Assembly (NCBI RefSeq): GCF_001194135.2
Contig: NC_068991.1
Location: 7,271,615-7,335,614, forward strand
Origin: Octopus bimaculoides
Lineage: Eukaryota
Direction of reading: 5' to 3'
Length of the DNA: 64,000 nucleotides
Shown here: piece after piece, positions 1 through 64,000 of the stretch
Layout of the letters: each line of letters opens with the position of its first letter
Numbering within the stretch: position 1 is the stretch's first letter
Position numbers and translations under genes: made by a program
Notes under the pieces: model-generated
The model's input: the letters and a program-made list of their open reading frames with translations, nothing else
Databases searched by the model: none
Told to the model about the DNA's origin: nothing

Positions 1-341
1 GTGGAGAGTATTAGCAACAGGTGAACTGCCTGGCCAGCAGACTGCATCCTTTCCACAAAAAGCAGAAGTATAGATGGTCTAATCTGGTTAGATGTGTAGC
101 AAAAGATGTTGTTGAGGTAGCAGATGAAATAGGCATGTGGATGATATCAAAGTAAAACAATGGGAAAGCATCGGATTGTGGTTTAAATAATTTAATCGAC
201 ACTTGTATTTACATGTTGTCTACACAAGGAAAGCTGCTAATTTAGTCAATTGTAAGATAGAAATTTAAATGTAATAAAATGTTTTAAAAGAAATTTAAAG
301 TGCCTACATGATAAGTGTAAACTTACTTTTGGGCCACCCTG

Positions 342-345
<4 letters not shown>

Positions 346-383
<38 letters not shown>
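346..383. repeat. (TA)n microsatellite
   Basis: Direct reading; many similar TA/CA/GT tracts occur across the window. Confidence 0.95.
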
Positions 384-390
<7 letters not shown>

Positions 391-512
391 CTGTCTGTCT
401 ATAGGGAGCAGCTTTTTTTATGCATGCTTCATTAAATAACATGACCATATTCAAGTTTTATCTTTTATTTTTCATATTTATTAGTTGGTTTGAAACAATA
501 GAATTCCTAAAT

Positions 513-594
513 CCGGTTTCACCAGTCCTCAGTCAAATCGTCCAACCCATGCTAGCATGGAAAGCGGACGTTAAACGATGATGATGATGATGAT
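513..594 (+). mobile_element. 3' tail fragment of (GAT)n-tailed SINE family
   Basis: ccagtcctcagtcaaatcgtccaacccatgctagcatggaaagcggacgttaaac(gat)n, nearly identical to copies at ~16500-16577 and ~62045-62110. Confidence 0.85.
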
Positions 595-1919
595 ATCCAA
601 CAGTTCTAGATCATCAGTTTTATTATCTAGAATTGAATCGACTATACCTGGTATTTGTTTTGTTTCTTATATATTCGTTGCATTCAGGTAGACTTTCCCG
701 CCAAAGGTTTATTGATGATTGGCATTATGCCTCAGCAGTCACATATTGATTTGGTGAGGTATAATTCTAAGTCAACAAACCTTTGGCGGGAAGGTCGACA
801 TGAATTTAATCAGTAAAAAAAAGAAACAACACAAACATCAAATATACTCAGTTCAGTTCAGAACTGTGATATCTTGCATGCATTAATTTCAATTCATCTC
901 ATTAATAACTGCATTGTTTCTTTCCAACTAAACTAACATCTAACTGTTCAAAGAAGACATCTAAAGTATCTAGTATCGACTTCTCTTGAAAAGCTAGTTA
1001 TTTGCACATTGTTGTCGTCTTAGTAATATGCACACAGAATGATGCATCTTTGCTCCTGTGGTTTCCCAGGTCATGCTTTGACTGTGACTCCAAGATTCTA
1101 ATACCCCTGGTTCTGTGTATTCTGATTGCAGTCTGTTTGTGGACTGATAACAGAATGCTTGAAATCTTTCAACAAGGAACTGCATGTTTTTTTTTTCTCC
1201 AACCAGCGCACATGTCCACTACATTCAGGTTTTCTGTAGTTTTGCGTTATCCTCAGGATCTGTGTTACTTTTGTATCATCAACATAAGTGGTAAGAATGG
1301 CTGGAGGGATGACTGAAGCATATCTGAGAGAGCCACCAGATGCTGAAGTCATGATGTTTGTGACATATCATCCTGCAAGCTTTATTGAAGGCCTTGGCTA
1401 AATAAAGATATCTCGCATTCACATTTAAATTCACATTCAAGTGTGTGTGTGCCTGCCTGCTTGTGTATCTGTGTACTTGTATGTAAACACGTTTGTTTAC
1501 ATCATCATCCACTTTCCTTGCTTCCTTAGATTGGCCCTGATGTCACTGATGTGTATGTGTTTACATATGTGTATATATATAACCACAGGTATGGGTGTGT
1601 GGTTAAGAATTTTGCGTCCCAGTTACTTGGCTTCTGGTTCAGTCCCATTTCAAGACTCCTGCCAAGTGCCTTCTGCTATAGCCCTAGGCCAGTCAAAGCC
1701 GTCTGAATTGATTTGGTAGATAGAAACTGAAAAGAAGCCTGTTTTGTGTGTGTGTGTGTTTTATATTCAATGTATATTACACATATTGAGCTGAATTCTG
1801 TTTGTTCTACCAAACCTGCATGCACCTACCTCCACACACACACACATGTATTGAGTTGAATTGAATTGATTTCAGCTCATGAGCTGTGGCCATGCTTAGG
1901 CATGTATATAATCTAACAG

Positions 1920-2322
1920 AGGTGTAGGTGTGACTGTGTGGTAAGAAGCTTGTTTCCCAACCACACGGTTCTGGGTTCAATCCCACTGCATGGCACTTTG
2001 GGCAAGTGTCTTCTACTATAGCCTTGGGCTGATTAAAGCCTTGTGAGTGGATTTGGTAGACGGAAACTGAAAGAAGCCTGTCGTATATGTGTGTATATGT
2101 ATGTGTGTGTGTATATGTTTGTGTGTCTGTGTTTGTCCCTACCACCATCGCTTGACAACTGATGTTGGTGTGTTTACGTCCTCGTAACTTAGTGGTTCGG
2201 CAAAAGAGACTGATAGAATAAGTACCAGGCTTACAAAGAATAAGTCCTGGGGTCGATCTGTTCGACTAAAGGCGGTGCTCCAGTATGGCCACAGTCAAAT
2301 GACTGAAACAAATAAAAGAAAG
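1920..2322 (+). mobile_element. Near full-length tRNA-derived SINE (microsatellite-containing family)
   Basis: tRNA-like head (gtgtggtaagaagcttg...ggttcaatcccactg), internal (TG/TA)n, 3' half ending gaatgactgaaacaaataaaag. Related copies at ~1586-1760, ~11810-12205 (-), ~27355-27720 (-), ~42140-42500 (-), ~48925-49350 (+), ~58170-58550 (-). Confidence 0.85.
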
Positions 2323-4277
2323 AAGAAAAAAATCACCCCAGTGGGAGTCCGATGACATGTCTGCTGCAAACCGTGTTGTGTGTGTGTGTCTATAAGCCAA
2401 TACTAATTAGCAGTTGGATTCTTAGTGTAATGAGCTTTAATAAAAATCTGCTCTCACCGACTTACACTGCATATAGATTGTTGAACAGAAATTGTATGCT
2501 AAATTGACATTCTGAGAGAGAGTGAAAGAGAGATCAGAGGATAGCAGTCTCATCTGACAGGTCCTACTCACACTCGTTTCTCACCTGAATGTGAACAACA
2601 AAGGCCACCAGTTACTCTGTCTGAAAGTCTCTCTCCCCCCCTTCCTCTCCTATTGCTTGTTGCTTCTCTTACTCTTTTTTTGTTCATTATACTAATTTGA
2701 CATTCGTTAGTACCACTTGTAAATGAGCAAAGACCTACTTATCAGGTGGTTTGTCGCCTTTTTGCTCTTTATTACTTTTCACTTGTTTCGGCCATTAGAC
2801 AGCGGCCATGTCGGGGCACTGCTTTGAAGGGTTTGAACATACTGACCCCGGTACTTATTTTTTTAAGCCTAGAGCTTAGTCTACCAGTCTCATTTGCTGT
2901 GTTGCTAGGTTACAGGAGCATAAAGAAACCGATCCTAGTTGTTGAGCTTTGATGAAGGACAAATAAATACATATGTACGTGCATGCATACATACAGGCAT
3001 AGGGCTATAGTAGAAGACACATACCCAAAGTGCTGTATAGTAAGATTGAACCCAAAACCACATGATTACAAAGTAAGTTCCTTAACTACACAAGCATGTA
3101 TTTATTTATTATTATTTTTCTCAATATTGTCTGCGTTTTAGTTTAGCTGCAGGACAGCTCTAATGAAGTAAATACCTACAACCAAAGGCATTCCTGTTGT
3201 GGAGTAGTGGGTCCATTATCACATTATCCAAGATTGTAGAGTATGATTCAAGGGAGCTATGGCTACTTTTTCTAATGAATTGAGGCTCTCTCAAAATCTA
3301 AGTATTAAAGGCTGAAATAATTGCTCATTTTGAAGATGATAGCCAGTACTGTGATGCAATCTTAGCTATACGTATGTGTGTGTGTATGAGATAGAAACTG
3401 GCACAAATAGAATGGTTGGAATGAAACTGACAGAGAATGTGAGAGGTTGTAAGAGGTGAACAAAATGTAAACATATTAAAAAATTTGCCATAAAAAGTTG
3501 TGCATAGTGAATCGTTTGACAAAAAAAAAAAAGGGGGGAAAAAAAAGTAGACTGACATTTCAGGTAAACCCTTTATCAAAGTGGAGTAAGAAAGAAATAA
3601 GCAAGAAAAAATAAATGAGGCCTGTTTAAAGCATGTGTGTACCTTCCAAATGCATGATGTAGAATGCCATACACACACACACAAGAGTGTGCTAAAAGGT
3701 TCCTAGCTTTAACAGTATTTTGGAAGGTCCAACCTTTTGAGTTATTTTACAGGGCTTAGAAGATGACTGCAATAAATGTGTGAATTTGAGAGGAGAATAT
3801 GTTGTATAAAATCACAATTAACTGATCCACCTGTATTTTCTTTTACAAAATGCAAGGAACTTTTCAGCTCCCCCTTGTGTATATAACCGTATAATTTGGC
3901 TCCATGCAACTTACAGTTTTGTAGGCACATCACACAAGCCTTGCTCCTCCTCCCCAGGCTTAGGTGCTTAAACCTGAGAAACCAGGTTCATGTAAGTTGC
4001 ATGGAGCCAAATCAAACTGTTATTAAATATGTGATGCATGTTCTACTAAATATGTTGAGTGCCTCTTTCCTTCATTTGTCTACCACTCGAGAGAGAGAGA
4101 GAGGGGAGGCAGATGGCAATGTATTCATTGTACGTATTTAACATATTCAGTTAATGCATTGCCTATAGCATTGGTTTAACAAATACTGGTGGCCATAAAA
4201 CAAACACATGAACGAATGTGTGTGTGTGTGTGTGTGTGTGCTTAAGGGACTGCACTTGATATTTGAATGTATATTAA

Positions 4278-4528
4278 TAAAGGATCGTGGGTAAGGCCAG
4301 AACAATGCGAAGTAAATGCAAGGCAAATCACAAGAAAACAAATATATGAATAAATGTAGACTTACCTTGCATTCAGTATTTCGGGGTTATGACCCCATTT
4401 TCAAGAAATTAACAAATGTTGCCGAAATATTGAATGCCATGTAAGTCTACATTAATTCATATATTTGTTTACTTGTGATTTGCTTCGCATTTACTTCACA
4501 TTGTTCTGGCCTTACTCATAATCCTTTA
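4278..4528. mobile_element. Foldback MITE with 105-bp inverted arms and TA flanks (Tc1/mariner-type signature)
   Basis: Arm 4280-4384 vs reverse complement of 4422-4526: 94/105 identical by manual alignment. 37-nt spacer; TA at 4278-4279 and 4527-4528. Confidence 0.8.
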
Positions 4529-5116
4529 AACATTCTGTGTGGCATCTTGTGCAAGTGTTGTCTACTATAGCCCTGGGCTGACCAATGTCTTGTGTGTGGA
4601 TTTGGTAGACAGAAACTGTTAGAAGTTCATGTGCATGTGTATACACTGTGTAAAGTGGTTGGTCTTAGGAATGGCAACCACCAGTAGAAACTATGCCAAA
4701 GCAGACAGAACTTGGCACAGCTCCCTGGCTCTTCAGTTCCTGTTAACCCATAAAGCGCTGGGATTTGCACTTACTTAACAGGGACTGCTGAGCACATTTT
4801 ATGAAAATGAGACTACCATGCACACATAAAAAACAAAAATTAGTTGAAATATCTTCTTAGTATATAATGGTGGCAAGTTTTACATGGAAAAGTGGATGTT
4901 AAATATTATGTATATATTAATGTCTGAGTCATATCCCAAGGTGGACATAGGCATTTAATAAATAGAGATTGATAAAATAAGTACCAAAGTATTGATTATA
5001 AATGATTTAAACCTTTTGAAAGCAGTGCTCCAGCATGGCTGAAATTTAGTGAAAAGAATATATTTCAAAAAGATATTTCATTAAAAAATTTTTTTTTTTT
5101 TGTTACAGATTACAAA

Positions 5117-8100
5117 ATGATAATTCAAGTTGACAGCATTTTATTTGGTGTACTACTTTACTGCTCATGCTGGGTGCATGTATTTAGCCATATTAATCAA
5201 GGGTACCCACCAGGTGTACCTCCTTCAACTGGTGTTCCACAACAAATGCAGTATCAGCAGCAGCCTCCACAGTACCAACAGGCCCCTGGTAACCAGCAGT
5301 ACCAACAGCCCCCTGGTAATCAACAGTACCAACAACCACCCTCTGGTAACCAGCAGTACCAACAACCACCCTCTGGTAACCAGCAGTACCAACAACCTCC
5401 CTCCAACCAACAGCACCAGCAGCACCCCCCTGGTAACCAGCAGTACCAACAACAACAACAACCACCGCCACAAGGGTCACATGGACATGGACATGGTCAT
5501 GGTCATAATTTCAAAGAAGAATCACATGATCAAGCGTAAGTTGTCCTTTACATTATTGGTAACAGAAAAAAAAATGTAGTTACAAATAGAACCACCATAT
5601 TTTGGTTTATGTGTTTTCAAAATCAGGTCTGACAAAATTGACTTTGCCTTTCATCCTTAAATCGATAAATTAAGTACCGGTTGCATACTGGGGTCGATCT
5701 AATCAACTGCCCCCCCTCCCCCAAAATTTCGGGCCTTGTGCCTAGAGGAGAAAAAAGTTCATTGACATCAGAGTGAATAAAGGTAATAGTAGAACATCTT
5801 ATCTCTTCCATCCTCTCACCTACTGAGGTATCTGATGTATCTCTTCTACTGAAGGGCACTTGTTTTTATCCCTTTATTCATACTCTAATTTCTCATCACC
5901 TGGCACTAAACACCTTCAATGCCACTTCCTCCTCAGTTGAGTGGGGTCTTGTTTTGCGAGTTACTTGCTGGCCTCATGCTGCTGGTGCCGTGTAACAAGC
6001 ACCCAACACACTGTGTAAAGCAGTTGGCTTTAGGAAGAGCATGCAACCACGGTGTAATCCATATATTTTATATATGTACAGTAATTTTAGTAACAGTGTA
6101 TATACCATTTGATATGTCCCACATTATGATGTAACTTCATTGTCTGCGTGACTGGCCCATACACCATACCTCACCGACTGACACTGCTTGCTGTATCTGT
6201 CCACTATTTATCAGTAGTGGAACAGTCCACTTCTCACTTGGGGGTTGTCTGTCACAATACCATGCTAATCTTGAATGTTGATTTTTGTAAAAAATAAATT
6301 CCAAGTCACTTCTTGTTATTCTTATGCATGTTTATTTTCGTTGTTTTAGACATATAGCTGAGCATTTGAAAGATTATGCTCACAAACCTGTTGACCAAAT
6401 GACAAATGAAGAAATGGAGTTTCACTACTTTAAACTGCATGATTATGATGACAATAATAAACTAGATGGAAATGAAATTACTTCAGCGATAACTCACTTC
6501 CAAAGAGGTAAATATAACAGGATTTCAATGATCTTACAATTTTTTTTCTTTTTGATATTGATAATTTATTTTCTAAAATGAAACATCACTGTGCTAAGTG
6601 GGGAGGTTTGAGTACCTCAGGGTTATATTAACAAGTAACGACAGGTAGAAAGCTGAACTGGATGCTAGAGATGCAGAAACTGGCACAGTAATGTACCAAC
6701 TTCAGCAAGCGAGAGAGAGAGAGAAGTGGGGAGACAGACAGAAGAGGTTGGTAAAAAAGCCAAACTTACTATCTTCTTTTTGACTTTCGTGCCTATCTTC
6801 ACTTATGGTCATGAATGCTGGATAATGACTGATAGAGTATCATCATCATAATTTAATGTCTGTTGTCCATGCTGGCATGGATTGGACGGTGTGACCAGGG
6901 CTGGCAAGCTGCACCTAACTCCAGTCCGATTTGGCATGGTTTCTACAGCTGGATGCCCTTCCTAACACCTACCACTTTACAGGGTGTGCTGGGTGCTTTT
7001 ACGTAAAACCGGGTTCGTCTGAAGATGTCTGAAGTAACGTTACTCGATATGGTGTGTGTGGCTCAGAAACCAGGAGGTCTCTCAGGGTCAAGCCACTACT
7101 TCTCCACACTGAGAGGCCACAGCTCCAGTACTACAGATATGTGATCAGAATGTCTCTGGAAAGGAATGCAAGATGCTTCAAGCCAAGACCTAAGCATAGA
7201 CCAAGAACATGATGGTTGGATAATATCCATAGTCTCTGGTGGTCAGACTTGAGAATCTAGCAGGAAAGTGTAATAGTAGTGGCAATGGAGGAGATGAGGA
7301 CTCTACCACAACAGCCCTCCCAGGAACAATAGTTTGAGAAAACAGATGAAAAAGTGATAAAGATATTTGTTTATTAATAAGACAATCAATCACTTGGTTT
7401 TTAATTATTTTTATTTATGAGACAGAGCTGAAATAGGTTTCTTGGTAGGTACATGTCATCATTGTATGATAAAATTAGAAAATAGCATTTTCACTACTTC
7501 TTAATAATTTATTAATGTCGAATACCTGACCTTGCAAAATGTTACAGGAGTACATGTAGTTGGAATGAATCGAAATGTGTTAAGCAAATGAAATAAATTT
7601 GCCTCAAGAATTCATGTCCAGTTGAAATTAAATGAAATGTTTTTAAATATCAAAAAGACTCTGTCTTTAGCTATGGAAGCAATGCTATTTCAAAATCTTA
7701 TTTAATGTGGATATGCTGTAGAAAGGCAAAAAACTGCATTATTCATCTCAAGGAAACATCCTGTATAGAGATATTGTACTAAAAAGCCCAGAAGAATATC
7801 AAGAGCAAACGAAAATTGTCCAGCACCGCTGGAGGCTTTCTTGAGATGAATACTGAAGTTGTGTAGCTTTCTACAGTATATTCACATTAAATAAGATATA
7901 CAGAATATTACCAAAAAGACTATTTTCTTAAATTCCAAATCTATATTGAATTATTTAGTGTAGGAAATTGAAATTATATGCAATTAATTTATAATAATAT
8001 TGTATTTTGTTATCAAATATCTTTTGAGAAAATTATCTTTAATCTGCGAATTTATTGACTTGCCCTTTCAGAAGACCATCAAGATGCAAATGAGGCAGCA

Positions 8101-8256
8101 GCTCGAACAATGTCAGATACTGAGATATCAGATATTGTTGATATGGTATTAAAAGAAGATGACCTAAATAACGATGGGTATGTTGAATACTCGGAGTTTG
8201 CAACAGCCCAACGGAGGGCGAAAGCCAATATGGCAAAAAATGAAGCCCATAAATAA
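5117..8256 (+). CDS. MCFD2: Multiple coagulation factor deficiency protein 2 homolog (EF-hand ER cargo-receptor cofactor) with N-terminal Gln/Pro/Tyr repeats
   Basis: Coding exons 5117-5535, 6350-6507, 8072-8256, GT-AG, phases 2 and 1 consistent. Hydrophobic signal peptide, then HDQAHIAEHL...MEFHYFKLHDYDDNNKLDGNEITSAITH (EF-hand 1) and IVDMVLKEDDLNNDGYVEYSEF (EF-hand 2), matching MCFD2 as recalled. The acceptor at 5107-5108 implies an upstream non-coding exon that was not located. Confidence 0.95.
5288..5470 (+). repeat. Coding tandem repeat, 27-30 nt unit (GNQQYQQPP[S]), ~6 copies, in MCFD2
   Basis: Units start at 5288, 5315, 5345, 5375, 5405, 5432 (ggtaaccagcagtaccaacaaccaccctct and variants). 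Confidence 0.95.
6590..7330 (+). mobile_element. Decayed RTE-clade LINE 3' fragment, split by an antisense SINE (6839-7004), in MCFD2 intron
   Basis: Conceptual translation with stops and frameshifts: FEYLRVILTS...KKAKLTIF..FVPIFTYGHECWIMTDRV upstream of the SINE; SEVTLLD..RVKPLLLH..R...WLDNIH downstream. These are typical of the RTE RT C-terminal region. Confidence 0.75.
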
Positions 8257-8950
8257 CAGTTCATATTCAGATCATTTCCAACTATTTTGTAAATTAAAAA
8301 CAAATGAGTTGTTTCATCTAAAATTGCTGTTAGTATTCTTGAATTATTTTTAATATCAACTCAAAAAGTAAGATTTAATGTTACACGGAGTTAAAAAAAA
8401 AAAAATGCATTTACGTATAAGTGAAAGTCTCAGAACAAATATAACACATTGAGCATTTTTGTTTTATTTGCCCTCAAGCCGTCAATGCATTTGTAGAAGA
8501 GATAGGAGGCCAACACCAAAATCAATGAAATGCTTGTACCAATGCTGGCAAATTCTTCTTCCACTGGCAGATGAAATATTTTCATGTCTATTATAACAAC
8601 CAAAGCAACTCAACTAAAATGCTCTGGCTCCTTCAGTTCTAACATTCTTCAAGCTCACCAATAGCAACGTTATTGTTTCTTTTTCTTTCATTTTTCTCAG
8701 TATCAATCTATCAGTGACACACCAATAGGAGATAGGGAGGTATATTTCATAATAATAAAATATATATATTTCAATGAAGATGATTTGTCCATGAATGAAT
8801 TAAAATACTATATCTACCAGGAAAGAGGTGTTAAGTCTTCCAAGTAGCGAGAATAGTATTATTTGATAGTCTCAAAAGTTCCAAAATCTAACATCATGGA
8901 GATCACAGATTAGGGATTCCAGGAAATTTTCCACTAAGAATTCACAAGAG

Positions 8951-11900
8951 TCAAACTGAAATGAAGAAGGAAACAGCATTTTAATTCAACATAACATGTC
9001 AAATCAGTTCATTTAACTAATTAATGATATTTCCAACTGATATAAATATGGATTTGTTTGAAGCATTGTTACAAATTAATGAACCACTAGTTACAGAAAA
9101 ATCAGAAGATATTGAAATTAAAATGTTTTGAAAAGAGAAATGCTTACACTCAGATTTTCTTTTCTGGCTCTGTTGTTTTAATGCCTATAAATATACGGAA
9201 ATTATACAAAGTAATTAAATCTGACAAATAACTGAGAGAACATTCATATAATGAGTATATTGAGTACTTTATACTCAGGAGTTGATGCTTGCCTCTCAAA
9301 TACAGCCTTAGCCTTTAATTTTTTAAAAACTCAGGCATCCATAAATTTTTTTAGAACCTTTTGAGACCGGTAGAAATTATCTCTCGGGCTGATGACTAAG
9401 ACCTGAATGCCTACAAGCAGGGTGAACTTGGCACCCAAAAGGCAAGTTAGTGGTTAAGTAAGTTAACTTGACAAATGAAGGTAAAATTCATTTTTAAACA
9501 TGTTTCAAGAATCCTATTATTTATTAAGTACATTAAAATAAAATAGTTATCTTGAGCCATATTATACATAGAATAATTTTTGCTAACAATTGTTCCATAG
9601 AAGAGAAACCAATAATGTTTTTTTTTCCATTATTACCAACATGAAATTAATAAGCAATATTTTTTATTAATTTAATTTATTAATGAAAAAATAAATAAAC
9701 TTCAGTTAAATTTGAACAACTTATCAGTGACACATGTCAAGAGTAATGTGAACCAAAAGAAAGAAGAAAAAAAACCCTACAAATCTTACCTTTTTTATAT
9801 GTGTCCAGTCTTCTATAATATCAACATCTCGCAACATATAAACAATGTATGGACCTAAAAAAAAAATAATAAGGTTTAAAAGTGCTCAAAGTAAATATGA
9901 TAGGAAAACTGTAAATTATCAACTGGAAACAAACAAATAAGTTTGAGCAAGCCCTAATCCATAGGCAGACAAAATTATAAATACCTGTTACTGTTACAGG
10001 CTTCCGGCGTCGCTCAGGGTTCAGTGGGTCTTGTTTCTTCTTGCCCCGCCGAAGGCTTTGACTCTCATTCCACAAATCTAAAAGTAAAAAGAAAAATTAA
10101 TGGTATATTGTCATCATTTAAAGTCCACTCTTCTCTGCTTGCATGAATCAGACGAAATTTATTGAGGCAGGTTCTCTACAGCTAGATGCCCTCCCTGTCA
10201 CCAACCCTCACCTGTTTCCCCCACGAGATATATTATTTCCCTTTGACAAGACATGTTTTTCACAAAAGACAGGAAATTAACAATATCGCTTGTATGATGG
10301 TGATGCTCATTTACAGCCATCACAAAACAAGGGAACACAAAAGCACATGCATACACACACACACACGTATACATATAAACGACAGGATTCTTTCAGTTTT
10401 AGCAAATCCACTCACAATGCTTTGATTTAAATATAACAAATACAATATTGTCTTAAAAATTAGATGTTTACCTGATGAAATATCAATATTATGTCGGTCT
10501 TCTTCTAATCTTCGTATTCTGTCTTCCAGTTCCTGTTTTACTGTATCATACAATATAATTTTGTCACTCTGGAAAAAGACAGGGAAAAAAAACACCCAGT
10601 GTTTATCAGAAGAACTAAAGCTAATTCTCAAGAAATGTGTTGTGAGGTTAATAAACTCTCTTTGCAACCATGTGGTTTTAGGTTCAGTCCCACTGTGTGG
10701 CACCTTGGTCAAGTGTCTTCTGCTAGAGTTATTTCTTTATTGCCCACGGGGGGTAAACATAGAAGGGACAAACAAGGACAGACAAAGGGATTAAGAAGTA
10801 AAACTCAACAGAAGACAATACTTACTTCCATGTTCTGTCTTGCAGCCACCTCTTCACTTTCGAATTTACACTGAATTGACTGTAATCGAAGTTCTTTCAA
10901 AATACCTGAGAGAGAGAGAAAGAGGATATGAAATTTTGTAACACCCCCACCGCAAATTGAAATTGCATAGAAAAATAAAGTGCAACAATTTTTGAAATCA
11001 GCATAGGGGAGCAAATTAAAATGTCAATAGAAGAAATAATATTCATTATTATATTTTTTAGTACACGTAAAAAGCACCATCCGAATGTGGCCGATGCCAG
11101 CACCGCCTTGACTGGCTCCCATGCTGGTGGCATGTAAAAAGCACCATCCAAACGTGGTCGATGCCAGCTCCCTCTGGCCCCTGTGCTGGTGACATGTAAA
11201 AAGCACCCACAACACTCTCAGAATGGTTGGTGTTAAGGAAGGACATCCAGCTGTAGAAAGACTGCCAGATCAGATTGGAGCCTGGTGCAGCCTCCTGGCT
11301 TCCCAGACCCCAGTTGAACAGTCCAACCCATGCCAGCATGGAAAACGGGCGTTGAGCAATGATGATGGTGATGTATTCATAAAAATAATTTCAAAAATTG
11401 GCACAAGGCCAGCAATTTTAGGGGAAACAGACAAGTTGATTATGTTGACCCCCNNNNNNNNNNCCCCAAGTGCTCAGCTTGTGCTTTATTTCATCAACCC
11501 TGGAAGGATGAAAGGCAACGTCGACCGTGGCAGCATTTGAACTCAATGTAAAGCCAGAAGAAATACCACTAAGCATTTTGTCGGGTATGCTAACGATTCT
11601 GCTAGTTCACTGCCTAAAAACTGTGATGTGATTGGAATAGAGGAAAGCTTACTTTAGAAAAGCTAAGATCAAATTCATTGTATGTAAAGGAGATGCAGGT
11701 AACAAGGAAGAATAACAAGAACTTTAGAATTAGTTGCCAAGTTTATTGTGAAGTTCTTTGGAGGGTAGAAATAGTGTTAATTCTTTACTGCTATATTCTC
11801 TCTTTTTTTTACTCTTTTACTTGTTTCAGTCATTTGACTGCGGCCGTGCTGGAGTACCACCTTTTAGTCGAGCCAATCGACCCCAGGACTTATTCTTTGG

Positions 11901-12013
11901 AAGCCTAGTACTTATCATATTGGTCTCTTTTGCCGAACCGCTAAGTTACAGACATACAAACACACCACCATCGGTTGTCAAGCGATGTTGGGGGGACAAA
12001 CACAGACATACAA

Positions 12014-12050
<37 letters not shown>

Positions 12051-15000
12051 GAACGGGCTTCCGTCTACCAAATCCATTCACAAGGCTTTGGTCGGCCCGA
12101 GGCTATAGTAGAAGACACTTGCCCAAGGTGTCACGGAGTGGAAATGAACCCAGAACCATGTGGTTGGTAAGCAAGCTACTTACCACACAGCCACTCCTAC
12201 GCCTATGATGATTTTTAACGGTGAATTTAAAGATGCTACTATCATGGGAGAAAATTACAAAGAAATTAAAAGTAACCAAGACGACTCAAAGGAAAAAAAA
12301 AGAGCCCTGCACCTGCTACTTGTATTCGTATTGTCATATTTTCCTCCAGCTGAGCTAATGGACGCCAATAATCCTGTGCTTTACCAGCACGAATTTCTTC
12401 TAGTTTTTCATCAACTTGTTTTACCCTTTCCTCATATAACCTGAAATTAGAAAGACAGCTACGTTATGAATTACCACCTGAAAGAAGGATAAACATTTTA
12501 CCTGTAATTAAAAGTTAAATACATTAAAGGAGCAAGAATCAAAACTGTTTTCATTCATTGTTTGAAGCATTATGATGTAATTAACATTAAAATAAAAAGT
12601 CTTTATTCTTGGTCAAAAAGAAACAAAAACCTGAAAACATTTTTTGAAAGTCACAGTCCAATGATTGAGATTTGTAATGTTTACAACTGAACGTGAACAG
12701 CTACTATGAGAAATGAAGACTTACCGTTCTTTTAAAGCGGAAAACTGATGTTCTAATGTTGCCATGTCTTCAAGACATTCAGCACGCCGTCTTTCTGATT
12801 CTTCTTCATCGATTTCTATTGAAGAAAGCAAAGTGTGAAGTTAAACAAGGGAAATTACAAGTTAAGTCAGATCACAAAATAAGTGTTAGTGACTCCTAAT
12901 TTCTTAGAAATCACACCCCACCATCTTGAAAAAGGAAAGGACACATTAGGTAATGTAATCCTAAATACCCAATGGTGGATTTTAAAGATGTAGGATAGAA
13001 CACTTTAGATCACAGGTCTGCTTAATCAGAGTAAATCTGGTGCCAACAACATAACCAGTTAAAAAGATGATGATACAATTAAAAGCTTAAAAATAGACAA
13101 GCTCAACAATAAAAGAAATGGGGTGGAATTTGGAAAAAATAGGGGACAGTCTAGGCTGGTAACAGTCTCGAGGAGAGTTTGTGAAAGAGTTCAATAAGTT
13201 AAATTGCAATAAGGAAGTGAGAGATTAAATTATATTGTTACTTTGGTTGCAAGTACATAAGTGTCTAACCTACAAATGAAATGACTGTGTCACTTTCTCT
13301 CAGGCAAACTGCAGGTGTCTGAAATGCTGTATCCATTTTCCATCACAACTAAAGTAATACCTGTATTTAAACAGTCTTGTTTCTTTCCAGTTCATACAAC
13401 AAAATATTCATGGTGATATGCTTCTAAGACTATAAGAAGCTGAACTGTTCTTAGAAAATACATCTATCTTAGTTTATAACAGTGGTCTGGTTAAAAGAAA
13501 CGAATATATAAAAAAGTAGTAATAAATTAATCATCTTCATGCTCTTTGTATATGAAAGGAATTGTAGATTCATGGACACCAAACTCACAGCAGCAAAGCT
13601 TTTACAGTTACATGTTTTCTTGATCATCTTTACCTTTCCTTATAGAGAGTACCCTTGCCTGCATTGTTTGTTAGGATCAGGCACCTTCCTATTTTTTCTC
13701 TAAATTAGTCCTATTTTGATGGGTATGTGTATGTAAGTTCATATTAAAGATACAACTTGCAGTATGGTCATGTAAACACAAGCAATAATCTGTAGCTGAG
13801 CATTGTGGATGGCTGCTGGGGCACATTTTTGCAGTATAAACAGAATTTTTGATTGAGTAGGTCTAACTGGAATTTGAACTTGTGCATAGAAAATCAGGAC
13901 AAATATCACAAGACTTTCTATCAGGTTCTGCGAAAATATGTCAGGCCATGGAGAAATATTACTTTACTTGGAAACAGTTGAGAGTTGAGAACAGGAAGGG
14001 GAATCCAACCATAGAATATCTACCACAATAAACTCTGTCAACTCATGCAAGTATAGAAAAGTGGATGTTAAAACAATGATGATAATGAAATACACACAAG
14101 GTTTCTACAAAGCTTCTGTCATCAATTCTTTTCACAAAGCATTTCTGCCTTTGCTAAGCATTATCAGCCCAAGATTATGGTAGAGGACATTTGCCCAAAG
14201 TGCTGCAGAATGGGACAGAAGATAAGACTGTGCAGTAAACAAAGCGAACCTTATATTCACATAGACACACGCACATCTGTAAGGCTGTGGTAGGTGGCAT
14301 TTGGTCATGGTGTGGGGCAAAATGATATAAAGAGATCGATTGCTTATTCTTCTTTTGAATATATATAAACACAGTTGTGGAATAAATTTCACCATTCAAG
14401 ATTACTGACATTTTATTTAGTTTCATCCATTGCTTAGAATGGTGGCCTAAACACTTGTTTGCTGAAGCTATTATGAAACAAATCTGTCACTAAATGGTTT
14501 ATGACAGTATTGCTTACTGTCCCATTCTTTCAATTTATTTAGACAATATGATAAATATATTTCCTGCACCATCTTGTATTGACCATCTGTTCACATTCAC
14601 ATGTATAAAAATACCAGTAAAATGTGCTTCTGCCATAGTAACATTTCCATGCCTGTTTTTCTTCTTGGTGTCAATGAGGGCAAGTACACCATTATCATTA
14701 CATACACACTTTCACCAACACGGTCTTGATTTATGTTAACACACAACTTTGAAATCCAGAAGACCATACCATCTGACTATCAGTTTCTCTCCTTACTAAA
14801 TATATCTGGTGCCTGACTTCTCTTCTAGTTACTTGATCTCATCCAGTTCCCCCACACCTATCCACCTATCTCATTTCAATCTTTTCAAGCCCACCTATTA
14901 GTGGGCAGTTTATATAAACAAATCTAGTATACCTGCTTATATATACACAGCAAATCCGGTGCATGTGACAGGACACTACACAATTTCTGTCTACCAATTC

Positions 15001-18000
15001 ATTCACCAGGCACTTAAACACACCAAAACAGGTTGGGGCAAAAACAGACACACACACAGCTATATATATATATATATGTGTATATACAACAGGCTTCTTC
15101 CAGTTTCCCTCGACCAAATTCAATCACAAGGCTTTGGTCAGTCCAAGGCTATAGTAGAAGACACTTGCCCAAGGTGCCACGAAATGGGACTGAACCAGGA
15201 ACGATGTGGTTGGGAAACAAACTTCTTACCACACGGCCACACCTGGCCAGTTATGGATTTGAACATGGAACTGAGAAGAACAAGATTAATGTCTTAATGC
15301 AACATATTTTGCTTAATGTTTTATTGCCTGGCTATTAATAACGTCTATGACTATATGACTAGAGACAAGGCTAATTCTTTTGTAGATTCAACTATTTCTT
15401 TAATTTACAACGGTACCAGTTTTATCAGCACTTGAGAAATATGAATAAAATCAAGACATTCCCAGTATAATTTGAACCTAGAATGAACAGGGATTCAAAC
15501 TAAATCCTTTGATAAGTCATGTACCAACAAGGGAGCCTTTACTGAGTTATTGAGATTGCTAGAAATAGCAGCAAAAGTTTCCTTTAAATTACCCCTGTAA
15601 GAGTGACACATTAGATAATGCAGTCCTAGATATGTAATGCCACTAATCGTAGTCCTGTTCAGTCAGGGCTGACCTGGAGCTGAACAACAATGATGATTAT
15701 TATTGAGCGAGATCGTTGCTGGTGCCCCTGGATTGGCTCATGTGCGGGCGACACATGAAATCTTCCGAGCGGGACCGTTGCCGGTGCCCCTGGGCTGGCT
15801 CTTGTGTGGGTGACACATGAGGGTTTTCGAGCGAGATCGTTGCCAGTGCCACATGNNNNNNNNNNNNNNNNNNNNNNNNNNNNNNNNNNNNNNNNNNNNN
15901 NNNNNNNNNNNNNNNNNNNNNNNNNNNNNNNNNNNNNNNNNNNNNNNNNNNNNNNNNNNNNNNNNNNNNNNNNNNNNNNNNNNNNNNNNNNNNNNNNNNN
16001 NNNNNNNNNNNNNNNNNNNNNNNNNNNNNNNNNNNNNNNNNNNNNNNNNNNNNNNNNNNNNNNNNNNNNNNNNNNNNNNNNNNNNNNNNNNNNNNNNNNN
16101 NNNNNNNNNNNNNNNNNNNNNNNNNNNNNNNNNNNNNNNNNNNNNNNNNNNNNNNNNNNNNNNNNNNNNNNNNNNNNNNNNNNNNNNNNNNNNNNNNNNN
16201 NNNNNNNNNNNNNNNNNNNNNNNNNNNNNNNNNNNNNNNNNNNNNNNNNNNNNNNNNNNNNNNNNNNNNNNNNNNNNNNNNNNNNNNNNNNNNNNNNNNN
16301 NNNNNNNNNNGTTGCCAGTGCCCCTGGACTGGCTCTTGTGCGGGTGGCACATAAAAGACACCATTTCGAGCGTGGCCGTTTTCGTGCGGGTGACACGTAA
16401 AAGCACCCACTACGCTCTCTGAGTGATTGGCGTTAGGAAGGGCATCCAGCTGTAGAAACTCTGCCAAATTAGATTGGAGCCTGGTGTAGCCATCTGGTTT
16501 CACCAGTCCTCAGTCAAATCGTCCAACCCATGCTAGCATGGAAGGCGGACGTTAAACGATGATGATGATGATGATGACAGATTTTGGGGAAGGATACGCA
16601 GTCAATGTGGTTGACTCAAGTACTTCACTACTACGTATTTTATCGACTCCTGGCAGGATACAAGACAGGGATATTCGGATAGAATGCAAAAAAGGATATA
16701 ACTAAATACTACAAAGCGTTTGGCAGGTGGGGGGTCTAGCAATTCCGTCATTCACTACCTTAATAATAATTCTAATAACGGCACGTCTGAGGGAGAGAAC
16801 AATTAATCAAATCTATCCCATTACTTTAGTGGTACATATTTTATTGATAATGAGAAGTAAAACATAAATTCGACATTAACGCGATTTGAACACAGAAAGT
16901 GAGGAAACTGAAAACTATTTGAATAAGGAATTTTTAACCATCGAGAGATCCTCCATACCAGTAGTTCTCAACCGGAGTCCATAGAGATTTTGTTGTTAAA
17001 ATTTATGTAATAAACTGGTTATATTTCTACAACACACAGAATATTTAAACATTTTTTTAAATGTAATTCCTAATAATACATAATCATAAAAATATAATAG
17101 GAATTTTTAAATATCGAATGGCTATGAGTCACCCCACACACATACACACACACAACTGCCGAGTTAAATGGAAATCAAAGGGATCCATAGACAAAAAATG
17201 GTTGAGTATCGGTCTCTACAATTTTTAGAAATAGCAAATGGTCAAATATCTCTAAAATCTTTTGAAAAAAAAAAAAAAAAAGTTGATGTGGTCATAAATA
17301 TACGGAAAAAAATAAGCGGGGCAAGATGGTTATAACTGGAGCGCTTTTAATCAAAGGTCTGCTCGGTTAGGGTCGTTGAAGTGGAACTTAAGAGCAACCA
17401 AAGTTGCAGAATCGTTTAGGATAAATTCCCATTCTATTCAGCCTTTTTTTTTTATATCCATCTTCCAATTGTATTGGACGGTTTTATATATATAATGCAT
17501 TTATATATATACGCGCGCGCACAACTGTGCTTTTATTTTACTTAAATCATACAACTTTTGTATGTAGAACTATAATTACAACCAACAGCACAATAGCGTA
17601 AGTTATAAGATGGTGTGTAAATGCCTGCATCAACCTAATACACGTTTTTAACCTTTTATTGTCCCCACCCACTAAAGGGGGGGGGGGAAGAAAATTCATC
17701 GGTGAAATGAATTTGAATTCGGAATGGAGAAGTCGATAGTTTAATAATAGTAATCTCTAATCGAAAGAATACCATTTTCTGATATTGCATTACTGGATCT
17801 GTACGGAGAGGATAAATACAGACAACGCAACCCAGCTAAAGAGTTTATGAGGAAACAAAGTTGACTCGTGTGAAATATCCGAAACTTCTCTCACTTCGAT
17901 CCAAGAACTTTTTTCATAACACATTCCAATATAATCGGAATCTACAGCATTTGAAAGGTATCTGTAGAAAATTTCATCTTAAAATGTCCATTTTTCCGAA

Positions 18001-19021
18001 AGTTACGAGGAAACAAATTCGAGGGGGCACATTTGTGTCGGTATACTCTGAGCGTGTGTGTGTGCATACAAAGTGGTAGAATCGTTAGAGCGCCGGAAAA
18101 AAACGCTTGCGGCATTTCTTTCGGTTCTTAACATTCTGAGTTCAAATTTCGCCAAAGTCAACAACTTCGCCTTTTATCCATTTGGGTTGATAGAATGAAG
18201 TACCGGTCAAGTACTGAGATCGATGTAATCGACAACTCCCCTCCCCTAAAACGTTTGGCCTTGTACCAAAGTTTGAAACAATTACTATTATAACATGAAA
18301 TTCCAATTAATAAAGTCTGGATGAGAGAAGAGGAACAAGGATAAAATAATTGTAACGTGTATAACTGAAATTTTTGTTTATTTTCGAACAAGGGGCCAGT
18401 CATCCAAATATAAACAAATCTACGTTTTCCTCAATTTTATGCATGTCGCATGTTGCAGATTTACGCGACAAAAGTTGGTTGGAGATCAAGAAATTAAAGG
18501 CTTATAAATAAAACACGCAATATGTCTAGAAACACGCTAAAAGGCGAAAGAAGGCTGAAGAAAATAACAGAAATGGCGCGCCAAATGTAACTAATTATTT
18601 GCTGCGGGATTATTTTGAAAAATTAACGAATTTCTGCCAACGAAATCAAAATAAAAACATAAAGCAGTCGGGAATGATATTTTGCGGTTTAACGTAACAA
18701 AAGTTTTAATTTTTTTATATATATTTTAATAACAAAATAATCATTCTAATATAATCATTACAAATAAATTAACAAACAGATTCTCCAAGTGCCTTTGCGT
18801 AGGTAACGCTGTTTTGTAAGAAAGCTATTGTAAATAATGTGTATATAAGTTTTACCAGAGCTATCTTCTTCCGAACCAGATGATTCGGTATCTTCATCCG
18901 AACTTTTATCACTTTCTCCTGTATCTTGTTCCATCTTAACCTGTTCCATATTTATGTTTCCGCGTGCTTTATAATTAGAGAAAGTACGATCTATGACAAC
19001 ACAAGCAAAGCCGTCGTTCAT
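8951..19021 (-). CDS. BRMS1L: BRMS1/BRMS1L-family (Sds3-like) Sin3-HDAC complex subunit
   Basis: Minus-strand exons 19021(or 18949)-18856, 12815-12725, 12440-12313, 10905-10826, 10568-10472, 10077-9985, 9854-9790, 9184-9148, 8955-8951, phases consistent. Motifs [64 protein letters not shown]. The start codon (253 vs 229 aa) and the 5-nt terminal coding exon are less certain. Confidence 0.93.
11067..11372 (+). mobile_element. (GAT)n-tailed SINE with internal ~65-nt repeated units
   Basis: Repeated gtaaaaagcaccatcc... units followed by ggaaggacatccagctgtagaa...ccaacccatgccagcatggaaaacgg...gatgatg. Confidence 0.85.
15700..16577 (+). repeat. Minisatellite expansion associated with a (GAT)n-tailed SINE, spanning a 455-nt N gap
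   Basis: Units gagcgagatcgttgc(c/t)(a/g)gtgcccctgg..tggctc.tgtgcggg..gcac on both sides of gap 15856-16310, then the SINE 3' end and (GAT)n. Confidence 0.8.
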
Positions 19022-19046
19022 CTACTTCGGTTCCTGACAACTATCA

Positions 19047-19057
19047 GGCGCATGCGT
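19047..19057. promoter_or_regulatory. NRF1/ewg-like motif GCGCATGCG at the BRMS1-family 5' end
   Basis: ggcgcatgcgt at 19047-19057 in a CpG-containing patch with ETS-like ttcc motifs just upstream of exon 1. Confidence 0.45.
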
Positions 19058-19439
19058 ATGAATAGTTTCCGTTTCCTTTGTTTCCCTGTGCTTTGTTAGT
19101 CTTAAAGTGCGTCTAATGTTTAGTTTCAATTATTTACTCTTCTTTTACTCGTCTCAATCATTGGACTGAAGCCATGCTGGGGCAGCGCTTTGAAAGGTTT
19201 TAGTCGAAGAAATCGCCCCCAGCATTTATTTTTATAAGTCGTACTTTTTCTGTCGGTTCCTTTTTGCCGAACCACTAAGTTACGGAAACGTAAACAAACC
19301 AACACCGGTTGTCAAGTGGTGATGGGGTGAGAAGCAAACTTCTTACCACAGAGCCACGCTTGCTTATTTTAATCCATTCTACACTTTTCATTGTCTCTGA
19401 AATTTCTTTTTAAATCAATATAAATTTACCGATTATTTC

Positions 19440-20150
19440 CATTTCATACGCATTATATGTCAACGAACCTTCGCGCCCATCTTCGATGATTTCTATGTCT
19501 GTTGGGAATGCGACGTAGAGTCGCTGTATTGTCTCGGAAAGATACTGGATTTTGACTATTTCTCTGGACCCATAAAGTAAGTCGGTGGTGCTGGATATGA
19601 CCTGCAGCGATGCCTATACCTTCAGACTAATAGATGTCTACTCCCCAACAGGAGCGAGGTGACTAGATTTCTTGAGGCGTCTGCAGGCTTTCCTAGGAAC
19701 ATCCCATAGTACCAGTGGGTGATTGGAACAGCATCTTTGATGTCTGCAGTGATTAAGTGGACACACTGGGCACACTGTGGGTGATGATGCACTGAGGTTA
19801 CAACTCCAGCAATTCCTAGGCGATAAACAGATGTGGTCTTCGTTTGTCAGACTTCCATTTCCACAGCTTGTCTCTTTGACAGAACTGCAGTCCTAAACCA
19901 AGGGAAGACCAAGACAGGGCACTTGGCGTCTGGAATATCATCAAGTGCTCACTGCCCTCTATCAATAGGGTAGTGCAGTCGGTGGAAGTTCCATCATGGC
20001 GTTCTTTAGTAGGTTAGTGACAGGTAAGAGCGACGATGTTCTCGAGGAAACCTTGGTCATCGACAAGAACCAACTAGCTGATCTGTTCTGGAGGACTTTC
20101 GGGTCGGAACCCATAGATAATTTCCAGAAATTATTAGCCTGGCAGTGCTT
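19440..20150 (+). mobile_element. Decayed L1/Tx1-type LINE ORF2 fragment (APE endonuclease region)
   Basis: GC-richer island. Translation FLDP*SKSVVLDMTCSDAYTFRLIDVYSPTGA..DFLRRLQAFLGTS...VGDWNSI resembles the APE-endonuclease VYAP and GDWN motifs; stops and deletions present. Confidence 0.6.
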
Positions 20151-22256
20151 GCAAGAGGCAGCATTTCGCCCGGCGTGCTAACGATTCTGCCAGCTCAACG
20201 CCATATTTATTGGTAATAATGGTTTCAAATTTTGGCACAAGGCCAGCAATTTCGGAGGTGTGGGCTAGTCGATTACATCGCCCTCAATGTTCAACTGGTT
20301 CTTATTTTATCAACCCAAAAGGATGAAAGGCAAAGTCGACTCCAGTTGTGTTTGAACTCAGAACACAAAGACTGATAAAATACTGCTAAGCATTTTATCC
20401 AGCGTACTAACGATAATGCTAGCTTACCGCCTTATTGAATAATATTAGAAAATCTACTAAATTCCGCCGAGGTTAATTTTGCTTTTCATCCTTTCAAGGA
20501 TGATAAAATAAGTACCAGTTGAGCACTGGGGACGATGTAATTGACTTAACCGCTTTCCTGAAATCGCTGGCCTTGTGCCAAAATTTGAAAGCAATATTAG
20601 AAGTTCGTCTTAGGTGACGTGCAGGCCAAACAATACCTAGCCGTATTTTTCCGACTCATTATGAGTTAACATTCTACCAAGATCGACTCTGTCCGGAGTC
20701 GATAAAATAAAGTGCCATTTAATTACTGAGATCGATGCAATCGACCAACACTCGCCCCTCTAAAAAAAATTACTGGTTCAAAACATTAGAGCCGGCCCTA
20801 ACGTTGCTGGCGCTCTGGGTAAGCTGGAAGGCATGTTTATAATTTTAGTATTCTTTGTCAAAGAGAAAAAGTATAAATCTAGAAATAAAAGTGTTTATTA
20901 CAGTTTATTAAATGTAAGAATAAATGGTTTTATATATTATTTTCACATTTCTCTCCTTGTATATGGAATTTAAAACACGACGTGACACCCTTAAGCACGT
21001 TGCAACCTGGGCGACTGCCCATGTTGCCGATACCTTCAACCAGCCCAGAATGTTTACCATTTATTTTTCAGTTTAACATCACAGACATAGTTTTTTTTGT
21101 TTTTTTGTAATAATTGAAATCGCGGTGCATTGTAATATATATGTATCGTATAATAAATAAATAAACAAGAATAAAAACAAAGGATCAGTTTACTTGTTCT
21201 GAGTTTGAAGCTGAGAGAGTATGTCGCGCAATGTAAATTCTTTTTATTCTCTTAAGAACGATTTTATTTGATGACGTTCGCTGGTTTTATTTTTAATACG
21301 TTGCTTTTATTTCATACAAGTTTTCTTTTACTCTTATTTAAACACGTCCTTTCACATAATTAGGGACGCGGAATTTGTTGACTATCAAACATTGCTCACA
21401 ATAATAGACTTACTTGGATTTAGAGTATCGCCTTGCTGATAAAGTATAGTAATTCTAATATGAAAATACCTAAACGTCCATAACAGGGTTTAATTTTATC
21501 TGCAATTCCTCTGTAACAATAAGGGTTTGTGAGTTCAATCCTAGCTCATTGGAATATATATATATTATATATATATATAGCAAGAGAACACGATAAAAGA
21601 ATTTGCTGATTCAGATATGAGTAAATAGAAATGAATAAAGTTGAGGGTTCTATAAATTTTAATATTATAACCATAATCCTCTTCAGAAATACAGAAATTC
21701 ATGCTTGGGAAAATATCAGTCCCTGTTGAATAGGGGCTGATATGATTAAAAAAATGTAAATATTCTAATAACAGCAATTATATAATTTCTTAGGATTGCC
21801 TTTCATATTGTTATCATTTAAAGCAAAATGCGGACAGTGTTTTCACTTTGGAAGACGAAGTTGGACAAGTTTGTTAAGGAGAAAATTGTGGGCAAGAAAA
21901 GAGATTCATGAGTGAATAAATCAGCCTGAAATAGGAACAATAGAAAACCGGTAACAAATTTATCCGTCTAACATTATCGTATTTCTCTTCAAGTTCCCTT
22001 TAAAGATATTAGATTTCATCAGATCAAGAGGGTGCCGTAATGTTTTCATGATATTTAAGATGTAAGTGGAGAAGAGGTATTGAGATCTGAACGACTGACA
22101 AAATATGATCAAGAATCACTTTCACTTAAATGATTCTACGGCCTCTGATTTATGCAGCCAGCACATTTTTGACAACTTGATTGAGAAAATAATTTTAAAG
22201 CATTGATTCAGTATTCAAACAATATATAGTCTTTAAACTTAGTAAAGAAAGAAGTA

Positions 22257-22308
22257 GACGTCAATGACGTCCAATTTGGCAATAAGCAACATCTGTTGCA
22301 TATATAAA
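22257..22308 (+). promoter_or_regulatory. Candidate core promoter of the FReD gene: two CRE-like ACGT cores, CCAAT, TATA
   Basis: gacgtca 22257-22263, tgacgtc 22265-22271, ccaat 22271-22275, tatataaa 22301-22308; ~285 nt upstream of ATG 22592. Confidence 0.45.
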
Positions 22309-22591
22309 CGCCCTCTTTGATCGATATGGCGTCACTGCTACGTAGGTAAAAATAAAAGCATTGAACGTCATCAAAATCATTCTGCAAGAAAGAAAATCAA
22401 CATTGAGCCACGTACTTCCCAGTTTGAAAGATTGGACTCGTAACTGATTGCAACCACAATCGCAATTATTACAGAAATAAAACTCGTCAAAGTCGTCTCT
22501 ACAACCCGTGTTTAGAAACTAAATACCAAACATCAACTGCAATAAAGGTCAAGCTTCTAATATTACTTTTGAATAAGACAATAGAGCAAAA

Positions 22592-24454
22592 ATGAAGATT
22601 GGATTTATTTTATTGTGTCTCATCTACTCAGCCAGGTACGTAAGATATCTTTGAGCTTTCTTTTACCAACTAACATTACTATAAATTAGACAACAATAAA
22701 TAAATAAATAAAAGAAGATTGCTCTCAGGTTTGGACCTCTCAATCTGCAGAGGCCTTAAAATAATTAAAAGACATATATATGTTGGCAATATTTGTGTGA
22801 GTTCAAATTCTGCCAAGGTTGACTTTACCTTTCATCTTTTTAAGTTCGATAAAATAAGTACCAGTTGAGCACTGGGTTAATGTAATCAACTTAACCCCTC
22901 CCCTCAAACTGATGGCCTTTTGCTCTAAAAAAAAGTACTCACTTCTCTTATTCTATTTTGACCCATTTCTTGGTGCCAATAATTCCTTCCAGTTAATAAC
23001 ACCAACTTATTTTTACACAATTTCCAATTTGAATTTTTTGGTGTTTCCGTATTCAGATGATTTGTTTGTTAATGTTTACAGTTGTCCTCCAATCATTGGA
23101 GAAATTCTTTATTAAAAAGAAAGAAAAAAAAAGATATTTTAATTCTTTCTTCCTTGATATCATAAAAGCAAGTAATTTCAATAAAGACAGCACTTCAAAA
23201 TACACCTGATGACACGTGTGAATAACAATGATGCAATTACACCTGTCATTGTAATCAGAGTCCTCAAACTTCTATTATCATAATCAAATTAGGTTTAAAC
23301 ATTACATATTTTCACAAATCATTTACCTACAATTTACAAAGGTAAATAATAAAATATGAAAAATAATTTTCAAAATTTATACAAGATATAAGTAAATAAA
23401 TAAAACGCTTGATTATATATTACACCAAGAGTTCCTGGAGTTTCTCTCTAAAAATTTTGCAGTAACCCAAAACACTTGTAATCACAAATTATTAGGTTGA
23501 GGAAAAAGTTTGTACACCATGTTAAAATAATGCTTTTTTAAATATTTTTGTGGTGTGTGTGTTCATTCAGTTCATGTCATGCTCAATGGTGACTCACTGT
23601 GTTTGTCAAAAATGTGCAGATAATGCCAGAAAGGCAATTGCATAATTTCTGCTGCTGATAGTCTTTGCCCCTGAAATCTTAATGATGATATCTCCTTGTT
23701 GGCCAGAAACTCTGGCCTCAAGCTTTTAGAATGTTCCACAGAATTCATATATAGTTTTTCTTCAAGAATCTCCCCCTCTGTACTAACTTGTTCAGTCTTC
23801 CTCAACTCCATAACACTTGAGTGTAGTTTGAAATGCTTCATGTGAAAGTATCTTATCATCGGTCTCCTATACAACAGGGCTTCCACACAGTTTTCACTCA
23901 CCAAATCCACTCACAAGACATTGATCTCAGCTCAGGGAGAGTAGTAGGAGACACTTGCCCAAGGTGCCATGCAGTGGAATTGAACCAAAAATCATATGGT
24001 TGCAAAGTAAGCTTCTCTAACCACACAACCATTCTTGCATCTGTTCCTCTATAAAAACTGGAAATGAGTGATGGATTGCATTAATATAATAAATAACTTA
24101 TAGGAATGAATTGATACATGAATAATGAATACATTTTTTTTTCTCCTTTTAATTTCAGATGTGAAAGTGGAAGCAAACAGGACATTTCTCTCTGGTATAA
24201 AGATATGATAAAACAGGGAGCTTTTGAAGGGGATTTGACTTCAGCTCAACTAGAAGTGAAAAATTCTATAGAAAAAATAATTAAAAGTTCAATGAAAAGT
24301 AAAAGATTGTTTGATAGAGAAAAACTTTTAGCTTATGAAAATATTTTGAATTTGAATGACAATAGGGATTTTGAGGATGACGATGAAACAGAATTAAATG
24401 ATGATGATGATGGTGATGATATGGATAACAATAGCGAGGAGGTTAGTGTGCATG

Positions 24455-24490
<36 letters not shown>

Positions 24491-27400
24491 TGGAGAAGGA
24501 AAATTTTAAAAGTCAACATGTCAAAGGTGATATCTTACTGAAATCTTCAACAACAATAGAATCTAAAAATAATGTCTCTGAAAATACGACAAATTTAAAA
24601 AGTATGAAAAAATTATTAGATGAAAAGCAAACAGACGATAAGGCCAAACAGATTCCCAAAAGAGAAGAAACAACAGTTGAAATATTGCAATCCAACCAAA
24701 CGAAAACAGTGTTTGAAACAAAATCAGTTGTGAAAAAGATTAGCAACAGGATTCCAAAAATTTCTATTCGACATTTATACAAAACTTGCTATAGTAATTT
24801 TTCCAGCCATTTAGATATATTTTATGCATATGAGAAGCAACGTAACAAACTTTTCCAGAGAGAAGAATATTTAGATAATAAATCTATGCAATCAAATTGG
24901 TTTTTTAAAATCTTATATCAGATACAGCAAAGCCAAATGATTTCACCTTCACCAAATATTCTAAAAATGTCAAAAGTATTCAAAAAATCAAAGGCATCTA
25001 AAAGCAAATATAAAGTAAGAAACATTTTGAAACTTTGCTTAAGAACCTCAGATTGTTTGAAAGTATGTCGATATTTCTTTGAATTTCAAATGTGCATACC
25101 TGGATTTAATTGGATAAGGAATAGTTCTAGTAAGAACCGTTCTTATTTAGTTCAATGGGAAGCTTTTCCGAGAAAGGAAAATTTTGGAATTAATTTTAAT
25201 AAAAAGTCATTCAACAATGACCAGAAGAAACTTCAAAGAGATAATGTCAAAATAAAGGAAAAGACCAAAGATGAAAAGATCAGAGATGGAAAGAAAATGT
25301 TGGATAAAACTGGCAAGAATAAGGGAAAATTTACTGAAAATAAGATCAAAGAAAATTCCCATACTTCAGATAATAAGAAACAAAATAATAGAATGTCCAC
25401 CAAAACAAAACTGTCTTCTGATGATTCACAAAATAAAATTGAAAATAAAATAAAGGAAACGAATGTGAATGAAGAGGTAAATAGTAAAGGAAGAAATGTT
25501 CCAGTTCAGGAAAATATTATGGAAACTCCTCAAGATAAATCATTTAATCAAAGATTAAAAACAGAAAACAGTGTGGATATTGGTATGGTTAACAAGATAG
25601 TTGATGAGATGTCAAATGAATATTTGATCAAGATACAGTCACTAGAGCTAGCAGTAACAAAATTAGAGAAAGAACTGCTAACAGGACAGCTGAGCAGAAC
25701 TAATGACCTGTTGTCATTATCTCAACTTGAAAGCCAGATTCTCCATTTACAGACAAAATTAATGAAACTCAATCAGACATATATCAAGCTTGAACAAGAG
25801 AACCAAGATTTGAAACATGGTCAACAGAAAATTTTTGAACTCAAACAACAGAATGAGAGACAATTGACTAGTAACTTTGATGTGAAGAATAAGATCCATA
25901 ACCAGACTAATTTAATCAGACAACAACAAAAAAATTTTGCTGATTTGTCTTATATGGTACAAAATCAATCAAATCTTCTTAGTAAATTAACTCATCGACA
26001 AGAACAGATAGAAGAAGAAAATAGAATACTTCATCAAGTTGTTATGAACCAGTCTTTATATATTTCACATGTCTTGAAGACAGTTCATGTATTAACCAAT
26101 CAGATGCAAGAAGAACGTATTCGTGAAAATACTAACAAATTTAACATGTTTCCAGTTCAATTAATTGAAAAGTTAGAATCATTGATATCTAGCAGGAAAA
26201 TAGTTGAAGGTGAGAAAATAGAAAAACATATCAAAAGGAAAGGGAAATCAAAAAATATAACTTGTAAAAAACCTTGGATTTCTGTGGGAAAATATTCTCA
26301 TCACAAACTAGTGGTAAAACAAAATAGGTTAAAGTATAGGTATTTCACTCTTTTATCGAAATCCTGCCTCATATTTGATAACATAGATGAACAATCTTTG
26401 CCAAATTTACCAGCATCTTCAACTCAGTATAAATTAAGATCATCTACAGCTGTAGAAAACAAAAACGAAACTATAAATAAAACCATTGCAAGAAAGAAAC
26501 AGGAAACTCAAAAGAGCTCAACACTTCCACAAAAAAATCAGTCGAGTAAATTTAAAGTGCAGGAACCAAAAATTAAAGAAACTGAAAAAAGCAGTCAGAA
26601 TGTAAAAGAAATAAAAGATGAACAGAGTGTTAAAATTAAAAAAGAAAATGATACAAAAGTAAAAGATGGGAATTCAGAAGAAAAAAATCAACGCCAAAGT
26701 CATAATTCTGATAAAGTCAAGCCAAAAGTAGCTTCCCATAGTAAAAAAGAATCTGTTGAGGTCCTTGCTGGTCAGAAACCAACAAAGAGTTCTGAGACCA
26801 ATGTAAAGAATAATAAAGAAGAAAAAGAGGGAAACAAGAAAATGAACGATAAAAACTTAGAACTGAAGGAACCACTCTATGTTGATGCAAAACAGAGCGG
26901 ACCAAAAGGTAAGATGGTTTCAATTGTTAAGGCCTACTGTATTAATGTCATCATTATCATCATTGGTTGTTTGTGTCTCAGAAACTTAGCAGTTCAGCAA
27001 AAGGGGTCATTGGAATAAGTATCAGACTTAGGCCTCCACCACCACCAAGTAACCCATACGTACTGGGGTTGGTTTGCTCAACTAAAACCCTTCGAGGTAG
27101 TGCTCCATTATGGCTGTTGTCCAATGAGTGAAACAAGTAAAAGATAGAACCCTTGATTCTCTGTAGCAGCTTGCTGGCCACTTTTGTCCCCATCTATAAC
27201 AGTATTTTACCCAGTCCCCTAAGCTGTTTTCACTGATATTCTCCTGCATTCTAGATTTCCTTCTTTTCTAAAATACCAATTCATTTGATGCATCAATGTT
27301 TGTTTATAAAAATATTCCCACAAAGCAGTCTTGTTTATTCTTTATCCTTTATTTGTTTTAGTCATTAGACTGTGGCCATGCTGGGGCATTGCCTTGAAGA

Positions 27401-29567
27401 ATTTTTTGAGATGAATGTCTCAACCCCAGTACTTAATTTTTAAAAGCTTGGCACTTATTCTATCAGTTATTTTGCTGAACTCCTAAGTTACAGTGGACAT
27501 AAACACACTAGCACTGAGTGTCATGTGATGGTGGGAGGACAAAAACAGACAGAAACACACACACACACATGATGAGCTTCTTTCGGTTTCTGTCTACCGA
27601 ATCCACTCACAAGATTCTGGTTGACTTGAGATTATAGTAGAAGACACTTGATCAAGGTACCATGCAGTGGGACTGAACTCCAAACTATGTGGTTGCTTCT
27701 TACCGCACACCCATTCCTGCACCTTTATAATCAATTTTAAGAATTGGATTCTTCCTCAGTCTGTGATGTTTCAATTCTTATTTCCTTACATTTCAGACTG
27801 CTATGATTTATATATGAAAGGAAGTTCCAAGAATGGTGTCTATAAAATAAAACCCATTGCTACATCAAAATCTCTAGATGTTTTCTGCGATATGAAAAAT
27901 GGTGGCTGGACTGTAATACAAAGACGCCAAGGAGGAACAATAAGCTTTAAACGAGATTGGAATAGCTACAAAAAAGGCTTTGGAGGTAATACTTTTTTAA
28001 TTATATTCATTTTGCATCAACATTATCATTTAATGCCCATTTTCCCATGCTTATAACTCTTGTAATGTACTCTAAAATGTAATACACACACACACATACA
28101 TGTGTGTGTGTGTAAGAAATTACGATAAGCACAAATGTATGTCATTTATTCTTCTCCATGTTTTGACATTGTGGTTGTTTGGAACTCTATATTGGATGTA
28201 AATAATAAAAGGTTTTGAATGATACAACAATGCACTATAATACAAAAAATGGACTATACACCTGTTGTAATTTAGTTATCTATAGTCCGATGATATTTCG
28301 GAATAAAATTCCTTCTTCAGATATTCTTAGATGGAGTCGCTGCTATAATCTGTTTTCCAACGGCTTTTCTTTTTTCGGAATGCATCTGTTTTCAAACATT
28401 GCACAAGGCTTTGGCAACAACCAATGGTTATGTGAGCGAGCCATCTTAGCTCTGCGTAATGATGCTGTTGACAAAATCAATTTGGGATCTCTTGCAGCTG
28501 TTGCCAGGACAAGAACAGTCTTTCAAATCAATCGACACTCATTGATCAGGATCAAGCTGTAATTTTTACAACTGAGTTCCTGAACTCTCTGCAGCCATCT
28601 GGGATGCCACTTCATAACTTAGCACTTAAAAAGGAGGCCCCAATCATACTGCACAAGAATCTGGATCCACCTCGTCTGTGCAATGACAACAGACTGGTGC
28701 TGAAAGTGATGCAACCCCATGTACTAGAGGCAGCAATTATCACTAGGAAATACAAGGGTGAGGATGTCTTTATTCCACGGTTCCCATTAATCCCATCTGA
28801 TCTCCACTTTGAATTTAAACAGCTCCACTTCCCGGTGAAACTAAGTTTTGCTATGTCAATAAACAAATCTCAAGGTTGTTGGACTTAACCTTGCTTCTTC
28901 TTGCTTCTCCCATTGGCAATTATATGTAGGGTGTTTGTGAGTTAAGTCCCAAAACTCTGAGATCTGAGGATTTTGAAAAATTTTACTTTCTGCAAGCCAT
29001 CCCACAATCTCAAATGTATATTTTCTTTTCTTTTTGTTAAAATATATTTCCTGATATCAAACAACTAACTGCTCCTTTTATTTGATAGGTATTTATGGAG
29101 AACACTGGCTTGGTAATGATAACATTCATTGGTTGACAAACCAAGGTCATTACAGTTTACGTGTGGATTTGATAGACTGGGAAAAGAATAAAGTAACAGC
29201 CATTTATGAATATTTTATGATAGATGATGAGAGCAATGGCTACCGTTTACATGTTGATGGCTACAGCGGTGATAGCGGGGATTCCTTGAGCAAGCATAAT
29301 CTGAACAAATTTTCAACAAAAGATGTCGATAATGACTTAGTTACAAAACAGTTTGGTGGAAGCTGTGCAAAACGCTTCAATGGTGCTTGGTGGTATTACA
29401 AGTGTTATGCATCAAATCTAAATGGAGTTTTCTATCGTGATGGTTTAGTAGCAGACAAAAAGTTTGATGGAATTGCTTGGAAATCTTGGAAAAAAGCAAA
29501 TTATTCATTAATGAAAGTAGAAATGAAGATAAAACCAAAAACAACAAAAAAGGATTCAAATAAATAA
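22592..29567 (+). CDS. Secreted angiopoietin-like / fibrinogen C-terminal domain (FReD) protein, ~1153 aa
   Basis: Exons 22592-22635 (signal peptide MKIGFILLCLIYSA), 24159-26908 (2750 nt, low-complexity plus coiled coil), 27797-27985 (DCYDL...FCDMKNGGWTVIQRR...WNSYKKGFG) and 29089-29567 (EHWLGNDNIH...FSTKDVDND...CAKRFNGAWWYYKCYASNLNG...YSLMKVEMKIKP). Phases 2,1,1 consistent; total 3462 nt. Confidence 0.9.
28385..28950 (+). mobile_element. Helitron Pif1-like helicase C-terminal fragment (pseudogenised) in FReD-gene intron 3
   Basis: VFSNIAQ..NNQWLCERAILALRNDAVDKIN / LLPGQEQSFKSIDT...TEFLNSLQPSGMPLHNLALK..PIILHKNLDPPRLCN..VLEAAII..KGEDVFIPRFPLIPSDLHFEFKQLHFPVKLSFAMSINKSQG, with frameshifts. 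These are characteristic Helitron RepHel helicase motifs. Confidence 0.9.
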
Positions 29568-30199
29568 CTATGGAAATTTGGATATAATTTCTGTAAAAAA
29601 AAAAAAAGAATCCAATTTCAGTATATTGCATTTCATTTGTCACAGCCATTCCATATTGTGTAACATAACTATATCCCCTAATCACATCCATGTTATATAT
29701 ATATATATATAACTGCTTATCCCAATCAAAATGATCATTTTAAAGGAATTGAACTGAACAAATGAAATAATCAATGTTTCATAAAATATCTTTGTTGGTG
29801 ATGTAACAATGAAACAGAAATGTTCCTTTATATTTGTACATAGTTTTTTCATGAAACTAGTTCTAATAATATTGTATATAATTTCAAGGAAACTGAAAAG
29901 AACAAAAAATATACAATGCAACACTTATTTGGTTATCATTAAAAATATCTATAACCATTTTTATTGTTTCTTAGAATATGTTACACTATTTCTTGTAAAT
30001 TAACAGAGACATTGTGAGTTGTGAGTCTATGATTTGAAACAATTTTTCTGTCATTAAATATTTCAAATAAATTCTAAATTAAGTTTATATATTAGGTTGT
30101 CTGGAAGGTTCTGGGCATTTCGCTCTTAATTGCGAAAGACCCTTTCAGTAAGCTGCAAATATCAAGAAAACATCATGCTTCACTTCCTTTAAGCGATTG

Positions 30200-30460
30200 C
30201 TTGTGAGGCTAGGCCTCACTAGATTCTTCCTGGTGAATGCTTACCCTTAATAACTGCATCCCAAAGAATGGCCTTTCTTTCCAGAACTAAAAAATACTTC
30301 AGCCTCTTCCCCCGTTTAACCCTAACAACTACCAACGCTCTACAAAGCTCAAGTAAGACTCTCTGTGTGGGTAATGACAGCTCCCGCATTAAAACTATGC
30401 TGCCATTACCCACACAGAGATCTTTGGCTGCATCTGAAGAGAGGTCACTCAGTTAATTGG
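30200..30460 (-). mobile_element. Possible decayed LINE (L1/Tx1-like ORF2 C-terminal) relic
   Basis: GC-richer island in AT-rich intergenic DNA. The minus-strand translation is only loosely LINE-like and has no diagnostic motif. Confidence 0.3.
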
Positions 30461-31256
30461 CATGGAGTTACACGCACACACACTGACTAGCCTCTAGTTC
30501 ATAGATAAGTTGTCTCCCCTCACTACTTTAGTAGGAAACACTTGCCCAAAGTATCACCCAATGGGACTGAGAAGTGAGCTTCTTAACCACACAGTCACGT
30601 CTGTACCTTAAGCTTCCTTTAAATAAAAACAATGAAATCAAAATAAGTTTTAATACAAAACTTTTTTTTAAAAGAAATTTTATTATATACAATATAATTT
30701 ACATCAAAACAAAATACTTTATTTCCTCAGGTTAAAAAGTAATTTAAGACTGACATAACTAATGAGAAAGATATCGTAAATTTTGCAAAAATAATTTACT
30801 TGATTAAGGAATGTTATTTTAGAATACAAATCAGCTTGAACATTTCACTGTAAAATTCATTGTTGGTTTACCTTGGCTAAAATTTGGCAGTGATAGCATG
30901 TTCATCACTAAGATAAAAGTCCTTTATTATTGAAGAGATGATGAATTTCATAATTATTAAAACATATATGATAGACACTAAACACAAGAATTTTATATAA
31001 ACTGTAACAAAAGATATAGACTGACCACAACATTCGTTTCACATTATGCTGTAATAATCAATGGTATGGTAGGAATCAGAGTCTTAAACAATATCATAAA
31101 TAAATTAGTGATCCTTATACATACATAAAGAGTGTCTATATGGAAAGCTGTACTAAACTGTAGTGTTTGTCTTAAGAAAGCTTTTCTTATAGACTTATAG
31201 TGTTAAAACAATACAGAAAAATACCAGCAGCAGGCAAAGGTCACCTACCATTAATA

Positions 31257-31459
31257 GTGGAATAACTGGATCCTGATTTCTGCTTGTTAACTTCTTCAGC
31301 AGCAAATATCTATGTCACCTTATGCCAAGCAAACATCAGCTGCAAGTTGATACAGTTAAACAATGATTGAAAGGTCGCTGGTGTTACATTTAACCAGTAA
31401 ACTAAACAGAAATGAGCTCAAGAAGCTAACGAGCAGAAATCTGGATCCAGTAATTCCAC
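31257..31459. repeat. Imperfect inverted repeat (40-bp arms, 123-nt spacer)
   Basis: 31257-31296 vs reverse complement of 31420-31459: 36/40 identical. Confidence 0.85.
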
Positions 31460-32980
31460 CAATTAGTACTGGAGCACATATTCTTCTATGTTTTAACACT
31501 GTATGTCAACAAGAGATGTTTTCTCAAGCCAAATGTTGCAGTTTAGAAAGGTTTTCAACATGTAAGTATAAAGATTGCTAATTTTGAACTAATATTGCTT
31601 CCATCAGTAATAATGAATGATATGAATAATTATGTATAGTTGTGTACAGATATGAAAAGACAATATACTGCACAAGTTATCTCAAGAGAAGAAATTCTCC
31701 TTACAGACAAACTGGGTGAAAATACATCAATAGGTCATTCATGGACACCATTTCATGGTCTAGTGGTCATCCATATTATCGATAAGGAGAAATTATTTCT
31801 CTTTAGACAACTTGTATAGCATATTGTCTTGCCATATTCAAATGAACAGAAGCATGTAAAATATTACTGTACATAACTATATTTCATTCAATGCTTGTTT
31901 AGTGCACATCTGATTATAAGTAATGACACTTATTTATGGCTAAAATGTATTGAAAAGACAAGACTTATTTAGTTTGAAATAATGATTTAATGTACATGTT
32001 GACTGAACATTTTGAGGATCCAAATCTGAGTTCTGTTAGGATTGAACTTCTAATGGTTCTGCAAGAAAGAAATGAAGGAATAGATCAGAATTGCCGACAA
32101 CTGAAATCGATATTGAATGAAGAATATAAAGATATAGAGAAGAAAACAAAAATAAAAGAATAAAACCAGGAAAAAAAAATTATATTGGTCAAGATTAAAT
32201 ATTTCAATATGTGAGATGAATTATTAATACAATTACAATTTTCTGGATTATTAATCTCATCTACACGATGCTGCTTTCATTTTAATACTATTATTCCATA
32301 ATAATTCTATTCATATCTAAGATGGTACAATATTTTAGCAACCACCAGAAAAATGGAAGCCATATTGACCTTGGCAGGATTTAATTTCAGAACATAAAGG
32401 ATTTTAATAAAATACTGCAAGGCCTTGTTTCATGCTGTAATAATTTTGTCAATACACCACATTTAGTCTCATCTCCAATTATTAATGGGTGTCCTCTGTT
32501 GCTAAGCACTATCAGTCATCTACTAATTCTGCCCCACTCCGTTATTATCCAACTCCATTAGATCACTCTCATCCCCTCTTCTAAAGTACGAGTCATCATG
32601 TAGCTCCTCTATAACAAAAAACCTGTTCTGCTGCTCTGGCTTCTCTGCTCATACTTTTATCCATTATTTGCTCCTTATCTTCAAGAATAAAGTTGCCATC
32701 TTGGAGTTCATATTCTTGCAAACAGCATGATGGCCTCACTAATGCTAGTGGCATGAAAAAAGGTATCCAGTACACACTGTAAAGTGGTTGCATTAGGAAA
32801 GGCATCCAGCTGTAGAAACTATGCTAAAGTAGACACTGAAGCTTGGTGCAGCCCTCTGACTCATTAGTTCCTGTCAAACCCATGACAGCATAGAAAAAAG
32901 GGATGTTAAATGGGGATGATGATGATGATGATGATTCTTATGCTTGTAATTCTTGAATTAAAAATAAATTACCTTCACTG

Positions 32981-36935
<3,955 letters not shown>

Positions 36936-38285
36936 ACCAAGTGTGTGACATAAACATAGACATGCGTACTCTATACCGGTGTAAGGAATGCTTTGCTTTC
37001 TTTACACGTACTCTCTCACATAATACCTTTGTTTAAAATTTTTATCAATATCTTCTTAAAAATTTAATTTGAATTAAAAAATTTTTTAATTGTACTGCAA
37101 ATCCCTTATTTTAGCACAGGTTAAAACGAACAACAAATTGGTCGTTATTAGAGAAAGATATTTTCTGAAAATATTTAGTGAAGGAACATACTATAAACAC
37201 AAATGTGCTCTCAGGAGGTCAGCCAAACAAACAGCAACAACAAATAATAATATTTTATGGGTGGAAAACGTTTTAAAGCTAAAAAATAATTACCTTCACC
37301 GGTTACAAGATTAATTTGTTAAACGATCGTTCATTGGCTCGATTTAAGTATAAAAGTTTGTTTCCACCAATCAACATACTCCTTTGATAATATCCTTATA
37401 GCAAAATCGGACAAGTTGCTTGGCATGGTCCTAGGGTTTAATATTGTCCGGGAAATGTTAAAAAATAGATAGCTTCACCTTTATACTAGCTCATATACCA
37501 CGTTACTAATTTAAAACTGGACCATGATTGAATAGAAGCTTTGTGAGTAAGCATATATTGCTGTGTATTTATAATTGAAGTCATTGTTACGAATGGAAAT
37601 TCATTCTGATTGCTGCACGCCTTCGTCTCTTTAGATTAGACCTTAGCGTCTGCTCCATTTACTTTTTTCGCCTCATCTTATTGATTCCCCCCCCCCCAAA
37701 CATAGGTTACATAAAGATTATTTATATCTTTATTTATATTCTTATGTTTCCATTGTTTACAAACTTAAAATTATTATTTTTAATTAAATACTTCATCAAT
37801 ACAAATATTAAAAGCAAAATTCATCCAAAATTAGGAACCACTCCAGCCATTAATTCATTTGCTTTGCTTCTGAACTAATTGTTTATATTACTTTCTTTAA
37901 AGTTTTATATTCTATAGTCGTCTTATTATCTCTATACCTAAAGCAGATGTTGGCTGCTTCGTCTCATTCGCTCCTATATTTATAATTCTTGTTTGAAATG
38001 AAATTTATTTCATTTACTCGAATAATAGTTGTATGTGTTTATTTAGAATGCTTATTTATGCAATTCTTCCAACGTTCTCCTAATTATGACAATCAGTTGT
38101 TCTCTATTCGCATATCAACAACTCAATATAGTATTAATGCATGCATTTTCAGTTTTGGATCTCATTGTAGTTGCATCGGAATAGTTTACTATTGAATAAG
38201 TCGATATATAGATACATTATATTATCTTAGCAAATACTTAATGTTGAATTTTGAAAATGTAATTAATCTTTCAAAACACTCATGT

Positions 38286-38316
<31 letters not shown>

Positions 38317-40401
38317 CAATACAATAATGTGCGCACCAGAAGTGTTTTCTAACTAAATTTTCTCTTTCATATGAACTGTTTGTTGTGATATTTTGTCCTT
38401 ATTTCCTTGTTTAGTTTTTCTAACCCTAACATAATTTTCGATTTGTAATCCTTATTTATACAACTTTCCTTTATTGAATTGTTAAATGTCTTCATATATA
38501 CACTTCAAGATATATCTGGCGATTCGCTGTCGACAAACATTGGTTTGAGGATTTTTTTTTTGTTTTTTGTCTATCTTCCTTGAACTTTCCTTTTTCTTTG
38601 TGCCTTATACTTTTCGGTTAATTACATCATACTACGTTGGTGTAATCTCAAAGACTTACTCCCGAATATTTTACGGGTCATATTGCTTTATATTCGGGCC
38701 AGTGTTGCTTTTAGTGTCTATCTTCAGTAGAAAAAAAAAAAAAAGAAATCTCATCAAGCATCTATTCCATCTAGTATTGAATGTATACACATTTAAATAA
38801 ATATTTTCGCTTACATCACGCACCTCGAGATCACATTTAATGTTTAGAATCTGAGGGTTTTTCTTTGGTATGAAAATGCTTTTTTTTTTCTTTCTTTTGC
38901 CTTTTCTGATTTTATTTCTTTACAACTGAACTAAAACTATTTGAAAGGTTTAATTACGAAAATTGGTATTATTTCCCTCTTACATTTGTAAATATTCCCA
39001 TTAATGTGTACTATTTCTTCAGATATTTACTGTTAAAATTGACTTGATGAGAACGATTTGATTGCCTCGAGCAAAAACTAACAAAAATATCAAACTTTAT
39101 TTTCATCACGACTGTATTTTGCTGTGTTTTTTACTTTTTGTTTTTCTATATTATATAGGATAAGAATTGTTCTTAAGTTTATCAACTGCTGTAGAAAGAT
39201 TATATTTGTACCTAATTTTACAATCCTTATTGTAGGCACCAATCCATTGAGTTACTTAGGAATAGCGGAAGGAAACCTTGCGGCCGACTACGCAAAGAAA
39301 ATAGTAAAACAGTAACAGCAAAAGAATTTTTTTCACGGAAAGACGAGAAAAAACAAAGGTTTGTTAATTCAAAACCATTTTATAAGTTGGTTGTGTAACT
39401 ATGCTCTTGATAAAACGCCAAACTGCTTGCTCCAGTTCCTATGATTGAACGAAAAAAATAGGATCCAGTTATTTAAAAGTTACAGGGAAACTCGCTCCAA
39501 CATAAAAGCGATCTCAACTAGGCATCGGTAAACGTATTACAAAACAGAAAATGCTACTACTATCGCCTTAACTTCTCAAATATTTTCTTACGAACACGCG
39601 GATTCCCTATTTTTCATGTTTGTCACGTTTTTGGTAACATAGCAGTATGACAATATATATAAGCAAAAATATTCGCAAATAAATCGAGATATGATTGGTT
39701 TTAGCAGTCGAGATTTGATTGGTTTTCAAAAAACAAAAAACTACTTCACATTCTCATTTGTTCAATACCATGTAGCAGAGACACGTGATATTTGCATCTA
39801 TCCAACCGAGAAAAACCTGATATTTTCAATTATTTATCATATGCAAAAGACACTGATCAGGCGAAGTCTATAGTTGAAGTTTCATCATAGACTCTGTACT
39901 TTATATAATTTATACCAAGTAATATTTATAAATACTTAATTAGTTATGTTTATGAAACATTTTGGCACAGATGTTTTGGTGTCACTGATTTGTCACAGTC
40001 TTACTTGACATCAGACATTTTTATGTTTCTCTTGGTCTCCCCCCACTCTTTATCATTCACTCTCTCCCTTGCTCTGTGTGTATGTGTATTTCTCTTTCTG
40101 TGTATGAAGAGTGAGGAAGTTATGTCTATTATGTTCAATTAATAAATCATGATGTGTCTCATTGCCCCACTATCTTTATCTCTCTTTGTGTATATTTCTC
40201 TGTATGTGTGTGTGTTTGTCTTTGGTGCCAAAATGTAGTTACCAAAGCATGATCTTTGTCCACTCAGCCATACCAAATCACCAGCATCCAAACAGCTGCA
40301 CCCTATCATCTCATTCCAGTTAGTTATACACAATACCATTACATTCCTTATTGTTATGTACCATTTTAATAAATTCTGCTCCAAAATGATTTTCCTTTCA
40401 G

Positions 40402-43400
40402 ATGGTGAAAGCTGCATATGATCCTGTGCGTAAACTGCCTCGCTATTTGCGAACAGAAGACCTTCCAGTACACACTTTTACACCCCAAACATATCAAGTA
40501 AGGCATTGATTTGTTTCATATTCAATTGTTTGTTAATATGAAGTCAAATGTTGGGGAGTTTGTGTGTGTGTGTGTTTCTTTTAATAGTTGTCTGAGAAGA
40601 AATGACATAGTATCTCGTTTGTGTATGAAAGTTCCTCACAAAGTATGTGAAAAGATGAATATTAATAGAGTATTGAATATTAATATTATATTAATATAAT
40701 ATGAGTGCCTGAATAACATCCTAAAGTTTCATCAGAGCCTCAAATATTGATAGATTGATAGATAGATAAATAAATAGATATAGATATTGCATGTCTTATA
40801 GTCTCATTTTCCTTTATTTAGCTGGAGTTGCTGGATGCTGCCTTACATCAAAACACAATAGTATGTGTGAATTCACCTCCTGGGAAAACATTTATTGCAG
40901 TCATGCTTATCAAAGAAATGGCTATACAAATAAGACCAATGGTACCTGATATTGCCAAACGCAAGTTTACAGTGTTTCTAGTATCGTCAGGTGAGTTTAA
41001 ACTATGTTATACAGCTATATCTCTTGATAACTGATTCTAGCAATGGAGACTCCTTCTCTCACTCTTTCTCTTTATTGGCTATATTCCCTGTCTTAACAGA
41101 CAGGGAATATCGCCAAAGATACAATAGACGGAATATTTGCTGCTGAGTCTTCCTCACCAGTCAATGAACCAAAATGTCATAGTAGTTTTGCACCATTGTC
41201 ATTGAGACCACTCAATCTTGGAGGTGCCAGTACTGTTATTAAGCTACTGGGAAACATACACTCACCCATATGTATATTTATATATCTATGTATTTGCCTA
41301 TTTGTATGTCTATTAAGTTTACTCTATGAAAAATACAGATATATTTATATTTGATTGTTGACGAAATTGAACCAAATTCGATGACTGGCACCCATGCCAG
41401 TGGAGCGCCAACAGCACCATCCGAGTGGGATCACTGCCAGAGCAGCTGTCTGGCTTCCGTGCCGGTGGCACATAAAAAGCACCATTTGAGCGTGATCATT
41501 ACCAGCGTAGCCTTACTGGCACGTGAACAAAACATTCGAGCGAGGTCATTGCCAGTGCCGCTGCACTGACTCCTGAGCAGGTGGCACATAAAAAACACCA
41601 TTTGAGCGTGGCTATCGCCAGTACTGCCAGACTGGCCCTCGTGATGATGACGATGATGACGACAGCATGTTGTTCTAAGCAAATCCTAATCTGATGTTCT
41701 GAAAACCATTTTGATGTCTTTTATTTCTTTCAGTCAATGTAGAGTCACAGGCCAAAGTAGTCTGTCATCATACAGACCTGTCAGTCGGTTATTACACTGA
41801 TGATACAGAAATTACAGTCGATCAGGCTGATAAATGGATTCCAGAACTGCTGACACATCAAGTGTTTGTTACAACAGCTTCAGTTTTTCTCAACATTCTA
41901 CAGTGTGAATTCTTATCACTTAATCAAATAAACCTCCTTCTTATTGATGAGTGTTCGGATATCTGTGTTAGTGAGTCACATAAAGAGGTGAGTGAAGTTA
42001 CTTTCATTTCATAGTTTGTAAAGCATGAAGACATGTATTTAAAATCATTTGTTAAAATGTCTTCGTTTAAAAATGTTCAAAAGTATTGCAAGTGCAAAGA
42101 AGTACCGAAGACATCCTTGTTTTTATCTTATTTTTCATTTTATTGTTTATTTGTTTCAGTCATTGAACTGTGACCACCCTGGGGTTTAGTTGAACAAATT
42201 GACGTTAGTCTCATTTTTTTTTAAAAGCCTGATACTTATTCTATCAGTCTCTTTTACTGAACCACTAAGTTACAGGAGCATATTCAAACAATACTGGTTG
42301 TCAAGCAGTGATGGGGGAACAAATACAAACACACACACACACATGATGGGCCTCTGCACAGTTTCTGCCTGCCAAATTTGGTTGACCTGGGGATATAGAA
42401 GAAAACACTTGCCCAAGGTGCCGCTCAGTGGAACTGAACTTAAAACCAACCGCATGGTTGCAAAGTAACTTTCTTAACCACACAGCCATATCTGCACTCT
42501 ATTTATTTATTTATGTAGTTTTTTTATTTTTATAAACAAATAACCCTGAAATTTCCTTAAATTCTATTACAAGTGGTAATTGAAATCTTAATAATTCTTC
42601 ATTGTTTGCCATTGATTTTACGTGTCTTTTACATCAAACCAGAAGTGAAAGCAGATTGAGAATTATATTGTGGTTGTTCCGTTCAATCAAATGATATTGT
42701 TACCTGATAAAAGAAAATACAGGTGGATCAGTTAATTATGATTGTATTCAACATATTCCCCTCTCAGATTCACACATTTATTGCAACAGTCCCTCAGTTT
42801 TTCTAAGCTCTGTAAAAGAACTCAGAAGGTTGTGCCTCCAACCAGGCCTTTCATGATACCCTCAAAGCTAGGAACTTTTCAGCATTCCCTCATATATCTT
42901 TGTTTTAAAAATTATTTGTACTCGATTGATTTATTCATTTATCAATTTATATTTTTTAGGTAATGAAAATCTATGAAAAATGTGAAAAAAATTTACAGCC
43001 TCGAATTGTTGTGTTGACTGCAGTTTTGCTGTCTAGTAAATGTCGAGACCCTAATGAACTAGAAAATACCATCAACAAATTAGAGTCCATATTTCACTCA
43101 GTTGCTGAGACATCAACTTTAGTTTTCTCTGAACGCCATGGCACCAGCCCCAAAGAAAATGTGCTGGAATGTAATAGTGACTTTGATGAAATCCAGCAAA
43201 TGCCAGAAGTTTCTATGATCCTGCAAGAATCTCTATTTTTTATCGATGAATGTATCCTTTCTGAGAAGGAGAAAGAAAATATTAAAGATCCTCTGCAAGT
43301 TCCTCGCACAGCTCTTGCTCAGTGTCTTAACATACTTGATGTCCTAGGACCGTGGTGTGCCAATCACATAGCAGAAATGTTTATTAAACAGTTAGAAAAA

Positions 43401-46400
43401 ATTATTGGACATGAACAGTCAGAAATTGGTAAGCTGCTATTACGTTACACAACAACTCAACTCAGGATTGTGACCAAAACATTTGAGAAGTTATTCAACA
43501 TTGATTATTGTATTGACGAGTTTTTACCGTTTCTTACTCCGAAAGTTATTAAATTGGTGAATATTCTGCGTGGTTATAAACCAGAATTTGAGTTTGTAAT
43601 TTTGAGAGATGAAAATGCTGATGGAATGGAACATTCCGATGATGACACAATGGATGATCTATCTGACTCCGACAGTGATGACTACGTTAATTCATCTCAC
43701 CACAAGAATGACTTACATATCACTTTGAAACACCCTGCTGCAGCTCGAGCAGAGTATTCCGACTCCGATCCTTTGGAACAGGAAGAAGAAAAGAGATTAT
43801 GTGGACTTATTTTTGTTGATTGCAAATACGTTGCATATGCTTTAAATAAGGTAATTGAAGAGATCTGTGCATGGGATGAAAATATGTGCTTTGTTAAGAA
43901 CGGACACATCACTGGTTATAAGTATGGAGCTAAGAGAGAATCCACGACTTTCCGGAAGCATGAAGAGGTTTTACGTAAATTCCGTATGCAAGAGATCAAC
44001 GTACTGGTAGCAACTTCTAACTTTGAAGAATGTATTGACATACCAAAGTGTAATTTGGTTGTTTGCTTTGATCCACCTAAAGACTACAAGTCATATAGTC
44101 AGTCAAAGGTAACATTTCACTTCTCATTAAATGCTAATTGTTATATTGTGGACTCTGCTGTTGTAGATGACATACGAGGGTTCTGCTATGCTTTGCTGGA
44201 CAAGCTGAACAGATGATACGTTTATAGTGATTGAATGTTTGTGCTGTACATTAGCTCAATTCTACCACAAAATCAACATAGCCTGAACAGGTGCTCAGTG
44301 TGTAACATGTGTCAGGTATTGAGGTGTTTGTAGGGCAATGTGCGATGAAGTGTTTTGCTCAAGAACACAATGCACTGTATGGTCTGGGAATTGAAACTAT
44401 GATCTTGTGATCATGAGTACAACACCCTAACCAGTTGTATTTATTGTTGTAAATAAATACTTTCTTTATTCTTCTTCGCTGCTCAGCATTAACCCTTCAA
44501 CATTTAAACTAACCATATCTGGCCGAAATATTCTGCCTGTTTTATGTTCAAACCAGAGAGATCCAGCCTATCACACCTACCCTAAAATGTCATTCTTAAA
44601 ATATTAAATCTAAATTATTTAGATTTTAAAATTTCCAGTAAATGTTTATAATACAGTTAATTTTGATAAATTAAATTAAATTGAATTTTTCCCTGTAGAT
44701 TTGGATTTTTATCCCTAATATTATTATTATTATTATTATTATAATTATATATATATATATATATATATCATCATCATCATCGTTTAACGTCTGCTTTCCA
44801 TGCTAGCATGGGTTGGACGATTTGACTGAGGACTTATACTTATACATGCACTTATACAAATTATATTCTACAGGCTCGTGCACGTGCTCGGAATGCAAGT
44901 TTCCTCATGCTAATTGATAGTGAAAAAGCACGACCATTTTTAACAGAACTCAATACATACAAAAGAATAGAACAGGTAAATAATTTAATTTAATTGTTTA
45001 TTTTTTTTTATATCTTGATGGAAATCTGTATTTGTTTGGTGGAAATCTATATTTGTTCAGTAGTATGATAAAAAATTGCAAGATAATTCTTTCTAAGCAC
45101 AGGTCTAAAATTTTGTTGAGATGAGGAATAGGTTGCTTGATTACATTGACCACAATGCTCAACTGTTAACTTTTTAATACATTGCTATATGAACATACAT
45201 TTTCTAGGAAACTGGTTTTCTTAGAAAGAATATACTTTATTCTAAAACATGTTGTCTGGTGTGGAGATGAAATAGAGTATTCAGTATTCACCCGTTAAAG
45301 TATATATTTTCTTATTTCAGGTTTTATTGCGAAAATACATAAATAAAGCTGAGCCTTCCAAGGAAGAACTAATACAAACCCTTGAACAATACAACATCCC
45401 ACAGTCGGTAGTTTTAAATACCAATAACAACACAAACAACAACAACAACAATTCTACTTCTCCCATTACACTGTTTTCAGCCATCTCTATTGTTAACAGG
45501 TCAGTTAAACAAACTCTCTCCAAATTCTCTATCAAGAAATTATTATTTTCTACTCTAGGCACAAGGACAGAAATTTTGGGGGAGAGGGGCTGGTCAATTA
45601 GAGATCAGTGTAAACAACTAGCCCCCTTCCACAAGATTTCAGGCCTTTTGCCTGTAGTGGAAAGGATTCTTGTAACTAACAGAGACACTGCCCTTCATGC
45701 TGTCTTCTGCTAGTATATGTTTTGTTTGTTTTTTGAAACTGCTGCAATCATTGTCATCATCATCGTCATCATTGTCGTTTAACGTCCACTTTCTGTGCTA
45801 GCATGGGTTTGATGCTTTGACTGACAAATGTTAAGCTGGGAGGCTGCACCAACCCACCAACCTGATTTGGCAAGATATCTACAGCTGGATGCCCTTCCTA
45901 GCACCAACCATTCCTAGAGTGTGGTAGGTGCTTTTTTACGTTCCACTGGCACGGGTGCCAGTCAAACGGCACTGGCATCAGCCACACTGAAATGGTGCTT
46001 TTTATGTGCCACCGACATGGGTGCCAGTCAAGCAGCACTGGCATCGACCACGCTCAAATAGTGTTGTTTTACGTGCCACTGGCACAGGTACCAGTCAGGC
46101 AGCAGTGGCTTATAGAATGAAATAAACCTTGGGGGCTTTGATTTCTCTATAACCCAGACAAGCCAATGCCAGTATATTGTTATATGAATGTATATTTTCC
46201 AGGAGACTGTTTCCTGTATGAGCAATGTCTAATTACCTAAGAATATTTAGTGGAGGAGGATTGAGATTGTCCAGTTTTAATCTTCCCCTCAAAGCAATAT
46301 AAAGATTTCACTTCAGCAAGGCATGATGGTGTTTAATATGAAGGACAGCCTGTTCTTGAAAGCCATCTAAATTATCATTCACCTGAGGCTGCTCCCCTTG

Positions 46401-49400
46401 GGGAAGGGAACTGGCTGGTGTCACATAAAAAGCACTCAAGCTGTTACCATGTAAAAGTGCTTGTGCAGTGCCACTGTAAAAGCACCCAGGCATGCACTTG
46501 AAAGTGGTTGGTGTTAGGAAGGGCATCCAGCCTTAGAAACCATGCCAAATCAGACTGGAACTTGATGCAGCTCCCCAGCTTGCCAATTCTAGTCAGACCA
46601 ACCCATGCCAACATGGAAACGGGCATCAAATGAGGATGATGATGATGATGATAATTTTGGACAGATGATATTCCGGCATCTAGTCACCACCATCTCTAGC
46701 TTCTTTCCAGTTATTCCCACCCACTCTTATACAATGTGGGGTGACCATGTATGTCTTCTATAACAAGACACCTGGGTTACCCCCTCCATCCACCACTACC
46801 ACTTAGTTGAGAGGTCTTATTCCTTTTCATGTTCTTTCTTTTCTGACAATCTCACTGGTGTTAGTAGCAAAAAATAAAAAGAACAATGAAAAAAACATCC
46901 AGTACATATTGGCATTAAAAAGGGCATCCAGCCATAGAATCCATCCCAAAGCTGACACTGGAGCTTCATGCAGCCCCACAGCCCTCTGGATCCTGTCAAA
47001 CCATTCAACCTATGATAGCGTGAAAAATTGATGTTAAATAAAGATGATGATGGTGACGATGATGATATACTATTATTGTAATTGAAAGTTTAGTATTTTC
47101 TGTGATAAATAAACAATAAACAAAGAAATTGTTCACCTTACAAATTATTTTCTGTATATTTTTTTCTTCAGATACTGTGCTAAGTTACCTAGTGATGCCT
47201 TTACTCACCTCACACCCAAATGCACTGTTGAAAAGGTCAATGTTGATAATGAAACCCATTATGTTGCTACTCTTAAACTACCAATCAATTCTCCAGTGAA
47301 GAAAGATGTTCAAGTATGTTACAAAACTGCTTAACTTTTCTCTGCTTCATAACTTTCCAAATTCATTTCAGTGTTTATTCATTCTCTACACAACGGGGTG
47401 CTGGAAAATTCTTGGCTTTGGGTTGAAAAAGTATACAGGAGGATCAGTTAATTATGAGAAATACAGTTGGTTTGAATTTGCTGCAGAAAGTCGTCTGTGT
47501 TTGTGGTAGTAGTTGGGGTGGCGGGGGTGGGGGTAGAATGCAGCTTGGGTGCCAAGTGAGTGGCCGCCCAAAATAGTTTGGGAACCACTGATCTAACCTA
47601 TGGAACAAATAGATATGAAAAAAAAAACAACTGGCTTCTCAAGATATTACATAGTGAAATTGGTTTTGATTATTAAATGACAGATAAAATGGGTAGAAAA
47701 GGCTAAAGAAAATTTAATATAAATTTGAGGAATATTGCTAAAATCAGAGCTGATTTGATATCAAATATATTATTTGATAAAATGTGATTAATTCGACCTT
47801 TATTAACTTATGAACTATTAAAAATGATTGTTGTAAAAATTCCATGAAATGTTGAACTGAAATTATATTTATTTTTACTTTAGGGAGATGTAATGCCAAG
47901 AGAAAAGTTAGCCAAAATGTCTGCTGCGCTCAAAATGTGCCAAGAACTCCAAATTCAAGGTAAGCAGAAAACTATTATTTGGAAAAATAATTTTTATACA
48001 GGCTTGGCTCTGTGGTTAAGAAGCTTGCTTCTCAACCATATGTCTCTGGTTCAGTCCCACTGCACAGTACTTTGGACAAATGTTCGGGGCTGACTAATAC
48101 CCTGTGAATGGATTTGGTTGACTGAAACTGGCAAAAGCCTGTCATATGTGTATGTGCATATATGTGTGTTTGTGTGTAGTCTTCTCTTGATGTCATGATT
48201 GTAAATGAGCATCACTGTCATACAAGTGAGTTTGTTCATTTCCAGTCATCCATGAAAAGCCTGTCTGGCCATGGTCAGATATTATTCTTTTCTACTCTAG
48301 GCACAAGGCCTGAAATTTTTGGGGTGAGGGGCCAGTCAATTAGAGGTCAGTGTAAACAACTAGCCCCTATATGCTCATTTTAACCAGCTGAGTGGACTAG
48401 ATCAATGTCAAATAAAGTGTCTTGTTCAAGGACACAACATGTCACTGGGAATTGAACTCACGACCTTATGATTATAAGCCAAATACCCTAACCACTAAAC
48501 CACTTACCTTCTCAGTAGCTAAATCCACTTTACATTAATATGTTTCTGATAAATTGACTATTTTTCTTTACAGGAGAACTAGATGATCACTTCCTTCCAG
48601 TGGGGAAAGAGATTTTGAAGCATGAAGAGAAAGAAGCCTTAAAGGATCCTCTGAAATATGGGGAAGAGGATGAGGTAGAGTGGGAAGAAGAGGAAGAGGA
48701 GGAACTCATTGGCTGTCCAAGACCAGGCACCACAAAACGAAAACAGTATTACTTTAAAAAGGTACTTCTGTGTTTTTACTAGTTTAGAGTAGTGCTTCTT
48801 TTGGGAGATGAATGAATTCCATATCACAAAAAAAAAAAGCAACATAATTTATAAAGAGATTTATAGACTAAACCATTTGACTTTTTAGATTCATTTATCA
48901 AACTTTGAAATCCTACCAAAAGTTTATTTTAGGAGTGGCTGTGTGGTAAGTAGCTTGCTTACAAACCNNNNNNNNNNNNNNNNNNNNNNNNNNNNNNNNN
49001 NNNNNNNNNNNNNNNNNNNNNNNNNNNNNNNNNNNNNNNNNNNNNNNNNNNNNNNNNNNNNNNNNNNNNNNNNNNNNNNNNNNNNNNNNNNNNNNNNNNN
49101 NNNNNNNNNNNNNNNNNNNNNNNNNNNNNNNNNNNNNNNNNNNNNNNNNNNNNNNNNNNNNNNNNNNNNNNNNNNNNNNNNNNNNNNNNNNNNNNNNNNN
49201 NNNNNNNNNNNNNNACCCGTAACTTAGCGGTTCGGCAAAAGAGATGATAGAATAAGTACTAGGCTTACAAAGAATAAGTCCTGGGGTCGATTTGCTCAAC
49301 TAAAGGTGGTGCTCCAGCATGGCCACAGTCAAATGACTGAAACAAGTAAAAGAGTAAAAAGTACAATTGTGTACAAGCATAGGCATGGCTGTGTGGTTGA

Positions 49401-52400
49401 AAAGCTTGCTTCCGAACCATGTGGTCTTAGGTTCAGTCCTATTGCACAGCACATCTGGTTGGGAAGCAAACTTCTTACCACACAGCCACACCTGCACCTG
49501 AACAAAGAAACATACATTAAGCTTTATCCCTTTATCTTTTAATCCGGCCATATTCTGCCCAAATATTCTACCTGTTTTATGTTCAAACTGGCCTGATCCT
49601 GCCTCTCACACCTACCTTATAAAAAGATACAATCATGTCATCAAAATTTCAAAGTTACAAGATAATAAATGATTCATTGGAAACAATGGGAATAAATAAA
49701 ATAAGAATTACATTCGAAAGAGTAATCTGAACGCTAAAGGATTAACCCTTTAACATTTAATCCAGTCGAAATATTCTACTTGTTTTATATGTTAAAACTG
49801 ATCAGATCCAGCTTCTCACACCTCCCCTACAATGTCATTCTAAAAATATGCAAACATACCATTGAAATCACTAAGCTACTTGATAATGTATGATTAATTC
49901 AAAGCAATCTGAATAAACAAGCAACAGATTTGACAAAGAAACCTGAATGCTGACAGGTTAAACACCTGTCTGCTTCATTCACTCACAAAAACAAGAATGA
50001 ATTGTCCTAATAGTATATAAAATAATATATACAGCCCCCTATGTCCTAGGTGTTTATCAATATAGATCTTTTGAGAAATGAAATTATTTCTCCAGCCCTA
50101 CTTATAATTGTTTATTTGTTGAATCATGCCTGTCTTGTTCAGACTTTTTTTCTTGTTGGATTCTCGTTTCCTATCTGACATATGTAATGTCTCTTTTCCT
50201 ATCTGACGTATTTAACATAAAGTTAACTCAATGGAGGATTTTTTTGTTTTTTGTTCTTTATAGGCTGCAGATGCTCTGATTAACAACCATGTTGATACTA
50301 ACCAGCTTTGTTGCTTATATAATATTCATATGGTACTGACTGGACCTATCACAGAAGAGCAAAATACACGTGGAAGGAAGATCTATGTTCCAGAAAACAC
50401 ACCAAGAGGGTTTGGAATCTTGTCCTTGAAAAACATTCCTCAGGTAAATAATAATAATAATAATAACAATGCTTTCTACTATAAGCACAAGGCCTGAAAT
50501 TTTGGTGGGGAGGAGCTAGTTGATTACATTGACTCTAGTACTTAACATCATCATCATCATCATTTAACATCTGCTTTCCATACCAGCATGGGTTGGACAG
50601 TTTGACCAGCCAGGAGGCTGCACCAGGCTCCAGTCTGATCTGGCAGAGTTTCTACAGCCAGATACCCGTCCTAACACCAACCACTCTGAGAGTGAAGTGG
50701 GTGCTTTTACATGCCACTGGCATGGAAGCTAGTCAGGCAGCACTGGCATTGGTCATGCTCGAATGGTGCTTTTTCTGTGCCACCAGTATGGGTGCCAGTC
50801 ATGTGGAACTGGCATCAGCCACACTCAAATGGTGCTTTTTATGTGTATTTTTCTTATGTTGCACACACTGAAAAATAAGAAACCATATAATTTTACTTAC
50901 TTAAATTACTTATATGTAAGTTTTATTCATTTTTGAGACATAAAATGTTCGATAACCTCATCATACAATGAACCACTTTATTATTAGTTTTGAAAACAAA
51001 TTAGGATCAAAGTTATAGGATGATATTGTAAGAAGAAAAAAATTATTGTAAAAAGAAATTAGTTTTAGTTTAGGAATTTTAAATTAATTTAAACATACAA
51101 CTTCTCACCATGGAAACGAACATGTGACCATGCAGTCAAAGCTGTTGCACACGCTTCACCATTCTCCTACAATACGCCCAGTACCATATTATGATACAAT
51201 GTGCTGTGATATTTCAGGACATCCGCCACCAAATTTCGGGCAGGGGTAGAACAAAAGTTTTCCATTATGATTTGTGTAAATTAATGAATAAGGTGTTCCG
51301 AGTTCAAATTCTGCCATGGTCGACTTTACCTTTCATCCTTTCGGTGTTGATAAAAAAAGTACCAGTAGAGCACGTAGGTTACCCCACCCCTAAATTGCTG
51401 GGTTATGCCAACATTTGAAATCAATCATAAATCTGTATGAATAATTTTGGGACAATTTCTCTCAACAGGTTCCATGTTTTCCAGTATATACTCGTTCTGG
51501 AGAGGTAACTGTATCTCTTGATATGGTTGAGTCAAACGTATCAATAAATGAAAGTCAGCTGAATAAGCTGACAATTTTTCATCGATTTGTGTTCAGCACA
51601 GTACTTCGACTGGAGAAGGATCCTATTGACTTTATGCCTGACGAAGCAAAAGTCGGTTATCTTATAGTACCTTTGATAGAAGGTTTGTATTTTTCTTTTG
51701 TAACTATCTTATTTCGTTTGAACTGGAAAATAAGAAGCAGTTGTATTTATGTGAGGTTTCACTTTTATTCTAAGGAGACTTACATGCATTACATTTCACA
51801 CTATGTCTCCTTTCTGTATGTGTATGAGTGTATATGTATATATGTATGTGTTCTAATTGTAAGTAGTGAGGTTATAAAATCTCTGATTGGATTTAGAATA
51901 AATTTAGAGCTGACTTTTAACAAGGTTTTAAATGAGAAATTAAATTACCATCTAAAATGTTTTATTTCAAAAGATATTAATTATTAAAATTTATCCAAAT
52001 TGCTGTTGAATAGTAATTGATTTCAGATTAAATGGTTGTGTTTGGATCATGTCTCAGTACTGTCTGTGCCAAGATCTTGCACATTTAGAATTTGAAACAA
52101 GATTAGCAAATGAAAATGCAAAACTATATAAACTTAAGACCAGTTCAAGTATACTTGCCACCAGTTCAAATATGTTTGAGTGATATTTGAACTTGTGAGG
52201 GCTTGTCACTGCAGTTTGTCTCCAGACAGACTGCAGTGACAAGCCTATACAAGTTCAAATGTCTTTCAGAGCTTGTATGCTTTCCTTCACTGCTTCAGAC
52301 ATCTACTTATGTAGTAATAAAAATGGTTAAATATAAATATACTGGAAATTTTCTTTGTGCAAGTGGGCTGAGCATTTATTCACCTAAAATTAGTGGATAT

Positions 52401-55400
52401 TATAAAATTTTATATTCAGCTTCTTTGATTTAAGAGAAGCAATGCTTAAATATTATATACATCATTGTTTCTTTAAAAAATTTATTAAAACAAAATCAGT
52501 TGAATGAAAATATTTTTTTTCTACATGCTTATGTACTTTTATGTTGTATATAGATGACAGTGGACATCATATTAACTGGAATTTTGTGAATGAAGTCCAG
52601 TTTTCCTTCAGCAGAAATCATCCTGATATATATGATTCAAAAAGAGAGAAATTTAAGTTTTGCACTGAAGACTTCGAAGATGCAGTTGTGATGCCTTCGT
52701 ATCGCAACATGGATCAACCACAGCATTTCTATGTTGCTGAGATCAAATACGACCTGAATCCAAACAGCCCGTTTCCTTCTCCTGAGCTTTATAGGACATT
52801 TAATGAGTATTACTCTAAAAAATACGGTCTTCATATCACTAACTTGGAACAACCTTTATTGGATGTTGACCATACTTCTGCACGTCTGAATTTATTAACT
52901 CCACGTTACATGAATCAAAAAGGCATCGCTTTGCCAACCAGCAGTGCAGAAACCAAGAAAGCCCGTCGAGAAAACTTACAACAAAAACAAATCTTGATTC
53001 CAGAATTGTGTGTGGTTCATATCTTCCCTGCTTCTCTGTGGCGTAAAGCTGTGTGTCTTCCTGCTATTCTTTACAGAATAAACTATCTTTTGATTGCTGA
53101 AGAGATTCGTGTCAAAGTTGCCCAAGGAACCAAAATTGGTGTCATTGAAATTCCAAAAGGCTTTCACTTTCCTAAACTTGATTTTGGTTTTGAAACCAAT
53201 CCAGAAAAGATTATTGATAATAAAACTGAAAGTGAGATGAAGGTTACAAAAGCCAAGGAAAATGGAACCTGCACATCTTTGTCAAAGACTGCTGCAAGTT
53301 ATAGTAACAAGCTTGTATTTAAAGATGCTAAAGAAAACAATGAATTAATAAAAAATGATTCAGAAAATCAGAAAGATATCAAAGAAATGCCAGTAAGAGA
53401 AATGGTAAATAATGTTGAGTGCAAGAAATTAAACTATAAAAAGCCTTTTATAAAGAGCAATTCAACAGAATCTCTACATAAAAGCTGCAATAAAGATGAC
53501 TGCAACAGGCCTTTGAAGGATTCTAATAGAATTCAAGAGGCTCTTAATGCTGCAGCGGGAAAGAACAACTATGAGCGGAGAGAAGATTCCGTTAGTACCT
53601 CATCTAGCAGAAGTTATAACCATTCAGATTTTAACAATTTTAAATCCTGCTCTGTAAACAACAGCGAAGAAAGGAAATTTCAACCTCAACAATTTACAAA
53701 TAAGAAAAAGCATGAAAAAGATGCACAATGGTCAAATGATAACATTAAAGAGGAGAAACTCAAAGAGGAAAAGAATAATAAGTCTTTCTCAAAATCTCCT
53801 TTTACTAACCTGCAAAATTCTGGTAGAATACCTAACGGCAGTAAAATAGATTTTAAGATAACTTTCGATATTGCAAAGGATTTGAATCCCAAAGACAGTC
53901 TTGATTCCTTTAAAGAAACCAGCGAAGTTCCGTCTAATGTTAAATTTCAGAATGACACTCTAAAGAAAGATCTAGAATCTCTTGATATTCGTTTGATTTG
54001 TGATAACAGAAGCTATCCTGAAGGAAATGCTTTCCATCAAATGGATAAGCAAATTCGAAAAGAAAAGAAGGCTTCTAAGACATTTGGCCAAATAGATGAC
54101 TTTTATCAAACAAAGTCAACAAAGTCTGAAATGCTGAGTTCTACAAAAATTGTAGAAATTACAGATTCCGAAGACCATCATAAAGACAATAGTGACAAGC
54201 TTTCTAATGGCAACTGTGATAAAAGTGAATTGAAAAACATATCTCCTACTTTTAGTCCACAGAAAGCTCCTGTGTGTAAAACCTCTGTGCAGAATTCTAA
54301 TAACCAAGCAGGTTATCCTCCAATTGTAGAAACTTGTAAAGAATTGAAAAATAATTTTAATAATGCTCGTCTTCATTCTTCAAACATAACCATCGCCCAT
54401 AGCAACATGGATTCCGTAAAAGATGTGGAAGAAAAACTTTGCAGTAACTCAAAAGGAAATGAGGAAAATTTAAAAACTTGTACATCCACCACTTTCTCTT
54501 CAAATAAAGACCAACAATGTAATTCATATACAGCTAGCAATTCAAAAGATAGTGTTGCACTACACTCTAATTCCACTGCCACAGCATTTAATCCTCCCCA
54601 GGAGAAAACTTTATCAACAACATCTTCAGACTCTGTTTCTTCATCTAGTCATCAATTACCAACACCCACTTCCCATTCATTATCAGCGCTACCAGAGCAG
54701 CAAATGTGTAATCATTCTAATTCATCAAATCAGTCTGTATTTAATTGTACTCAGTCTACTTCTTCACCAACAGATGATGACAAAACATCCTCAGATTCAG
54801 AGATCACTCCATGTCAGACTGGACAAACTGTTTCCCACACTCAGGACTCTACTGACCAACCAGAGGTAGCTGTACAAGATATCTCTGCTCCAGCACCTTT
54901 ACATGATAGAGACCAAAGAGATGTTGAAGCTGTTTCACCACCCATAGTCATACATAATAATAACAACAACAACAATATCAATGTCATTCAAAGCAATTGC
55001 CCCATTGATGCAAAAGTACCCCTCTCTAACACAAACAAATGCATCACTCCTTTGTCCTCTCATGATAACGCCATCTGTGATAATACAAGACACAATTCCG
55101 ACACCGATGTCTTTCAAAATATAACAACATTCAGTGGCCAGTCAGCAGCAGTAGATATGTCTAAAATATCTGACTATGGCCAATGTGATGACACAACCAA
55201 TGCAAACCTTGTTTACAGCTATGCTGAGGCTCAGGAGAAACTTGCTCAGTCTTCAAACACTCCACCTCTCTTGTTAGATACTGATATTGAACTGAGTTGT
55301 TACATTGGTCCAAGTCCATGCATTATTTTGCAGGCGCTTACCATGTCAAATGCAAATGATTTTTTCAGCCTTGAGAGATTAGAAACCATTGGCGATTCCT

Positions 55401-58400
55401 TTCTTAAATATGCTATCACTGTTTACCTTTACTGTCAATACCCAGGTATCCACGAAGGAAAGTTAAGCTATCTACGGAGTAAACAAGTAAGCAATTATAA
55501 TTTATATCGTCTTGGTCGTAAAAAGGGTCTTCCTGAGAGAATGGTTTCAGCTAAATTTGAACCTTATGAGAATTGGCTCCCACCTGGTTATGTTATTAAT
55601 GAAGATCGTAGGCGCGGCCCCGTACACAAAGTTCACATTTCTTCAAGCAGCAACAAGCAGGACCCTTGTTCATCTGCAAATCAATGTGGAAGTGAATCGG
55701 TTGAAGAAGAAATTCTATCGACATCTTTTAACAATGAAAAATTATCATCAAATCTAAACAATGGCATGATGAACTTCATTGAAAATGACAAAATTCCAAG
55801 TCATGTACGAAAAGCAAATTTAGAACAATGGAAATTCAACCAAGAACTGGAAGAATTAAAACAATCACAAGAACAAGATGGTGTCAGTGGTTGTGGTAGT
55901 TCTACAAATGAAAAGCCACTTGTTCCATATAGCTTGCAAACAATTCATAGCATTCCAGACAAAAGTGTAGCAGACTGTGTTGAAGCTCTTATTGGTTGCT
56001 ATCTGACTTGCTGTGGGAAAAGAGCTGCTCTTCTTTTCATGTCATGGCTTGGTCTAAAAGTGCTTCCTCAAAAGCACATTTTGCAGGAGCAATATGATGA
56101 TGTATGTATAAACATCTTTCACTTTTAATGATTCAAAATTTGGTATTAACAGAATTTGACTTCAAATTTAAAATTTAAAACAATTTAAAATTGTTTCACT
56201 ATTTCAAATAAATGTAATTTCAAGCCATGTTTTTAGTCTGAGGACAACTTTCTCCTCTCAACAAAAAAATGCCTGTTATAGATTATATTGCTATTATTTT
56301 CTGTTTAGGTTATTTTTTATCCATGTTTTTTGTAAAATTTTGATGTTTCATAATAATATTATTAATTATTCAGCTATACTTTTTTTGAGAGTCCTCTGCA
56401 TGATTACCGAAGACTAGAAAGTCCTAAACTCAATAATGTCTTTATTTCATTTAAATTTTATTTCAAATTTGATGGCAATACTTCATTCAAAGTATGTAAT
56501 GCTTACAGATACATTTCTATTCACATTTATATCATTATTTTGATGATTGTTTAATTATGTTCTTCAATATTTTTTTTTAATAAACATATTTAAACATTTT
56601 CTTACTTAAACCGTGCCTTGTCTTGAGTTAATTGGTTAATTTTTGTTCATTTAGAATATCACTGAACACCAACTGGATGAGCTGGAAACTCCTCTGTCAC
56701 CACTCCTTACTCATACAATTAATGCTGAAGAAGTTCTTGAACGTTTACTTGATGGCTATGAAACTTTTGAGAAAGAGATTGGCTACAAATTCTCTGATCG
56801 ATCTTATCTACTACAAGCTTTCACACATGCATCGTATCATTACAATACAGTGACTGACTGCTACCAGCGGTATGTTTTGCTATTTTATAAACCAAATTTT
56901 ACTTGAAATAATTTTAGGAATTACAATTGTTGGTATTTCCTTTAGATTAATGTATTTAATGATATAAAAACACTTTGATATATATACATGCCACAATTTC
57001 AGCAGTGCATCTTCACATAAAAAAATTGTCTGTGTATTAAGGCATGTAATATAAGCACAACTTTGCAAGGTGGTTTTTTTTGGAAAAAAAAATATGTGCA
57101 TCTGCCATCAAATACAGTAATCTTCAGCCAGGCTGTTTACCTTTGTTTTTGAAATTCTTTAATTGACTTGGAACACAATTCGAAACCATGTGATCAGAGT
57201 AGCATCTGCATGATACTTGTAGAACTGACATGTTAGTGGCAGCAGATTGCATATTTGACAGGAAGGTCCAAGTAAAACATTAAATATTAGCAAAACAAAG
57301 ATATTAATCACTGATTAGAATTTCTGTCCTCCCTCCAGCATTATAAAAACTGACCAGATTTGCTACACAGAGACTATGAAGGAATTCTTTTAAGCAGGGC
57401 AGACAAAGACATGATAAATGCTCAGACCCGACAACACTTCAGCACCTATTTTACTTTGTCTCAGTTAAACTCATTCATCTACCGCTAGCTTTTTCATTGC
57501 CTGATAAACTGCAGAGTGTGGGATGCTTTCAGCTGCTTTTTTTAATTTTTATATAACATATAATCGTCTGCTCTTAGCTGAAAACTTTTTCTTACAGTTG
57601 ATTGCTGTGGTTGTAGTATTGAGGGAGGTGGCTTATGGAAGGTGTTGAGAAACAAGTGTATGATAGCACGATAGGAACAAGTGTCTTGCTGTATTAGAGA
57701 TACATGTCTACCTTAGCTGGGAAGGAGAGAAGATAATGATGAAGTGTCAGGACATGGTCTTTTACCTCACTCCATAAGTATTTCGAGTTGATATTTCACT
57801 CACTGCATTAAATATATTAACAAAAATTCAATTATTGTATTTTTTTTTACCCCCCTGTGTATGGCATGTCTTTGTAATCTTCCTCAGTGACTAGTCTATT
57901 ATTATTATTATGTTTTTAACTACTCTTACTTGTATTTGAGTCGTTGACTTTGAAGTTGCAAGAAAATGTATTTATCAATTATCATGCGTTAAAATTTCCA
58001 GTACTGTAACTATTGCTAATGGATTTTTATCTCTGAAAAACTAACACAGCTACTAATATTAGTTCTTATTATTGATTTTATGTTTTATTTTTATTGATAT
58101 ATGTTTTATTTCTTGGGGAAAATCAAAGTTCACAGATAAAACTTACTCTTTACTGATAAGATTTTTCATCTTTTGTCTTGTTCAGTCATTTGACTGCTGC
58201 CATGTTGGGGCACCCCCTCGAAAAATATTTAGTCAAATTAATTGACCCCCAGTACTTATTTTTTCATTCTAAAGCCTGGTACTTTTCTATCAGTCCCTTT
58301 TTCTGAACTGTTTGGCATGTAAACACACCAGCACCAGTTGTCAAGTGGTAGTGGAGGACAAACACAGGCACATACACACACCTGTATATATACGATGGGC

Positions 58401-61400
58401 TTCTTTCAGTTTCCATCTACCAAATCCACTTGCAAGAATTCGGTCGGCCCAAGGCTATGGTAGAAGATACTTGCTCAAGGTACCATGCTGTGGGACTGAA
58501 CCCAGAACCATGTGACTGAGAAGCAAACTTCTTACCATACAGCCATGTCATGTTGAAATTTTTTTAGAAGTGTATTATTCGTAATTTTAGGGAGGGGATG
58601 AAGGCTACTTCTGTGTTCATAGTAGTAGTCATGATGTCTGCATTTTGATACCCGGCACAAATCATGGCACATGTAACTCTTTTCCAATATTCAGCTGGCT
58701 TCCTGTCTTCCATGTCAGCTAACGTTTTCTTGGCTACAACTTAATCTTTATGCCCGCCAATGCCATTGACTATTCACCAATACATCAAGCTGTTCTGAGA
58801 AAATCATCAATTAGCCTAAACCACCTGTAAATTGCATTGGACAGTTGATAATTATTAATCAGAGCCAATAACTTGTGAAGGCACATGGCTTAGTGGTTTG
58901 GACGTTGTACTTATGCTTGCAAGACCACGTGTTTGATTCCCAGACTAGGTGGTACATTGAGTTCTTGAGCAAAACACTTCGTTTCATGTGGTTCCAGTCC
59001 ACTCAGCTTTAAACGAGTAACTCTGTGATGGATTGGTATTCCTTTCAGTGGAGACGTTGTGATCTTGGTCACTTATACCTCATGGAAACCAGGTAATGGG
59101 CCCTATGAATACTAGGGATTGAGATGGTAGTGTCCAGAGGTTGAAGATGATAATGATAATGAATGACTTGTGATTTTTAATTTATAAAACAATACAAAAT
59201 ATGAATTTATTTATTTGATTTTTTTTTTTTTACTAGTCTGGAATTTTTAGGTGATGCAATTTTGGATTACGTGATCACTCGCCATCTTTACGAAGATTCT
59301 CAGCGTTATTCTCCTGGGGTTCTCACTGACCTGCGATCAGCTCTAGTCAATAACAACATTTTTGCTGCATTAGCTGTCAAATGGAACTTCCATAAGTTTT
59401 TCAAAGCCATATCTCCGGAACTGTTTAATGTGATTGAAAGGTTTGTTGCTCGCCAAAAGGAAAAGGAAGATGAAATTGATTTTGATGAAGAAGTAAGTGT
59501 TCTTAATGATATTCCTGTTTTAATTCTCTGATCTCTGTACCTAACTGTGGAGTTTGTAAATCCTATCAAAATTTTATGGGTTTCTACTTATTATTTTTTT
59601 AATGATGTCTAAACCAAAGATCAGACTTTTATTATAACTTGTAGATTTTCACTTGACCACTGTGAAGAATTAACACTTTACAATGACCTCTGCTTTTGGC
59701 ATTATTACCATCTCGTTCCATGTCCTGAAATCTACAATTCTCTTCACTCCTCTCCCCAAATTTTTCTTCTTTGATTCTGAAGCAAAATCCTGGTGAGGTC
59801 AACTTTACCTTTCATTCCTCCCGGGTCAATAAAACAAAGTACCAATCAAGTATATGGGGTCATTGGTACCAACTGACCCTCCACTCAAAACTGTAGTGTT
59901 TAAATCAGAAACAATTGTTGTTGTTGTTCTTATCATCATCATCATCATCATCAAGTTGGTACATGCAAGGATGGCAAGCCAAGTATTATTCTCAAATAAT
60001 TGTCGGTTCCTTTTTTTGTTCTTTATCATTTCCTTGTGTTCCTACAATCACTGGTATCAGAACTACCTTGAGGTGCCATATTTTTCAATTTCAATGAGCA
60101 AATCTTTACATTTCCTCCTCCTCCTCCTCCTTATTTTTTTAATATATTTTTTTTTTCACTAATTTATTAGTTCCAAGATGAAGGAGAAGAAAGTCCCGAT
60201 GAAGAAGTTGTTGAAATGGAAATTCCCAAAGCACTTGGTGATATATTTGAGTCTGTTGCTGGTGCTATCTATCTTGACAGCAACAGGTCTTTAGATGTGG
60301 TCTGGAAAGTTTACTATCGTATAATGAAGCCACAAATTGGTAAGAAAACTTTATTAAATATTTTGAATTGGGATAGAAAATTAAATGTTATGTATGTATG
60401 ATTCTTTGCATGTGTGTGTATGTTTGTGTCTCCTTGTCTTGACATTGCATAATAGCTATAAATGAATGTCATTCACTTCTAATTTCTGTAAAATTATGTC
60501 TGGCCATGGGGAAATATTTCCTTACTTGTAATCAGGTGAGGGTTGGCAACAGGAAGGGAATTTGGCTATAGAAAATCTTCCCCAATAAATTTTGTCTGAC
60601 CCATGCAAACATGGAAAAGTGGACATTAAAACGATGACAGTTTCCATCTACCGAATTTCACTAACAAAGCTGATTATAAATTAGGATAGAAAGCATCTGC
60701 TCAGGTGTCTCACAGTAAAGACGACAATAATTGCGAATTTCTTAACGTCTTGACCATGTTTGTATCTTTGCCTGTGGTTTGCTTGTTTAAAATATTATGA
60801 AGTTGTAATGAGTGCTTAAGAATAACTGTCAGTGATGTGTGGTAGGAAAAATAAGTCAGATACAATATTCCAGATTCAATCCAATTGAGACTTGTTGATT
60901 TAAGAACTACAACTGTAAAAGAGAACTTAGAATAATGATAACAACATTAGAGACAGGGGCCATTTTAAAAGCATTGTAAACCCCTGGACAACGCACTGTA
61001 CTGGAGATTGGTTTTGATGGGATTTGACTTTTAGGAAAAATATTCTTCCATTTTTCTATCAAAAAATATTTGGAAAATTTTTCTTCATTTCTTCCAGAGA
61101 AATATTTGAAAAGTATTCCAAAGTCACCTGTACGAGAATTATTGGAACTGGAACCAGAAACTGCTAAATTTGAGTGAGTATTACTATGGATAATATTGGA
61201 TTTCTGAATCACAAAACTTCACTTGGTCAGGACATTTTGTTATTTAAAATATGGTAGAGTTAACATATTTAATGCAAGGAGCATCGAAAACCTAAGATTT
61301 CAATTTCATTACTAATATATTACTGTATAAAGGCAGCGAGCTGGCAGAAACGTTAACACGCCGGGCGAAATGCTTAGCGGTATTTTGTCTGTCTTTAGGT

Positions 61401-62681
61401 TCTGAGTTCAAATTCCGGCGAGGTCAACTTTGCCTTTCATCCTTTCGTGGTTGATGAATTAAGTACCAGTTGCGTACTAGAATCAATCTAATCGACTGGC
61501 CCCCTCCCCAAGAATTTTGGGCCTTGTGCCTAGAGTAGAAAAGAATATATTACTGTATATTCAAAAGCAATGAGCTAGCAGAATCCTTTGCATCCTTTCA
61601 GGGTCGATAACTTAAGTACCAGTTACACACTGGGATTGATGTAATCGACTTAATACCTTTGTCTGTCCTTGTTTGTCCCCTCTATGTTTAGCCCCTTGTG
61701 GGCAATAAAGAAATAAGAATCCTTTGCATGCCAGGAAAAATGCTTTGCAGCATTTTGTCTGTCCTTTGTTCAGAGTTCAAATTCCATTGAGGTCCACTTT
61801 GTCTTTCATTTTTTCGGGATTGATAAAATAAGTACCAGTTGAGCACTGGGGTTGGTGTAATCGACTTACCCTCTCCCCCAAAGTTGCCGGCCTTGTGCCA
61901 AAATTTGACCTTACTGACTGGTCCTTGTGCCAGTGGCACGTAAAAGCACCCACTACACTCTCGGAGTGGTTGGTGTTAGAAAGGACATCCAGCTGTAGAA
62001 ACTCTGCCAGATCAGATTGGAGCCTGGTGCAGCCATCTGGTTCGCCAGTCCTCAGTCAAATCGTCCAACCCATGCTAGCATGGAAAGCGGACGTTAAATG
62101 AATGATGATGATATTTAAGTCTTTGCTCTCAGTGAAATTTGTAAAGATTAAGTCAAATTTTTAGTTATTTATTTTTTTGAGTGGGGGATTTATATTTTAC
62201 TGTGATGTTGGGTGAATTTCATTCTTTTTCTTCTTGGCACTTTATCATCATATGCCTGAAAAGAGATAAAATTTATTCAATTTTTTCAAAAAAGAATCAA
62301 TCAAAAATTGTAGAGGGAGATGTAATGCTTATTTGTTCACATTGCTTTGAATTAATCATGCATTATCTCATGTCTTTGAGATTTCAATGATGTGATTGTA
62401 CATTTCTAGAATGACATTGTATGGTTGGTGTTTAATCTACAATCATTATTTCAAGACTCCTGATAATAGGAATTATATTTTTCAGGAAACCTGAGAGGAC
62501 AGTTAATGGTAAAATCCGAGTTACAGTCAAAGTTGCCGGTAAAGGTGTTTATAATGGTGTCGGACGGAATTATCGCATTGCAAAGAGTGCTGCTGCCAAA
62601 AAAGCTTTGAGAATCCTTAAAACTATGCAATCACAAGGCTTCATTGCTCAACTATCAAATGAAAAGATGATGCAGGGATAA
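40402..62681 (+). CDS. DICER1: Dicer-1 (helicase-DUF283-platform-PAZ-RNase IIIa-RNase IIIb-dsRBD), ~2402 aa
   Basis: 17 coding exons: 40402-40497, 40822-40990, 41734-41987, 42960-44108, 44874-44975, 45321-45499, 47172-47313, 47884-47959, 48574-48761, 50264-50443, 51469-51682, 52554-56101, 56655-56869, 59237-59492, 60171-60339, 61098-61173, 62486-62681. All GT-AG, phases consistent, 7209 nt. DUF283 [14 protein letters not shown]; PAZ VMPSYRN...EYYSKKY; RNase IIIa [20 protein letters not shown]; RNase IIIb [24 protein letters not shown]; ds[19 protein letters not shown]. The ATG directly follows an acceptor, so a 5' exon exists upstream. Confidence 0.98.
42700..42890 (+). mobile_element. Dispersed repeat fragment, probably DNA transposon (mariner-like) derived
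   Basis: aaatacaggtggatcagttaattatg..caacatattcccctctcagattcacaca also occurs inverted at ~3770-3880 and partially at ~47435-47460. The superfamily call is from recall only. Confidence 0.5.
45760..46652. mobile_element. Inverted pair of (GAT)n-tailed SINEs in Dicer intron 6
   Basis: Minus-strand copy ~45760-46110 ((CAT)n...ctacagctggatgcccttcc) and plus-strand copy ~46430-46652 (ggaagggcatccagc...gatgatgat). Confidence 0.85.
48968..49214. other. Assembly gap (247 N) inside a SINE in Dicer intron 9
   Basis: SINE head before the gap and SINE 3' half after it. Other gaps: 11454-11463 and 15856-16310. Confidence 0.95.
49517..49961. mobile_element. Two tandem copies of a TTAA-bounded (piggyBac-like) MITE
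   Basis: Copy 1 ends ctgaacgctaaagga-TTAA; copy 2 starts TTAA-ccctttaacatttaa and ends ctgaatgctgacagg-TTAA. Shared internal aaatattctac.tgtttta...ctcacacct. A third partial copy lies at ~44490-44610. Confidence 0.65.
52185..52260 (+). other. 76-nt near-perfect hairpin in Dicer intron 11 (pre-miRNA-sized; identity unresolved)
   Basis: 52185-52221 pairs with 52224-52260 over 37 positions: 33 Watson-Crick, 3 G-U, 1 A-A mismatch, with a minimal loop. Confidence 0.9.
61330..61543 (+). mobile_element. tRNA-derived SINE with 16-bp target-site duplication
   Basis: aatatattactgtata at 61314-61329 and 61544-61559 flanks ggcagcgagctggcagaaacg...ttctgagttcaaattccgg...gcctttcatcctttcg...ccttgtgcctagagtagaaaag. 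Confidence 0.9.
61594..61715 (+). mobile_element. 5'-truncated SINE nested in the head of another SINE, 14-bp TSD
   Basis: agaatcctttgcat at 61580-61593 and 61716-61729. Confidence 0.85.
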
Positions 62682-62805
62682 CCTGGATAGATTGCTAATC
62701 AAGGTACATCTGTGATTCCATAATCAGCCATACGTACCATGACATGGCTGCAGATCATTGTTTCAACTACTTGGCACCGAGTGTATGTGTATATATTTGC
62801 TTACG

Positions 62806-62806
<1 letters not shown>

Positions 62807-62839
<33 letters not shown>

Positions 62840-63110
62840 TGGAGTGTTTGGGTGCATGAGAGAGAGAAAAACAAAGTTTAATTTGTATGTAAGAAGTAAT
62901 CAAGGTTTAATGTCAGATATTGAGTAGTAAGTATGTTTATGATAATGATAATTTTTAATTTATGAGTGAATCTTTGCATTTTCCTGGTTAACGACATGGA
63001 TCATAGTCTTCAAATTTAAAATAGAGCTTTAATTCTAAAGAGAAAGATCTGGGATGGCTTTTAGCCTTTAAGACTATTAAGGCATTGCTAATTTGTATTT
63101 TGAGTTTCTA

Positions 63111-63142
<32 letters not shown>
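62807..63142. repeat. (GT)n and (GA)n microsatellites downstream of the Dicer stop codon (likely 3' UTR)
   Basis: (TG)n 62807-62838; (GT)n then (GA)n 63111-63142. Confidence 0.9.
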
Positions 63143-64000
63143 GGTTGTCAGACTTGTGTAAAGAATTTGAAAAAAAGTTAAGTGTTTATATTGTGATTCA
63201 GAAATGATGTTTTAATTTTTTTTTTTTTCAAACACTTCGATTGCAAGACATAAATTGTAAACGTCCTTATTTACTAACTGAATTCCAGAATTAGTGAAAT
63301 GGCTCATCCATAATTGTTAATTACATTTCATATCTTCATTCTGGTTTTTCATATTCCACTGTTCATCATTGTATCTAGATTTCTTTTGACACAAATTTGG
63401 AACTTCACTAACATTCAAAACAAACTTCTCATGCCCATTGTTTGCATACATTTATACTCAACCTTCAAAATGTGGTGTAAAAAAGTGAATAGCAAGCCGA
63501 AATTCCCTCTCTTCCTGTCTCTTTTTCTCTATTCTTCCTCTCAAATATAACTATTTATTCTTTGTTAAATATTACAAGAAATCATACATACTTAGTCCCA
63601 ATCTAATTTTATGTAACACTAAATAATGATAAAAGAAATAATACCAGATCAATTTCTGAGCAATCAGCGTATCCACTAAATAATCCTCGACTGCATACCC
63701 CATTGCTCAACAACATTTGTAACTGTTATATCCATCAGAAGTTATAACAGCATCTTCTAGTGTTACTTCCTCCAGAAACAGCATCCTGTGTGTGAAGTAC
63801 AGAAATATTCTCTCTGTATTGGCTGTGAAGTTTCATCATGAGTATTTTGACAAATTGTTCTTATTTTTTCAAAATTTTATCTAAAACTAAATCAATATTT
63901 AAATTAATCCCATGGGAAGTATTAAATAATTATCACTATTATATTGTTTAGCTTCTGTTAAGAGTTTTTGAAATTGCAGATTTCATTTCAACAAAATACA

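Follow-up and report, generated by a model that had tools for sequence, protein, structure and literature searches.

Mollusc Dicers have been placed in the DICER1 clade, and the literature describes a single Dicer, with no DICER2, in these animals (PMC11114477, PMC4793324); published surveys report one Dicer in Octopus bimaculoides. Degenerate ATPase motifs were described in mollusc Dicers by Aderounmu 2023 (PMC10159624), and Formaggioni 2024 reported a mutated DECH box in Cephalopoda, from which the helicase was inferred to be inactive there and "likely inactive" in Mollusca (PMC11114477). The latter study, which included O. bimaculoides XP_014781475.1 and the Euprymna scolopes Dicer, covered the DECH box only, given as "ECSN", and left out motifs I, III, V and VI and the split between coleoid and octopod changes (PMC11114477). 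Among better characterized enzymes, human and mouse DICER1 (PDB 5zak, 7zpk) dice pre-miRNAs independently of ATP and use the helicase as a clamp; their motifs are canonical, and the vertebrate loss of ATPase activity has been ascribed to changes outside the motifs (PMC10159624). A 2024 paper found that the human helicase domain does hydrolyse ATP (PMC11658451). Motif sequence is thus a poor predictor of ATPase activity in either direction for human Dicer (PMC10159624, PMC11658451), a point that counts against reading ATPase loss from motifs.

Against this background, we analysed a window of 64,000 nucleotides from O. bimaculoides, which contains a whole Dicer gene on the forward strand (17 coding exons, 40402-62681) encoding 2402 aa in a frame with no internal stops and with canonical splice sites throughout. 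The Pfam domains follow the order of metazoan Dicers (class 4 RNase III), namely DEAD (weak), Dicer_PBD, Helicase_C, Dicer_dimer, Dicer_platform, PAZ, two copies of Ribonuclease_3 and Dicer_dsRBD. Coding exon 1 (40402-40497) begins with the ATG at 40402 and ends, just before a GT donor (TYQ|GTAAGG), in FTPQTYQ, which lines up with the FTPRxYQ found in other Dicers. In its 5' part the gene encodes the helicase, over the next four exons, all with canonical AG/GT sites and in-frame joins: exon 2 (40822-40990) starts HEL1 and carries motif I; exon 3 (41734-41987) covers HEL1 motifs Ia to II; exon 4 (42960-44108) runs from motif III through the HEL2i partner-binding domain (Dicer_PBD, 1.3e-28), an acidic linker and HEL2 motifs IV and V (Helicase_C, 1.9e-12) to the first half of motif VI; and exon 5 (44874-44975), starting with ARARARNA, completes HEL2. 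Exons 6-9 (45321-45499, 47172-47313, 47884-47959 and 48574-48761), delimited by their splice sites, encode a linker and the DUF283 Dicer dimerisation domain (Dicer_dimer, 9.4e-26). An N run at 48968-49214 marks an assembly gap in intron 9. A 966-aa ORF upstream of the Dicer gene gave no match in a Pfam scan.

The remaining exons encode the nuclease side of the protein. Exons 10-11 (50264-50443, 51469-51682) specify the platform domain with its 5'-phosphate pocket arginines (Dicer_platform, 5.9e-53), and the 3548-nt exon 12 (52554-56101) specifies PAZ, the connector, a low-complexity insert of ~700 aa and RNase IIIa, with its acidic motifs ERLETIGD from 55373 and a second from 55958. RNase IIIb lies in exons 13-15 (56655-56869, 59237-59492, 60171-60339; Ribonuclease_3, 2.8e-45), with both acidic motifs present from 59238 and 60231, and exons 16-17 (61098-61173, 62486-62681) encode the C-terminal dsRBD (Dicer_dsRBD, 6.6e-47) and end with a TAA stop. 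Each RNase III domain has its four catalytic acidic residues by alignment to human DICER1, the PAZ 3' pocket retains SYRN and NEYY, and the 5' pocket retains TRGRK and YTRSGEV. By these motifs, which bear out in the translated exons what the first-pass annotation had said of the acidic residues in both RNase III domains and of the PAZ pocket, the nuclease side is wholly conserved in its platform/PAZ end-binding pockets, two RNase III catalytic centres and dsRBD.

The spliced 558-aa helicase aligned over residues 1-557 with human DICER1 (5zak) at E=4e-108 (phmmer, PDB), as against a far weaker 1e-28 for Dcr-2. Its best matches were mollusc "endoribonuclease Dicer-like" proteins and vertebrate Dicer; human/mouse DICER1 is the best overall match in sequence (~40% identity) and structure, and has the 5' and 3' end pockets in common with the octopus protein. 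An AlphaFold2 model (pLDDT 75.8; HEL1 blocks 80-90) found mammalian Dicer and fly Dicer-1 as its best Foldseek matches (TMq 0.65-0.70), and on this model the helicase is kept as a folded three-lobed HEL1/HEL2i/HEL2 base with a partner-binding HEL2i domain. From its sequence the gene is of Dicer-1 type, probably belongs to the DICER1 clade, and comes from an octopod cephalopod; it is intact as a nuclease. A string in supplementary figure S5 of Formaggioni et al., as read by machine, matches the window protein (PMC11114477), so that their O. bimaculoides Dicer and the gene described here are probably the same or very close orthologues. A protein search with the whole helicase had no cephalopod among its matches, the best being 43% identical; HEL1-only and HEL2-only queries yielded one decapodiform-like fragment, whose exon has 68 bp of contig upstream of it and no further Dicer exons in the 10 kb downstream.

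Five motifs of the helicase differ from human DICER1, with the human residues taken from the same columns of the phmmer alignment to 5zak. Motif I (40870-40890, AATTCACCTCCTGGGAAAACA) reads NSPPGKT for NTGSGKT, motif II (41946-41957, GATGAGTGTTCG) DECS for DECH, motif III (43017-43025, ACTGCAGTT) TAV for TAS, motif V (44010-44039) EECID for EEGVD, and motif VI QSK|ARAR for QSKGRAR, with QSK at 44100-44108 before a GT donor and ARAR at 44874-44885 after an AG acceptor. All five had been reported by the first-pass annotation together with their human counterparts, and both sets hold, as does its point about editing: since none of the six divergent codons (CCT, CCT, TCG, GTT, TGT, GCT) contains an A, A-to-I recoding could not restore the canonical residues. 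In a census of 125-165 Dicer-family representatives, varying by position, the usual residues at the altered positions were G in 100/125 (motif I), H in 152/162 (motif II, with Ser in 0/162), S in 98/165 (motif III), G in 161/165 (motif V) and G in 135/155 (motif VI); against these frequencies the substitutions are not a matter of chance. When set against a competent SF2 DExH or RIG-I-like ATPase, the octopus protein departs in motif I (an xTGxGKT with both glycines is absent, the sequence being SPPGKT with the first Gly replaced by Pro), in the DExH of motif II, in the TAS/SAT of motif III, in the Gly of motif V and in the QxxGRxxR of motif VI, and its Pfam DEAD score of 21.7 bits is below the 26-bit cut-off. 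Two consecutive prolines in a P-loop deprive it of backbone amides by which the phosphates are normally bound. By the offset of the phmmer alignment, the first Pro sits at the position of Dcr-2 G31, where the G31R mutation cripples ATP hydrolysis and siRNA production while ~20% of ATP is still hydrolysed in 60 min (PMC7668257). The C. elegans DCR-1 Walker A mutant G36R affects this same position.

The reading that we favour, with a probability of about 0.75, is that of an intact single-copy octopod Dicer with a non-canonical helicase pocket, which has lost ATPase and translocation activity and dices independently of ATP, after a stepwise erosion from early molluscs to octopods. Under it, the helicase would show no dsRNA-stimulated ATP hydrolysis or translocation and would act passively, as a clamp and a docking site for pre-miRNA loops and for a dsRBP partner, which is its role in human Dicer and fly Dcr-1, with cleavage measured from the PAZ/5' pocket without need of ATP. 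The first-pass annotation had called the helicase ATPase-dead. The non-canonical state of motifs I, II, III, V and VI is plain, whereas deadness is what we infer, because the catalytic residues are kept: Lys and Thr of Walker A (GKT), Asp and Glu of Walker B, and the two arginines of motif VI, whose Gln is retained as well.

The timing of these changes can be followed in other molluscs. The DICER1 of the cuttlefish Acanthosepion (Sepia) pharaonis (CAE1142787.1; CAHIKZ030000030.1:266812-322180) has the same exon structure as the octopus gene and shares with it DECSDIC, the QSK|A junction and ARARARNA at the start of exon 5, but differs in having TAT in motif III and a canonical EEGID in motif V. 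The protein in the database is a truncated model from which HEL2 is missing, and its Walker A exon was not found in this locus even by permissive tblastn. More widely, the first Walker A glycine is absent from 7/7 mollusc Dicers sampled, including those of Haliotis (H. asinina XP_067682625.1), Sinanodonta (S. woodiana KAL3873454.1), Ylistrum (Y. balloti XP_060069957.1), Lymnaea, Elysia and Dreissena, and the position is canonical in a nemertean, a hemichordate and vertebrates. Other molluscs resemble the octopus in altering motif II in most cases (DDCH, DHCQ, DNCH, HNCH) and also motif III; unlike it, they are canonical in motifs V (EEG[VI]D) and VI (KGRAR), and several have lost GKT wholly (e.g., ATSSCM, CSESKL) where the octopus retains it. 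Comparison shows that the erosion began in stem molluscs with the loss of the first Walker A glycine, that the coleoid stem added DECS and KARAR, and the octopod branch TAV and EEC; only the last two are octopod-lineage changes, since DECS and ARAR are found in the cuttlefish too, together with TAT and EEGID. Alignment across groups therefore yields a mollusc-wide glycine loss beside two substitutions confined to the octopod lineage, and the decay is not a cephalopod event.

Rates of change between octopus and cuttlefish were compared by dN and amino-acid identity, and not by dN/dS, with synonymous divergence saturated (pS > 0.75). Identity is 50% in HEL1 exon 3 (dN 0.40), the fastest-evolving folded segment, 79% in exon 4, 81% in HEL2i, 86% in HEL2, 90% in PAZ, 96% in RNase IIIb and 35% in the disordered insert, a comparison that shows HEL1, and not HEL2 or HEL2i, to be under clearly relaxed constraint. 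We rejected a pseudogene on the grounds of the intact frame and nuclease domains that are 90-96% conserved. The broader possibility that the motifs reflect an error of gene model or assembly, with other, canonical exons in use or a working Dicer elsewhere, could draw on the gap in intron 9, but the 7.2-kb spliced frame is uninterrupted, each Dicer segment is present once in the window (tblastn), the cuttlefish has the same exons, junction, DECS and ARAR, its nuclease domains show the conservation just given, and one Dicer is known from this species. Neither alternative nor mutually exclusive helicase exons were found in the window by tblastn and six-frame regular expressions, and GxGKT, DE[CAIV]H, EEG[VIL]D and QxxGRxR in a Dicer-like context had no match in its six frames; such an error is barely credible and already largely refuted.

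The same comparison bears on whether the helicase is re-tuned instead of dead, with slow ATP/NTP hydrolysis or a nucleotide-binding conformational switch and with the coleoid residues as functional replacements. The octopus pocket is not drifting freely, because DECS and ARAR are identical in the cuttlefish despite saturated synonymous divergence and HEL2 is 86% conserved; the retained catalytic residues, the identity extending over DECSDIC and ARARARNA, the residual hydrolysis of Dcr-2 G31R and the activity of the human helicase domain all lean towards re-tuning. We nonetheless consider it unlikely in view of the phosphate-holding amides that the prolines would cost, the alteration of five motifs together, the fast evolution of HEL1 and the whole loss of GKT in other molluscs, which shows that the pocket is dispensable in Mollusca. 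A more speculative and distinctly doubtful idea is that the coleoid pocket is a conserved, re-purposed site, perhaps a regulatory switch: it might bind a nucleotide or other ligand, because GKT, DE and RAR survive and DECS and KARAR were fixed before octopods and decapodiforms parted, and TAV and EEC could reflect a further stage linked to the expansion of octopus miRNAs.

By describing the enzyme as miRNA-specialised like Dcr-1, the first-pass annotation implied a sub-functionalised paralogue, which is at odds with the single Dicer of molluscs. Long dsRNA might be handled by another, ATP-dependent Dicer encoded elsewhere in the genome, or by a helicase partner related to Dicer, with the decay seen here as sub-functionalisation in the manner of insects. 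In C. elegans it is the RIG-I-like helicase DRH-1, and not DCR-1, that does the translocation, and RIG-I-like receptors also occur in molluscs (cited in PMC10159624); with neither DICER2 nor an siRNA-type Argonaute found in Mollusca (PMC11114477), we regard this as highly improbable. Helicase decay may help explain why long-dsRNA RNAi works poorly, if it does so, in cephalopods, and fits molluscs having lost the siRNA branch and relying on miRNAs, piRNAs and protein-based antiviral sensing, a picture already published (PMC10159624, PMC11114477). The first-pass annotation's own caveat about prior description applies, as mollusc motif degeneracy, the cephalopod DECH mutation and the link to miRNA expansion are all in print (PMC10159624, PMC11114477); the decay is real, ordinary and essentially known, and neither octopus-specific nor new. 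To this we add, in a small way, a listing of the octopus helicase motifs one by one, the dating of its changes as mollusc-wide, then coleoid-wide, then on the octopod branch, and the rate comparison that places the relaxation in HEL1 rather than in HEL2 or HEL2i.

Outside molluscs, insect Dicer-1 (Drosophila Dcr-1, PDB 8dfv; Fopius Dcr-1) likewise combines a full-length helicase and degenerate ATPase motifs with intact nuclease domains, but insects also possess an ATP-dependent paralogue, Dcr-2, which molluscs lack. Structural similarity to the octopus model is TMq 0.70, with Foldseek identity of ~24%; Walker A has decayed further in insects (RSSKE), and phmmer matched 8dfv strongly in the HEL2 part only (residues 418-542). 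For these reasons the octopus decay is independent of that in insect Dicer-1, as had been proposed. The Ciona intestinalis Dicer (UniRef F6XSF3) has an independently degenerate helicase and is the sole other census sequence in which Cys replaces the motif V glycine, although it differs from the octopus in having DFGKC, DDCH and ESKSRAR. A beetle Dicer that goes with the insect Dicer-1 proteins above, KAK9890121.1 of Henosepilachna vigintioctopunctata (a hypothetical protein in its database entry), has, like the octopus, QxxARAR in motif VI.

Reading the window from 40700 to 45100 on the plus strand yielded four helicase exons (40822-40990, 41734-41987, 42960-44108 and 44874-44975), each with a polypyrimidine-AG acceptor and a GT donor, which splice in frame to give a 558-aa peptide. 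In a phmmer search of all PDB chains, human DICER1 (5zak and related entries; E=4e-108) aligns with this peptide over its full length. The first-pass annotation had described a Dicer-1 with five altered SF2 motifs, and translation of the respective intervals reproduced every one of its strings and coordinates: motif I (Walker A) NSPPGKT (40870-40890), motif II DECS (41946-41957), motif III TAV (43017-43025), a ten-residue motif V (44010-44039) and motif VI, divided between QSK (44100-44108) and ARAR (44874-44885). The human counterparts are verified by the same alignment, where ntgsgkt, dech, tas, eegvd and qskgrar occupy the corresponding human positions. The alteration of all five motifs is confirmed. 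In GKT the Lys and Thr are retained, in DEC the Asp and Glu, and in motif VI both arginines. As previously proposed, A-to-I editing cannot restore the canonical motifs because the six divergent codons (CCT, CCT, TCG, GTT, TGT and GCT) contain no adenosine. A six-frame search of the whole window for GxGKT, DE[CAIV]H, EEG[VIL]D and QxxGRxR in a Dicer-like context returned none, and alternative exons bearing canonical motifs were likewise not found in it.

With human DICER1, serving only as a map, as the tblastn query, each Dicer segment was matched in the window once and in order on the plus strand, from 40822 to 62636. With splice sites set by eye, the gene comprises 17 coding exons (40402-62681) encoding 2402 aa with no internal stops. 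Pfam matches include Dicer_PBD, Helicase_C, Dicer_dimer, Dicer_platform, PAZ, two Ribonuclease_3 stretches and Dicer_dsRBD; the DEAD model, corresponding to HEL1, scores 21.7 bits, under the 26-bit cut-off. The acidic motifs of RNase IIIa and IIIb and the PAZ 3' pocket are kept, as had been claimed, and so is the 5' pocket. Between the PAZ connector and RNase IIIa, exon 12 (52554-56101) carries a Ser/Asn/Thr/Lys-rich, low-complexity insert of ~700 aa (roughly protein residues 1170-1850, inside a single 3.5-kb exon), owing to which the octopus protein is ~480 aa longer than human Dicer. A further Asn-rich tract of 15 residues lies in exon 6 (45321-45499), in the linker ahead of DUF283, and is shorter in the cuttlefish (NNNNDST). 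An AlphaFold2 model of residues 1-614, built from a 27-sequence alignment, has a mean pLDDT of 75.8, and HEL1, HEL2i and HEL2 are well folded in it. In Foldseek the model matches mammalian Dicer and Drosophila Dicer-1 best (TMq 0.65-0.70), whereas the closed, translocating states of Dcr-2 and AncD1D2 reach a TMq of 0.51-0.54, a conformational difference that may hint weakly at the state of the helicase.

Relatives were collected from 1.84 billion representatives, which HMMER searched exhaustively, and the matches were then named. Among those with names, DICER1 of the cuttlefish Acanthosepion pharaonis (79% identical) comes closest and shares the exon structure, which supports assigning the window to a cephalopod; the other molluscan matches are from Haliotis asinina, Sinanodonta woodiana, Ylistrum balloti, Lymnaea stagnalis, Elysia marginata and Dreissena polymorpha, and the outgroup matches from one nemertean and one hemichordate. 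Motif I reads SNSGKA in Haliotis, SIAGKT in Sinanodonta, ATSSCM in Ylistrum, CSESKL in Lymnaea, CPNSKL in Elysia, SSSGRM in Dreissena and SPPGKT in the octopus, such that the first Walker A glycine is absent from all the mollusc Dicers compared (7/7). Motif II is altered in most molluscs (DDCH, DHCQ, DNCH, HNCH), as is motif III. The six non-cephalopod molluscs all keep EEG[VI]D and KGRAR, whereas the octopus has EEC and QSKARAR. Motifs I, II, V and VI are canonical in the nemertean, the hemichordate and vertebrates, with motif III being TAA instead of TAS in the first two.

The cuttlefish was compared over 55 kb of DNA around its gene, downstream of the Walker A exon, by tblastn and direct reading. 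Its exon 3 encodes DECSDIC, identical to the octopus, and its exon 5 opens with ARARARNA; however, its motif III is TAT and its motif V is canonical. The shared DECS and KARAR are accordingly coleoid-wide, and TAV and EEC are changes of the octopod branch. At the codon level, synonymous sites are saturated, which fits an octopod-decapodiform comparison. Identity to the cuttlefish is 50% in HEL1 exon 3 (dN 0.40) as against 81% in HEL2i (dN 0.135), 86% in HEL2 (dN 0.08), 90% in PAZ (dN 0.072) and 96% in RNase IIIb (dN 0.035); the disordered insert stands at 35% (dN 0.68). This pattern shows relaxed constraint specific to the ATP-binding lobe, HEL1. The deposited cuttlefish DICER1 model (P0036, CAE1142787.1) is defective: it begins within exon 4, passes from LCGLIFVD directly to DUF283, leaving out HEL2, and terminates in a long nonsense tail rich in Phe, Ser and Leu. 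The genome itself does carry exon 3 and a complete exon 4 (3437-3691 and 9884-11026 of the cuttlefish locus L002).

A residue census over 125-165 Dicer-family sequences, the number varying by position, found the first Walker A Gly in 100/125 (Pro elsewhere only in Elysia), the His of DECH in 152/162 (Ser in none), the motif III Ser in 98/165 (Val in two), the motif V Gly in 161/165 (Cys elsewhere only in Ciona) and the motif VI Gly in 135/155 (Ala in 11, among them the Dicer of the beetle Henosepilachna, deposited as a hypothetical protein). Multiply degenerate motifs also occur in Dcr-1 of Drosophila and Fopius and in the Dicers of Ciona intestinalis, the millipede Chamberlinius, the bdelloid rotifer Didymodactylos and Trichuris suis (P0050, P0067, P0105 and P0148, respectively). 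Decay of the Dicer-1 ATPase pocket is therefore recurrent in animals, and the octopus case is independent of that in insects.

As to function, query position 2 aligns with Dcr-2 residue 14 in the phmmer alignment; with K34 as the Walker A lysine of Dcr-2, this offset places the first proline of SPPGKT at Dcr-2 G31. The Dcr-2 G31R mutant hydrolyzes ATP very inefficiently, and siRNA production in flies is largely abolished (PMC7668257); the Walker A mutant of C. elegans DCR-1, G36R, affects the equivalent position (PMC12146746). Because five motifs are altered and HEL1 evolves rapidly, an ATP-independent helicase is the most likely state of the octopus enzyme. The proposal that its ATPase is dead is thus plausible but unproven, since the catalytic Lys, Thr, Asp, Glu and Arg residues are still in place, conservation between octopus and cuttlefish extends to DECS and ARAR, and motif sequence is a poor predictor of activity, as human Dicer shows (PMC10159624, PMC11658451).

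Taken as a whole, the initial interpretation is partly supported. The decay is not a cephalopod novelty: the mollusc motifs and the cuttlefish locus instead indicate a trend common to molluscs, to which coleoids and octopods have added changes of their own. Nor is this a miRNA-specialised paralogue, for the octopus enzyme is the sole Dicer: Formaggioni et al. 2024 (PMC11114477) report DICER1 and no DICER2 from Mollusca, and Rosani et al. 2016 counted one DICER in O. bimaculoides. The core finding is also already published, as Aderounmu et al. (PMC10159624) described degenerate mollusc Dicer helicases and tied them to RIG-I-like receptors, interferon-like defence and the cephalopod miRNA expansion. 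Formaggioni et al. likewise reported a mutated DECH box in Cephalopoda and judged the helicase to be likely inactive. Their supplementary figure S5, machine-read and with shifted labels, contains a 13-residue string matching the window and lists O. bimaculoides XP_014781475.1 (PMC11114477). A 2026 preprint describes a Biomphalaria Dicer without a detectable HEL1 lobe. While the degenerate molluscan and cephalopod helicase was thus known, the complete list of motif changes, their placing on the phylogeny and the rate contrast between HEL1 and HEL2 are new here.

Upstream of Dicer lies an uninterrupted 966-aa ORF (24118-27018, plus strand) with a Lys/Asn/Glu/Ser-rich product that resembles a coiled coil in its middle part and has no Pfam match at E<=0.01. 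The ORF may constitute a whole gene without introns, or else a single large exon belonging to an uncharacterised neighbour. Assembly gaps, seen as runs of N, occur at 11454-11463, 15856-16310 and 48968-49214; the last falls within Dicer intron 9 and seems to have cost no coding exon, because the protein alignment is continuous over exons 9-10. The Dicer introns hold interspersed repeats, including two dispersed elements (45535-45625/48277-48367 and 44767-44829/45762-45824; 84-90% identical) and arrays of ~65-nt units at 41382-41643 (intron 2) and 45933-46131 (intron 6). These arrays are in opposite orientation and 71-75% complementary over 62-110 nt, and such inverted copies could form dsRNA in the Dicer pre-mRNA.
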